Below, in pieces: positions 1 to 55,538 of a stretch of DNA of 55,538 nucleotides. Within the stretch, counting starts at the first letter, position 1, and each line of letters starts with the position of its first letter. Both the position numbers and the translations under genes were made by a program. Under the pieces are notes generated by a model. It saw only the letters and a program-made list of their open reading frames with translations. It was not told the origin of the DNA and did no database searches. Origin of the DNA: a virus (Duplodnaviria; Caudoviricetes); IMG/VR virus record IMGVR_UViG_3300009157_000023, positions 1 through 55,538 of that record; one strand, 5' to 3'.

Positions 1-23
1 CGCTGGGTAGTGGCGGACTTGGA

Positions 24-1427
24 TTGCTAGTAAATACTTATATTAAGATTGGTACACTCAGTTGGGATGCGGCCGCTTCAGATAGCATTGCAACCGGCGT
101 ACTCTCAGCCGGTGACTATGGGGATGTAACCATAGGCGCAGGGGCTTGGCGGGTGGAGGATGACTCACACACGCATGATAGTACAACCGTTGCAAATATG
201 ACGGGCAATGATATTGTCGTTCGCACAATTGACGGAACCAAGCTGGTAAATGCAACCCTTGATTCTTTGCAGATGAAAGATAATTCACTGAGCGGCACAG
301 ATTTGCATGATAGAACCGTTGCAGGCACTAAACTGGTAAACGGTACTCTTGACAGTCTGCAATTTAAAGACGCTTCGATTGCGGGCGGCGATATTGCTAC
401 ACGCGGAATAACAGCAACACAAATAGCCAATTCAGCGTTGGACAGCTTGCAAATCAAAGATGCAAGCATATCCGGGGCAGATATAGCAACCAGGGGAATC
501 ACCGCGACACAGATTGCAAATGCAACCCTTGACAGCACGCAAATAAATACAATCGGCTCTAATGACATTACAGACGGCCAGATAAAATATATTGATTTGA
601 ACCAGGTTGTCAAGGACACGCTGGCAAACAAACTAGACAAATCCGCTTTCAATGATAGCTTGAATAACAACCATACCTTTACCGGACAAAACAGATTTGT
701 CGATTCATTGATGTTCAAGGCGGGCGCACACAATACACTCGCTCGCATTGACGCAGTGGACGGCGCAGACCCTTATATTAGGCTATCCGTACATGATGAC
801 CATGATACGCCGGCGCTAAAGGCTGTGCTGGATATACATGATACTGTTTTGGCATTCCCCACCGACAACACCGTCGATATTGGCGCGGCTGCAGACAACA
901 GGCCTAAGGATTTACACCTGGCAGGGAAAGCCGTTGTAAATGACTCTGCGAGAATTGAAAAGTCTGCAAGAATTAAAGGCGAAGTAACAATTGGTGTAAC
1001 CGGCACAACCGTTGTCATGTCGACCGCCGGTAAAATAACGGCTGCGGACTCTGTTGCCGCTCTTGCATTGCGGACAGAGGGGCCGGGGCTGGTAAAGGGT
1101 GCTTTGACGGTGCGCGGTATGTCCGGCACGAATGCAGAGCAACCAGTAACATTAGGCGAGGCGGGCGACACGTTCGCCATTACGAAAAATGCCGTTGTGC
1201 TGACCGGTGACACGGGCGGGAATACTCTAGCAACGATAACCGGCGCGACTCAGGTAGGCATTTATGTTATCCGGTTCATTGATGACAAAGTAACCATAAC
1301 CGACACCGGGGACGGAACGGCGAACACAATTAATTTATCGGCTGCTTTCACTTCGAGCGCGAATGATATAATGACTTTATACTGGAACGGCACGTCATGG
1401 TTTGAGGCGTCAAGGAGCGTAAACTAA
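24..1427 (+). CDS. Fibre-like protein, probably the C-terminal half of the gene starting at 53920
   Basis: Frame is open back to position 3. Contains 10/30-aa repeats (GITATQIANxxLDSxQIKDASI) and shares motifs (IGxTGTTxxxSTAGKITxxDSxxA, KAVVNDSxRxEK, LRxEGPxLVKG) with the ORF at 53920. Confidence 0.75.
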   Translation: MLVNTYIKIGTLSWDAAASDSIATGVLSAGDYGDVTIGAGAWRVEDDSHTHDSTTVANMTGNDIVVRTIDGTKLVNATLDSLQMKDNSLSGTDLHDRTVAGTKLVNGTLDSLQFKDASIAGGDIATRGITATQIANSALDSLQIKDASISGADIATRGITATQIANATLDSTQINTIGSNDITDGQIKYIDLNQVVKDTLANKLDKSAFNDSLNNNHTFTGQNRFVDSLMFKAGAHNTLARIDAVDGADPYIRLSVHDDHDTPALKAVLDIHDTVLAFPTDNTVDIGAAADNRPKDLHLAGKAVVNDSARIEKSARIKGEVTIGVTGTTVVMSTAGKITAADSVAALALRTEGPGLVKGALTVRGMSGTNAEQPVTLGEAGDTFAITKNAVVLTGDTGGNTLATITGATQVGIYVIRFIDDKVTITDTGDGTANTINLSAAFTSSANDIMTLYWNGTSWFEASRSVN

Positions 1428-2131
1428 TGAAGGCGCTGATTATTATTTGCTTGCTCGTTTCTTTCGCCTTCCCGCAATCTTTCACCTGGCCGGTGAATAG
1501 CGGAGATCCCGGCGTTGCCAATCCAGCCCTTGCCGCGGCGAAGGATGCGGAGAATATAGCGAGAATAGAAGAGTTTTTGAGCCATGCCATACACGGCGAA
1601 GTCTATTACGTAAAAAGCCTGACTTTTTACTACACCGATTCATCTGAGGCGTTGCTGCTTTATTCGCGCAATTACTCTATTACGCGCTCGTTCGCTCATA
1701 TATTAGGCAATGATGCGGTGATAGATTCCTTTCTCGTTGATGCAGTTCATTTCACGGTGGACAGCTCAGAGGTTGTAATCGAAGAGGAAACAACGCCGCA
1801 TGGCCCCAGCGCACAGAAAAAGGAAACAGAAAAACGCTATACCGTGAGACAATTTGGGTTGACCTTGCCGAATATTGGCTTGCCGGAAAAATACCGAATA
1901 AGCATATCATTCCCCAAACCTGCGAAAGACGAAGTAAAGAAAGTTTATGCCGAAAAGGTGGTAAAGGTAAACGCCGATTATATCAAATATAAAGACAAGG
2001 CCGTAAAAGGTTCGGGCATCAAGGTCAAGGAAAGCGGAGGATCTCAAAAAACGAAAAAATTTGCCAATGATACCGCTTTCCGGAAATTCTGCTGGGGCGT
2101 GGTCAACGAAATAAATGAGATCAAAGAATAA
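1427..2131 (+). CDS. Exported protein of the tail/lysis operon (signal peptide)
   Basis: N-terminus MKALIIICLLVSFAFP|Q; start overlaps the fibre stop codon (TAATG). Confidence 0.6.
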   Translation: MKALIIICLLVSFAFPQSFTWPVNSGDPGVANPALAAAKDAENIARIEEFLSHAIHGEVYYVKSLTFYYTDSSEALLLYSRNYSITRSFAHILGNDAVIDSFLVDAVHFTVDSSEVVIEEETTPHGPSAQKKETEKRYTVRQFGLTLPNIGLPEKYRISISFPKPAKDEVKKVYAEKVVKVNADYIKYKDKAVKGSGIKVKESGGSQKTKKFANDTAFRKFCWGVVNEINEIKE

Positions 2132-2586
2132 TGGAAATCACTGATCAGCGCATGCTCAGTACTCCCGATTCTACCATCGGAGAGCTTACAATAGCAGAGA
2201 ATCCGTTTCGATGTTTCATTTTGGAGGACGGAAAGCACGAGCCGAAGATCCAGGGAAAGACAAGGATTCCGGCCGACCGCTATGAGATCATATTGGTTCG
2301 GGAAGGTGGGTTTTACGAACGGTATACAAAGAGGTTCGGCAAAGACCATCCTATTATGGCCATTATAGGCGTGAAAGGATTTACGCTGATTCGCATTCAC
2401 ATGGGGAACGATGTCGATGATACGGAAGGATGTCTTTTGGCCTGCTCAAACTATCAGCTATCCGATGGTAATTATATCGGCGGGTTCTCGGAGAGGGCTT
2501 ATTTGCCGCTTCACGCTATTGTGGTAGATGCAATAGAGAAAAAGAAAGAACGGGTTTTTATCACTGTGAAAGACGAAGGAGCCTGA
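2131..2586 (+). CDS. DUF5675-family putative endolysin/peptidase
   Basis: STIGEL..CFILED..KTRIPADRY..IRIHMGN...DTEGCLL pattern; lies in the lysis position before membrane proteins. Confidence 0.75.
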   Translation: MEITDQRMLSTPDSTIGELTIAENPFRCFILEDGKHEPKIQGKTRIPADRYEIILVREGGFYERYTKRFGKDHPIMAIIGVKGFTLIRIHMGNDVDDTEGCLLACSNYQLSDGNYIGGFSERAYLPLHAIVVDAIEKKKERVFITVKDEGA

Positions 2587-2991
2587 ATGCTACAGCCTGA
2601 TTTATCGGGGCCCTTGCCCGATCTGCGTTACCCGGACGGCAAACCCGGTCCGAACGATCCGCCAAAGCCTGAGCTAGTCCCGGCTTTGCCGGATTACGTT
2701 GCTCCGCCGCCTGCGTTGCCATGGTACCGCAAGCACTTTTTTAAACGCGCCATGGGTGGGTTGACCGTACTGGCTGCAGCCGCGTCCTTTGTGCCGGATC
2801 CGGTCGTTGCGGGGATCGGCAAGGCTTTGGGCGTTTTGTGCGGAGCGGTGATCGGCTGGGCGGGTATACAAGATGCTGTTGAAAAGAAAAAACAGGGAAT
2901 TGAGCAAACTGACAATCTAATCAATGCACTTGTGCAGCTTTTGAAAGCTCTCTTTGAGTTTTTCAAGGCAAAGAAAGGAGTGGTAAAATGA
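2587..2991 (+). CDS. Membrane protein, holin-like, Pro-rich N-terminus
   Basis: Two hydrophobic segments; adjacent to the endolysin. Confidence 0.5.
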   Translation: MLQPDLSGPLPDLRYPDGKPGPNDPPKPELVPALPDYVAPPPALPWYRKHFFKRAMGGLTVLAAAASFVPDPVVAGIGKALGVLCGAVIGWAGIQDAVEKKKQGIEQTDNLINALVQLLKALFEFFKAKKGVVK

Positions 2992-3344
2992 GGTTAGTTT
3001 TAATTATTCTAGTGCTGGCCATGCTGACTATGTTGGCGTTGCCGGTATTCGCGCAGGATGAAGGCGAGATCCCGCCTTTATTCGATCAGATCTTTGGTGC
3101 GCAATTCCTGACTGCTGTCGCGGCCATTATTGCGGCAACCAAGATCGTGCGAAATCTCGTACAGTTGAAGGGCTGGCCGGCTTTGGCGATAACCTTTGTA
3201 GTGTCCCTGGCCGTGGCTTTCTACCAGTATTACGCAATCATGGGTATCATCTATACCGCGTTGCTAGGTATTGTTGCCTTTGTCTGTGCAGCCGGTCTAT
3301 TTAAAGCGTCGAAGTTCGTTGGCTACAAAGTCGCAAGCGGTTAA
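2988..3344 (+). CDS. Putative holin, multi-TM, with signal-like N-terminus
   Basis: 3-4 hydrophobic helices, basic C-terminus, last gene of the late operon. Confidence 0.55.
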   Translation: MRLVLIILVLAMLTMLALPVFAQDEGEIPPLFDQIFGAQFLTAVAAIIAATKIVRNLVQLKGWPALAITFVVSLAVAFYQYYAIMGIIYTALLGIVAFVCAAGLFKASKFVGYKVASG

Positions 3345-3373
3345 GAATCGAATCGCCGACAAAATCAGCCTTC

Positions 3374-3402
3374 AAAGCCCTGCAGAAATGCGGGGCTTTT
3401 TT
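3374..3402 (+). terminator. Rho-independent terminator ending the late operon
   Basis: aaagccctgca-gaaa-tgcggggctttttt. Confidence 0.85.
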
Positions 3403-3530
3403 ATTTCCAGCCCAAAATCTGCAAATTATTTTTCATGACAATTTTACCAATTCCCCATAACTACAATATATTAAAAACATAGGCTAGACAAAAAAAGTTG
3501 AATTATTTTTGCCTAAACCGTAAAAAGTGC

Positions 3531-3559
3531 TTGACATTGTACATATAATAGTATATATT
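3531..3559 (+). promoter_or_regulatory. Sigma70-type promoter for the small-gene operon
   Basis: TTGACA-17 nt-TATATT in an AT-rich gap upstream of 3568. Confidence 0.75.
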
Positions 3560-3567
3560 AATAGTAG

Positions 3568-3813
3568 ATGAAAGACATAACAAACCAAATAAGAGAAAAT
3601 AAAATGAACAATACAAAACAACAATTCGCAATAGACCACAGCCGGATAGACAGGGTAATCAAGAACAATATCGGGCTGGTAGATTATAGCAAAAACTCTT
3701 TCATCAAAAGCCTGCGCAATCAGCTTGAAAATGGTAGGCTCTTAACTTCTGCACAAAAAATGGCCTTGAAGAAAATGGATACGATGGGCAATTTTAAAAG
3801 AGCATCAAAGTAA
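3568..3813 (+). CDS. Hypothetical phage protein
   Basis: First ORF after the promoter; FxxSLxxQxxxGRxLTxxQ motif shared with 19030. Confidence 0.6.
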   Translation: MKDITNQIRENKMNNTKQQFAIDHSRIDRVIKNNIGLVDYSKNSFIKSLRNQLENGRLLTSAQKMALKKMDTMGNFKRASK

Positions 3814-3832
3814 TATAAAAAAGGAGTTTGCA

Positions 3833-4111
3833 ATGAAACGAGTAAAAATAAATACCCCCTATGATCCTGCAATACAGGTTCCTAAGGCATTAGACAAGGA
3901 ATTGAAGCAGCAAGAACTTGATAGTTTATTGAACAACTGTGACGCTGTCGTGAGAGAATATCTTACAAAAGGCGAAAACAGCGTTGCAAAAAAGGATAAG
4001 CAACTTGTCCATGGCAACCTGGTACTGTTTGATCACGATTACGAAATCGTGGTATATCGCTATGCTGGCGGGACGAAAGAGTGGGTAGCGCAATATGATA
4101 GGAGTTTCTAA
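3833..4111 (+). CDS. Hypothetical protein
   Basis: AAGGAG RBS; coupled to the next ORF. Confidence 0.6.
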   Translation: MKRVKINTPYDPAIQVPKALDKELKQQELDSLLNNCDAVVREYLTKGENSVAKKDKQLVHGNLVLFDHDYEIVVYRYAGGTKEWVAQYDRSF

Positions 4112-4488
4112 TGACAATCAGAGAAAGAATTGCCCGCTTGCGCGAACAGGCGGGGGGGCAAACAGAACTGGCGCGTAAGTTGCGCGTCACGGCTGCAACG
4201 CTGAGCCGGTGGGAAAATGGCCATTTCAGGCCGAACGCAAAAAACCTTGAGGATATTGAAGCAATCGAATCCGAAATAGGTTCTCGATACGTCTACCAAG
4301 ACGTAATAGACTACCTGCTCTCACTGGAACGCGGGTACACGCCGGAAGTAGAGGATATTGAAATCGCTGAGGGCAACTGGATTGAAGCCTATGGCGAAAA
4401 AGGCACGGCCCACAAAATACGCGACATGGCGAAGGTTGAGTTCGAGCAATTCTGCGACTGGCTCGCAGAGAATTGGAAAGAAAAGTAA
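4111..4488 (+). CDS. XRE-family HTH protein
   Basis: IARLREQAGGQTELARKLRVTAATLSRWENGHFRP. Confidence 0.85.
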   Translation: MTIRERIARLREQAGGQTELARKLRVTAATLSRWENGHFRPNAKNLEDIEAIESEIGSRYVYQDVIDYLLSLERGYTPEVEDIEIAEGNWIEAYGEKGTAHKIRDMAKVEFEQFCDWLAENWKEK

Positions 4489-4546
4489 GCAGTGGACACC
4501 GGCCAGCAATGGCCGGGTAACCGCCCGCGAGGGCGAGGAGAAAGAA

Positions 4547-4909
4547 ATGGAAACAAAAAAATCATACCAAGCCGGGGCGTTCCTGTTCTACGGGAACACC
4601 GTATTTGACACTGAATCGCGGCTGGATGCTACTCTGTTCCCGCAGGGGAACGATCCAAGGCACGTAGAAATAAAGAAGTGGACGCCAGAAAATAAATACT
4701 TTGATGCGATGGTTTCAAAAGGGCTGGCGGAAGCTTTGCCGGCCAAAATCCAGGTAATAAAGGGACGAGGATATGAAGGACAGCCCCCTTTAGGGTGGAC
4801 TGTAGAACGCCCGGAACCCCCGCGGGATGCGATTCTCTGGTGGGATTCCACCAGGCAGGGAGCTTTTTTTGGCTACTGGCCTTCTATTACAGTTTTACTC
4901 CCGGCCTAA
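4547..4909 (+). CDS. Hypothetical protein (start reassigned to ATG 4547)
   Basis: GAGGAG RBS upstream of METKKSY. Confidence 0.55.
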   Translation: METKKSYQAGAFLFYGNTVFDTESRLDATLFPQGNDPRHVEIKKWTPENKYFDAMVSKGLAEALPAKIQVIKGRGYEGQPPLGWTVERPEPPRDAILWWDSTRQGAFFGYWPSITVLLPA

Positions 4910-4972
4910 CCCCGAAATCCCGCTCCGGCGGGATCGTCCACACTGCCAACGTGGGCCCGATGAGGGTGGCAA
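4909..4972 (+). ncRNA. Type II hammerhead ribozyme-like RNA with U4C core variant and pseudoknot
   Basis: CCC-GAA-A[tcccgc tccg gcggga]T-C-[gtccac actgccaac gtgggc]-CCGATGA-GGG; loop tgcca pairs with downstream tggca. Confidence 0.7.
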
Positions 4973-5011
4973 AATAAAAGGAGTATTGAAGTCTAACCCC
5001 ATGCCCTAAGC

Positions 5012-5296
5012 ATGGCGCGAAAAGGCTCGGAGGATGAGATGGCAGAAAAGAAATGTAATGAAATAAAAAAGGATCATCGTTCTGCACTTGCAAAATTACT
5101 TGACGAATGGCTTGAATCAGATGAAGGTATTAAGTGCGCGGAAGGTTCAATATTAAAAGATGTAGAGTCGGCGATGTATCTGAAAAACCGTATTCACCTT
5201 GCGTTCCTGGCTGGCGCAAATGCAATGGGAAAATTAAAGCATGACGAGAATGTGAATCTTATCATTGCTTTATTAAAACCTCAAGAAAACAATTAA
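5012..5296 (+). CDS. Hypothetical protein (likely start ATG 5039)
   Basis: GGAGG RBS before MAEKK. Confidence 0.55.
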   Translation: MARKGSEDEMAEKKCNEIKKDHRSALAKLLDEWLESDEGIKCAEGSILKDVESAMYLKNRIHLAFLAGANAMGKLKHDENVNLIIALLKPQENN

Positions 5297-5331
5297 CCCG
5301 GCAACGGTAACTAACAACAAAGGAGAATGAG

Positions 5332-5541
5332 ATGAGAGTGTTTGGAACGATTCTGTGGACTGGCCCAGGAACATACGCGGGGCAGTCAAGCGGTGATAAG
5401 TGTCACTATGTCCCTTGTAGCGATTCCAGGGGGAACGTTACGGGACTAGGGACGTTGCATTATTACGAAAGCGTCAAGGAGTTTAGGGAGGCTACAGGGC
5501 AAGCAGCCTTGACGGATGCAGATGTTATGTGGAAACAGTAA
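5332..5541 (+). CDS. Hypothetical protein
   Basis: AAGGAG RBS. Confidence 0.55.
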   Translation: MRVFGTILWTGPGTYAGQSSGDKCHYVPCSDSRGNVTGLGTLHYYESVKEFREATGQAALTDADVMWKQ

Positions 5542-5567
5542 CAAACAATTAAGCTCGGAGGATTAAG

Positions 5568-5861
5568 ATGAAATTAGTATTCGTAAACGATCTGAAAACG
5601 TCCCTGAAATTTCGGGACGGTTTAAATGCAGGAATCGCACCGGAAAGCTGGGGGCAAAAGGTTGTGTTTCCTAAGGACGCAGTAGCAGAAAAAGGTTGGT
5701 ACTGGATCAATCATACCAGTTACGCAAAGACCGGTATGTTCGGAGATGTATATTGCATCCCGTCAAATGGAGAAATGCCAGTTGGTGTAAGTAGTATAAA
5801 AAACTTTAGGCAGGGCTGGAATGGAAACTCATTCTGCATAAAAGAGTTGCAATTCGCTTAA
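5568..5861 (+). CDS. Hypothetical protein
   Basis: GGAGG RBS. Confidence 0.55.
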   Translation: MKLVFVNDLKTSLKFRDGLNAGIAPESWGQKVVFPKDAVAEKGWYWINHTSYAKTGMFGDVYCIPSNGEMPVGVSSIKNFRQGWNGNSFCIKELQFA

Positions 5862-6106
5862 GGCAACGGTAACGGCTTGATCCGGCTTGGAGTAAATAAC
5901 CTAGTAAAGAGGCCTGGTATCGATCTCTATGCGACCCCCGGCCTTTTTAATCGGATTCGACATAAGATCATATAAATGCGATCCTTGTTTGATCCCGCAA
6001 AAATGGGCAAAACCGGACAAATAGCAGGTGAAACCGGCTGCTCAATCGACCTTTAAATAATGTAATGTACAATATTTACAGCACCTTACGCAAACGGCAA
6101 AAGATT

Positions 6107-6152
6107 ACTGGCAGTCAAGAGGTCGTCGGTTCGATCCCGTCTAGCTCCACTA
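6107..6152 (+). other. attP: attP core = 3' half of tRNA-Ala(GGC)
   Basis: actGGCagtcaagaggtcgtcggttcgatcccgtctagctccacta gives the anticodon loop, T-arm and acceptor 3' strand, with no 5' half. Lies just downstream of the integrase stop. Confidence 0.85.
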
Positions 6153-6154
6153 AG

Positions 6155-6180
6155 AACAGGCCTTTAACGAGGCCTGTTTA
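6155..6180. terminator. Hairpin terminator between attP core and integrase end
   Basis: aacaggcct-ttaacg-aggcctgtt. Confidence 0.65.
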
Positions 6181-6224
6181 CTTTTGCGCCTGTCACGATC
6201 CTTATAGGACGCTTGGCCCGGCCC

Positions 6225-7391
6225 TCATAGCTGGGCCATTTTATTGTACACGCCTTCCAACAGCATCTGTATAATCGGATCATTATAAATCATGGTTGTT
6301 TTTATATCCCCATGCCCCAATAACTGCTGCATATCCGTAAGCTTGACGCCCTGCGCGAGATTGTAGGTTGTAAAAGTATGACGGGTAGAGTGAAAGGTCA
6401 CGCCCGGGATCTGCAAAGCCTGCGCTGCTTTGCGGAACATCTCTGTGATTGTATCTGGATCTGCGATTTCAAAAAACAGATAACCCTCTTTTGCCCGCCT
6501 TCTTACCAGGTCTATATTCCTTTGATTGTGCGAAATAGAGATTGATCCCTGGATGATCCTTTCATCCTGCAGGGCACACTTGCGCCTTTCGATAAGGGCA
6601 CCCAGCTTGTCCATTACTGGCACTCTTCTTTCTTTCTCGCCTTTTTCTATGATCCGCAAGATGTCGTACTTGGTCCCGCCTATAGTCCACCTTTCTATTT
6701 GATCCAGTTTTATCGCCGGGATGGATTGCCGGCGCGCCCCGGTCCATAGCGCGAAATTAAACACGTCCAGGTGCCAGGGTTGCTTCACGGCAAAGTATTC
6801 CCGGAATCTCTCTATTTCCTCCATAGTGAGCCGGTTCGGGCGATTGCCGTTTTTGGTCGATAATTTGTCCACCTCGAAAAACGGGTTATCCTGGATATAG
6901 CCCTTTTCTTTGGCGAACGAAAAACAGATCGAGAGATGTTTCAGGTAGGCGTTGATAGAACCGTTTTGGTAAGCAGCTTTTTTCCGGGTATCGGTCTTTA
7001 GAAGTTCGTCAATGAATTTTTCTTTTATGAACTCTTTGGTGACCTGATCGGCCAGGATATCCCGGCCTACTGTGTTGATGAAAAGCTGCAAAGCCTGTAT
7101 GTCGGTAAGGTAGGTATTTCTGGCAATATCTTTCCGGGCAAGCTGTTTTTCCCGCTCTATGATGTATTCTTTGGCCAAGAGGTAGATGGATTTGCTCGCG
7201 GATCTGGCCGGCCGAAAGTCTTTTCGGTCGAAGGTCCCCAAAGCAATGCGGTTATTGATGTCAGCCTGGATTTGCCGGGCAACTTCTTTGCTGCAGTGGC
7301 GAGTGAATGAGCTGGTTGATCCGTCTGCGTAGACAACGGTAAAGAAGGGATGTTTGCGGAAGCGGAGTTTGCAGTATCTGGGGGAGGGCAT
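6225..7391 (-). CDS. int: Tyrosine recombinase (phage integrase)
   Basis: TGARR, FHSTRHTF, LLGHGDIKTTMIY catalytic motifs; SAM-like core-binding domain. Confidence 0.95.
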   Translation of the reverse strand: MPSPRYCKLRFRKHPFFTVVYADGSTSSFTRHCSKEVARQIQADINNRIALGTFDRKDFRPARSASKSIYLLAKEYIIEREKQLARKDIARNTYLTDIQALQLFINTVGRDILADQVTKEFIKEKFIDELLKTDTRKKAAYQNGSINAYLKHLSICFSFAKEKGYIQDNPFFEVDKLSTKNGNRPNRLTMEEIERFREYFAVKQPWHLDVFNFALWTGARRQSIPAIKLDQIERWTIGGTKYDILRIIEKGEKERRVPVMDKLGALIERRKCALQDERIIQGSISISHNQRNIDLVRRRAKEGYLFFEIADPDTITEMFRKAAQALQIPGVTFHSTRHTFTTYNLAQGVKLTDMQQLLGHGDIKTTMIYNDPIIQMLLEGVYNKMAQL

Positions 7392-7892
7392 TTAAAACAC
7401 CTCAAATTCTCCGTTGTCATATTTTGCCAGTAGCTTGCCAGTTTGTTTGTCGCAAATCCTGGCCAATTCTAATTTATCAAAACTTTTATTTTCGCAATAT
7501 TTGGCCAGCATAGCCGCAAAACCTTTTTTCTTTTTAATATCGAAGGTGTCCCACATGAGCGGGTTGATATAGGCATCATGCCTGTTCTCTATGAAAAGAT
7601 AATCCTTATCGATCAACATCTCTATAGCTTTAATTTGTTCTTGTGATAATTTAAGTTCTATTACTGGAGGTTGATAAGTCCCAGATGTTAAATGTTGTTG
7701 TAGATTTTCCTGGTATTCTTTTTCTGTTGAAGATGCTGTATCTGCGCTTCGTGCAAATTTAAAGAGTAGCACAAAAAACAGAATAACTACTAGTACGGTA
7801 ATAAACCCCTTTAGAAGATTTTCCATTACCTTTGTATTGTCTGGCATTTTCTTCCCCTTTGTGCTTTTAGCCATTTTTAACTTAACAGCCAA
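7392..7892 (-). CDS. Membrane-anchored lysogeny-region protein (possible superinfection exclusion)
   Basis: Single N-terminal TM helix; between repressor and integrase. Confidence 0.55.
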   Translation of the reverse strand: MAVKLKMAKSTKGKKMPDNTKVMENLLKGFITVLVVILFFVLLFKFARSADTASSTEKEYQENLQQHLTSGTYQPPVIELKLSQEQIKAIEMLIDKDYLFIENRHDAYINPLMWDTFDIKKKKGFAAMLAKYCENKSFDKLELARICDKQTGKLLAKYDNGEFEVF

Positions 7893-7965
7893 TGCCCTGT
7901 TAATTTATGGGCGTAGTTTTCCTATCGTATGCAAAATACATACCATCGCATTAAAAAGGTGAACA

Positions 7966-8160
7966 TTAATTATAGATTTGTTCGTAGTTATGCGTTTTAT
8001 TGACGCATGAAATGAATGTTTTTATAATTTTACCATTTACTTTTTCCACCATCATTTTTTTGGCCTGAAATAACACAAAGCGTAACTCATCATCACTAAG
8101 CCATTCTAGGGACTCTAAGAATTCTCTTCTTTCCTTGTCCCAATTGTCGCGTTGCCCCAT
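7966..8160 (-). CDS. Hypothetical protein
   Basis: Overlaps the repressor 3' end on the same strand. Confidence 0.4.
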   Translation of the reverse strand: MGQRDNWDKERREFLESLEWLSDDELRFVLFQAKKMMVEKVNGKIIKTFISCVNKTHNYEQIYN

Positions 8161-8492
8161 ATTGCCTCAACTGTTTTTTTCATTCTGATCCGCTCCTCCT
8201 GGGACAGTGAGTCATAGATTTCAATTATTTCCTGTTTTAGTGCATCTGGTGATTGGTTTATAGGTTCTTTATAGAACTCTATTTGATCGCCTGCTATCCT
8301 GAATCTTCTGCCGGTTCCTTCGGCTATTTTCCTGCCAATGGCCCTCTGAGTTGTTTCTCCACTTTCATTAAGAATGCGATAAACCGTCATAGCGGAAATT
8401 CCGGATTTATTTGCCAATTCTTCAGGAGAAATACCATCTTCGTTCAATATTTGAAGGATCTGCTTTTTAAGATTTAGTGTGTTTAGTTTCAT
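8115..8492 (-). CDS. CI-like HTH repressor
   Basis: GISPEELANKSGISAMTVYRILN HTH; divergent from the lytic operon across an AT-rich gap. Confidence 0.8.
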   Translation of the reverse strand: MKLNTLNLKKQILQILNEDGISPEELANKSGISAMTVYRILNESGETTQRAIGRKIAEGTGRRFRIAGDQIEFYKEPINQSPDALKQEIIEIYDSLSQEERIRMKKTVEAIWGNATIGTRKEENS

Positions 8493-8623
8493 AATGGTAA
8501 AACTAATTGTAAAATGTATAATATAAAATTAAAAATAATTAAAATAATTTAAATAATACTTGCAATTCTGATAACTATTGTTATCTTTATAGATGTATAT
8601 GTAACCCATTAAGGAAAATAAAT

Positions 8624-8779
8624 ATGAAAAAACCAGTAATGCTCGAAGAGGATGTCCATTTGCAGCTTAAGGTTCTAGCTGCCACTCAAGGGAAAAAAAT
8701 TGGCGATTATGCAAATGAACTTATAAAAAAGATTATTTGCGAAGAAAAAAGACAATTAAAACAAGCTGTCAACTCATGA
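8624..8779 (+). CDS. Small ribbon-helix-helix-like regulator in the Cro position (absent from ORF track)
   Basis: MKKPVMLEEDVHLQLKVLAATQGKKIGDYANELIKKII...; AAGGA RBS. Confidence 0.7.
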   Translation: MKKPVMLEEDVHLQLKVLAATQGKKIGDYANELIKKIICEEKRQLKQAVNS

Positions 8780-9152
8780 ATAATATAATCAACAGCCGGT
8801 ATGGAAAGCAAACCTTACCGGTTTTATTTTCTGCAACAGCTTCAGCATCTATGAAAGGCAACACCCATGCAAACCCGGGAAAAGGGGGGCGGCGAGGTAT
8901 GGGTTCAACAGCAACAATTTATCGCAGCGGTATTACAGCGCCTTGTGCAATCGGGCGCATTGGGAAAAGTGGAAGAGATGGCCATCAGGATCGGCATGAC
9001 TCGCAACGAGTTTTTCAGCAAGTTTTCCATCTCACCGCGTACGCCGGCCAGGCGGCCGGAATTACTCATGATCGAGCACGAAATCAGGACTATTTCCAAA
9101 CCCGTTTACAATGACTATTTAGGGACCTGGCATCTTAATAAGGACATAAGGG

Positions 9153-9431
9153 ATGTTGGTGGTAGAAAAGAACGGAAAGAGTTACGGCCCCCTGGTAAAT
9201 TCCTCAGAGTTAGCAGAACTCTTAGGGATATCGCGGGAAGAGATGCTGAAGGTCAAGTTGAACAATCCGGCTATTTTCGCCAACGCACAAAAGACCCCGC
9301 AACGGTTTAGCCTGGATATCCTCGACAAGACCTGGATGAATGCAATCACCGCGCCATTCTGGAAAAAGCCGGATGAAGAAAACTCAGAGGGTGTTCTGAG
9401 ATTCGAGAGGGGACTAAAGAAATGCGGGTGA
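9153..9431 (+). CDS. Excisionase-like HTH protein
   Basis: LVNSSELAELLGISRE. Confidence 0.55.
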   Translation: MLVVEKNGKSYGPLVNSSELAELLGISREEMLKVKLNNPAIFANAQKTPQRFSLDILDKTWMNAITAPFWKKPDEENSEGVLRFERGLKKCG

Positions 9432-10053
9432 GCTGTGATGAGACTGTATCAGAAATCATAGGTATGCGTCGGCATGGCCAAAGCATCGATAATATTGCCG
9501 GGCGTATAGGTCAGAGTCATTATAGCGTGTGGAAGATTTGCTCGGATGCCGGTCTGACAAATGACGGTGTCAAGCAGGAAAGGAGGTTGGTGGTAAAAGA
9601 AGAAAGGCCAAGGGAGATTATAAACCCCTGCAGCCTGGAAAGAAAAGACTGGCCGGTGTGCCGGGAGAAAAGATGTTATTTGTCAAGCTGCTGTCTGTCA
9701 TACAAGGGAGAATGAGAGAATGAAGCGTGTAAAAAGGCTGTTCTGGGTACTGGATTTTGAGCAATACCACAAGGACCTTGGTTCGCCGTGGCAAAGGCCG
9801 GTTGAATTCTATTGCTACCTCAGGACCATTGAAACGCAAGAGATCGGTCTTTTTTACCGCTTTTTTCTGCATCTTTTCTGCATTCTCCGCGGCGGTTCGT
9901 TAAAGTGGCACCTGGCCGGTATATCCCGGGTGCTGGATGATATTCCTGAAGCTGTCAAAGTAGTTGTTTTCTTTGCCGTGCTGCTCGCCATCTATTTTGT
10001 GGGCGCGGCATGGCATTACGTTTTACACAATTAATATATTTAGGAGAATTGAG

Positions 10054-11286
10054 ATGTTAAAAATCGAAAAGGCAACCAAGAAGAAAAGTAAGCTGAGGCT
10101 TGCTCTTTTTGGGCCGTCTGGATCCGGCAAAACCTTTACGGCGCTTCGCATAGCGACCGGTATGGGTGGACGCATTGTAGTAGGGGACACGGAAAGAGGT
10201 TCGGCAAGCCTCTATTCTGACAAGTTCGAGTTTGACGTTGCCGAACTCGAACAGAAATCCATTGCCGAGCTAATAGAGTTCATCGGAATGGCCAAAGATG
10301 CAAAGTACGATGTTCTTATTATCGACTCCGGTTCTCATTCCTGGCAAGAGCTTTTAGAAGAACTGGAAAAACTCGCCAAAGCCAAATACTCCGGAAATTT
10401 CTGGTCCGCCTGGAGTGACGGCACCCCGAAACAGCGCAAACTTATCGACGCTATCCTCAATTATCCCGGACACATCATTTTTACCATGCGCTCAAAGACG
10501 GAATGGGAAATCAGTAAAGATGAAAAAACAGGAAAATCAAAACCAATTCGTATTGGTTTGACTCCAGAACAGGGTAAGGGTATTGAGTACGAATTTACCA
10601 TGCTCATGGAAATGAACACAGAGCATTACGCCACTATCATCAAAGACCGCACTGGTAAATTTCAGGATGCCATGATCGAGAAGCCAGGAGAGGAATTCGG
10701 AAAACAGCTTATCGACTGGCTTGCTCAAGGCGCGGATGATTTGAAAATGGAACAGGCTACAAAAGACGAAATCGCCGAACTCAAAACACTTGCCACAAAA
10801 GTAAAGGCTGAGTTATTCGATTCCCGCAAAAAGGCAATTGCCAGCGTTATTACAAATGGATGCAGCAAAAAGGTGTATATGGATTGCCTTATTGAATTAC
10901 AGGACCTGGAAAAAACTGTTGACCATAAGGCAAAAATGGCAGCGCAACAGAAAGCCGAACAGGAAAAGGCCGAACAGGAAAAGGCCGAACAGGAAAAGAT
11001 GGAACGTGAAAAAGTAGGGAATAACGGAAACGGGAAAACACCGGAAGAAATCGTAAAAGAGCACGAAGCAAAAGCGCCGGCGGAAAAGGTGCAACTTGAC
11101 CTTTTATTGCTTTTAATAGAAAGACTGCCGGATGATCTGCAAACACCCTACAAGGCCAAGCGCCAACTCATAAAAACCATGGCAGAAGCTTCTGCGCTTA
11201 TCATGGAAATCGATGCTATTATCAAAAATCCGCAACCAGTAAGCGAAACGGGGGAACCACAGCTGGAGGACGCGCTCAATGGCTAA
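10054..11286 (+). CDS. AAA_24/Sak4-like recombination ATPase with charged C-terminal extension
   Basis: GPSGSGKT Walker A, DTERGSA, LIIDSGSH Walker B, TMRSK. Confidence 0.88.
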   Translation: MLKIEKATKKKSKLRLALFGPSGSGKTFTALRIATGMGGRIVVGDTERGSASLYSDKFEFDVAELEQKSIAELIEFIGMAKDAKYDVLIIDSGSHSWQELLEELEKLAKAKYSGNFWSAWSDGTPKQRKLIDAILNYPGHIIFTMRSKTEWEISKDEKTGKSKPIRIGLTPEQGKGIEYEFTMLMEMNTEHYATIIKDRTGKFQDAMIEKPGEEFGKQLIDWLAQGADDLKMEQATKDEIAELKTLATKVKAELFDSRKKAIASVITNGCSKKVYMDCLIELQDLEKTVDHKAKMAAQQKAEQEKAEQEKAEQEKMEREKVGNNGNGKTPEEIVKEHEAKAPAEKVQLDLLLLLIERLPDDLQTPYKAKRQLIKTMAEASALIMEIDAIIKNPQPVSETGEPQLEDALNG

Positions 11287-11938
11287 TCCTCTCGCTATCG
11301 CCCAATTCGATCAGTCCTATCTTGACCTGATCCAGGCAATCCAGGAAGCCGGTGGAGAATGCTCGGTCGAAACAGAGAATGAACTGAGCTTTCTTGTCGC
11401 AAATATGATCCGCAATGTAGACAGTTATATCGAAGCACAGCGGCATTTTAAGTCTCTCATTGAGTATTGCGATGAGATGAAAGACAAGTTCACCAAGAAA
11501 AAAGCGGCTGTGGAAAAGGAAATCGACCGTTTCAAAAGTGCTATGCTGCTGCACATGGACGCAGTGGCGCAGTGCGACGCCAAGGGTAAACTCCTGCAGG
11601 GTGAGCTCGGCAAAGTACGCCTCATGTCGCTGGATGTGATAAGCGAAGAAACGCACGCCGAGGATTTGCCGGCAAAGTATCAATCCCAAACAATCACCCT
11701 TAAAGGGTTGACTAGGGCGGAAGCGGATACATTGCTTGCTGAAATTATGAAAAAATATCCAGCTGCCATCGTGACCAGCATGGATAAAAAAGCGCTCCTG
11801 GCCGACATGAAAAACGAACTGGATGGCGAAGATATTGCCGGCGAGATCCGGCGCGAGATGCAAAAGGGGCAGGTATACCGCACGGATAACATCCCCGGCG
11901 CGGTGATGCGGGTGAGCAGGTTCCCGCGGATTTTTTAA
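11279..11938 (+). CDS. Siphovirus Gp157-like protein
   Basis: Coiled coil, DKKALLADMK...IPGA motif; adjacent to the recombinase. Confidence 0.6.
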   Translation: MANPLAIAQFDQSYLDLIQAIQEAGGECSVETENELSFLVANMIRNVDSYIEAQRHFKSLIEYCDEMKDKFTKKKAAVEKEIDRFKSAMLLHMDAVAQCDAKGKLLQGELGKVRLMSLDVISEETHAEDLPAKYQSQTITLKGLTRAEADTLLAEIMKKYPAAIVTSMDKKALLADMKNELDGEDIAGEIRREMQKGQVYRTDNIPGAVMRVSRFPRIF

Positions 11939-12161
11939 GGAGGGAATATGTCAATAAAGGTAAAGTGTCCTCATTGCGGCCATGAGTACGCAGTAGAGCT
12001 GAAAGAAAACGATTATGATATGGTAATGGCTTTGTCGTGCTTAAAAGGCTTTGATGGCTGCGGTAATGACTTTGCAATAAAACCGCATCTAACTACACAG
12101 ATTACATACTACAAACTACAACCAGTTTAAAACAGTTACATTGCAATAATAAGGACCAATC

Positions 12162-12821
12162 ATGGCAGACTTGACTTTATTTACCGGTGTCCCTGATAAG
12201 CTCATACAGTCTTTTTAGAACATCGAATCAAAGGTGATCGATATCACCGTCAACGATGAAACCGTCGGAGCGGTGACCGATTTCGGTGTAAAGATAGTGA
12301 CTCTGCGCAAAGACACCGAATCGGAAAAGAAAGCAGCTGTTGAAGTGCTCAAGGCGGAGATCGTAAAGCGGGAAGCGCCGTACAAGAGCTTTCTTGGTGC
12401 CATTGAAAAAGTGGAATCGCTGATCCGCAGCAAACTATCATCTTACCATACCGAGAAAAAGCGCATTGAATCCGATCGGCTGGAAAAAGAGCGGCTGGCA
12501 AAGATAGATGAACTGCGCAAGAAACAAGCTGAGATGGTGCAAGAGGACAATCTTGAAAAGGCGGTTACTATCGAAACTAAAGTACACCGCATTGCAACGC
12601 AGGAGATCAAACCGCAATCGGTTGTTGTCGGCGCAACAGGCGCAAGGTCTCAAACCCGGACGGACTGGAAAGTCGAGGTAATCAATCCGGACATTGTGCC
12701 GCGTCCTTATTGCGAGCCAAGTATGAAAAAGCTGAACACTGCAGTTGATTCTGGTGTGCGCGAAATACCTGGTTGCCACATTTATTCTGTAGAAGTGCCG
12801 ATTCTTTCCAAGGCGAGATAG
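12162..12821 (+). pseudogene. Phage coiled-coil protein with in-frame amber codon at 12216
   Basis: AAGGA RBS plus ATG 12162, in frame with 12234..12821 except for one TAG; C-terminal WKVEVINPDIVPRPY..IPG motif. Confidence 0.55.
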
Positions 12822-13103
12822 TCGCACCAACAACACCACCCGCCCGGCTCTCCCCTGTCTCCGAAACAGGCCGGGCGGGAAAGTTTAAAGGGAAATGGTA
12901 TGAAAGCGAAAGTAAAAAGTAAACAAGAATTGCGCAATTCCTATGTTCCCGGCGTATTGCCGCAGATGTTCGTATATTGCGGCAAGGAAATAGACGTTGT
13001 TGAGACGGGTGGCAGCCTATTCAAACAGGTTGACAAGAATAGGGAAATAGAATGGGTTTGGCATAAGGACTGGCTAATATTTTAGGGTCAAGTGTGAAAT
13101 TTA

Positions 13104-13173
13104 GCCGCCATCGTATAACTGGAAATACACGCCAGAAATGGCGGGATGCAGGGTTCGAATCCCTCTGGTGGCT
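13104..13173 (+). ncRNA. tRNA-like cloverleaf with a GAAA tetraloop replacing the anticodon loop
   Basis: Acceptor GCCGCCA/TGGTGGC; D-arm GTAT-AACTGGAA-ATAC; CGCCA-GAAA-TGGCG; T-arm AGGG-TTCGAAT-CCCT; no encoded CCA. Confidence 0.75.
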
Positions 13174-13315
13174 CTAAAATGTACCAAAACCAAGGAGGTG
13201 CGCTGGCATAAACAACCGTTGTCCCCATAACTATGCTACGGGCCGGATGAAATTCCACCCCTAATAATCCGGCCCAGTTTTTAAAGCTGTTGAAAATATC
13301 ACAAAGGGAGGTGTT

Positions 13316-13888
13316 TTGAAAATAGCTTTTATCGATACAGAGACAACCGGCATAAATCCCAAAGAAAACGGACTTGTGCAAATAGCCTGTATCGTAACCG
13401 AAAACGGCGAGGAGCTCGGGACATTCAACCACAGTGTCTGCACCTTCGAAAAAGATTTAATCACTCTGGAGGCGCTGCAGGTGACCGGTTTAACGGAACA
13501 AGAGATCAAATCCTTTCCGGATCCTATTTCTGCTCATAGATCATTTACCGATTTCCTCTGTCAGTTTGTCGATAAATTCGACAAAGCCGATAAAATGATT
13601 TTCTCGGGCTATAACGCGAAATTTGATCAGGATTTCCTGCGCGAGTGGTTTCACAAGTGCGGCGATAACTACTTTGGGTCTTTCTTCTGGTCCCCGCCGA
13701 TGGACGTAATGTCGTTGGCAATCTCAAAGTTGATGGACAAGCGTCCTGGTATGCTGAATTTCAAACTAGGGACCGTGGCGCAGGAGATGGGGATTGCGCT
13801 GGAAGCCGAATCACTACATGATGCCTTGTATGACATTCGCACTACCATCAAGATTTATGATTGCCTGAAAGGGAGCACAATTCAATGA
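13316..13888 (+). CDS. DEDDh 3'-5' exonuclease (DnaQ-like)
   Basis: FIDTETTG, GYNAKFD, LHDALYD. Confidence 0.92.
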   Translation: MKIAFIDTETTGINPKENGLVQIACIVTENGEELGTFNHSVCTFEKDLITLEALQVTGLTEQEIKSFPDPISAHRSFTDFLCQFVDKFDKADKMIFSGYNAKFDQDFLREWFHKCGDNYFGSFFWSPPMDVMSLAISKLMDKRPGMLNFKLGTVAQEMGIALEAESLHDALYDIRTTIKIYDCLKGSTIQ

Positions 13889-14653
13889 ACATAGATAAAG
13901 CCGAAAAAGCGGAGTTTGTCGATCCGCGTCACCAGCTGCTCTTGAACGATCTTAAAAATCTGGTCAAAAGAAAAGTGGAAGTCGAAGCGGAAAAGAAAGC
14001 AAGTGCACAGGCCTATAGCGACGAAATAAAAGACCTGGACATGCAGATACGATTTACGCTCGCGGCAATAAAGAACATCGAATCCGGCCAGATCGATCTT
14101 TTCTCACGGGAGAAGAGAGATGAAATAATAAACAATACCGCTAATATTTTCAACGAAGAAATGGAAGCTCGGGGAAGTGATACACGCGTAGAAGTGGGAA
14201 AGTAACAAATTAGGACCAGCCTTAGCATCTTCTGAAAAGCATCGAGTCCTGCAACGGACTCGTAAAACCCCTTGTGTGGCGGTTTGGGGATCGTGGCACA
14301 GCAGTAAGAATTAATAGAAGTAAAATTACAAAAATCTCATGCAGTACACCGTCAACTAAAAGGTGTAAATATGGGGATAATTACCATGATTATTCTTTCG
14401 CTGTTAGGCGCTATGGCCGGCGTGCTGCTGGCCTGGTTCTGTGGCGTATGCAGTATAGTGTGGCTTGTCATTGCCGGCCAGGGCGGGGCATTGGCTGCTA
14501 TTATTCTAGTCTATGTCCCGGCCAGGCTTTTAGCTGAGCACTATAAGTATTTTCCGCTGGAGAGGTAGAGATTTGCCGGGCGGCGTTCTGCCCAAAAGTG
14601 CGCCGCTCGTTAATTCGCATTTTGCTGTGGAATTTTATTGCAGTAAGGTTTTT

Positions 14654-15550
14654 ATGGCAGCCCTACCATACATCCAGCTTTACATTGCTGATTATTTAGC
14701 CGATACAATGCACCTGTCTGCTACTGAGCATGGAGCATATCTTTTATTGATTATGAATTATTGGCAAACCGGCAAACCTCTTTTGAATGATGACGATATT
14801 CTTTCTAAAATAACCAGGACAGATAAAGACGAGTGGGACGCAATAAAGGATATTATAAAAAAGTTTTTCAAAAAAAATGGCAAGCACCTTGTTCATCCCA
14901 GAATTGAAAATGACTTAAAAAAGGTATTAGATAAGTCTAATAAAGCAAGTATGGCTGGACAAATATCTGCTGAACATCGGTTCAACAAACGTTCAACGAA
15001 CGTTGAACGAACGTTAATATATACAGATACAGATACAGAAACAGAAACAAATACAGATACAAAAACAGATACAGGCGAAGAAGAAAAGCCACTTGTTTCT
15101 GATAAAATTCCACCTGCGAGCGCGATTAAAAAAGAAACTAGTCCAAGCTACAACAAAGATCTTGCTATTTGCCTCCTGAGTAAACTAGATAAATACCATT
15201 ATGGTTTAAGCAAAGACATTTCCCGAGAAAAACTATCTGAGGCCGATCAACTGCTTTTAGATGTGACAACGAAAAATATTCGCAATATGGTAGATAATAA
15301 AACATCCTTTTCTGATGCTGTTTTGCTTGCAATGGAAACCTTGAATGGTTCGTGCTGGCATGCCGAAAACGGTTATGTGAGCGTTTATTGGCTTTTGGAT
15401 GTGGAGAATGAAGGCAAAAAAGCAATAATCCGTCTTCGAAATTGGCTTGAAAAAGCAAGAAAGAAAAAACCACCAGGTGCAAAATCTGGAGGTTGGCAAG
15501 ACAATGTAAAAAAGTACATGGAAAAGTACGGGGTTAAAAATGACAGATAA
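14654..15550 (+). CDS. DUF1376/YdaU-family replication initiator
   Basis: ALPYIQLYIADYLADTMHLSATEHGAYLLLIMNYWQTGKPL. Confidence 0.88.
   Translation: MAALPYIQLYIADYLADTMHLSATEHGAYLLLIMNYWQTGKPLLNDDDILSKITRTDKDEWDAIKDIIKKFFKKNGKHLVHPRIENDLKKVLDKSNKASMAGQISAEHRFNKRSTNVERTLIYTDTDTETETNTDTKTDTGEEEKPLVSDKIPPASAIKKETSPSYNKDLAICLLSKLDKYHYGLSKDISREKLSEADQLLLDVTTKNIRNMVDNKTSFSDAVLLAMETLNGSCWHAENGYVSVYWLLDVENEGKKAIIRLRNWLEKARKKKPPGAKSGGWQDNVKKYMEKYGVKNDR
14980..15072 (+). repeat. Iteron-like repeats (putative replication origin) inside the initiator gene
   Basis: gttcaacaaac/gttcaacgaac/gttgaacgaac/gttaa, followed by (acagat/acagaa)n. Confidence 0.6.
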
Positions 15551-16106
15551 TGATATGGGCGCGTTTGTTACTTTGATGTTTCAGATTGCAGAATGCTGCG
15601 CCGGCGAAAAACCTACAGCGGAAAAAGTAGAAATGTACCGCATAGCCTTGATGGATATGGAATTAAAACAAATAGCGGAAAACTGGATGGTCTACTTTAA
15701 TTCAGCCGATCCAGTTTATTTTCCCTCTCCTGCCCGCTTGCGCAATCCAATCTTGGAAAAAGATGCGGCGTTGTTGCGAGAGCAGGAAGCGGCAACGGCA
15801 TTCGAGAAAATCAAATGCTATCTGGATATGTATGATCCGGAATTTCACAAGACTTGTCTTGAAGCGATCCGCTTGCGGATGGTTCGCCGCAAAGAAGAAT
15901 ACCTTTTCCCTATATTGATGCAGTGGGGAAATGAGATAATTGATTCACCGCCCGGCGTGGTAAGGGCCCAGTTTATCAAGGCGCTGGTTGCTGAAAACAC
16001 TATTGCAGCACACAAGAAAGAATTGCCGGCCGGCAAAAGTCAATCCCTTGATTCCCTGGTGACTGGAATAACAAAAGGATTATTGCAGGAGAAAACCGAT
16101 GCCTAA
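15540..16106 (+). CDS. Putative helicase loader/inhibitor
   Basis: Follows the initiator; YFPSPARLR motif typical of this slot. Confidence 0.55.
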   Translation: MTDNDMGAFVTLMFQIAECCAGEKPTAEKVEMYRIALMDMELKQIAENWMVYFNSADPVYFPSPARLRNPILEKDAALLREQEAATAFEKIKCYLDMYDPEFHKTCLEAIRLRMVRRKEEYLFPILMQWGNEIIDSPPGVVRAQFIKALVAENTIAAHKKELPAGKSQSLDSLVTGITKGLLQEKTDA

Positions 16107-16638
16107 CATCTGCTTCATCGATCCCGGCCTAGATACCGGCATTGCCTTGTTTTCCCCGTTCGGCGATTTCATCGACTGCTTTACCGTGCGGGATGTCGGC
16201 AGGCTGTCCGAGTATGAAAAACAACTCGAGTTATTCAAGGCGCGGCACGATGTCAATGTGGCCGGCATAGAGGATTATGTTAATTTCGGCAAACATCGCG
16301 TCAACGCCGGCAAGGTGCTGCAACAGATCAGGGTATGCCAGGATGTTTTCCGGGAAGCATTCTTTATGATTCAAACCGTACAATGGAATTCCCGCAGCTA
16401 CAAGGAATCCTTTAAAAAGGCGTGGGCTGTAGAGTTGTTTCGCCGGGAGTTTAAAAACGGCCACATGCGGGATGCGTCTTTAATGGGATCTCAGGTATTC
16501 CATTATATCAAGGTCAATATGAAAAAACCGCCTATCGTTTTCATAAAAGAGATAGCGGAAACGACGCACAAATTTCCAAACAGGAAAGCGTTGTCGAGGA
16601 TGATCTATGAGGAAATATTGAGTGGGGCGTGTAGGTAA
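16099..16638 (+). CDS. RuvC-like Holliday junction resolvase
   Basis: FIDPGLDTGIA, GIED, HMRDA. Confidence 0.75.
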   Translation: MPNICFIDPGLDTGIALFSPFGDFIDCFTVRDVGRLSEYEKQLELFKARHDVNVAGIEDYVNFGKHRVNAGKVLQQIRVCQDVFREAFFMIQTVQWNSRSYKESFKKAWAVELFRREFKNGHMRDASLMGSQVFHYIKVNMKKPPIVFIKEIAETTHKFPNRKALSRMIYEEILSGACR

Positions 16639-16639
16639 G

Positions 16640-16714
16640 ATGTTAAACCTTAACCACATATACAACCGTGACTGTATGGCTGGCATGGCTGAACAAGGGA
16701 GGGAATGCAGATGA
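16640..16714 (+). pseudogene. N-terminal remnant of a DNA methyltransferase
   Basis: MLNLNHIYNRDCMAGMA resembles the usual beta-class MTase start; truncated at 24 aa. Confidence 0.45.
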
Positions 16715-16802
16715 AAAATTTTCAAGTTGATTACTATGCGTTGAGTTGCACGCTGTTGTTTTTGTTTATTCTGATTCTTTCCTTCTTAAGAAGAAGGAAA
16801 TA

Positions 16803-17807
16803 ATGGTAACTATCCTGCAAGGCGACTCTCTCGAGGTCCTAAAAACATTGCCCGCTGAGTCTATTCAAATGTGCGTAACTAGTCCGCCTTATTATGGCTT
16901 GCGGGACTATGGAGTTGATGGGCAGATTGGACTCGAGGCGGATCCAGAAGAATACATTGCCAAACTCGTTGCTGTTTTTGCAGAGGTGAGGCGCACATTA
17001 AAACCGGATGGTGTTTTGTGGGTAAATATCGGGGATAGTTATGCTGGCAGCGGCAAAGGTGGCCAATCAGAACAAAAAAGAAGTGATAACTGGCAGCCTA
17101 AATATGGGAATAAAGGATTTCTGTATGGACTAAAGCCCAAGGACCTTATCGGTATTCCCTGGCTTTTAGCCTTTGCGCTTCGCGCAGATGGATGGTATTT
17201 GCGGAGCGATATAATTTGGAGCAAGCCAAATCCGATGCCGGAAAGTGTAACAGATAGGCCGACAAAAAGCCATGAATATATTTTTCTGTTATCCAAAAGC
17301 GCAAAATATTACTATGACGCGGAAGCGATAAAGGAAGCTGCTAAATATAGTATTGACGAAAGAATTGCAAGAGTAAATGAAAATCATAAGTCAATTCCTG
17401 ATAATAAAAAGAATGTTATTCGTCAAAGAAAACCGGCTGGATGGGATACGAGGCAAGGTGCGCATGGAGCATTTCATCGAGAAGGAAGAGCTCAGAATAT
17501 TGAGTACACCACAACCCATGTGCTCAACCGGAATAAGCGTTCTGTTTGGACTGTGGCAACTCAGCCTTTCAAACAAGCCCACTTTGCTACATTCCCGCCG
17601 GATTTGATTAAGCCTTGCATTCTTGCCGGTTCACGTGAAGGCGATACGGTGCTTGACCCATTCGCCGGGTCCGGTACAACTGGTATGGTTGCCGAGCAGT
17701 ACGGCCGTAATTCAGTTTTGATAGAACTCAACCCGGAATATATTGAGATGATAAAAATTCGAACTGCACAGATAGGACTATTTGGAAAACTAGAGAAAGT
17801 GGCGTAA
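16803..17807 (+). CDS. Beta-class DNA methyltransferase (N4-C likely)
   Basis: VTSPPY and VLDPFAGSGTTG motifs. Confidence 0.93.
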   Translation: MVTILQGDSLEVLKTLPAESIQMCVTSPPYYGLRDYGVDGQIGLEADPEEYIAKLVAVFAEVRRTLKPDGVLWVNIGDSYAGSGKGGQSEQKRSDNWQPKYGNKGFLYGLKPKDLIGIPWLLAFALRADGWYLRSDIIWSKPNPMPESVTDRPTKSHEYIFLLSKSAKYYYDAEAIKEAAKYSIDERIARVNENHKSIPDNKKNVIRQRKPAGWDTRQGAHGAFHREGRAQNIEYTTTHVLNRNKRSVWTVATQPFKQAHFATFPPDLIKPCILAGSREGDTVLDPFAGSGTTGMVAEQYGRNSVLIELNPEYIEMIKIRTAQIGLFGKLEKVA

Positions 17808-17808
17808 T

Positions 17809-18378
17809 ATGAAAACCTTTAAAGTCTCCCCCATCGGCAAGCAATCTTGCCTCGTTATTTTCCTTTTTTTCTTCGTGATCTGGCTTTGTATGCTGTTCTT
17901 TTCCATGCCGGAAGTCTATGGCGCGGAGAGATTCACTTACTTTTCAGTAACCGGTAATAGCGTCAAGTTGACGTGGCAAAAAAACACTGAGCCTGATATG
18001 AAAGTCTATTTTATCCGGCAAATCGGCAAATCCGGGTGGGCTGTTGAACATCCGGATACAACATTGACCGCCAAATTGAGTGTGCCGAAATATTATACCA
18101 AGTTAGCTTTCTATCTGACCGCTGTTGATAGTACATTCATGGAATCCGCTCCCTCTGACACTGTTAGCGCAATATTTTGCCAGGAAGCCGGCCTGTTCTG
18201 CGATATTGACCGGGATAGCCTGGTTAACGTGGTGGATAAAGCGCTGTTCGCTAATGCCATGGGAGCATTGATAAGCGACTGGCAATTCAGCGAGAAAAAG
18301 GATTTCAATGGGGATGGAACAATAGATATTTTTGACAGACCGCTTTTGAATAAAAATATGGGGGCGATACTCCAATGA
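17809..18378 (+). CDS. Exported FN3-like plus dockerin-domain protein
   Basis: Hydrophobic N-terminus; VKLTWQKNTEPD...FYLTAVD...ESAPSDTVS (FN3); duplicated Ca-binding loops CDIDRDSLVNVVD and KDFNGDGTIDIFD. Confidence 0.8.
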   Translation: MKTFKVSPIGKQSCLVIFLFFFVIWLCMLFFSMPEVYGAERFTYFSVTGNSVKLTWQKNTEPDMKVYFIRQIGKSGWAVEHPDTTLTAKLSVPKYYTKLAFYLTAVDSTFMESAPSDTVSAIFCQEAGLFCDIDRDSLVNVVDKALFANAMGALISDWQFSEKKDFNGDGTIDIFDRPLLNKNMGAILQ

Positions 18379-18498
18379 AATTCTCGGGCTGCGGTTGTGG
18401 AATAGTGGAACATTTTGCGATACTGCTTTGGGCGCGGAGAATAAGAAAGCGCTTTAATCGGCAAGCCGTCCGGATGTTGAAGGCAGCGAATAAGGAGC

Positions 18499-19026
18499 TT
18501 GCGAGATATGCCTTATAATAATGAAGCAGATGAAATCTCTTATCATCTGATTAACAAACTTGTTGGGCAAGGCAATGCAATTGTAATGCCGCGTTTTTAT
18601 ATCAATAATTATGAATGCGATGTATTTGCAATGACACAAAAAGGATATACAATAGATTATGAAATCAAGGTAGATTATAAAGATTTCAAGAATGATTTTA
18701 ATAAAGAGTTTTTGAGGAAATATAGGTTGAGCAAATATCCTAAAAAACATGATTTACTTAAAGATGGCAAGGCAACGAACAAATTTTACTTTGTTTCTCC
18801 GCTGGATATACTCGAAGAGATTCCGCCTTATGCCGGATTTATCAAGGTTGCGAAAAATGGGATTGTTGGATATTCTTTCAAAACTCTAAAACGCGCTCCG
18901 CTGCTTAAAAAAGAGCCAGAGAATATTGATAAAAAGGCATTCATTTTTACAATTGCAAGCAGATGTAATTGGCGTTATTTGCAGCAAAGTTGGAAAATTC
19001 ACAGTGAGCAAGAAAATAAGAGATAA
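18499..19026 (+). CDS. MmcB-like PD-(D/E)XK nuclease
   Basis: ECDV..YEIKVDYKDFKND..NKFYFV..IPPYAG. Confidence 0.7.
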   Translation: MRDMPYNNEADEISYHLINKLVGQGNAIVMPRFYINNYECDVFAMTQKGYTIDYEIKVDYKDFKNDFNKEFLRKYRLSKYPKKHDLLKDGKATNKFYFVSPLDILEEIPPYAGFIKVAKNGIVGYSFKTLKRAPLLKKEPENIDKKAFIFTIASRCNWRYLQQSWKIHSEQENKR

Positions 19027-19029
19027 TCA

Positions 19030-19227
19030 ATGCCGCTCGATAAACAAAGCGAAGCCAAAGAAGCCCTTGAGATCATAAACGACCTGGAATTTTATTCATC
19101 CCGGCTTTCTGATTGGGAGATAACTTTTCTTGACTCTCTTAAAAGCCAGATCGGAGGCGGACGGAAACTGTTAACCGAAAACCAAACAAATCAACTGGAT
19201 CGAATTTACCAAAGAATAGCGAGGTAA
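19030..19227 (+). CDS. Hypothetical protein
   Basis: LSDWEITFLDSL..LTENQ motif. Confidence 0.55.
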   Translation: MPLDKQSEAKEALEIINDLEFYSSRLSDWEITFLDSLKSQIGGGRKLLTENQTNQLDRIYQRIAR

Positions 19228-19231
19228 CAAA

Positions 19232-19795
19232 ATGAAGAAACTTGCACTGCTTTTTATCGCCCTAGCCCTGTTTGCTTGCGGCCCAAAACCCAAACTGCTC
19301 AAGGTTATGAGTGATATTTCCAGGATCGAATCCGCACCATCTGTTTTGACTCAAACCTTCACTGTATCTCCGGGTGATCTGTTTAGGATGGATCTTGAGA
19401 TTACTACACCGGACACCTTCCACTCCGTAGGTTTCAACATCACCGTACCGGCCTGCCTTGCTGCGAAAACGGGAACCTTTACCCTGGGCGATGTTTTTAC
19501 CGATCAAAACCCCGATCCGGTGTGCAATTACTTCGTCGACCGGATTTATATCGCCGTCTCAGTAGACCCCGGCAAACCCGGCGCAACCGGCACAAAGTTG
19601 ATCGGAAGCCATGTCTTTACTGCGACCGGGCCCGGATCCGGCTTGATTGCACTAACCCAGGTAAAGGCGCTAAAGTATGATGATTCGCAGTTGGGATTTT
19701 CAGAATTCCAAACCACTGCTCAAAACATGGAAATAGTATTCGAGCAGGCGGTTATTAAATCGGCGGTGGTGACGGTCAAGATGATAAAGCTGTAG
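19232..19795 (+). CDS. Lipoprotein with cohesin-like beta-sandwich
   Basis: Lipobox LFA|C; VSPGDLFRMDLEI..SVGFNITVP..GDVF..GTKLIGSHVFTATGPGSGLIAL matches the cohesin strand pattern. Confidence 0.65.
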   Translation: MKKLALLFIALALFACGPKPKLLKVMSDISRIESAPSVLTQTFTVSPGDLFRMDLEITTPDTFHSVGFNITVPACLAAKTGTFTLGDVFTDQNPDPVCNYFVDRIYIAVSVDPGKPGATGTKLIGSHVFTATGPGSGLIALTQVKALKYDDSQLGFSEFQTTAQNMEIVFEQAVIKSAVVTVKMIKL

Positions 19796-19804
19796 GGGGG
19801 CGAA

Positions 19805-20137
19805 ATGAGCAAAATAACAAGAAGATTTTTCTGGGTGCTTATCAATATTTCATTTGCCATTGCTTTTTACGGTGGGTATTTCAAGGGCATAGAATGGCTT
19901 GCCAATATATTCAAGTTTTTCTTTTGGTTCAATGTCATTTCTACTATTTCCTGCTATTTGTCGGATGATGCAAAAAACAGGATGAGGGAAAAAGGGAGAG
20001 CTGTTCCGCGGTTTGTCACTATTTTTTATGACCTTTCTATAATAATCGTTCTTGCCGCACTGGGTAAATTTGTTCTCGCATCGTTCTGGATGTTGCAAAT
20101 GGGGGCGGAGCAAAGCATTTATGAAGGTACAAAATAA
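19805..20137 (+). CDS. Membrane protein
   Basis: 3-4 hydrophobic segments. Confidence 0.6.
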   Translation: MSKITRRFFWVLINISFAIAFYGGYFKGIEWLANIFKFFFWFNVISTISCYLSDDAKNRMREKGRAVPRFVTIFYDLSIIIVLAALGKFVLASFWMLQMGAEQSIYEGTK

Positions 20138-21008
20138 GGGACTGCAAAATGAAACTGATAGACAAACTTAAAAAACTTTGTGCAGATCACGAAGCCGCCT
20201 TTATTGGATTTGTAGACACATGGCTTATAGAGGAAGCTATCCATAAGTATGAACAGACCAGCGATTGGATTTCGATTTATACGGAAGCGGATTTACCGAA
20301 AGAGGCGGGTGATTATATTTGGCAGGTCAAAAAAAATGAATTGCACGAACATACCAGGATGGTTATTATGAAATTTAATAATGCAAGTCTTGACAAAGCA
20401 TATTTTCCCTCACGGTATTCCGCCTGGCAACCACTCCCAAAGCCATACATCCAAGACATGTGCCATCAGTGCGATTATTTCAATATGCCAAAAAACGGCG
20501 GGCATTGCTATATGTTTGAAGAGCGTTGCCCGGATTGCAAGATGTTCAAAGCAGGTGAGACCGAATAAATGAAATTCGCCAATCTCGAAACCTATCTCCG
20601 CCAATATGCCAGCGAAGAGATGAAAATCGATCTCGCCGTCCATATTGACGGCAATTATCTCGAGCATTCGAAAGAGGTAATTATCGCCTATTCCTCGCCT
20701 TTCCTGCATCACATTTCCGGCATATTCAACGCCGCCGGGATCCGGCGCCTGATCATCGTTTATGACAAAACCCGTGATTATCAACAGCAATCCTCGCAGT
20801 GGGGCGAAGGGGTATTAATTGAAGAATTTATCCATCTCAGGCAACAGGCTAAAGACGGCTTGGTCTGGTGGATCATCCGCTATGCCTGGCAGGCGATTTT
20901 CAAGGGCTATGAAAAGATAGATTACGAAGTAAAGGCGCGGGAAGCGGTTAAAAAGTATTTCGATGCAGTGAATGAAAGACGAAGCCAAATTATTTAGTAG
21001 GAGGGAAT

Positions 21009-21410
21009 ATGGACGAATTAAAGAGTTGCCCGCATTGCAAAGGAACAGATATTACATTAGTTTATTGCATGGCCCAATTTGGCAGAAACCCAGAAGCCTA
21101 TCAATTTGTTTGCGACAAATGTGGATTACAAAGCCCTCGCGGTGCCACAGAAGCAAATGCAAGGGATTTATGGAACGGGTTGCCGCGAGACAACAAGCCT
21201 AACTGGAAAGACGCGCCGGATTGGGCTAATTGGTTGGCACAGGACGAAAATTGTTTGTGGTGTTGGTTTGGGAAAAGACCGCAGCCGAACATAAATTATC
21301 AAAAGTGGCAACCGTCACTATCTATTTTTGATTATGAAAATATAACGCCAAAAATTATGTCTAATCCAGATTGGCAACAAACTCTTGAAAAGCGTCCGGA
21401 GTCTGTATGA
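21009..21410 (+). CDS. Lar-like zinc-finger protein plus APDWANWLAQD domain
   Basis: ELKSCPHCKG...CDKCG...ARDLWN. Confidence 0.65.
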   Translation: MDELKSCPHCKGTDITLVYCMAQFGRNPEAYQFVCDKCGLQSPRGATEANARDLWNGLPRDNKPNWKDAPDWANWLAQDENCLWCWFGKRPQPNINYQKWQPSLSIFDYENITPKIMSNPDWQQTLEKRPESV

Positions 21411-22225
21411 TTTGGCTGGTAGTGGTAATGGTACCTGGATTCCAATACAGGTATGAGCCGATGCTTTATCATCATGGGGCCATAGAGGCCTTGAAAAAAA
21501 GTATAAATGTCGAGAAATTAATAAAGGTTGAGGCCAAAGACAAGGAAGAGGCTATCATTATCGCCAAAAGACTTTATAAGCTAATAAGCACAAAAAACAA
21601 GACTGCAATCCACATTGAAAAAATAGAGAACGCATTAAAAGAAGCGAATTGCGTAAAAAAAAAGCCGCTGGTATTCTTGGTATGAACGAAACAACGTTAT
21701 TTTATTACCTGAAAAAGTACAAAATAGACACCCGTACAATGCTAGAAAGCCGGAAATGGGAATGTGATTATTATGGAATATATTGATGTTTGATCCATGC
21801 CCCAAAATAGACAATCAAATTTGTCCCGTCTGCGTTAAAGGCCTTTATTGCGGCCAGGCCACTACGCCGAACAAAATCAGCGACATGAAAAAGTGTCCGA
21901 TCAATAAAGAAAAACCAAAACAGGCAACCATCTACGATATTAACGAGGTAAAGAATGAGCTACGATAAGGTTTTAGCCGGTCTCAAGACACAGCCCCTGC
22001 AAAACGAAATAGAGGATTTGACAGACGAGATCCATGCCCTGAGAGAGGAATTGCGACAGTTGCTCGGATATCTTGGAGTGCCGGTTGTCATAGGCCCGGA
22101 AATACTGGAACATCCTCCTTCCAACGGCAACAATGGCGAAGCGGAATCACCTAATATCACAAGAGCCAGAAAGTGGCTGAGTGGGGAGAGCCAGGGCAGC
22201 GCACAAAAACCAGAAAAGGATTGAC

Positions 22226-22687
22226 ATGGAAACAAATTACCAGCTTATCAAAACAAAGCTTTTGAAAAAGAAAGCCAAAGCCGTAACCCAGGAAGATTTG
22301 CTTTATCCGGAAAGACTGAAACAGATCGTCCTTGACCTGTTCGGCCTTATGATAAACCACAAAGCCGCCGGCATAGCGGCAAATCAGTGTGGCATAAACC
22401 GGCAAATCTGTCTTATCCGCGACGGGCGCGGGGTGAAATTTCTCATTTTTATAAATCCGGTTATTGTCAAATCTACTCCGCAAACCGCAAGTAACATCGA
22501 AGTCTGTATGTCTTTCCCGGGTGACCGGCGCAGGATGGTTAGGGCCAAAGCCGTTACCGTACGCACCATGGATTTCACCGGCAAGTTTCGCAATATCAAG
22601 TTTCGCGGCAACCAGGCTGCAAGTGTGCAGCACGAAATCGATCACTTGAACGGCTTGACTATTCTGCGCGGGGAGAAAGTGAAATGA
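22226..22687 (+). CDS. def: Peptide deformylase
   Basis: AGIAANQCG, FINPVI, EVCMSFP, QHEIDHLNG. Confidence 0.88.
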   Translation: METNYQLIKTKLLKKKAKAVTQEDLLYPERLKQIVLDLFGLMINHKAAGIAANQCGINRQICLIRDGRGVKFLIFINPVIVKSTPQTASNIEVCMSFPGDRRRMVRAKAVTVRTMDFTGKFRNIKFRGNQAASVQHEIDHLNGLTILRGEKVK

Positions 22688-23648
22688 AAGGCTTTCACCA
22701 TCTTTACGCCGGGATCCTTGTTCTGCTTGTCGGATTCCTTTTGCTCTGGTCGCACAAAATCATCGCCGTTATCCTGATGGCAGCCGGGATGCTTGTGATG
22801 CTCGATGATATTCATCAACATATCATTCAGGTTTTCCTTGAACCGGAATACAGGAGTCCCCTACACCGGCTGTACGGCAAGTATCTGTGGAATATCCCGG
22901 CGGTCAAGTGGCTAAACAGGTTTGTAGATAGGCTGCTGGGTGCATAATGGTATTCGCTGATCTAAAAGAAATCACTAAACTTTGCCACTCCTGCAGGCGG
23001 CCGTTCAAGCTCCTGTACCATCCGGACCATCATAAGGTTGCGGTTGCTATGGAACTGGAGTGTCATAAGTGCTGCTTAAAGAAAATAAAGTTACTGAAAG
23101 TGCCGGAAGCGGCAAAATGTAATGTATGCGGTGGGAAAATAAAAGGACCAAGACCATGAAAAAAGCAAAGTATAGTTTTAGGGACAAAGGCGGAAATCTC
23201 TTTGTCAACTGCGCTGAATGCGAGAATGGCGGCAACGGAAGCGCAGAGGTAAAATGTACATACGGCTGGAACGTCAAGCGGGGCAGCGCAAACCTTGGCT
23301 GCTATAAGGGTGAATTGCGCAACGGGTTGGAGGTAAAATAGTGCGGACCAAATACGTCTTTATCCACTTTGCCGATCTTGGCCTTGATGAATCCGGTGTA
23401 CATCATATTTATAGTTGCCGCAACAATAAATCAGGCCACGAGCTGGGGAAAGTATTTTACTATGCACAATGGAAAATGTACGTTTACTTTCCCAATAATT
23501 CCGCGGTTTACAGCTTGTCTTGCCTGAAAGATATAGCGCAGTTTCTCAAGGACCTGCTGATTTCTTGCGAGCCGAATCTTTTCGCAAGCATAAAGGGATA
23601 AGCTGGTAAAAAACATTAAAAATGCAAGAATTTACTCTGATTTTTTGA

Positions 23649-23665
23649 TTATGGTATTATATTAA
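23649..23665 (+). promoter_or_regulatory. Putative late promoter motif upstream of the packaging operon
   Basis: TTATGGTATTATATTAA, 16/17 identical to 34799-34815. Confidence 0.5.
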
Positions 23666-23683
23666 TAAAAAAAGCAAGGCAAT

Positions 23684-24927
23684 ATGACAGAAAAAAATCA
23701 TCATAAAAAGCAGCCTATTGAGCAAGGCGCTTTTAGAAACAGGATCATAGGATATGGCAATGAACCTGTTGATCAGATACTTTTTAATCCGCTAAATTGG
23801 CGCATTCATCCAAAAGAACAGCAGGACGGATTAACTGGCGTGCTTGAGGAAATCGGCTGGGTGCAGAATATAGTCATAAATCGCACAACTGGGCACCTAG
23901 TCGATGGCCATTTGCGCGTACAACTTGCAGACCGCGCTGGTGAGAAAACTGTTCCTGTTACCTATGTCGAATTATCAGAATCAGAAGAAGCAATTATACT
24001 AGCAACTATCGATCCTATTGCAGTACTTGCCGCGACCGACAAGGAAAAGCTGGATGATCTTTTGCATTCGATTCATGCGGAGGATTCCAGGATTCAAGAG
24101 TTGATTTCAGGGATTGCTAAAGATAATGGGTTATATGAATTTAACGAAACCAAAGATGCCGAGCCGCAAATAGACAAGGCCGAGGAATTGCGGGCAAAAT
24201 GGGGAGTCGAAACAGGGCAGCTTTGGCAGCTTGGTGAGCATAGGATTATATGTGGGGATTGTACGGATAAGGTAGTGGTTGAAAAAGTTATGGGGGGGGC
24301 GACGGCAAACATAATGGTCACCGATCCTCCTTATGGAGTTGAATATGATCCATCGTGGCGCAAAAGAGCGGGAGTCAATTTAAACCAAAACAAACTAGGA
24401 AAAGTGACAAACGATAATATAGCCGATTGGTTACCTGCTTGGCAGCTTTTTAGCGGAAGCATAGCATATATTTGGCACGCCGGTAGGCGTACCAGTGAGG
24501 TGCAAGCATCTATTGAGAAAGCTGGATTTGAAATTGTTTGTCAAATAATATGGGCTAAAGATAGATTTGCATTGTCTCGAGGCGATTATCATTGGCAGCA
24601 CGAGCCTTGTTGGTATGCTGTAAGGAAAGGCTCAAACCATCAATGGCTTGGTGCAAGAGATCAGAAAACGCTGTGGAATATTCCAGCCAGAGAAGATGGC
24701 GGGCATGGCCATAGCACACAGAAACCGATTGAATGTATGGCGAGGCCGATAAAAACCATAGTAGTGATTTTGTTTATGAGCCTTTTTCCGGCTCTGGCAC
24801 CACTATAATCGCCTGTGAAAACCTAAACCGCAAGTGCCGGGCTGTTGAAATATCACCTGCTTACGTTGCTGTGGCAATTCAGCGGTGGGTTGATGTAACT
24901 GGAAAAGAACCGGTATTATTAAAGTAG
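23684..24927 (+). CDS. ParB-like domain fused to an adenine DNA methyltransferase, frameshifted near 24752
   Basis: NPLNWRIH, VDGHLR, TDPPY, HSTQKP in one frame; YEPFSGSGTT in the -1 frame. Confidence 0.85.
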
Positions 24928-24949
24928 TTGTTCATCTAACAGGTTCAAA

Positions 24950-25465
24950 ATGCACAACTCAATCAAAAGAATCAAAACCCAGGAACGCCGCAAATTCGTT
25001 CTTTTATTAAGAAAAAGCGGCGTTCATTACGATGAAATAGTAAATGCTGTTTATAATAAATTCAAGGTCGAGGATCTTCCGAAAGGCTACGATGAGCGGC
25101 AATGCTGCCAGGACGTACGCCGGGAGCTTAAAAAGCTGAATGAAGCGACCAAAGAGGAAACGGCAGAACTAAGGAGAATAAATAATGAGCGGCTTGATGA
25201 TCTTTTAATGACATATTTTAGCAAGGCAAAAAACGGTAATATAAAAGCAGCTGAGATTGTACTTAAGGTTTTAGATAGATATGGCAAATATAATCCGGGT
25301 CTTGATGTGCCTATTGCTGTTGCACCCACAGATCCAACAGGACAAAAAGAATTTGGAACAAGCAATATCGAAAAATTCCTTGCAGCTAACCCAGAGGCAA
25401 GAGAAGTATTATCAGACCTATTCGAAAAACTTGCTATCGATACAGGCGGGACTGGCAAGGACTGA
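24950..25465 (+). CDS. Terminase small subunit
   Basis: HTH-like N-terminus, RLDDL..KAKNGNIKA..VLKVLDR; immediately before terL. Confidence 0.7.
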   Translation: MHNSIKRIKTQERRKFVLLLRKSGVHYDEIVNAVYNKFKVEDLPKGYDERQCCQDVRRELKKLNEATKEETAELRRINNERLDDLLMTYFSKAKNGNIKAAEIVLKVLDRYGKYNPGLDVPIAVAPTDPTGQKEFGTSNIEKFLAANPEAREVLSDLFEKLAIDTGGTGKD

Positions 25466-26819
25466 TTATCTATTTTATTTAAAACTTGTTCATCATTATT
25501 CTTATAAGGTCTCTGCCCACAATAGATATATCGCAAACATCTGCCAGCGGATAGAAGCAGGGGAGTTAAAGAGGGTTATGTTTTTCCTTCCTCCAAGGCA
25601 TTCTAAGAGCATGTCAGTAAGCGAAACCTTTCCAAGCTGGTTTATCGGAAAGAACCCTGACCGCCGGGTGATAGAGGTAAGTTACGGGGATGCGCTGGCA
25701 AAAAGATTCGGCAGGCTCAACCGGCGCAAGATAGAAGAATTCGGAAAAGCTCTTTGGAATATCGAAACAAGCCATGATAATGCCTCTGTTACGGATTGGG
25801 GAATACATAAAAAAGACGGAGGCATGATTTCAGCCGGCATAGGCGCGGGGATTTCAGGCTTCGGGGCAGATCTGCTATTGCTCGATGATTTAATAAAAAA
25901 CAAACAAGAAGCGGATTCGATTACCTATCGGGATATGGTTTGGGGAGAATGGCAAAATACCTTAGTAACACGGCTGCACCCGAATGCAGCAATAATACTA
26001 ATTTTAACCCGCTGGCATGAGGATGATATTGCCGGAAGAATCCTGGCCACGGAAGCGGAAAAGTGGACGGTCGTAAAACTACCAGCGGTTGCAGAGGAAA
26101 ACGATTTATTAGGACGTAAATTAGGCGAACCGCTCTGGCCGGAACATGGCTTTGATCTTGCCTGGGCCATTGATAAGAAAAAAGAGGTCGGGACACAAAC
26201 CTGGAACGCCCTTTACCAGCAGCGGCCCTCCCCGCAAGAAGGCGGGATCTATAAGCGGCAATGGTGGAAGTACTACACGGTATTGCCGGCGGACCTTGAG
26301 GAAATCGTCCTCAGTATGGACGCGTCTTTTAAGGATGAAGCCGCGGCGAGCGGCGACGTTGATTATGTGGCTTTGCAGGCATGGGGACGGATCGGGGCAA
26401 ACAAGTTTTTGCTGGACCAGATAAGGGCCAAGATGAATTATCCGGATACCGTAAAGGCTTTTAGGAATTTCGCCTATAAATGGCAGAAAGCAAAGGCGAA
26501 GCTGATCGAGGACAAAGCCAATGGCCCGGCTATCATAGCGACCTTGAAAAACGAGATAGCGGGTATCATTGCGGTGGAACCGCAAGGCTCAAAATCCGCC
26601 CGCTATGCGGCATCCTCTCCCCAGGTCGAGGCGGGCAATGTGTATTTGCCGGATCCGGCTATCGCGCCATGGATCCACGATTTTGTGGAAGAGTTGGCAG
26701 ACGCGCCAAACGGGAAATATGACGACCAGGCCGATGCAGCAGCGCAGGCACTTTTGTACTTTGAACGGGAAAAGAAACAGGGCGGATCGGTTTCAAGTTT
26801 TACGACGCTAAGCATATAA
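25281..26819 (+). CDS. terL: Terminase large subunit (true start probably ~25431)
   Basis: LPPRHSKS, LLLDDLIK, TRWHEDD, LYQQRP, IEDKANG, DDQADA. Confidence 0.95.
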   Translation: MANIIRVLMCLLLLHPQIQQDKKNLEQAISKNSLQLTQRQEKYYQTYSKNLLSIQAGLARTDYLFYLKLVHHYSYKVSAHNRYIANICQRIEAGELKRVMFFLPPRHSKSMSVSETFPSWFIGKNPDRRVIEVSYGDALAKRFGRLNRRKIEEFGKALWNIETSHDNASVTDWGIHKKDGGMISAGIGAGISGFGADLLLLDDLIKNKQEADSITYRDMVWGEWQNTLVTRLHPNAAIILILTRWHEDDIAGRILATEAEKWTVVKLPAVAEENDLLGRKLGEPLWPEHGFDLAWAIDKKKEVGTQTWNALYQQRPSPQEGGIYKRQWWKYYTVLPADLEEIVLSMDASFKDEAAASGDVDYVALQAWGRIGANKFLLDQIRAKMNYPDTVKAFRNFAYKWQKAKAKLIEDKANGPAIIATLKNEIAGIIAVEPQGSKSARYAASSPQVEAGNVYLPDPAIAPWIHDFVEELADAPNGKYDDQADAAAQALLYFEREKKQGGSVSSFTTLSI

Positions 26820-26838
26820 ATATTGAAAGGGTTTTAAG

Positions 26839-28257
26839 ATGAACTATTTTAGCAATTTAATATCCGCAATCCTTGCGAAAAATCCCAACCGCGACAAAGT
26901 AACGTCCCTGGCAGACAGATCCAGCGAAAAGCCTGTTGAATCCCGGCTAACCACCGCTCCCGGCGAATTCGATATATTTCCCTCTAATTACGGCCGTAGC
27001 ACCATAGAGATGCCGACCGTGCAAAGCGGCTACTACTATGAGGTACGGGATGCCTGGCAGATGTATGCCAATGACGATCGGGTAAGGTCCACTATCGACA
27101 GTATAGCCGATGACGCGACTCAGGTCAATAGAAACGGTTTTCCTTTTGGCGTCAGCGTCAAACTGCAGAACGGCAACACCAATGCAAAGACAGAGGAGCT
27201 GGCAGGCTATATCCATAACGAGCTAAAGCGCCTGGAAATCTACAAGCGTTCATCGGATATGATTAAATTCGCTCTATTGGAAGGCTCCCGTTTTTACCGC
27301 ATAGTGACCGATACGCAGGCCTCCCAGGTGACAGAACTTCGTCATATCAAGGGACCGCGAAACGGCTATATTATGGTACGGCTTGAGGAAGAGCCCTTCA
27401 CCGGCTTTTATACGCAGTTTGATTTTTCTTCGCAAAAGATTGTAGCTGCTTTCTGGCCGTGGGAAGTGCTGAGGTTCGACTGGAATCTCCCGGATGAATC
27501 GGCTTACGGCATGGGGCTGTTTTCTTCGTCCAGGCCGAACTGGAAGAGGTTGGATAAAACGGAATCGGATTTGTATATCGCAAGGAAAACAAGGGCCTAT
27601 GCCCGTACCAACAGGGAATATCCCGGGGCGACTATTGAGCAGCTGAAAGAGCTTAAGGCTGATCACGACAACGCCGTGAAAAAGGCTGGGCCGATGTCAA
27701 TAGAATCGGACATTTTTACCACCGGCAAGGCCTCTGTGCTGGACACCTCAAATGCTGCTATCTATAGCATTGAAGATGTCGAATACGCACAGCGCAAGCT
27801 TTTTGCCTCAGGCCGCCGGCCTGTTTCGCTATTGGGCGGGTATGGCAAAGACGCGGTGAACCGGGCGGTATTGGATAGGCAGGAACACCGCTATATTTCC
27901 GGTTTCCTCTCAGGCGTGACGGAGATGTTTGACTCTGCCATGAAGCCTCTGCTTAATATCATGCTACTTGTAGGCGATTATTACGCGCCGGATTATCAGA
28001 TATCCTTTGAATGGACGAAAAAGAGCGTTGAGGATAAGAAGGCCATGGCCGAGATTATCAGGGACGGGGTAGACAGAAAAGCTGTGCCGCTATCTCTGTA
28101 TGCGATGCTATTCGATCTTGATCCAAAGGGAATACAGAAAGAGATTGAAGAGGATCAGGCCCGGCTTGCGGAATGGGAAGAAAAGTACGGGCCAAAATTC
28201 GAAAATCCGGGGTTTGTGGCGCCGGAGGGAAATAAACAAACTAAGATAGGAGAATAA
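26839..28257 (+). CDS. Portal protein, T4 gp20-like
   Basis: After terL; TIDSIADDAT, YGMGLFSSSRPNWKRLDKTESDLYIARKTRA resembles the gp20 motif. Confidence 0.8.
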   Translation: MNYFSNLISAILAKNPNRDKVTSLADRSSEKPVESRLTTAPGEFDIFPSNYGRSTIEMPTVQSGYYYEVRDAWQMYANDDRVRSTIDSIADDATQVNRNGFPFGVSVKLQNGNTNAKTEELAGYIHNELKRLEIYKRSSDMIKFALLEGSRFYRIVTDTQASQVTELRHIKGPRNGYIMVRLEEEPFTGFYTQFDFSSQKIVAAFWPWEVLRFDWNLPDESAYGMGLFSSSRPNWKRLDKTESDLYIARKTRAYARTNREYPGATIEQLKELKADHDNAVKKAGPMSIESDIFTTGKASVLDTSNAAIYSIEDVEYAQRKLFASGRRPVSLLGGYGKDAVNRAVLDRQEHRYISGFLSGVTEMFDSAMKPLLNIMLLVGDYYAPDYQISFEWTKKSVEDKKAMAEIIRDGVDRKAVPLSLYAMLFDLDPKGIQKEIEEDQARLAEWEEKYGPKFENPGFVAPEGNKQTKIGE

Positions 28258-29126
28258 TATGGCTGGCTCTTTCCATCATATAATTGATCCGCAAGACTTA
28301 TCGTTTAGAGGAACCGAGTTTATAGAAAACCTCGGAGATGCTTATGAAGCTTTAGAGGAATGCTACTATATGATAATGCACCTCACTAAAGGCAACAAGA
28401 AAACAATTTTCGAGGCATATCGAGACGGATATGCAAAGAAGAATAAACTACCTGCAGGAACTTATAAACAATATTGGCAATCAGAAGAAAAGTAAGGAGT
28501 TGCCATTCCGGAAGCAAAATAACAACAAACAGGAGCGAGTCATGGACCAAGCAGGCGAATTAAAATACTACTATTTAGATTTCGACAGAAACGAGCTTGT
28601 GGCGAAAGAAGAGGAATTGATAAAGAGGTATGATGCTGCCCCTCACAATTATTGTGCCTTTCCCTATTTCTCTAAGGGCTATGTTTTGATGGCTGCAAGC
28701 CGCAATGAAATTTCGCAGACTGTTGCAGAGATGAGGTTGAACGCTATTTTAAACAAACAGGAGCAATTATGAAAGTTAGAATCAAACCCGGCGCTGTAGT
28801 GGCGCGAGATTTGTCTGTTTTAACCTGGAAAGGCGATCCAACTGTTTTCGATGTCGAGCCGCACACTAGGGGCCGGTACAAGTGCGTTGCACATGGGTAC
28901 GGCTGTACGACTGATTGCGGCATTTATTACGGTGCCGGTCCGCTTTTGGTTCGCAAAGAGGACGTTATCGAAGTTACCGAAGATGAACAGGAGGCCCCTG
29001 CAGGAATAAGCTGGATAGAATCGGAAATGCACCGGCTGGAAAAACTGATAATTGATTTGTGCAAAAAGGTCGAAGACATAGACCGAATACAGTCGTCGCG
29101 CACAAGAACTAGAGCGAGCTAGAATA

Positions 29127-30614
29127 ATGGAACTCTCCGACTATCAGGCCCTTATCCTGAAAGCTCGCACCTCTGGCCAGCAAATCACCGATGATTCGTT
29201 GCGGAAAATCCGCTATGCCTTTGAAAAGGCCTACGAAGATATTTCCCGCATGCTGCGCGACCTGGATAACGATCCCCGCAAGACGGCACAAAGGCAGCTT
29301 TGGCGAATGAAAAAAGAATACTTGAAACAGGTGGTTTTGGGACTCAATAACGGCTATGCCGATGCCCTGAAAGAGGGGATGAACCTCACCGCTATCACAG
29401 CTTCAGAGATCGACCGCCTGGCCGAATCGATGGCGCTCGGATCGGTGGGCAAGGATACCACTATTATTTCGCAGGAATTCGCCAAAATCCCTATTGCCGC
29501 CGTCGATGCAGTCTGGACAAGGATCGGCCCGGACGGACTCACTCTGTCAAAAAGGATCTGGAACGTCTCCAAGCATACTTACCGGCGGGTTGACGGTATA
29601 GTACTTTCCGGCATAGCGCGGGGACAGAGCGCGGTAAATATGGCCAAAGAGCTGCAGCAGGATATTCTCGGAATCAAATCAAACCTGCAGATCCCGGAAA
29701 GCCAGCGCTGGACTACCGGCATATCGAAATCCGTGCGCGGGCGGGGAACGATCCACTACAACGCTTTGAGGCTGGCCAGGACGGAGATCGGCAATGCCTA
29801 TCACGAGGCGGATATAATGGGTGCGATGAAAAGCCTGGTAACGGGCGGGGTGAGATGGAATTTATCAATCCAACATGCCCGCTATGATGTGTGTCTGAGA
29901 AAAGGAACTTTAATATACACATTAAGGGGTTATATTCCAATCGAACAGGTAACAAAAAATGACTATGTCATGACGCACAATGGTAGAATAAGAAAGGTCA
30001 ATAAAACCTACCAGAGTCATTTTAACGGTGAATATATGGTCTCTCTTTATTATCAGGATGGCCATGGCCTTAAACGGATTGTAGCAACACCTAACCACCC
30101 GATCTTTACAGATAACGGAGTAGTTGCTGCTATTGATGTCAATTGCGGATTTGGTAAAAACGCTTATGTATCGCAAAATAAAATATATATTCATCCTGCA
30201 GGAGAAGTAGTTTATAATTTAGGTGTTGAAGAAGATCATTCGTATATCGCAAATGGCATAGCGGTTCATAATTGCGACATTCTTTCCTCTCAGGACGCTT
30301 ACGGTTTAGGCTCCGGCGTGTACCCACCCGAGGGCGTGCCCTTATACCCTCACCCTAATGACATGTGCTATACTACCAGGGTGATCAAACCTAAATCGGA
30401 GTGGGGTAAGAAACGCAAGCCGGTGAATATCAAGGATGATTTCACGTTCAAGCATCCTGAAGAGACAACCTACCTTGACGCGACCAGGCGGGTTGAAGTG
30501 ACGGAGAAAATAACCGAGCATTATGCGGACACCGTCGAGGCGCAGTTTAGGGCCATGATGGATAATATTGTAGGTGCTAGGAAGTTTAAAGGGATAGAGG
30601 TCGAGGCGGACTAA
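29127..30614 (+). CDS. Head morphogenesis (minor capsid/MuF-like) protein with intein
   Basis: LSKRIW, ALRLARTEIGNAY, DV[intein]CD, GLGSGVYP, PHPNDMC. Confidence 0.85.
   Translation: MELSDYQALILKARTSGQQITDDSLRKIRYAFEKAYEDISRMLRDLDNDPRKTAQRQLWRMKKEYLKQVVLGLNNGYADALKEGMNLTAITASEIDRLAESMALGSVGKDTTIISQEFAKIPIAAVDAVWTRIGPDGLTLSKRIWNVSKHTYRRVDGIVLSGIARGQSAVNMAKELQQDILGIKSNLQIPESQRWTTGISKSVRGRGTIHYNALRLARTEIGNAYHEADIMGAMKSLVTGGVRWNLSIQHARYDVCLRKGTLIYTLRGYIPIEQVTKNDYVMTHNGRIRKVNKTYQSHFNGEYMVSLYYQDGHGLKRIVATPNHPIFTDNGVVAAIDVNCGFGKNAYVSQNKIYIHPAGEVVYNLGVEEDHSYIANGIAVHNCDILSSQDAYGLGSGVYPPEGVPLYPHPNDMCYTTRVIKPKSEWGKKRKPVNIKDDFTFKHPEETTYLDATRRVEVTEKITEHYADTVEAQFRAMMDNIVGARKFKGIEVEAD
29892..30272 (+). mobile_element. 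Mini-intein (127 aa, no endonuclease)
   Basis: CLRKGTLIYT...ATPNHPIFT...VYNLGVEEDHSYIANGIAVHN|C; more AT-rich than the flanks. Confidence 0.9.
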
Positions 30615-30832
30615 TGGTAAAAACGCGGGTAATAATCATTATCGAAAACGGCAAAGGCACGGAAACCCAGGAAGTACCGCTGCCAAGCCGCGAGGACGGC
30701 TTTTTCGGCAAACTGGAACTGATATTCGACCGGGGGCGCGTGGTAAACAATCATGTGCCGATGGAACGCTTGCCGATCAAGCCGATAACCAAAGAAGAGT
30801 GGGAAGAATTAATCGGGAGGATAGACCGGTGA
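30614..30832 (+). CDS. DUF2292-like small protein
   Basis: FFGKLELIFDRGRVV. Confidence 0.45.
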   Translation: MVKTRVIIIIENGKGTETQEVPLPSREDGFFGKLELIFDRGRVVNNHVPMERLPIKPITKEEWEELIGRIDR

Positions 30833-31316
30833 AAGGATTGCCAGAACAAGAGAAAGCGAAGAAGGATTTGCTGCAATACCTTGATATGTTAAAAAATGCA
30901 GTGACGGAATCCGATGTTTCAGATTTTAGCCTAAACGTTATAAATGTCATAACAGAAGTCATTGACGGGAAAAGCAAAAACATTTGGCCGCGTCCCATAG
31001 ATAGTAAGCATGACGGAACACAGCTTATCACTTTAAAGGTATTGCTTAACCATGGCGTTAAACCGTATGGACAAGCAATAACCATAAAGGGGTTTGAAGA
31101 AATGCACGGGGTTAAGAAATGAGCGCAAGGCTAGATGAATCACTGACTCGCAAGAAAGATGTAAAAGTAGATTTGAGTGATTGCGAAATATCGGAGAGCG
31201 GGAATATCCAGAAAAAGAGCGCAAGCGCAATGTGCGATGATTGCGATGAGAAAAACTCAGAGCTTTGCAAACCGGATGTCTGAAACAGAATTTTAAACTA
31301 AACAAAAGGACCAACA

Positions 31317-31865
31317 ATGGAAAAGTATATGTTTTACATCTGCATTTGTTTCATCGTTTTATCTGCTGCGTGGTTTTGCATCCAGCCGGTTATCCGGGCA
31401 ACAAAGGATTTGCGCTCTCAATCGGACCAGGGCGAAGATTCACGGCTTGGAATACATGTAAAACCAGACACGCTTTCGATCTATGGCATCCCTAGCCATC
31501 CCCGTTTTGCAACCCTGGAAAGCGATTCATCGTTTAGCCCGGCGATTAAGTGGAAGCAACAGGAATTTGTTTCCCTCTTAACCGTTGCCTCAGATTCGGC
31601 AATTATGCTATCGCATCAATTCCGGCAAGGAATAATATATCTGCTCGGACGCTATCAAAGGGAATGCTATACTGACACAGAGAGGGTTTGCACTGGGATT
31701 TATAAAAATCTGCAAACAGGCAAAACGTGGATAATGCCTTGCGACAAGAATGCTAATATTTTAGGCGCTGTAGAATTATTCAGGTCTGAAAAAATCGAGC
31801 GTGCAGAACCAACGCTTTCCGGCTTTGAAGCGTGGATAAGCGGGCAAAGGTTGGAGGCCAAATGA
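31317..31865 (+). CDS. Membrane-anchored/exported protein
   Basis: N-terminal hydrophobic helix; C-terminal motif shared with 32128. Confidence 0.55.
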   Translation: MEKYMFYICICFIVLSAAWFCIQPVIRATKDLRSQSDQGEDSRLGIHVKPDTLSIYGIPSHPRFATLESDSSFSPAIKWKQQEFVSLLTVASDSAIMLSHQFRQGIIYLLGRYQRECYTDTERVCTGIYKNLQTGKTWIMPCDKNANILGAVELFRSEKIERAEPTLSGFEAWISGQRLEAK

Positions 31866-32127
31866 AAGAGGAAGTAAACATCAATGAAATTACACTCGCT
31901 TTAAATGTATTGGAAAACTTCAATGCAACAGATTTGTCTAATGCAGAATTCTACGAAAACGGCGAGCGGCTTGAAATAGACAAGGATGTAATAGACTATT
32001 TTAAAGAAATAGGTTTGACGAATAAGAATTTCGTTGAACTAAGATTTTGGGAGGAAGCCCACAACTTACCGAAATGGGAATTTAGTTGCGGTGGATCTTG
32101 CGGTGATTGCGAGAAAAAGGAGGCCAA

Positions 32128-32901
32128 ATGAAAACACTCATTATCACCTTACTCCTTGCCGCGTGCGCGTGGGGGCAGGACGCTAAAATGCCACAAGTTA
32201 TTTATCCTGCGTATCCCGGAATGCAAGCGAGTGGGTGGGGACATAGCATAACCGATCTGGTTGGCAGGGAAGTAATTAAACAATCGGCGTTGCAGCTTGA
32301 TTTGTACGATAAATTCATTCCATACGGCCATAAGTCACCGTCCGGCCATGTTCCGGCGCTGGTTGAGAGAACTTACAAAGACAGCACACAAGTATTGCGT
32401 GGAACGTATGTGATTGAATTTGAATATGATTTATACACTCCTTTCAAGGAAATTGATTGTGATTCAAAGCAAACTCACTATCCGGCGCTTATAACAGTTT
32501 CTATGCTATTGGGCAAAGAAAGAATTCTTGTAGGCAGGTCGTTCCCCGGCATATTTACAGAAAAAGAATGCAAAGAAAATAACTCAAAAGAACTTGTCGA
32601 CGAAGCATGGACACAAAAACCGGCTGTAAGCCTTATTCCAAATTATACTCCATTCGCAAGCAATCAAACGATTCCAGAAATTAACCGTCATTCTCTGGTG
32701 CGCGGACTACTTGATTTGTTGGATGAATATTCAGAATATTGCTATGATGATTCGACAAAGCAAGTGCATTATTACGGGATGACAATTACTAACGGTTATG
32801 GACGTATAGTAAGCGAGACTATTTCTGATTCAGCGATATATTACACCCACAAACAGCCCACATTCCCCGGATTCAAAGAATGGCTGAGGGGGATGAAATG
32901 A
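32128..32901 (+). CDS. Exported protein
   Basis: AGGAGG RBS; MKTLIITLLLAACAWG|Q. Confidence 0.6.
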   Translation: MKTLIITLLLAACAWGQDAKMPQVIYPAYPGMQASGWGHSITDLVGREVIKQSALQLDLYDKFIPYGHKSPSGHVPALVERTYKDSTQVLRGTYVIEFEYDLYTPFKEIDCDSKQTHYPALITVSMLLGKERILVGRSFPGIFTEKECKENNSKELVDEAWTQKPAVSLIPNYTPFASNQTIPEINRHSLVRGLLDLLDEYSEYCYDDSTKQVHYYGMTITNGYGRIVSETISDSAIYYTHKQPTFPGFKEWLRGMK

Positions 32902-33844
32902 AAGGACGCAAATTAAAAAGGCGCAAAGGTATTTTGTTTGATTATAATTACGATGGCATTTATGGATATGAACGCATAACAAAGTTTTGGAAAAAATACT
33001 GGCGCAGATGGCAAAAGAGAAATTGCAAATCAGATACCACGCAACAAATACAAGAGAACGATAATGCTCGCGTGGGGACATTGTGCGAGGATGATTTATG
33101 ACATATGAAGAACGTAAGATTATTGATGAGCACATTTTAGATTTAGCCGACTGTGTTAGAAAATCTTTTTTGCATCAAATAAGAACTGAATTACAGCAAT
33201 TCCAAGCATTGCAAGACAAACTACGTTCACCAACAATGGGCAATTATAGTGATAACAGTTTAAGGAATGAAATTAGCGATTTAAAAAAAGCGGTTGCATG
33301 TCTTGAAAAGGATCGTGGTGATTATGATATATATGTTAAATGTTTTATGCAGTTTCTTAGGGTGGCGTCCGAATATCAACTTTCTGCCGCAACTCTTCTT
33401 AAACTTGCAAACAAAAAACTTGACATAAAATGAATAATTTCTGGCAAACCGCTTTTATGCTCATTCTGATTTTTTTTACCTTTAAAAAAGTGCTGAAGCT
33501 TAAATACGGCACCTGCGTCGGATGGTACGATGAAAGAGTGGCTAAAATAGAAGAGCGCAATTCTAAAATATTGTTTTGGTTTGTGCTATTGTTGTTTGAA
33601 ATTGGGTTTGCAGCGTATATAATACAAATGGAATTTCATAATAATGCTCTGCCAACAATGTAAGCACGAGGACAAAACCAGTTTAGGCAGGCATCAATGT
33701 AAGGATTGCCAGTCCTGGTTTTGCGCCAAACACATTTATACCTACGTTGACGGCAATAACATTGCAATAACCCGCAACAGCCCGGAACTTTGCCGGGAGT
33801 GCTATAGAAAGAAGTATGGAAATTAACCAGCAGCAGGAGGATGT

Positions 33845-34561
33845 ATGAAAACCATCATTACCTTAATTCTCGCATTGTCTTTATCCTTATTCGCACAGGT
33901 GAAAGTAACCATCCCGGGCGCGGAAAAGGTGGAAGCAAAAGACAATTTGAATCTTACCCTAAAACTCCCCTTCGATGAAGAGTACAAAATTAATCTGGAT
34001 AACACTGATCAAGACCGCCGGGCGCTGGTTAAAATCCGCATCGATGGGCGAAACGTCACCGATGACGGTTTAATATTGCGCCGGGGCGAGACAATAGCAT
34101 TAGAGAGATTTTTGGACACCGGGGATCTGGCAAGTGGGCCTAAATTTAAGTTCGTGGAAAAAACCGACCAGTTGCGCAAAACCCGCAAGGACAATACAGA
34201 GGACGGGCAAATAATTGTCATTGTGCAATACGAGAAATCGGATAAGCCGGTGGTAGAATACCAATTCGAGCAAGCGCATTATTGGGGGTATGGTGGTTTT
34301 ACTCCATGTCATGACTTAGTAATCTCTGCTGATAGTAATTTATTAGACACACAGGTCAGCTACTCAAACGTCTCATTCACTTCTGGCAGGCTCGAAATCA
34401 AAGGAACCCCAGATGTTGCGGAAGGCGTGACGGTTGAGGGCGAGCGGTCGACGCAGCGATTCCAGGCTGATAAAGTGGGCGAGATGGAGGATCGGATCGA
34501 TACCTTGACAATATCGCTGGTAGGATATTATAAGACTCCGCCGGTGTTGCTGAATAAATAA
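33845..34561 (+). CDS. Exported beta-rich protein
   Basis: MKTIITLILALSLSLFA|Q; YKINLDN..RALVKIRIDGRNV..LERF..KFKFV. Confidence 0.65.
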   Translation: MKTIITLILALSLSLFAQVKVTIPGAEKVEAKDNLNLTLKLPFDEEYKINLDNTDQDRRALVKIRIDGRNVTDDGLILRRGETIALERFLDTGDLASGPKFKFVEKTDQLRKTRKDNTEDGQIIVIVQYEKSDKPVVEYQFEQAHYWGYGGFTPCHDLVISADSNLLDTQVSYSNVSFTSGRLEIKGTPDVAEGVTVEGERSTQRFQADKVGEMEDRIDTLTISLVGYYKTPPVLLNK

Positions 34562-34785
34562 AGGACTAGCTATGACCATCGAATCCGAATTCGACCTGCA
34601 TGATGATGTCCGGATAAAAGAACTTGACCGGCCCGGCAAGGTGCTATCGATCTATATCGCACCCAAAGGCATTCAATACAATGTGCGTTATATTTATGAT
34701 GGGTGCGCCAAAGAGGTTTACTTTTTCGCAGATGAGTTGGAGAAAAGAAATAATTAATATTTTTTTCACAAAACAAAAAAAGTTC

Positions 34786-34815
34786 TTGCGAAAGTTTGTT
34801 ATGGCATTATATTAA
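34786..34815 (+). promoter_or_regulatory. Putative promoter of the capsid/tail operon
   Basis: TTGCGA-16-TATATT within TTATGGCATTATATTAA, the motif shared with 23649. Confidence 0.5.
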
Positions 34816-34954
34816 CCCTTGACAGCTCAATTCTCTATTTTCTCACAAGGGATTTAGGGTGTGCGGGTATGATAAGTTGACGGGCAGGCCACCTGGTCTG
34901 CCCTAAATCCCTTTAAGTTTTGAGCAAGACATATTCGGCTCGACCGAACAAAGG

Positions 34955-35007
34955 AAAGCCGTGGTTTACTTTTTCACGAAAGTGGAATGGTAGATCACGG
35001 CTTTTTT
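34955..35007 (+). terminator. Terminator/attenuator-like hairpin in the capsid leader
   Basis: aaagccgtggtttac...gtagatcacggctttttt with apical ttcac-gaaa-gtgga. Confidence 0.55.
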
Positions 35008-35089
35008 ATTTTCTCCCGCTCCCCCCAAAACAGCAGGGTCAGGCCTGGTCCTCCTGGCCCTGTTGGTATACTAGCGAAAGGCTTTTTAA

Positions 35090-38005
35090 ATGTACACAAA
35101 TATAAGCGAAGTGCCGGAAAACCTGAGAAACATCAATATCGCCAATCTCTCCGAAATCAAGCTGCCCGAGCTGGCAGAACAGATCTCAGGCGGGGTTTAT
35201 GATACCATGAACAAAATCGAAGAGGCGTTAAGGGTAAAGTTTCTTGCCGGGAAAAAGAACGCTTCGCTGTACCTGCAGGACGTCAAGGGCAAATCCGCCA
35301 TTTACCGTATCTCCGATTATTCGGAAGCGCAATACAAACAAGCTACTTACTCTGTAGAATTTTCATATATCGACAAACAATTTACTTTCGGTGAGCCGAA
35401 AGAAGTCGAAATAAAAGAAGTCGTTATCACCAAAGAGGAAACTCCTCAGCTTCCCAATCCGGAAAATTTCCTGATGGAAGAAACTGTCAATTCCGCCGAA
35501 TCAGGCGAAATCTCCCTTTCCGGCAAAATTTTGCTGGAAGAATCGAAAGAGTCAAAGGGCACAATCAAAGCGCGCGTCCCGATGATCAAAATCGGTCAAT
35601 ATACCGATAACGGCAACCGATATTTCGAAGAGTGCTGGACCTGGCTTATGCAGGACATATCCCGCTTGAGCGAGTCCACCAAGTCCCGGAAAGTCCTGGA
35701 CATGTACCCCACTCACAAACCGGCTCTTGATCCGAAAGATCCAAGTTATTTTATGCTCCGTGCGGCTATTATCACCGAAGCGTCGAGGATAGACGATATC
35801 GGCTATATTCATTTCGAGACACTGAAAGAAGCTGCTGGCCCCACTATAGCAGAACAGATCGGCCTTGGAATGATAGGCGGCGTCTCTCTCCGCGCTTTCC
35901 CGAAAGAAGGTTATTTCGAAACCAACAACAAGGGCGGGCATGATGTAAAACGCCTTACCCTTTTAGGCTGTGATTTTACCGACGTTGGAGCAATGCCATT
36001 TGAGGCAAATGAAAAAGGTTTTAAACTTGAGGAAGAAAATACCATGAATCCCGAAGAAATCAAGGCTTTGCAGGATAAAGCCGCGGCTGATGAAGCCGAA
36101 AAGAAACGCCTGGTGGAAGAGAACAAGGCGCTGAAAGAATCCGAGAAAAAGGCGGCTGTCGAAAGACGGCGCAATATGCTCATCGAGCATGTCACGGCGA
36201 AAGTCGCTGGCATAAAGGATTTTGGCGATATCACCAAAGCCGGCATCCTGGAAGATGCGAAAAATGCTGTAGTAGTCGTAATGGCAGAGCAGGATAACGA
36301 CGAAGTAGCCAAGCTGAAGCTGGAAGAGTTTATCACCAAATCCGTCGAACGGCGCAAAAAAGAAATTATCGAAGCGCAAAAGCAGATCATGGAGCAACAG
36401 AAATCCGGAATCAACAATCCGGCTATGTTGAACCTGCTCTCTGAGCAAGGCCGCCAGGTCGGCTTTACCAAAGAAATCACCGGCGGATCCGTCAGGCTGC
36501 GCGATTTGATCCTCTCCAAGATTTACAACCGGCCGATGTACCAGGACGGCAAGTTTTTGCTGGAACAATGGGACGACAAATTGCAGCCATTGATCGATCA
36601 GCAAATCTATTACATGGAGCACGTGGGCCGCTCGCAAAATGATCTGTTCGCAGTCGGCGGTATGCTGCATAACCTTATGCTTACCGAAGAGATGAAAAAG
36701 GCCGTCGCGCCGCTGCTTATGGAAGCCAATGAAGCCAGCACCTCGGGCGTGATCGGTTCCAATTTGCCGCACGAAGTCGCGGCTGCTTTGATTTATGCCG
36801 CTTATCCGGAAACCGTCGCCATGCAGATCGCGAAAACCGGTGATATGAAGTCAAGCACCAAGGATATTTTCGAAATCGGCTATCCTACCAATGACGATCA
36901 GGTTTTCAAGCGCGGCAAGCACATGTTCGGCTTTATCGAACACGGCGGCTTGAGCACCTTGGTAACAAATGGATCCGGTTTGGATGCCACGACTTACGGC
37001 GACGGTGTGGATGACGGCGCTTTGAGTGCCGCTTCGAATCAGTACGGCGATCATCTGTTTGTTGTTGTTGTCGAGGCAGTCAACGCCACCACGGCAATCA
37101 CCTGGACCGGCCTGGACGAAAACGGCGATTCCGCCACCTGGACGGTTTCCCTTGCTACCACCGATGCAGCCGGCACGATCAAGCGTTGTACTCCGACCAA
37201 TGTCGGACAGAAATGCACCGATATTTCTGCCGTTCTTGCCACTGGTATGTCCACAGCCGGGCAGATCATCGCCTTTGTGGAAAAACCAATAACCAGCGCA
37301 ACCGTTGGATCTGCTGAGGATCTGGCATACCTCGGCATTTCCAAGCAAACCGCAACAGAGGATGAATACGACCTGGGCGCCAGGATCGACATTTCCCTCG
37401 TTGAGGATATGCAGATGGCCATGCGCGACGGTTCCGGTGGTTTGGATTACCTGGCTCTTCTGGTTCAAGCCCTGCAGCAAGGCGTCGTAAACCAGATCGA
37501 CCGCAAAATGCTTTATGAGATTTGCGATGATTCCACCGGCGGAAGCCAGACCTTCGCACAAGCGACAGTCCCTGAGGGATCGACCCAAACCGAGTGGAAC
37601 AAGAAGTTTTTGTACTACAACGATCTCACCGTGGATGAAGTGGCATACAGCGGCAATTTCGAGCCGAACTGGGCCGTCTGGTCCCGTGCCGATCGTTCCC
37701 GTTTCATGGAATGGCTGGGTGACGGCTGGACGAAATATAATGTGCAGCGCAATGAACTGCACCTGCAAAGCCGCTCCATCGGCAACATCGCCGGGTGTGA
37801 AGTAATGACCTCCAAAAACGCCCGCAGAAACAGGATTGTCTACGGTACTCGCGGCGTTGGCGTGCATTACTACATCTATGTTCCATTTGTCATTTTCCAG
37901 GCTGACTGGGTGCCGTCCTTGAAAGCGAAAGCTATCATGGTCCACCACAGGGCAGCCGTGAAAATCACCCAACCGAAAACGCTCGGCAAATTGGTGATTT
38001 CATAA
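35090..38005 (+). CDS. Fused prohead protease - scaffold - major capsid polyprotein (T4 gp21/gp23-like)
   Basis: NGNRY..H..GVSLRA..DF protease motifs; charged coiled coil; gp23-like LIYAAYPETVAMQI and ISKQTATEDEYDLGARIDISLVEDMQ..LDYLALLVQALQQGVVNQIDRKML. Confidence 0.85.
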   Translation: MYTNISEVPENLRNINIANLSEIKLPELAEQISGGVYDTMNKIEEALRVKFLAGKKNASLYLQDVKGKSAIYRISDYSEAQYKQATYSVEFSYIDKQFTFGEPKEVEIKEVVITKEETPQLPNPENFLMEETVNSAESGEISLSGKILLEESKESKGTIKARVPMIKIGQYTDNGNRYFEECWTWLMQDISRLSESTKSRKVLDMYPTHKPALDPKDPSYFMLRAAIITEASRIDDIGYIHFETLKEAAGPTIAEQIGLGMIGGVSLRAFPKEGYFETNNKGGHDVKRLTLLGCDFTDVGAMPFEANEKGFKLEEENTMNPEEIKALQDKAAADEAEKKRLVEENKALKESEKKAAVERRRNMLIEHVTAKVAGIKDFGDITKAGILEDAKNAVVVVMAEQDNDEVAKLKLEEFITKSVERRKKEIIEAQKQIMEQQKSGINNPAMLNLLSEQGRQVGFTKEITGGSVRLRDLILSKIYNRPMYQDGKFLLEQWDDKLQPLIDQQIYYMEHVGRSQNDLFAVGGMLHNLMLTEEMKKAVAPLLMEANEASTSGVIGSNLPHEVAAALIYAAYPETVAMQIAKTGDMKSSTKDIFEIGYPTNDDQVFKRGKHMFGFIEHGGLSTLVTNGSGLDATTYGDGVDDGALSAASNQYGDHLFVVVVEAVNATTAITWTGLDENGDSATWTVSLATTDAAGTIKRCTPTNVGQKCTDISAVLATGMSTAGQIIAFVEKPITSATVGSAEDLAYLGISKQTATEDEYDLGARIDISLVEDMQMAMRDGSGGLDYLALLVQALQQGVVNQIDRKMLYEICDDSTGGSQTFAQATVPEGSTQTEWNKKFLYYNDLTVDEVAYSGNFEPNWAVWSRADRSRFMEWLGDGWTKYNVQRNELHLQSRSIGNIAGCEVMTSKNARRNRIVYGTRGVGVHYYIYVPFVIFQADWVPSLKAKAIMVHHRAAVKITQPKTLGKLVIS

Positions 38006-38027
38006 GTTTCCTCCCCGCAGCGCAAAA

Positions 38028-38066
38028 AGGCCGGGTATTTGGGCAGATGCCCGGCCTGTTTTTTTA
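38028..38066 (+). terminator. Terminator after the capsid gene
   Basis: aggccgggtatttg-gg-cagatgcccggcct-gttttttt. Confidence 0.8.
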
Positions 38067-38370
38067 TTCTGAGGAGTGTCATGTTTCGCATTAAAAATAT
38101 TTCATCGAAAAAGCTGGAGCGCGATATAGTCCATCCCAAACTTGGACTACTCCGCCTTTCAGTTAATCCGCAAGAAATGAGTGAATTGCTTCCGGATGAG
38201 TGGCTTTCCCACTTTCAGCAGAATGCTTTTGACGGTATGCAGATTGTGCCGCAATACGAAAAAGTAAAGAAAGAAGCCAGTGAACCGGAAGTACTCGTTT
38301 TGAATTCCACCGGGCCGATAGAAGTCAAGAAAAACCCGGCAATAAAGAAATCCAACAGGGTGAAATAATC

Positions 38371-39141
38371 ATGAAAAGAATCCCCGTTCGCAAATCAATT
38401 CTGGCGACCACAACCGCACTGGCCGCTACCTATACCAAGATCGGTTCCGCTATCAACGTCGAAGGCATGGTTGATCTGTGCCTGCATATTGCAGAAACCG
38501 GCGGCGCAGAGGGTGCGCTGGTAAAAATCTATTCTTCTTTGTCCGGATCCGCTCCGACAACCAACAGCGGCATGTACCAGGACGCCAATACAGACGGCAC
38601 GGAAAAAGTCTATACCATCGCGGCCTCTGGCATTATATCGATCCCGATCAACATTTCCGCCAAATACCTGCTGCTCTATGCAGCCGGTGCATCGGGCGGT
38701 ACCAATGCTTCGATTACCTGCTTTATCACCGGTTCAAGGCCTCAGCCGGACGGTTTGATTTCCAAGCAGCTTAATTCCACTGTCTTGAGTGCGGCTTCAT
38801 TGACCAGTGCTTCGCTGGCTGACAAGGGCGTTGCAGTCAACATCGAAGGGTACAGCGATTTAACGCTGCATCTTTCTGAGACCGTCGGCACGGAAGGCGC
38901 AAAGGTACGGGCGTTTGTCGCTCACACGGGATCCGCCCCGACCGCAACAGCCGCATTGCATACCCATTCGGTTTTGGCTGGTACGGCAGTCGATAATACG
39001 GTGCTCAAAGGCGAAAAGGCTAGTTTTGCGCTTAAGGGCCTGACTGGCAAGTATTTGATGATCCAGGCCGCCAAGACAGCCGTCGGTGCGGGCAACGCAA
39101 CTTTAGCAGTCACTATTACCGGAAGTCTGACAAACCAATAA
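38371..39141 (+). CDS. Putative capsid decoration protein with two tandem beta domains
   Basis: Internal duplication AINVEGMVDLCLHIAETGGAEGALVK / AVNIEGYSDLTLHLSETVGTEGAKVR. Confidence 0.55.
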   Translation: MKRIPVRKSILATTTALAATYTKIGSAINVEGMVDLCLHIAETGGAEGALVKIYSSLSGSAPTTNSGMYQDANTDGTEKVYTIAASGIISIPINISAKYLLLYAAGASGGTNASITCFITGSRPQPDGLISKQLNSTVLSAASLTSASLADKGVAVNIEGYSDLTLHLSETVGTEGAKVRAFVAHTGSAPTATAALHTHSVLAGTAVDNTVLKGEKASFALKGLTGKYLMIQAAKTAVGAGNATLAVTITGSLTNQ

Positions 39142-39154
39142 AAAGGAAAGTATT

Positions 39155-39829
39155 ATGAGAATCGCATGTTTTGTCTTGATTCTTCTGGCTTTCCTCACCT
39201 GCCCGGTTTTCTCTCAGGAGAATTCCGTCCTGGTATATGGCAAGTCAGATATCGGAGTTTTGAAATACTCCAACAGAACCGGAACACCGGTCGATGCTAT
39301 TGCAGTCACCGCGGCACCATCAACGGAAGTGAATTACGAGTTTCTGGTTTCCTCTGTCAGTGGCACCGCTGCAACCGTGCGCGAAACAAACCTGGTTACG
39401 AAAAAACAGCAAACCAAGGTAATGACAACCGGTGCGGCCAATACAGCAGCCGTTTCCGGCTTTACCATTACGCTGAATGACACGGTGACAGCCGGCAATA
39501 TATTCCGCTTTTCCTATTCCTATTTTACGCCGATGAAAACAGATTCCACTGGAAAGGTGGCAACTGCCAAGTGGGAATCAGCGAGGGTCGATTCTATCTC
39601 AGCCCTGACCACTTCCCGGCAATCGATTGTTTTCACCGGTGATTTCGAGGACGGCATAACCGTCCTGGCCGATGTCAATTTGATGTTTCGTACGAACAGA
39701 ATAACCAACTGGATTTCTCTTGCAGCCGGAAACAGCATCTACATACCTATAAGGCATGTGGCCTCAGACACCTTTTATTGCATGGCGCAATCCGCAATCC
39801 CCAATGTGACGGTAATAAGAGGGAATTAA
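39155..39829 (+). CDS. Signal-peptide-bearing beta-rich protein in the head module
   Basis: MRIACFVLILLAFLTCPVFS|Q; Thr/Ala/Ser-rich. Confidence 0.65.
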   Translation: MRIACFVLILLAFLTCPVFSQENSVLVYGKSDIGVLKYSNRTGTPVDAIAVTAAPSTEVNYEFLVSSVSGTAATVRETNLVTKKQQTKVMTTGAANTAAVSGFTITLNDTVTAGNIFRFSYSYFTPMKTDSTGKVATAKWESARVDSISALTTSRQSIVFTGDFEDGITVLADVNLMFRTNRITNWISLAAGNSIYIPIRHVASDTFYCMAQSAIPNVTVIRGN

Positions 39830-39832
39830 AGA

Positions 39833-40117
39833 ATGTCAGAGATCGCCAAGCTTTTGATAGCAGTAGCGATCGGCCTAATTGGTAAGATAATATGGGACTG
39901 GCTGATTAATCTAAAGAACGCGCCGGCTATGAAGATGCACTCGGCGCCGTGTGAATATATCAAAATATTGGAAAAAGAACTGATTCATGTCAGGGAAGAG
40001 TTGGACAATATCAGAATCGAAATGGCCAGGCAACACGACGAAGCTATGAAGAGAATGGAAAGAATAGAAAACTTCATAATGAATGGTAAGCTAGACTGGA
40101 AGCTTAAAAACAATTAG
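39833..40117 (+). CDS. Single-TM coiled-coil protein
   Basis: N-terminal TM followed by a heptad region. Confidence 0.5.
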   Translation: MSEIAKLLIAVAIGLIGKIIWDWLINLKNAPAMKMHSAPCEYIKILEKELIHVREELDNIRIEMARQHDEAMKRMERIENFIMNGKLDWKLKNN

Positions 40118-40125
40118 GGTGAGGC

Positions 40126-41055
40126 TTGACAAAAACCAGGGCACAATTACGGGCACTCTTGCGGCAACAGGTCGGCGATGAGGTGAGAATCGACGGCACA
40201 GTCGGAGAGGTAACGAACCTGATTATAATAGAGGATGCGTCCGCTCTTGTTTTGGTGCAGGCCGATGATTACTGGAACGGCTGCAAGCTGCATATCTACC
40301 AGACAACGGACGGACTGGCACCGGTCAACGAAAGCCGCAAGATTGAGCAGTATACCAATTCAAGTTTCTATATCGAAATGGCGTTTTCTGTGGCCCCGGG
40401 CGCAGGCGATAAATACCAGATTTGCGTCTGGCCTGATTTTGTCTTTAATGAAATAATAACAGCGGCGATTGCCGAATACAGTAAGGCAAGGCCATATAAA
40501 ACGACCGGAACCTTCAGCACCTCTGTAAACGTGCGCTATTTCTCCCCGCCTTCCGGCGTGGATTTAAGAAACGGTGACCGGATTGAGCAGATCCGCTATA
40601 TCAATGCATCCACGAATGAGGATTGGGAACTGACTGGCTGGATTATCGACCCATATCAGAACAAAATCGATATCGGATATTTTGCCAGCGAGGCGAAAAC
40701 ATATACCTGTTTTTACGGCAAACCGCATGCGGATTTCGCAAGCGATTCCGGAACTATAACCATTCCGGACCGCGACGAAGAATTGATTATGCAGTTTTGC
40801 AGGGCCCAGTTCTTTCTTTTGATGGCCAGAGAAACATTTGATGATTTCGGCAATTTGAAGCCGTCCAAGTGGACGCGCGGCAATGTTAGCGAGGATTATG
40901 GATCGAGCAGAAAAGGTATGCTGGATCTGCACAAATCAGAGATGGAAGCTTTTTACAGGTCCTTGCGCGGCATAGGCGGTTCGGTATTCACCAATCCTGA
41001 GAACTCGAACCAAACCTGGCAACCACCGGCTGATTATATGTGGAGGTCGTTTTGA
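40126..41055 (+). CDS. Head-tail adaptor
   Basis: TRAQLRALLRQQVGD, DDYWNG, APGAGDKY; gene position. Confidence 0.6.
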   Translation: MTKTRAQLRALLRQQVGDEVRIDGTVGEVTNLIIIEDASALVLVQADDYWNGCKLHIYQTTDGLAPVNESRKIEQYTNSSFYIEMAFSVAPGAGDKYQICVWPDFVFNEIITAAIAEYSKARPYKTTGTFSTSVNVRYFSPPSGVDLRNGDRIEQIRYINASTNEDWELTGWIIDPYQNKIDIGYFASEAKTYTCFYGKPHADFASDSGTITIPDRDEELIMQFCRAQFFLLMARETFDDFGNLKPSKWTRGNVSEDYGSSRKGMLDLHKSEMEAFYRSLRGIGGSVFTNPENSNQTWQPPADYMWRSF

Positions 41056-41369
41056 TTCTTGATCGAACATCAAGAATATTCATTTCCGTCATAAGGCCGA
41101 CGGCGAACCAGGACGGCAACGGTGATTATGGCACGTTCACCGAAACTTATATCCACATGAATATCCCGGGTGATATCCAGGCCAATAGCGGCAAAATGGC
41201 CCAGGGCGAATCAGGGAAAGAGCCTTACGGAACGCACACGCTTTTCACAGAACAGTATTTCACAGACATTCTGGTGGGCGATATAGTACGGTATGGCTCA
41301 AAAGATTATGAAATTACTTTCATAGCAGATTACAGGGAGCACGCGGAATATAGTTTGAAGGAGAGATAG
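41040..41369 (+). CDS. Head closure (stopper) protein
   Basis: DILVGDIVRYGSKDYEI; size and position. Confidence 0.7.
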   Translation: MEVVLILDRTSRIFISVIRPTANQDGNGDYGTFTETYIHMNIPGDIQANSGKMAQGESGKEPYGTHTLFTEQYFTDILVGDIVRYGSKDYEITFIADYREHAEYSLKER

Positions 41370-41812
41370 TGGTAACGGGAGATCAAATCCTTGTCGCGGT
41401 CTATAAAAAATTGCAGGCGGATACAACCCTGCAGGGCGCGACCTACCTCAACGGCACTACGAAGATCGAAAAGGGCACGTCGCGAAAGAAAGGATTTGCC
41501 AACCCGACCATAACGATGAAAATCGGCGGGAGTAGCAACGATATAGTTAGCAAGCTGCAGGATTGTACGGTTTATGTCAATGTTTTTGTGGATGATAAAA
41601 CAAATAACACGCCTAATGTCAAAACCCTGTCCCTTATTGCCGGGCGCGTGGAAAGTACGCTGGATGATGCCAGCCTGACAAACCCGACGGGCGCGAGGAT
41701 AATAAATTGTTACCTGACCAGCCCGCACGGCACAATCGGCTGGGACAGGGAGCACCCTGAAGAGCATTTCGTAACATCGGTATTCAGAATTCAAGCCATA
41801 GCTACATCATGA
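41369..41812 (+). CDS. Tail terminator
   Basis: AVYKKLQADTTL..PTITM; precedes the tail tube. Confidence 0.65.
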   Translation: MVTGDQILVAVYKKLQADTTLQGATYLNGTTKIEKGTSRKKGFANPTITMKIGGSSNDIVSKLQDCTVYVNVFVDDKTNNTPNVKTLSLIAGRVESTLDDASLTNPTGARIINCYLTSPHGTIGWDREHPEEHFVTSVFRIQAIATS

Positions 41813-41832
41813 AGATGAAAGGATTTTAAAAA

Positions 41833-42315
41833 ATGGCTACAAATAAAAACAATGTTTGTATCTCCGGAACCGCAATGACTATCTCGGTCGCTGGCACCGA
41901 TTTAGGCTTCACCAAGGGCGGCGTAAGCATGGAAGTGACTGAAGAGACCTATAAAGTCATAATGGATCAGTCGCTTACGGCTATCCTGGAGAGTATGACG
42001 TCAAGGGAGTGCGTTGTAAGAACCGTTTTAGGCGAATCGACGCTTGCCAATCTGAAAACAGCCTGGAACCTGGCCGATTCTGCTCTTGTCAGCAGCTCTC
42101 TTTCGCTGGACACATCGACAAAAGGTGAGGTTGTGCTGGTGTTCACCGGCAAAGGTCCGAATGCCACTACCCGTACGGCAACATTTTTCTCGGCTGTAGC
42201 AGTTTCCGCCGGCGAAAATACTTATGCCAAAGATCAAGAAACATTGATCCCGGTCGAATTCCGTTGTTTGTGGAATTCCACTCAGAGCAAATTCGGCACC
42301 ATCGTAGACGCTTAA
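41833..42315 (+). CDS. Major tail tube protein
   Basis: DLGFTKGGV..LGESTLANL..IPVEF. Confidence 0.8.
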   Translation: MATNKNNVCISGTAMTISVAGTDLGFTKGGVSMEVTEETYKVIMDQSLTAILESMTSRECVVRTVLGESTLANLKTAWNLADSALVSSSLSLDTSTKGEVVLVFTGKGPNATTRTATFFSAVAVSAGENTYAKDQETLIPVEFRCLWNSTQSKFGTIVDA

Positions 42316-42322
42316 TAAGTCT

Positions 42323-43312
42323 ATGGCTTTATACTTCCGGTCCCCGGCCAATAGCCCTGTTTGCGGGTACGGCCGGGTGGCTACAAAACTCATCGACGCA
42401 CTGAAAAAATCTGATATCCCGCTCACGGATCACCCAAAGCGGAATGATATACAGATATGGTATGGACAGCCTTATAGAGTCCCGGAAGTAGCAAAATTAT
42501 ATAGGCGCAGGTGCGATATAAGCTTGATATACACGATGTTTGAAAGCACCTCTATTCCGGACGGCTGGATCGATCTGATTAATAAAAGAGAGGGTCTTTT
42601 AACTCCGTCAAAATGGTGTGCTGATTGGTTTAAGGCGTGCGGCGTCAAGGTCCCTGTTTACATCCTGCATCACGGAATCGATCCATTGGAATTTCCTTTT
42701 ATCGACCGAATGAAAAGAGATAGGGAGTATTTGACATTTTGCTGGCAAGGGGTCAATCCCAGAGACCGCAAAGGCTATAGCTTAGTAGATGAGGCGTTCA
42801 AAAAACTTCGACTCCCGAAAACGCGGCTGATATTAAAGGCGGTGCCTGTTAAATCGCCGCGTTTATATTTTCAGCTTAACGGCATAAAAGAGATTTGGGA
42901 TTGGTACACACAATCGCAAATGATACAGCTTTTTGGGGAAGCGGACGTAAGTTTGAATCCGACGTCCGGCGAAGGATTCGGGTTGATTCCGCTGGAACAC
43001 GCAGCAACCGGACTCTATACCATGGCAACGGCTTTCTCGGGTTGCCTTGAATATCTTGATGATTTAAAGCCGAATATGGCCGGCTTGAAGTGGAAACCAA
43101 AACCATCTTATTTCAACTCGCTCGGCGGGGATTATGGTTATGATGCGGCGCCGGATTTCAACCATCTTTGTGATTTCATGAGATGGTGCTCGGATAACCG
43201 GGATAAGGTGTATGAGAACGGGAAAAAGGCCAGTTCCGCTATTCACAAAAGATGGACCTGGCAAAGACCAATTGAGCAACTGAAAGAGATTTTAAAAAGC
43301 TATGCGTCCTGA
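42323..43312 (+). CDS. GT4-like (GT-B) glycosyltransferase
   Basis: GYG, YTMFES, TPSKW, HGID, RKG, GEGFGLIPLEHAATG. Confidence 0.9.
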   Translation: MALYFRSPANSPVCGYGRVATKLIDALKKSDIPLTDHPKRNDIQIWYGQPYRVPEVAKLYRRRCDISLIYTMFESTSIPDGWIDLINKREGLLTPSKWCADWFKACGVKVPVYILHHGIDPLEFPFIDRMKRDREYLTFCWQGVNPRDRKGYSLVDEAFKKLRLPKTRLILKAVPVKSPRLYFQLNGIKEIWDWYTQSQMIQLFGEADVSLNPTSGEGFGLIPLEHAATGLYTMATAFSGCLEYLDDLKPNMAGLKWKPKPSYFNSLGGDYGYDAAPDFNHLCDFMRWCSDNRDKVYENGKKASSAIHKRWTWQRPIEQLKEILKSYAS

Positions 43313-43643
43313 ATACCTGATATTAATTGCCATTTTCTTTGATGCTGCAGTAAACGGCGTGCAGGATAATATTAATTTCCACAAAAACGGTTTGCCGCTC
43401 AAAGATCTATGGCATATCCTGAAACAGATTGACCGCGTGCTATTGATTGCCATTGGCTTTATTGCCGCAAAAATCGAATGGAACTGGCTCAATATTATCG
43501 CCCTGCTGTTTTCCCTTGTTTTTGCAAAGCAGGTCTGGAGCTGGTTTTATAGAAACCATGTCGGGTTTTGGTACTGGTACGATGAACGCTTTAAAATAAA
43601 AACGTTCGAGTGGCTCGATAGGCTGACAGGATTAGATAAATAA
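43302..43643 (+). CDS. Membrane protein
   Basis: Multiple hydrophobic segments, DLWHILK. Confidence 0.55.
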   Translation: MRPEYLILIAIFFDAAVNGVQDNINFHKNGLPLKDLWHILKQIDRVLLIAIGFIAAKIEWNWLNIIALLFSLVFAKQVWSWFYRNHVGFWYWYDERFKIKTFEWLDRLTGLDK

Positions 43644-43654
43644 GGACCAATGCA

Positions 43655-43927
43655 ATGCAAAAAGTGTCAACTGAACAATATGTTACCGATAAAACATGGG
43701 AAGAATTTAGAAGTACTGGTTTGCTCCTTTTTATCAACCAGATTTTGCACGTTTTTGGCTGGGCTATTGTCATGCAAATAAACGGGAAAAATGAAATAAC
43801 AAAATGCTATCCTGCGCGGGTGAAGTTTAGAGGATTCGGCAATGATTCGGTGCAAAGAGAATACATGAAAATAACGCAATACCTCAAAGAAAATGCCGAT
43901 CAACTATTAAAAGAAGCTCAAGAATAA
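43655..43927 (+). CDS. Hypothetical phage protein
   Basis: WEEFRSTGLLLFINQILHVFGWAI..YPARVKFRGF. Confidence 0.6.
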   Translation: MQKVSTEQYVTDKTWEEFRSTGLLLFINQILHVFGWAIVMQINGKNEITKCYPARVKFRGFGNDSVQREYMKITQYLKENADQLLKEAQE

Positions 43928-44463
43928 TGCCATCCTCACAAATCGAAAATATATCCACTATCACGCAGTGGATCGCCGGACTCAATCCCCGCTCGATTTT
44001 AGATGTCGGGGTAGGTTTCGGCAAATACGGCGTGCTGGCCCGCGAATATACCGATATCCGCAACGGGCGGTATTGGCGCAAAGACTGGAAAACCATCATC
44101 GATGGTATTGAAATATTCACCAAATACAAAAATCCCTGCTGGGATATCTACAATAGTATCTTCGAAGCCGATGCGCGCGAGATGGTTCAAAGCCTGCGCA
44201 ATTATGAAGTTATATTGCTTTGCGATATCCTGGAACACTTTGAAAAAGGAGAGGCACTGGCTCTTTTGCATAGGTGCCGCACTATAGCCACAAAAGCCGT
44301 TATCGTTTCTACTCCGCACGGCAAATACGAACAGGGCGCGGCATTCGGCAATGAACACGAAAGGCATTTGTCAGAATGGTTCGTGTGTGATTTCGATCAA
44401 GCAGATAGTTTTGAATCCAGCGAAGATTGTTTATCGGCGATTTATTTGAAGGAGCAAAAATAA
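43927..44463 (+). CDS. Class I SAM-dependent methyltransferase (glycan-type)
   Basis: SILDVGVGFGKYG, DGIE, DILEH, STP, HLSEW. Confidence 0.88.
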   Translation: MPSSQIENISTITQWIAGLNPRSILDVGVGFGKYGVLAREYTDIRNGRYWRKDWKTIIDGIEIFTKYKNPCWDIYNSIFEADAREMVQSLRNYEVILLCDILEHFEKGEALALLHRCRTIATKAVIVSTPHGKYEQGAAFGNEHERHLSEWFVCDFDQADSFESSEDCLSAIYLKEQK

Positions 44464-45056
44464 TGTACACCGCAAAGCAGGTAAGCGTTTGTGTTCCCCT
44501 GGGAGAAAACCGGGATGCCGAAATTAAGCGCCTAATGGATGCTATCCTTGCCCAAACAGTTCAACCGCTTGAGACCATTGTCGAAAAGGGATCATCCACC
44601 TATGGCAACCGAAACAAGGCCTGGAAAAAGGCCAAGGGAAAAGTTATCTGGTTCCTGGACTCTGATATTATCCCACAGCCGGACGCACTGGAACGGGCGC
44701 TTGAGCTTTTTACCGATGACATTGCCGGGGTTGAGTGCAATATCATTGGTACTATTACCCGCGTTTATGAATGGGGTTTCATGTCCGGGCATATCCTGTA
44801 TACGAAGGCAGCGGTGAAAAAGGTCGGCGGGTTTGATGAGAATTTCAAAGACTGGCGAGGGGACACTGATTTAGCCTGGTCGATTCTGGACGCCGGCGGG
44901 AAAATTGTTTATCAGCCGTTGTCGATCGCTTTCCACCCGGGCGGGTCGAATACCAAGGTAGACATGGAAAAAGAAAAACTGCTGTACGATAAACATCCCG
45001 AGCGCTATAGACAAGCGCGCGCGGGTAATAAACTTCATTGCTTTATAAAGGACTAG
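44463..45056 (+). CDS. GT2-family glycosyltransferase
   Basis: VSVCVP, RNKAW, FLDSD, VGGFDENF, DTDL. Confidence 0.88.
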   Translation: MYTAKQVSVCVPLGENRDAEIKRLMDAILAQTVQPLETIVEKGSSTYGNRNKAWKKAKGKVIWFLDSDIIPQPDALERALELFTDDIAGVECNIIGTITRVYEWGFMSGHILYTKAAVKKVGGFDENFKDWRGDTDLAWSILDAGGKIVYQPLSIAFHPGGSNTKVDMEKEKLLYDKHPERYRQARAGNKLHCFIKD

Positions 45057-45059
45057 ACC

Positions 45060-45724
45060 ATGGGAGAGCCCACCACAGAGCAGTTGATCAACCAACCGGC
45101 GGAATTCAAGATCGGTGAGAAAACCGTATTTGTCGAAGCATTGCCGGCGGGCGCGGTAACGATCATCATAAAGAAGATGATTGCCAAGACAGAAACCGTT
45201 GACCTGGATATGCTGCAGCAGATATCGAAAGAAAAAAAGGACAAAAGTATCTATGACCTTTTTAAAGAACGGATTGATAAATCGATAAAGCAGAATCTCA
45301 ATATTTTCCAGATGATCCTCACCCCGGCCGCAAAGTGGAAAGAGAAACGCGGCAACTTGAAAGAAGCTGATTATCCGGTGACTAACGAAGATCTGGAATG
45401 GAATACCACCGATCAGTTGCTTTTGAAGATTTTCGAGGAATGGCTTGCCCGTAATCCCCGTTTCGCGCTGGAAAAAAAAATGACGGGAGCGATGGCGGGG
45501 CAGCAGACGTAGAAGATTCTTTCCTTGTGCGGATCGCTAAAGGCATGGCTGCGCTGGTAAAGGAAACGCACTGGAAGCCGGAATACATTGTATGGGAACT
45601 GCCCTGTGCTTATCTATTTTTATTGCTGGATTTCTGGCCAAAGATCGAAACCAAAGATGGCCAGGAAAAGGATGTTTCCGAATTTTCAAACCTAAAGGAT
45701 TTAGGTATAGACTATGCCGGGTAA
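45060..45724 (+). CDS. Tail assembly chaperone with programmed -1 frameshift (G: 45060-45512; GT: to 45724)
   Basis: G-A9 slippery run at 45471-45480; the -1 frame is open from there into ORF 45527..45724 (THWKPEYIVWELP). Confidence 0.8.
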
Positions 45725-46205
45725 GGTTCATGCAAAATACGGAAAGTTAACCGCTAAAAGGATGGCCAATGCCAGTAATCAGGCGGAACAGGCGCTGGCC
45801 AGCTTAGGTGCCATCCTCGAATCAGTGGAAAACGAACTCGGTCCGGAAGCCATTGAAGCCATTTTGACGGAAATGCAAAATCTGGCTAAAAACCCTGCAA
45901 GGCCTGGGGCATGGCAAGACCGAACCGGCAACTTGCGCGATTCGATCATGATCGAGGTGCTTGCGCCGGGAGAATCCAGGGTAGTCAATTACGGGCATGG
46001 TTCTGCCAGCGCAACCAATGACAGCAGCGAGATGATGGTCGGGATTCTGTACGCAGGCATGGAATACGCCGTGCCGCTTGAAGCGCTTTCCAACTATTCC
46101 GTTTTAGGTTTTGCCGTTGAACAGCTAAAAAAGCGCTTAACTCCGAAACTGGCAGAGATGCTACAGTTTCAGAAAATCACCGGCTCACAACAATTCGAGA
46201 TGTAA
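45714..46205 (+). CDS. HK97 gp10-like tail completion protein
   Basis: WQDRTGNLRDSI, GMEYAVPLE. Confidence 0.7.
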   Translation: MPGKVHAKYGKLTAKRMANASNQAEQALASLGAILESVENELGPEAIEAILTEMQNLAKNPARPGAWQDRTGNLRDSIMIEVLAPGESRVVNYGHGSASATNDSSEMMVGILYAGMEYAVPLEALSNYSVLGFAVEQLKKRLTPKLAEMLQFQKITGSQQFEM

Positions 46206-46209
46206 GTAA

Positions 46210-49200
46210 ATGCTGATAGATCGTTTGCATTATGCGCTTGGACTTGACACTTCCGGATTAAGATCTGGATTTGGTGAAGCCGGTGCGCTTATGTCGAAAT
46301 TCGACATGGACATGAAGAGCCTAGCCATCGGCGGTGGTATTGCCACCGTGACCGCATTTCTCGGGGCCGTCGGCCTGAAAGCCGTCGGTATGGCCAAAGA
46401 GTACGGCTCTGCCATGCGCGAGATTTGGTCTATCACGGATAAAACCAGCAAAGAAATCAAGGGCATCGGCAACGAAATACTGGATATCTCAAAACGCATT
46501 CCGCAAACAGCGCAGCAGCTTGCCAAGGGCTATTACCAGGTACTTTCAGCAGGTATAACCGATTCGGCTAAAGCCATGGATGTACTCGAAGTATCAGCCA
46601 AGGGCGCGATTGCCGGCATGTCAGATACCTTTACCACCGTGGACGCTATCACAAATGTTTTGAATGCCTATCAGCTAGAGGCCTCCAAAGCTACTGAGAT
46701 TTCCGATGATATGTTCGTTGCGATTAAAGACGGCAAGCTCACCATGGAGCAGCTCGCGCCAACCATCGGCACGGTCGTTTCTACAGCGGCCCTCGCGGGC
46801 GTGGCTTTTAAAGAAGTAGCGGCCGGTATGGTTGCCATGACACTGGCCGGTTATTCACCCGATGAATCTGCTACATCCATGAACCGGTTGTTTACCTCTA
46901 TTATCAATCCCACAAAGGAAGCCAGGGCAGCGGCCGAATCGGTCGGCATTGAATGGTCTATTGCAGGCATGAAAGCAAAAGGCTTCCAGGGCTTTATCGC
47001 CGATCTAAACAAAAAAGCCGGGGATAACGTCGAGGTACTACAGGCGATTGTTCCAGAAATCCGTGCTTTCCGAGCCGCTTCCGCTATTGCGGGGACCCAG
47101 GCGGATGCTTACACCCGAAGCTTGGATAATCTCAGAAATTCAGCAGGCGCAGCGCAGCAGGCTTTCAATAAAATCATGGATAGCCCGTTCCAGCAATGGG
47201 AGCTGCAAAAGAATGCCTTTGCCGCTGAGATGATAAAACTAGGCAACGAAATTATGCCGGCTGTGGCTGGATCGGTAAAAATATTGATCGACCTTTTCGG
47301 CGCACTTGGTTTGGAAGGAGAAACAGAGGCAAAAAGACTGCAAAGAGAATGGCAGTTTGTAGGAAAAACCCTGGCCAGTGTGGCAGATACCAAGAGCAGA
47401 CTGGAAGCTCTGAACAAGGTTATGACGCTGCTCATGGACCCGAATACCGCAAACCTGCAAAAGACATTCGAAGAGGTGCGGGATTTCTTTATCTCTTTCC
47501 CGGCGCAGAGCGAGACAGCAAAGAAGATGCAGGGCTTTTTAGATGAACTCACTCCCGGTGAGCTGGTAAAGGGCCTGCAGGCGGAAATAGAATATCTAAA
47601 GGATATCAGCAATTGGGCAGAAACAGCCGGGTTAAACCTGAAAAAGATTTCCGTTAGCTCGGACGAAGTTGAAGCAAAGTTAAAACAAATCAAAGAACTG
47701 CAGGACCAGGCGCGCTCGCTCGGGATGGTTGCTACATACGAGCAGCTGGGTAAACTCGCTGAGAATATCCGCAAAGAACAGGCTCAAGCCTTCGATCTTT
47801 CAAAGTCAATGATGCTGTTGGATAACGACCGCAACAAAGCGGCTATAGCCATAGCAGAAGCGAAAAAGGCGGAAACGGGAGAGTTGAAAGACGGCGAGAC
47901 AATAAACCTCAGAACGGGCGAGATAAAAAACGACGAATTAAAAATCGTTACCAGGATTTTGCTTTCCGAGCAAATTCTTCTTGATCTGGAAAAAGCTAGA
48001 AAAGATCTAGCAGAAGGATCTGCGAAGGAGCGGGAAAAAGAGTTGAAGTCCATGGAGAAAATGGAAAAACATCAGACCAAGCTCCCGCGTAGTGGCGGAA
48101 AGTGGATGGGAGAAGAAACCGGCCTTACGCTTATACCAGAACAGCCACTTCCAAAAGATATGAATCCTCCCATTGGGGTGAATTACCTAGATGCTTTGTG
48201 GGCCAATCTGCAGGATGGCGCAAAAGATGTAAGGCAATTAGAGAGATCTGCAAGTGATTTATTTTATGTTTTAAGCGGCGGTGACCGTGTATTCCAAATG
48301 TTTAGCGATTCAGCATTACAGATGATTTCTGGTCTCATTACTAAAAATCCATTTGATATTCTTAGTGGGGCATTTGGCTTGATTACGTCTTTTCTTACTG
48401 ATACAGATGAAAATATGCACAAAGCCGCTATGTCTACCAAGGAGTTTCAGGAAGCAATATCAGATTATGTTGACTCTATCAGGGATGCCACCCTGGCAAA
48501 GTTGGCAGAGGAAAGGGCCGATATCTGGTGGCAATTAAATCTACCATTCGGGCCAGTAGGTGAACAAAGAGAACTGCTTGAGGCCAAGCTCGCTGAGATC
48601 GATAAACTGATTGCCAATTTCGGACAGTTCTCAGATGATTTCGCCGGGGTAGTAGACCAGTGGAATTTCACTGTTTCAACTCTCAATATCGAAGACCCAG
48701 CGCAAAAGCTTTCCATATTTGTCGATATGTTCAAAAAGAAATTCGGCGTTGAATTGCCACGAGCTACTGAAGATGCATTGGCAAAGATAAAACTATTTAC
48801 CGGCTATCTCGACCAAATAAACCCGGCAACCGGACAGGCCTATAATATCCTTGATGCTTTTAAATCTGCTTTCGGTATGGATTTGCCGGCCGCATTGACC
48901 GGCCAGGATGCCCGTGATTTGGTGGAACAGCTGAATAATCTTATCAGGGGCACAATAGTAGATTCCGGCACAAAAAGCACCAAAGGCGAAGAGATGATTG
49001 CTTTCACAAAAACCAAGCAAATCACCTTTCGTCAGGCTGATGAAATGGTTTTGGCGCTGTGGTCTTTAGATCAATATGTTAGATCGATTTATGGCTTGCT
49101 GAATGAATATGTCGCACAAGGAAAGTTTACTGAAGCGCCATACCGCGGCGGGAATAGCTACGAGAAAGAGATCAACAATATGGTTGCCAGCCTGAATGTT

Positions 49201-49362
49201 TTCGCCACCAATGTCACCGTGCAAGCGACTTCCGCACAGGTCAATATCCAAACCGGCTGGGTCAAGATCGGGGGGAGTAGTGCAGCGGGTCCGGAACTGG
49301 CCTCTGCCATGGTTGGCGAGTCATATAACAAGAAATTAAGATCATCGGGATTGGTGGAATAA
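46210..49362 (+). CDS. Tape measure protein (TP901-like core)
   Basis: 1050 aa helical; LAKGYYQVLSAG, GKLTMEQLA; follows the chaperones. Confidence 0.93.
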   Translation: MLIDRLHYALGLDTSGLRSGFGEAGALMSKFDMDMKSLAIGGGIATVTAFLGAVGLKAVGMAKEYGSAMREIWSITDKTSKEIKGIGNEILDISKRIPQTAQQLAKGYYQVLSAGITDSAKAMDVLEVSAKGAIAGMSDTFTTVDAITNVLNAYQLEASKATEISDDMFVAIKDGKLTMEQLAPTIGTVVSTAALAGVAFKEVAAGMVAMTLAGYSPDESATSMNRLFTSIINPTKEARAAAESVGIEWSIAGMKAKGFQGFIADLNKKAGDNVEVLQAIVPEIRAFRAASAIAGTQADAYTRSLDNLRNSAGAAQQAFNKIMDSPFQQWELQKNAFAAEMIKLGNEIMPAVAGSVKILIDLFGALGLEGETEAKRLQREWQFVGKTLASVADTKSRLEALNKVMTLLMDPNTANLQKTFEEVRDFFISFPAQSETAKKMQGFLDELTPGELVKGLQAEIEYLKDISNWAETAGLNLKKISVSSDEVEAKLKQIKELQDQARSLGMVATYEQLGKLAENIRKEQAQAFDLSKSMMLLDNDRNKAAIAIAEAKKAETGELKDGETINLRTGEIKNDELKIVTRILLSEQILLDLEKARKDLAEGSAKEREKELKSMEKMEKHQTKLPRSGGKWMGEETGLTLIPEQPLPKDMNPPIGVNYLDALWANLQDGAKDVRQLERSASDLFYVLSGGDRVFQMFSDSALQMISGLITKNPFDILSGAFGLITSFLTDTDENMHKAAMSTKEFQEAISDYVDSIRDATLAKLAEERADIWWQLNLPFGPVGEQRELLEAKLAEIDKLIANFGQFSDDFAGVVDQWNFTVSTLNIEDPAQKLSIFVDMFKKKFGVELPRATEDALAKIKLFTGYLDQINPATGQAYNILDAFKSAFGMDLPAALTGQDARDLVEQLNNLIRGTIVDSGTKSTKGEEMIAFTKTKQITFRQADEMVLALWSLDQYVRSIYGLLNEYVAQGKFTEAPYRGGNSYEKEINNMVASLNVFATNVTVQATSAQVNIQTGWVKIGGSSAAGPELASAMVGESYNKKLRSSGLVE

Positions 49363-49363
49363 C

Positions 49364-49786
49364 ATGCCTCTGGCCTATGAAATACAGATCGAGGGAACAA
49401 ATCTTTATACCTCTGATTATGGCTATTTTACTATTGTGAAAAATGGCATAGTAGGACTAGCAGACTCGCCGCCTCTCAGGCAGGAATTGATTTTCGTTCC
49501 GGGCAAAGATTATCCCTATGTTTTCGGAGGGGATTATGGGGAAAAGCATATTATCGTTACCGGCCTGATGGTTGGAACGACCAGGGCTCTTTTAGACGGA
49601 TATATCTCAAGTCTAAAAGGATTATTGTCTACTTATATCGATATCGACGCCACGCTGATATTCGGCGGAAATACAGAAATCACTTACGAGGTGAGGTGGG
49701 ATGGAACCTGTAAGGTTGCCTATATAGGATCTACCCTCATAAGCACCAAAGCGCTTGTCACTATCGGCTTGCTCCAGGTGGGCTAA
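49364..49786 (+). CDS. Distal tail protein (Dit)
   Basis: Follows the TMP; VPGKD..YGEKHI motif. Confidence 0.7.
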   Translation: MPLAYEIQIEGTNLYTSDYGYFTIVKNGIVGLADSPPLRQELIFVPGKDYPYVFGGDYGEKHIIVTGLMVGTTRALLDGYISSLKGLLSTYIDIDATLIFGGNTEITYEVRWDGTCKVAYIGSTLISTKALVTIGLLQVG

Positions 49787-51657
49787 TGGCCGTCATAAAA
49801 AACATATATGGCCTTTATATCTACAACCAGGCAAATGATTACTGGTTAGGCGATATCGCTCTTGCTTATGACAAGCAGCCCGGCGCAAGCAATTACGGAT
49901 TAATCTCAGGCGAAGTAGTTGAAGAAATAAACGGCGAGCAATCGCTTACATTCCAGGCGGATTACAGGACAGATTACGTCGCTGTTTTGGTGGTGGGCAA
50001 TTGTGTGCGTTTGCAGGACCGGGTTGCTGATACTTATGTGCTTTACCGGATAAAGAGAGTATCCCGCTTTCGCAGTGGGCAAAAAGTTATTATCGAGTGT
50101 TTTTGTGAGCACATAAAATACGATCTTTTGAGCCGCGTTATTCCAACAGCGAAAAGATTTGTCCAGGTCACGCCGGCCACGGTGCTTGCCTATATCCTTA
50201 CCTTTTCTGACGCTTTTGTTTCCGGCACAGTCACGCCTACTACGGCGATTGATTTTGATATCGATTATGAAAGCTGCATGGAAGCGATCAAGCGCCTGGC
50301 CGAAAAAACCGGCTATGAGTGGGATGTCATAGCAGACGGCGGGGCAAACCACAAGAAAGTGAATATCCGCAACCTGGATTTCATCGCCAACGGCACCGGC
50401 GGGGCGTGTGAAGTCGCTTACGGGGTCAATCTTTTGTCGCTCAAACATACTTTGTCGCTTGACGATGGTTTTGCCAGCAGAATTGTGCCACGCGGTGGGG
50501 CGGCCATGGCCGGACAAAGAAAAAACAGCGTTGATATTTCTTCATATATGAACCCGGTTGCTATGGATGTTGTAGGCGCGATGTTCATAATCACTGCCAA
50601 TACCGGGCGGTGGATAAAACTCGATACAGATCAGCTTTTGACACAAAATGACAGCTTGAATGGCTGGTATTTATATTTCGAGGGATATACTCTTTTGATC
50701 ACCGACAGCCTAAAAACAGTAGGGGATTATGATCAACTGCAAACACTGATTACCTTCCCGGACAACAGCCTGGCAGACATGAAGGCGATAATTTTCCAGA
50801 GCCTTACCGTTCCTTCGCCTTATGTGCCGGACGCAAAGGCTGAAACCGATTATCTTAGGATGGAAAAAGTATTCCGGAACGAGGATATCGCTGATGTGCT
50901 GAATGCAGCAGGACCGGCTGGAATCTCAGATTTATCAGGTGTCTATACCGATGGTTTGTGCGAGGGCTGGGAACTGATCGACACTCCAACTGTCTCTGAG
51001 ACAGTCGATCCGGATTTTGTCAGGATAGGAACAAAGTCGCAAAAGGTAATAGCGACAGATGGCCAGGGGATCAAAAGGCCTGTTTATACGGGATCATCGG
51101 CCAGTGTCAGCTATTACGTCTGGATATATATCGAAAGCATCGATCCCAGCGCAAAACTTGTGACAAAAATAAAGGTGGGGGCAACAGAGTATTTTCCGAC
51201 AAACAAAACAACCGGCGAAGATGAGGCGGTTTACAACGGCACCGGCTGGCGGCAGATCATTGTAGAAGGCGGGGTGTGCGCGGAAGGAACTACCTCACAC
51301 GACCTTGAAATATTGGCGGACGGCGGGGCTTGTACATTTTATGTAGACGCGGTGTGCGTGGTAATGTCAGAGTACATTAACGACGAAGATAAGTTTTTCG
51401 CCTACGATAGCAGGGCGGATTTGTGGAAGCTGGCACAGACAGAACTTTTGAAGTGCAACGCTCCAAAAGTTACTTATGATGTGAGTATGGTCGATTTGTG
51501 GCAGCGCGACCGTACAACTTACATCACCAAGCTATTCAAAACCGGGGATGACATTACCATTGTAGACGCCGCACTCGGAATTAATGCAACGGTGCGGGTG
51601 ACGAAAAAGAGCTGGCAACTGACCAAGCCATGGGAGTGCAGGATCGATGTCGAATGA
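49786..51657 (+). CDS. Baseplate hub/Tal-like protein with an inserted carbohydrate-binding-like domain
   Basis: EEINGEQSLTF, CEHIKYDL, YGVNL, SRIVPRG, PKVTYDV..GDDITIVD; insert GWE..GTKSQK..W..FYVDAV. Confidence 0.8.
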   Translation: MAVIKNIYGLYIYNQANDYWLGDIALAYDKQPGASNYGLISGEVVEEINGEQSLTFQADYRTDYVAVLVVGNCVRLQDRVADTYVLYRIKRVSRFRSGQKVIIECFCEHIKYDLLSRVIPTAKRFVQVTPATVLAYILTFSDAFVSGTVTPTTAIDFDIDYESCMEAIKRLAEKTGYEWDVIADGGANHKKVNIRNLDFIANGTGGACEVAYGVNLLSLKHTLSLDDGFASRIVPRGGAAMAGQRKNSVDISSYMNPVAMDVVGAMFIITANTGRWIKLDTDQLLTQNDSLNGWYLYFEGYTLLITDSLKTVGDYDQLQTLITFPDNSLADMKAIIFQSLTVPSPYVPDAKAETDYLRMEKVFRNEDIADVLNAAGPAGISDLSGVYTDGLCEGWELIDTPTVSETVDPDFVRIGTKSQKVIATDGQGIKRPVYTGSSASVSYYVWIYIESIDPSAKLVTKIKVGATEYFPTNKTTGEDEAVYNGTGWRQIIVEGGVCAEGTTSHDLEILADGGACTFYVDAVCVVMSEYINDEDKFFAYDSRADLWKLAQTELLKCNAPKVTYDVSMVDLWQRDRTTYITKLFKTGDDITIVDAALGINATVRVTKKSWQLTKPWECRIDVE

Positions 51658-52021
51658 TTTGTCGAAAAAGTTTCTCGCGTTTTTCAAAAAGAGCGACAAA
51701 GCATCCAAGGCGATCGCAAAGAAGGAATGGGGCAATATTCAGACCGGGCGCACAGCCAGGGCGATTATCCCTACTCTCCGCGTGAAGGATGAAAACGGGG
51801 AAGTGCATGAAGCAAAGTCAGTCAATTATGCTTTGGAAGCGACAAATATTTTCGTCGCAGACGTTGATTCTTACTTTTCAAGTCACAGTTTGGAAGCGGT
51901 TTTAAAAGAACTTTTCCTTCTGATTGGCAGCGCACCGGCTGAGACATATAATGTCGTAGATTCAGCCGGAAATCAGTTGATCGACTTGAACGGTGACAAT
52001 ATAATTTCGGAAAATGAATAA
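51647..52021 (+). CDS. Tail protein (possibly the frameshifted C-terminus of the preceding gene)
   Basis: ATNIFVADVDSYFSSHSLEAVLKEL repeat also found in 52022. Confidence 0.5.
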   Translation: MSNDLSKKFLAFFKKSDKASKAIAKKEWGNIQTGRTARAIIPTLRVKDENGEVHEAKSVNYALEATNIFVADVDSYFSSHSLEAVLKELFLLIGSAPAETYNVVDSAGNQLIDLNGDNIISENE

Positions 52022-53908
52022 ATGGCTAATGTACAGCACAACAGTAAAACCGGATCCGACCTGCATGCAGCGGAGCGGGAATACGCCGGCAATCCGCACG
52101 GCAATCTGTCTGGATTGAAAGGGCAGTACTGCAAAAGTACGTCCGGCGCGACAAGCGGCAAAAGGTATGTCAATACCGATGGCACCACCGGCACGCCGAC
52201 GACGAATTGGACGGAAATCTTCGATCCGGCTGCGTTAGGGACACATGAAAGCGCGGCAAGCGCACATGACGCTGCAAATATTGATATTGCTGATGCCGGA
52301 GATTATTTCACGGGTAGTACAACTGAAGCGGCCCTGCAAGAGCTCGCTTCCGGCGCAGTATCACCAGATATAGCAGCTCACGTCAATGCAGACGGCGCAG
52401 GGGGCTCATCGGCTCCGGCAGCGAATAAGGTACATAACGCTGCAGCGGTTGATATAGAAGATGACGGTGATTTTATCACTGCAACCGATGTAGAAGGTGC
52501 GCTTCAGGAAATTGCCGAAGCCGGCTTGGACTCAAAATATTACACCGAAGGAATCGAGGACTGGTTTCCGGCAAAGCAGTGCTGGATCCGCAACACTGAG
52601 ATGAACAATAATCTTGCTCTTTCAGCGGGCACGGAGATAACTGTTGCCTCAGTCGACACCGGCGCCAATACCATAACCCTTTCCTGGTTGCCGTACAAAG
52701 AAACAATAATGAGTCCGGTCGAGGGGCAGGAGTGGGCGCTTTTGAACCTGGACCTTTATTCCGGAACAGCCGATCCGGATATCGGCGGCACCTACACCGA
52801 TCTTCTGAAAATCACCGGTGGCGTCTATGCCACAAAAGTTTTGAATTATACCGTGATTATGGGTGCGGAGGGAAACTGGCAGGCCGGACACCGGGTTTTG
52901 CTGTACAACATGTTCGAGATGGGTTGGACTTTTGGTAATTCAGGCTCTCCGATTATTTCTACAGCTGGATCTGGCTGGCGGTCAACTTATGTTGCGCCTG
53001 GCCCGATATTCCGGCATTCCAATGGCAATTACATAATGCTCGTTACCGGGGTGGACGGTTCGGGCGTGTGGAGGGTAGGCGCCTTTCAGGCGACGCCGGC
53101 TGAATTTCCTGATACCTGGACTGTCATGAACTCAGATGCCGCTATCTTCGTCCCCCAGGGTGGCACCTGGTGCCACTCACGGCTGGCTATTGTCAATAAT
53201 ATATACAAGCTGGATGCGGAAGATAGGTATATAGGATATTTTTGGGGCAAAAATTCAGGCGGTAGACTTACCACCGGCTGGGCGAAATTCGATGAGGATT
53301 TCGGTAATATAGAATATTCCACACTAGAATTGGTTTCCCGTACCTCTTCTTACGATCATCATTTTCCGACTGTGGTCCGGTACGGCGGGGTATTCCGTAT
53401 TTCGTATAATGTCGATACGGCCCCAGGCTCGCCGTCTTACGATTATTGGGACCAGAGCATGTACGAGGCTTTCTCGCTCACGCCGGAAGGTCCGTTTACC
53501 AATCCGGCGCTTATCCTTGCTATGGGGTTGACAAATGACGGGACCTTCCGCTCTTCGCATGTGACCGATCTTAACTATTTTATTTTCAGGAACCGGCTGT
53601 ATGGCCTTTTGAACGGCACCTCGCGCTACAGAACATCGGGCAACCGGGCGAACAGTATGTGCGGCCTAATGTACTGGGATGAACGCAAAGACACGCCGGC
53701 ATGGGTGGAAGATAAACGAAACCCGATCTTCATTAATCCCCTTTATGCCAGCGCGAGTTTGTGGGGTGCACAATACGAGTGGGCCTCTGATCATTTCGGC
53801 GGCCGGCAGGTTTTCATACGCAAGGGCAATACGCTTTATGTTTTCACGAATTGCAATAACGGCACAGATTCCTATAAAATCATGTATTTATCATATCAAC
53901 TTCCGTGA
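52022..53908 (+). CDS. Tail spike/receptor-binding protein with C-terminal glycoside-hydrolase-like beta-propeller
   Basis: N-terminal HxAxxIDIxDxGDxxTxxxxExALQE repeats; C-terminal SPII/NPAL/NPIF blade motifs. Confidence 0.65.
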   Translation: MANVQHNSKTGSDLHAAEREYAGNPHGNLSGLKGQYCKSTSGATSGKRYVNTDGTTGTPTTNWTEIFDPAALGTHESAASAHDAANIDIADAGDYFTGSTTEAALQELASGAVSPDIAAHVNADGAGGSSAPAANKVHNAAAVDIEDDGDFITATDVEGALQEIAEAGLDSKYYTEGIEDWFPAKQCWIRNTEMNNNLALSAGTEITVASVDTGANTITLSWLPYKETIMSPVEGQEWALLNLDLYSGTADPDIGGTYTDLLKITGGVYATKVLNYTVIMGAEGNWQAGHRVLLYNMFEMGWTFGNSGSPIISTAGSGWRSTYVAPGPIFRHSNGNYIMLVTGVDGSGVWRVGAFQATPAEFPDTWTVMNSDAAIFVPQGGTWCHSRLAIVNNIYKLDAEDRYIGYFWGKNSGGRLTTGWAKFDEDFGNIEYSTLELVSRTSSYDHHFPTVVRYGGVFRISYNVDTAPGSPSYDYWDQSMYEAFSLTPEGPFTNPALILAMGLTNDGTFRSSHVTDLNYFIFRNRLYGLLNGTSRYRTSGNRANSMCGLMYWDERKDTPAWVEDKRNPIFINPLYASASLWGAQYEWASDHFGGRQVFIRKGNTLYVFTNCNNGTDSYKIMYLSYQLP

Positions 53909-53919
53909 GGTTTACCATC

Positions 53920-55538
53920 ATGAAAAAGGTTCAAGCGGTCTTGTTTTGTCTTTTATTCTTCGCTGCGTCTTTTGTTTTTGCGCAAGAGGTGCGGATGTCG
54001 AATTATTCGCCGTGGGCCCTGGTGAACGATTCCCTTATCACCAGGCACAGTATACCGATCAAGGTCCCTGGTATGCGGTGCTCTGGCACGCTCAAGGTGG
54101 ACGGAGTCATTACCTCGAACTCCGATATTGTGCTGAATGGCACGGTAACGACCAAGCTCACCGCCTCAGATTCGGCGGTTGTAATTAAGGGCTTGCGGGT
54201 TGAGGGTCCATCCAGGCAAAAAGGCCAGGTTGAGATCGGTACCACCGGCACAACGGCTATTATTTCGACGGCCGGCAAGATCACTACGCCGGATTCAATT
54301 GCCGCTTATAATTTCAGAGCGGAAGGCGCTGGCCGGTTTAAAGGCGGAATCTTGGTGGGAACAACCGGTACAACTGCAGCGATTTCCAATGTCGGCAAGA
54401 TCACCTCTCCGGACAGTATTGTCACCGGCAAAGGCCTGCGCTCGGAAGGTCCTGCCCTGGTCAAGGGCGATTTGGAAGTACGTCTAAAGGGCGTTATCAA
54501 TGATTCGCTGCGAGTGGAAAAATCAACTTTGCTCAAGCAAAAACTGGTTGTTATGGATTCCTTGCGGGTTGAAGAATCCGTATTGCTGAAACAAAAGGCT
54601 GTTGTTAACGACAGCTTACGGGTGGAAAAAACAGCCATTATTAAAGGCGATATTGCGGCAGGTGGGAAAATTGCTATCGATGATTCTTTCAGGGTTGAGA
54701 AAACAACTCTTTTAAAAGACGATGTGACTATTAAAAGCACTAAAGATTTTTCTGTTGGAGCCGTAACTTGGACAGATGATGATTCGTTGAATGGGGCTAT
54801 TATTGCCTATATGTCAATAGATAGTTCAAAAATTGACACTTCAAGGTTTGATCAACATATTAGAAAATTAATACGTCAATTTACAGTTCCAGGATTAACC
54901 GATGCTCAAGTTCGTACTATAATTTCAGATTCAGCATGGATAAATGTAGCAGGCGACACCGCATATATTCAAACTGCTAAAATAGCAAAATTATTTGGGC
55001 TGTACAATACGGGTACAAGCAAATTAGATGGGGAAATAATTGCAAATGGTAAAATTACAAGCAACGATTCTCTAGCGAATATACTCGGGATTCGCGCAAA
55101 TGGCAATTTACGCGCCAAAGGAAACACAACGCTTGGCGCAACCGCAACGCCGGTTTATATTTCAAGCAGTGGACTGGTAAGTATAAATACATTAACCCCC
55201 ATGATAGCGGGCTTGCATATCAGTGAGGGTACTTTGCCAGCATTTAGCGCACTCAAGGGCCTGCGTCTGGGCAATCCAGATGCGGCAACGGGAGCAGGTG
55301 CAATGGCATTTTCACCGGTTGCATTGTGGAAAGCAAGCGGCTGGCATACTGACGCTGGCGGTGCGGCTGATAGCTTGCGGGCAATTGTAGGACTGCAACC
55401 GGTATCTGGAGCGGCTGTGGCAACCAGTAAATTATCATTTCAATTTTCAACCAATACAGGGGCGCTTGCGGAGAAAGCATCTTTTTCAAGCGCTGGTGTT
55501 TTTACTATCGCAGGATATGGAAGTTTCGGCGGCGCTAC
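53920..55538 (+). CDS. Signal-peptide-bearing fibre-like protein, open to the window end (absent from ORF track)
   Basis: Manual translation: MKKVQAVLFCLLFFAASFVFA|QEV..., 539 codons without a stop, with DSLRVEK repeats. Confidence 0.85.
   Translation, partial: MKKVQAVLFCLLFFAASFVFAQEVRMSNYSPWALVNDSLITRHSIPIKVPGMRCSGTLKVDGVITSNSDIVLNGTVTTKLTASDSAVVIKGLRVEGPSRQKGQVEIGTTGTTAIISTAGKITTPDSIAAYNFRAEGAGRFKGGILVGTTGTTAAISNVGKITSPDSIVTGKGLRSEGPALVKGDLEVRLKGVINDSLRVEKSTLLKQKLVVMDSLRVEESVLLKQKAVVNDSLRVEKTAIIKGDIAAGGKIAIDDSFRVEKTTLLKDDVTIKSTKDFSVGAVTWTDDDSLNGAIIAYMSIDSSKIDTSRFDQHIRKLIRQFTVPGLTDAQVRTIISDSAWINVAGDTAYIQTAKIAKLFGLYNTGTSKLDGEIIANGKITSNDSLANILGIRANGNLRAKGNTTLGATATPVYISSSGLVSINTLTPMIAGLHISEGTLPAFSALKGLRLGNPDAATGAGAMAFSPVALWKASGWHTDAGGAADSLRAIVGLQPVSGAAVATSKLSFQFSTNTGALAEKASFSSAGVFTIAGYGSFGGA

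What the first reader, a model, noticed from the sequence alone, without database searches (positions are those of the whole stretch)
53920..55538. Terminal fibre gene has a Sec signal peptide and is packed with host-type O-glycosylation sequons: possible exported, host-glycosylated virion component
Seen: the last large gene of the tail module begins MKKVQAVLFCLLFFAASFVFA|Q. By hand count it has ~12 D-(S/T)-(A/I/L/V/M/T) motifs in 539 aa, and its apparent continuation (24-1427) has ~12 more in 467 aa. The motifs are built into the repeats (NDSLRVEK, PDSI, LDSLQ). Signal-less virion proteins have few: ~1 in 628 aa (52022), ~2 in 623 (49786), ~3 in 971 (capsid) and ~3 in 1050 (TMP). Known: this motif is the Bacteroidota general protein O-glycosylation sequon, used on extracytoplasmic proteins, and Gln at +1 after signal peptidase I is an FCB hallmark. 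Tailed-phage fibres normally fold and assemble in the cytoplasm. Inference: the phage routes its fibre through Sec so the host machinery decorates it with host glycan, then attaches it in the periplasm or at lysis. Alternatively it is displayed on the infected cell surface.
Basis: partly seen in the sequence, partly recalled or inferred. Interest (0 to 1): 0.88.

Follow-up and report, generated by a model that had tools for sequence, protein, structure and literature searches.

The report
Phage tail-fibre protein with export signal
A temperate phage encodes, between its tail and lysis genes, a three-chain fibre protein that carries a bacterial export signal and as many sugar-attachment motifs as its likely hosts' own exported proteins, so it probably matures outside the cytoplasm, which is unusual for a phage fibre.

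Summary
The gene at 53920 starts with a canonical Sec/signal-peptidase-I leader (MKK, 17 uncharged residues, V-F-A|Q).

- **One gene:** the two pieces join into a single 1014-aa frame if one base at the record's ends is counted once.
- **Conserved signal:** 57 of 118 full-length relatives have a signal by my rule, and 50 of those 57 have Gln at +1.
- **Fibre type:** a three-copy model gives a staggered triple beta-helix (0.84 against 0.00 for controls). Relatives carry tailspike modules.
- **Motif excess tracks export:** about 2.3x in exported proteins of this and other phages, and 2.4x in two of three sampled Bacteroidota genomes. It is about 1.0 in non-exported proteins and 1.2x in E. coli.

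Much of the excess sits in conserved repeats. The host phylum is unresolved, with one Cloacimonadota hint. Virion attachment is untested, and in one relative the gene lies after the lysis genes. Export is well supported, glycosylation is plausible, and a role as a virion part is open.

The parts
53920..55538 (+). N-terminal piece of the fibre gene (539 codons, runs off the record's end)
   Evidence: 12 motifs against 2.6 expected
53920..53982 (+). Sec/SPI-type signal peptide, 21 codons, predicted cleavage VFA|Q
   Evidence: my rule; modelled as a helix over residues 2-24; aligned in all 10 sequences of A1
54433..54765 (+). 18-residue NDSLRVEK-type repeats (residues 172-282). A beta-helix in the monomer model; a staggered three-chain beta-helix in the three-copy model.
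   Evidence: weak Bactofilin/LbH matches below cut-off
55117..55524 (+). Copy of a widespread fibre domain (consensus SPxLxxxGxGWKTDATAASQxV..PVQGAA). Here Q is replaced by D, which gives D-S-L.
1..1427 (+). C-terminal piece of the same gene (frame from base 3, 474 codons plus stop)
   Evidence: 12 motifs against 4.5 expected
180..602 (+). Pentapeptide-repeat-like region with a 30-residue super-repeat that carries TLDSLQ
   Evidence: PDB DotG/IcmE 7e-12; Pentapeptide_4 at 4.6e-4, below cut-off
1427..2131 (+). Second signal-bearing protein (234 aa); its start overlaps the fibre gene's stop
   Evidence: no family found
2131..2586 (+). DUF5675 protein, a probable endolysin catalytic domain
   Evidence: Pfam 1e-18; fused to PG_binding_1 in a 107-member, 96% viral cluster
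2587..3344 (+). Two small membrane proteins (134 and 118 aa; the second has leader VFA|Q plus 3 hydrophobic segments), presumed lysis partners
   Evidence: the function is inferred from position
3374..3399 (+). Strong terminator-like hairpin (11 pairs plus a T run) that ends the late operon
52022..53908 (+). Signal-less 628-aa protein just upstream (11-base gap), a candidate conventional receptor-binding protein
   Evidence: no family or PDB match; absent from relative G001
49786..51657 (+). Tail tip protein (Prophage_tail family); marks the conserved end of the tail module
   Evidence: 42% identical in G001

Best explanation
The gene encodes a fibre-type protein of about 1014 aa that is exported rather than assembled in the cytoplasm.

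**Shown from sequence**
- It has a canonical cleavable Sec/signal-peptidase-I leader with Gln at +1.
- It is built from fibre parts: 18-residue beta-helix repeats, a pentapeptide-type repeat block, a widespread fibre domain and a C-terminal knob.
- It lies in the late operon, in the variable cassette between the tail tip gene and the endolysin.

**Modelled**
- Three chains intertwine into a staggered beta-helix.

**Inferred**
- The chains cross the inner membrane unfolded late in infection.
- The leader is removed, exposing Gln (pyroglutamate in a Q-rule host).
- The trimer folds in the periplasm.
- Some of its 24 D-S/T-hydrophobic sites receive the host's O-glycan, if the host has the Bacteroidota-type system.

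The protein then stays in the envelope until holin and endolysin open the cell.

**Where it ends up**
I lean towards an accessory fibre that works outside the cytoplasm, free or bound to the envelope. Possible jobs are binding or clearing surface glycan around the lysing cell. I put this at about 45%. Docking to finished virions after lysis is the less likely branch, at about 25-30%.
For: **Signal**
- Searches show the leader.
- It aligns in all 10 sequences of alignment A1, the window's protein and 9 relatives.
- Of 127 relatives examined, 9 do not start with Met and were dropped. Of the remaining 118, 57 carry a signal by my rule, and 50 of those 57 have [AGSTC]|Q.

**Fibre nature**
- Three copies of residues 22-330 score 0.84, against 0.00 for the best of 3 controls.
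- The partner's pLDDT is at least 86, and the runs agree in at least 96% of contacts.
- In the tool's calibration the mark was reached by 20 of 30 proteins solved as same-chain pairs and by 1 of 23 solved as single chains.
- My own alignment and three copies differ from that calibration.
- The closest contacts run i to i+6 across residues 172-265.
- Signal-bearing relatives carry tailspike modules: P0007 a right-handed Beta_helix (2.2e-10) and P0010 a Peptidase_G2 auto-cleaving chaperone domain (32.2 bits against a cut-off of 25).
- The knob of P0003/P0007 also occurs in four signal-less proteins in phage loci, of 140-460 aa: L004, L005, L008 and L009.

**Operon**
- There is an 11-base gap after the 628-aa gene, and the stop overlaps the next gene's start.
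- No strong terminator occurs before 3374-3399.

**Variable cassette**
- Relative G001 keeps Tal at 42% identity but has a single signal-less 890-aa gene in place of the 628-aa gene, the fibre and the 234-aa gene.

**Motif**
- The excess is specific. In the 57 signal-bearing relatives D[ST]H is 446 against 175.9 expected (2.54x). Controls are flat: E[ST]H 0.81, N[ST]H 1.04, D[ST]-nonH 0.88.
- The 61 signal-less relatives give 1.04.
- Nine other signal-bearing ORFs of this phage have 12 against 5.1 expected (P = 0.0065). The other 71 ORFs have 36 against 35.3.
- Four other phage loci: 15 exported ORFs have 45 against 19.9 (P = 9e-7), and 79 others have 57 against 62.4.
- Host baseline, exported against non-exported: 2.44 and 1.17 (G007), 2.39 and 0.61 (G010), 0.72 and 0.89 (G019), and 1.23 and 0.79 in E. 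coli K-12.
- Veith 2022 (PMC8729774, abstract and passages read) reports that only proteins exported beyond the cytoplasm are glycosylated at this motif.

**Against a fixed tail part**
- In L029 the homologue lies after the holin-like and endolysin-like genes.
- L029 and L030 share only this protein's N-domain (66% over 134 aa) within 9 kb either side.
Against: - No export, cleavage or glycan has been measured, and SignalP was not run.
- The excess leans on conserved repeats. Without the DSLRV-type repeat the median per-protein ratio is 1.2 in signal-bearing relatives (n = 35) against 0.75 in signal-less ones (n = 56). Four signal-less proteins with at least two such repeats still reach 1.74x.
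- One of the three Bacteroidota samples shows no excess. The samples are small (85-160 kb each) and use naive ORF calls.
- The host may not be Bacteroidota:
  - The only taxon-named portal relative is a Candidatus Syntrophosphaera MAG.
  - 0 of 401 sampled Bacteroidota genomes hold a portal relative.
  - The tRNA-like attachment core is at best 91% identical over 47 bases in that sample.
  - 39 of 80 ORFs have a Shine-Dalgarno-like core upstream, against 21% in shuffles. By my recollection that is atypical for Bacteroidota.
- A place in the receptor-binding cassette of the late operon (window and L002) is just what a true virion fibre would have.
Confidence: 0.45

Rival explanations
1. The protein is a true virion tail fibre. 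It is routed through Sec, glycosylated by the host in the periplasm, and docks by its conserved mature N-terminal domain onto finished tails when lysis mixes the compartments.
For: - It sits in the variable cassette between the tail tip gene and the lysis genes, inside the late operon.
- L002 has the same position after its tail genes.
- It models as a trimeric beta-helix.
- Relatives carry tailspike modules.
- The mature N-terminal region is conserved among relatives whose later parts differ.
- Its motif density is at or above that of host-type exported proteins.
- In-vitro addition of fibres to fibreless T4 particles is known (recalled, not from a call), so assembly after lysis is physically possible.
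Against: - I know of no precedent, and three literature searches found no exported tail fibre.
- In L029 the homologue follows the lysis genes.
- L029 and L030 share the N-domain but no other protein within the flanks.
- Relatives of this phage do without it: 0 of 5 related records match, and G001 ends its tail module with a signal-less 890-aa protein.
- This phage also has a signal-less 628-aa candidate receptor-binding protein.
Confidence: 0.25
2. The protein is exported but not glycosylated. D-S-L is a structural signature of this fibre fold: a corner of the 18-residue beta-helix coil and part of the 30-residue pentapeptide-type repeat. The host lacks, or does not apply, a Bacteroidota-type O-glycosylation system.
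For: - 11 of the 24 sites lie in three repeat families.
- 22 of 57 signal-bearing relatives carry DSLRV-type repeats, and the excess falls to a median of 1.2 without them.
- Signal-less proteins with the repeat still reach 1.74x (n = 4).
- There is a Cloacimonadota hint for the host, and Shine-Dalgarno use is above chance.
- One Bacteroidota sample shows no excess in its exported proteins.
Against: - Non-homologous exported proteins of this phage and of four other phage loci show the same excess of about 2.3x. Non-exported proteins show none.
- The excess is specific to D, S/T and a hydrophobic third residue.
- At one site of a widespread domain, the window and its five nearest relatives have D-S-[LV]. 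The other 124 of 130 aligned copies lack it, and most have Q there. This may be a single evolutionary event.
Confidence: 0.2
3. The hydrophobic N-terminus is not a cleaved secretion signal. It may be an uncleaved membrane anchor. Alternatively, the functional product may start at the internal Met 26, which is preceded by a GAGG-like core, and assemble in the cytoplasm like an ordinary fibre.
For: - Met 26 lies five residues after the predicted cleavage site, and an AGAGG sits upstream of it.
- No signal predictor was run.
Against: - The leader is conserved with a canonical -3/-1 pattern and Q at +1 in 50 of 57 signal-bearing relatives.
- An internal Met within 12 residues of the cleavage site occurs in 8 of 50, against 11.8% expected (P = 0.23), so a second start is not a family feature.
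Confidence: 0.07

Closest known systems
Trimeric beta-helical tail fibres and tailspikes of tailed phages (triple beta-helix stalks, auto-cleaving chaperone domains, C-terminal knobs)
   Same: - It models as a three-chain staggered beta-helix.
- It is modular and sits after the tail tip gene.
- Relatives carry Beta_helix and Peptidase_G2 modules.
- The knob of relatives P0003/P0007 is shared with signal-less phage proteins.
   Different: - It has a conserved cleavable Sec leader.
- No curated fibre family matches above its cut-off.
- Presence in virions is unknown.
Phage-encoded signal-peptide proteins that obey the Bacteroidetes Q-rule in Porphyromonas gingivalis prophages (Matrishin 2023, PMC10367356; passages read)
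   Same: Phage genes with SPI leaders that expose Gln, read there as adaptation to the host's secretion system.
   Different: [quoted passage not shown] Here the protein is a large trimeric fibre-type protein in the tail-to-lysis cassette.
Substrates of the general O-glycosylation system of Bacteroidota (motif D-(S/T)-(A/I/L/V/M/T); Veith 2022, PMC8729774)
   Same: The protein is predicted to be exported, and its motif density is at or above that of exported proteins in two sampled Bacteroidota genomes.
   Different: It is encoded by a phage, the host phylum is unresolved and no glycan has been shown.
Lambda Lom and Bor, and PblA/PblB of Streptococcus phage SM1 (recalled, not from a call)
   Same: Phage late-region genes whose products end up in or on the host envelope. 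PblA/PblB are tail-fibre-like and also act on the cell surface.
   Different: - Lom and Bor are small outer-membrane proteins, not fibres.
- PblA/PblB have no Sec leader and reach the surface through lysis.
Mycobacteriophage virion glycosylation by phage-encoded glycosyltransferases (recalled; seen only in search listings)
   Same: Glycan on phage structural proteins. This phage also carries two glycosyltransferases and a methyltransferase-like gene inside its tail module.
   Different: That route is cytoplasmic and encoded by the phage. The route proposed here is periplasmic and encoded by the host.

Membership tests
Sec / signal peptidase I signal peptide | Positively charged n-region, an uncharged hydrophobic h-region of about 10-20 residues, and small residues at -3 and -1 | tested here: met
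   MKK, 17 uncharged residues, V-F-A|Q. It passes my hydrophobicity and charge rule. SignalP was not available.
Sec / signal peptidase I signal peptide | Not a lipoprotein (SPII) signal: no lipobox before a Cys | tested here: met
   The only Cys in the leader is preceded by L-F, not by [ASG].
Sec / signal peptidase I signal peptide | Experimental cleavage and export | not testable with these tools
   Needs cell fractionation or N-terminal mass spectrometry.
Bacteroidetes Q-rule substrate | [quoted passage not shown] | tested here: met
   VFA|Q here. 50 of 57 signal-bearing relatives show it, as do at least 3 other ORFs of the window: 2988, 33845 and 39155.
Bacteroidetes Q-rule substrate | The host belongs to a high-Q lineage and has a glutaminyl cyclase | tested here: inconclusive
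   - A portal relative is named Candidatus Syntrophosphaera.
- 0 of 401 Bacteroidota genomes hold a portal relative.
- Bochtler 2018 gives Candidatus Cloacimonas 24% and Ignavibacterium 77%.
Bacteroidota general O-glycosylation substrate | The D-(S/T)-(A/I/L/V/M/T) motif on a protein exported beyond the cytoplasm | tested here: met
   24 motifs, 4.6x and 2.7x over composition. Export is predicted only.
Bacteroidota general O-glycosylation substrate | The host carries the glycosylation system, and the glycan is attached | not testable with these tools
   The host is unknown. Glycoproteomics is needed.
Phage tail fibre / tailspike | Homotrimer with a beta-helical shaft | tested here: met
   The three-copy model scores 0.84 against 0.00 for the best control, with staggered contacts over residues 172-265. 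This is a model, not a measurement.
Phage tail fibre / tailspike | Match to a curated fibre or spike family | tested here: inconclusive
   - Only sub-threshold Pfam matches: Phage_depo_C 16.1 bits against 25, Bactofilin and LbH.
- PHROGs matches are to families of unknown function.
- No match in 50,697 phage records.
Phage tail fibre / tailspike | Present in the virion | not testable with these tools
   Needs virion proteomics or electron microscopy.
Type IX secretion cargo | C-terminal sorting domain | tested here: not met
   No Por_Secre_tail-type match in Pfam or NCBIfam for the C-terminal piece.
Moron / lysogenic-conversion gene | Own promoter and terminator, set apart from the late operon | tested here: not met
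   - 11-base gap upstream and an overlapping stop/start downstream.
- Only a 9-of-12 promoter-like site at 53851-53880.
- First strong terminator at 3374.
- The scan covers sigma-70-type promoters only.
Pentapeptide repeat protein (C-terminal piece, residues 60-200) | Tandem five-residue repeats that match the family profile | tested here: inconclusive
   Pentapeptide_4 at 20.6 bits against a cut-off of 38. PDB DotG/IcmE repeat region at 7e-12.

The most novel reading that the evidence does not exclude
A family of tailed-phage fibres is matured through the host's Sec pathway. The chains are exported, trimmed to pyroglutamate and coated with the host's own O-glycan at sequons built into each coil of the shaft. 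Only then are they added to tails, as the cell lyses. The virion would then wear host glycan on its receptor-binding organ without encoding the machinery.
Probability: 0.2. Interest if true: 0.9.

Novelty: new variant of a known kind. Interest (0 to 1): 0.64.

Why it matters
Tail fibres are taken to fold and join the tail in the cytoplasm. A conserved family of fibre-type proteins with cleavable export signals would mean that some phages build part of their host-recognition or exit apparatus in the periplasm.

There the host's folding, pyroglutamate and O-glycosylation systems can act on it. That bears on three things:
- how phages of FCB-group bacteria (gut, oral and digester communities) recognise and leave their hosts;
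- how stable their particles are, and how they look to host defences or to an animal's immune system;
- how fibre genes are annotated, since a signal peptide is usually read as "not structural".

The side result could also be useful if it holds at scale. The glycosylation motif is about 2.4 times over-represented in exported proteins of two of three sampled Bacteroidota genomes, but not in E. coli. That could become a simple genomic marker for the glycosylation system and for phage-host matching.

Tried and rejected
- **Second start at Met 26 (a signal-less isoform).** An internal Met within 12 residues of the cleavage site occurs in 8 of 50 relatives, against 11.8% expected (P = 0.23). It is not a family feature.
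- **Lipoprotein or type IX cargo.** There is no lipobox and no C-terminal sorting domain.
- **Close relatives.** None in IMG/VR with the single protein. None in 50,697 phage records. None in metagenome contigs with alignment A3. The tail tip protein also has no close relative in IMG/VR.
- **Alignments too diverse for the locus finder.** I followed with smaller alignments.
- **Host identification.**
  - The terminase is uninformative, with best hits at 44-53% identity to phages of Firmicutes.
  - The integrase search gave no named hits.
  - No tRNA gene was called.
  - The tRNA-like core matches 121 of 401 Bacteroidota genomes, at best 91% over 47 bases and never identically.
- **AlphaFold2 monomer of the N piece.** Mean pLDDT was 54.7, too low for a fold search, so none was run.
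- **Protein-atlas search of the N piece.** The best score was 0.89, and all clusters were viral and unnamed. This is a lead only.
- **Supplementary tables** of the papers were not opened. Those of Matrishin 2023 and Veith 2022 may list phage-encoded or fibre-like glycoproteins that I could not see.
Full report
**What the window is.** The 55,538-base window is a whole IMG/VR virus record. It is classed as linear, with a CheckV completeness of 100.
- It is a temperate siphovirus-type genome. It carries a tyrosine integrase at 6225-7391 on the minus strand, next to a tRNA-like 3' fragment. ARAGORN calls no tRNA gene there.
- It has a large terminase and a portal.
- The tail genes are a 1050-aa gene I read as the tape measure by size and position, a 140-aa protein, and a 623-aa tail tip protein of the Prophage_tail family (1e-9, above cut-off).
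- After these come a 124-aa and a 628-aa protein and then the gene in question.

**The observation.** The ORF starts at ATG 53920, eleven bases after the stop of the 628-aa gene. It runs off the record's end after 539 codons.
- *The leader.* Its N-terminus is MKKVQAVLFCLLFFAASFVFA|QE: two lysines, 17 uncharged residues, V at -3, A at -1 and Gln at +1. There is no lipobox.
- *Against composition.* In 2000 shuffles per protein, the N piece has 12 against 2.6 expected, and no shuffle reaches 12. The C piece has 12 against 4.5 (P = 0.0015). The signal-less virion proteins lie at or below expectation.
- *Context.* Eleven of the 24 sites lie in three repeat families: NDSLRVEK-type, GKITxPDS[IV] and TLDSLQxKD. 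Thirteen are in unique contexts.

**One gene or two.** An exact circular join of the record is out of frame and stops after residue 542. If the identical last and first base is counted once, the join gives a single 1014-codon frame that ends at the natural stop at 1427. The C piece repeats the N piece's motif families. It also shares a GDVTIxGGAWxVEDDSHxH block with P0001, a 913-aa relative that has signal, repeats and this block in one ORF. I read the two pieces as one gene cut by the record's ends. The one-base discrepancy is unexplained.

**What kind of protein.**
- *Family matches.* No curated family matches above its cut-off. There are weak Bactofilin and left-handed-beta-helix matches over residues 173-282, a weak pentapeptide match and a weak Phage_depo_C match at the C-terminus. 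PHROGs matches are to families of unknown function.
- *Pentapeptide block.* Residues 60-200 of the C piece match the pentapeptide-repeat region of DotG/IcmE by sequence (7e-12).
- *Monomer model.* An AlphaFold2 monomer is poor overall (mean pLDDT 54.7). It does make residues 2-24 a helix and residues 173-282 a run of short strands with a six-residue period.
- *Three-copy model.* Three copies of residues 22-330 give a confident complex. The score is 0.84 against 0.00 for the best of three controls. The partner's pLDDT is at least 86, and the runs agree in at least 96% of contacts. In the tool's calibration the mark was reached by 20 of 30 proteins solved as same-chain pairs and by 1 of 23 solved as single chains. 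My own alignment and three copies differ from that calibration. The tightest contacts link residue i of one chain to i+5 to i+7 of the next across residues 172-265, which is the pattern of an intertwined triple beta-helix. The pass may partly reflect likeness to solved fibres.
- *Modules in relatives.* P0007 (1294 aa) has a right-handed Beta_helix domain (2.2e-10). P0010 has the Peptidase_G2 auto-cleaving chaperone domain (32.2 bits against a cut-off of 25). The C-terminal knob of P0003 and P0007 recurs in four signal-less proteins in phage loci, of 140-460 aa: L004, L005, L008 and L009.

So this is a fibre- or spike-type protein by architecture.

**The signal is a family trait.**
- An exhaustive profile-free search found 126 representatives at E of 0.001 or better: 19 at 1e-10 or better and 2 at 1e-30 or better.
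- I examined these together with P0002, 127 in all. Nine do not start with Met and were set aside.
- Of the other 118, 57 carry a signal by my rule and 61 do not. Of the 57, 50 have a small residue followed by Gln at the end of the hydrophobic stretch.
- In alignment A1, of the window's protein and nine of the closest relatives, all ten leaders align.
- The signal-less relatives mostly match only the widespread domain at residues 400-535, often in several copies per protein.

**Genomic position.**
- *In the window.* The gene is packed into the late operon. Its stop overlaps the start of a second signal-bearing gene (234 aa). Then come a DUF5675 protein, two small membrane proteins and the first strong terminator at 3374-3399. 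DUF5675 is fused to a peptidoglycan-binding domain in a 107-member, 96% viral cluster, so I read it as the endolysin.
- *L002.* A 29.8-kb viral contig has the homologue P0004 plus another signal-bearing gene directly after its tail genes.
- *L029.* The homologue P0081 and a second signal-bearing gene lie after the holin-like and endolysin-like genes, just before genes on the other strand.
- *L030.* The homologue sits in a run of five or six signal-bearing genes.
- *Shared parts.* L029 and L030 share the N-terminal 134 residues of this protein at 66% identity. No other protein within 9 kb on either side is shared at E below 1e-4.
- *Closest phages.* Twelve viral contigs share the portal at 55-62% identity. 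The fibre has no match in any of the five longest (0 of 5).
- *Relative G001.* This complete provirus keeps the tail tip protein (42% identity), a signal-bearing head-module protein (40%) and a glycosyltransferase cassette (59-64%). In place of the 628-aa gene, the fibre and the 234-aa gene it has one signal-less 890-aa gene followed by a lysozyme-like gene.

The gene therefore belongs to the exchangeable cassette between the tail tip and lysis genes. Both receptor-binding proteins and cargo genes are found in that place.

**Is the motif excess more than repeats?**
- *Across relatives.* The 57 signal-bearing proteins hold 446 motifs against 175.9 expected (2.54x; D-S-h 3.79x, D-T-h 1.51x). Control patterns are flat: E[ST]h 0.81, N[ST]h 1.04, Q[ST]h 1.04 and D[ST]-non-h 0.88. 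The 61 signal-less relatives give 213 against 205 (1.04x).
- *Weight of the repeats.* Much of the excess rides on the DSLRV-type repeat, present in 22 of 57 signal-bearing and 5 of 61 signal-less proteins. Without it the median per-protein ratio is 1.2 (n = 35) against 0.75 (n = 56). Four signal-less proteins with at least two such repeats still reach 1.74x.
- *One site in the widespread domain.* The window and its five nearest relatives have D-S-[LV] at one position. The other 124 of 130 aligned copies lack that motif, and most have Q there. This may be a single evolutionary event.
- *Unrelated exported proteins.* In the window, nine other ORFs with a signal by the same rule hold 12 motifs against 5.1 expected (P = 0.0065), and 71 other ORFs hold 36 against 35.3. 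In L002, L029, L030 and G001 together, 15 exported ORFs hold 45 against 19.9 (P = 9e-7) and 79 others hold 57 against 62.4.
- *Baseline from cellular genomes.* I applied the same scripts to 85-160 kb from each of three unnamed Bacteroidota genomes and to 150 kb of E. coli K-12. The table gives observed over expected, with the number of proteins.

| Genome | Exported | n | Non-exported | n |
|---|---|---|---|---|
| Bacteroidota G007 | 2.44 | 28 | 1.17 | 84 |
| Bacteroidota G010 | 2.39 | 9 | 0.61 | 55 |
| Bacteroidota G019 | 0.72 | 17 | 0.89 | 39 |
| E. coli K-12 | 1.23 | 27 | 0.79 | 67 |

So an excess of about 2.3-2.4x in exported proteins is a pattern of some Bacteroidota proteomes, and this phage's exported proteins share it. 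The samples are small, the ORF calls are naive, and one of the three genomes does not show the pattern.

**What the papers say.**
[quoted passage not shown] It found 257 sites in 145 proteins of P. gingivalis.
- Bochtler 2018 (PMC5837995, abstract and passages read) gives an average of 71% Gln at +1 in Bacteroidetes. It states that the rule does not hold for the whole FCB group, with Candidatus Cloacimonas at 24% and Ignavibacterium at 77%.
- Matrishin 2023 (PMC10367356, passages read) already noted five P. gingivalis prophage genes of unknown function that obey the Q-rule.
- Three searches for exported or signal-bearing tail fibres found none. Supplements were not opened.

**The host is not settled.**
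- *For a high-Q, FCB-type host.* Gln at +1 occurs in at least four of the window's leaders and in 50 of 57 relatives. One weak chromosomal homologue lies in a Flavobacteriales MAG (26% identity).
- *Against Bacteroidota specifically.* Three portal relatives carry a source name, two of them only "bacterium"; the one named to a taxon is a Candidatus Syntrophosphaera MAG, which I place in Cloacimonadota. None of 401 sampled Bacteroidota genomes has a portal relative at 1e-20. The tRNA-like attachment core is at best 91% identical over 47 bases in those genomes. Shine-Dalgarno-like cores precede 39 of 80 ORFs, against 21% in shuffles. That Bacteroidota rarely use such sites is my recollection, not a call.

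**Reading.**
- *Export is the best-supported step.*
- *Glycosylation is plausible.* The density, the specificity and the link to export fit. It depends on a host system I could not check, and the repeats offer a structural explanation for much of the excess.
- *Where the protein ends up is open.* Its cassette position, trimeric shaft and conserved mature N-domain fit a fibre that docks on virions after lysis. The post-lysis position in L029, the N-domain shared between otherwise unrelated neighbourhoods, its absence from close relatives, and the presence of a signal-less 628-aa candidate receptor-binding protein all fit an accessory exported fibre that acts in or from the envelope.
- *My odds.* About 45% for an accessory exported fibre, 25% for a virion fibre that joins after lysis, 20% for exported but unglycosylated, and 7% for not a cleaved signal.

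**Novelty.** Phage genes with Q-rule leaders are in print, and so is virion glycosylation by phage-encoded enzymes. A conserved family of trimeric fibre- or spike-type phage proteins with cleavable Sec leaders and host-like sequon density did not appear in my three searches. I rate it a new variant of a known kind. If the virion branch proves true, it would be new in kind.

Noticed in passing
window 42323-45056: A glycosylation cassette lies inside the tail module, between the 160-aa gene at 41833 (which I take to be the tail tube gene, by position only) and the gene at 45060. It holds a GT4/GT1-type glycosyltransferase (42323-43312), a small membrane protein, a methyltransferase-like gene (43927-44463) and a GT2 glycosyltransferase (44427-45056; PF00535 at 2.6e-11). 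It is conserved in relative G001 at 59-64% identity, higher than the tail tip protein at 42%. It recalls the virion-glycosylating enzymes of mycobacteriophages, or it could remodel a host glycan.
   Followed up: partly
window 39155-39829; G001 39399-40112: A signal-bearing protein (leader VFS|Q, 3 motifs against 1.0 expected) sits in the head-to-tail part of the structural module. It is conserved with its leader in G001 (40% identity). This is a second exported protein among the virion genes.
   Followed up: partly
window 17809-18378: A signal-bearing 189-aa protein has a dockerin type I domain (9.2e-5, 23.0 bits against a cut-off of 22.9) and 4 motifs against 0.7 expected.
   Followed up: no
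window 55537-55538 and 1-2: The record's ends join into one open fibre frame only if the identical last and first base is counted once. This suggests a circular genome with a one-base trimming error, or a gap whose length is 2 modulo 3.
   Followed up: partly
window 6090-6160 and 6225-7391 (-): A tRNA-like 3' fragment (T-arm and acceptor end) lies next to the integrase and is probably the attachment core. ARAGORN calls no tRNA gene there. The best match in 401 Bacteroidota genomes is 91% over 47 bases.
   Followed up: partly
window 2131-2586: DUF5675 sits where relative G001 has a lysozyme-like gene. In a 107-member viral cluster it is fused to a peptidoglycan-binding domain. It is probably an uncharacterised endolysin catalytic domain.
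   Followed up: partly
window 55117-55524; proteins P0011, P0013, P0049, P0057 and others: A widespread domain of about 100 residues (SPxLxxxGxGWKTDATAASQxV..PVQGAA) has no Pfam match. It occurs in up to five matched copies per protein (P0011 and P0057), mostly in signal-less fibre-like proteins.
   Followed up: partly
loci L034-L051 (Bacteroidota G007, G010, G019) and L052-L054 (E. coli): The O-glycosylation motif is about 2.4 times over-represented in predicted exported proteins of two of three sampled Bacteroidota genomes. It is 1.2x in E. coli and is not over-represented in the non-exported proteins of any of the four. This could be a genomic marker of the system and is worth a proteome-scale test.
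   Followed up: partly
locus L030 3492-13942: Another viral contig carries five or six signal-bearing, mostly Q-rule genes in a row, with motif excesses of 3-10 observed against 0.9-3.8 expected. One of them shares the N-domain of the fibre family.
   Followed up: no
It has no Pfam match. It may be a fusion with scaffold or protease parts.
   Followed up: no
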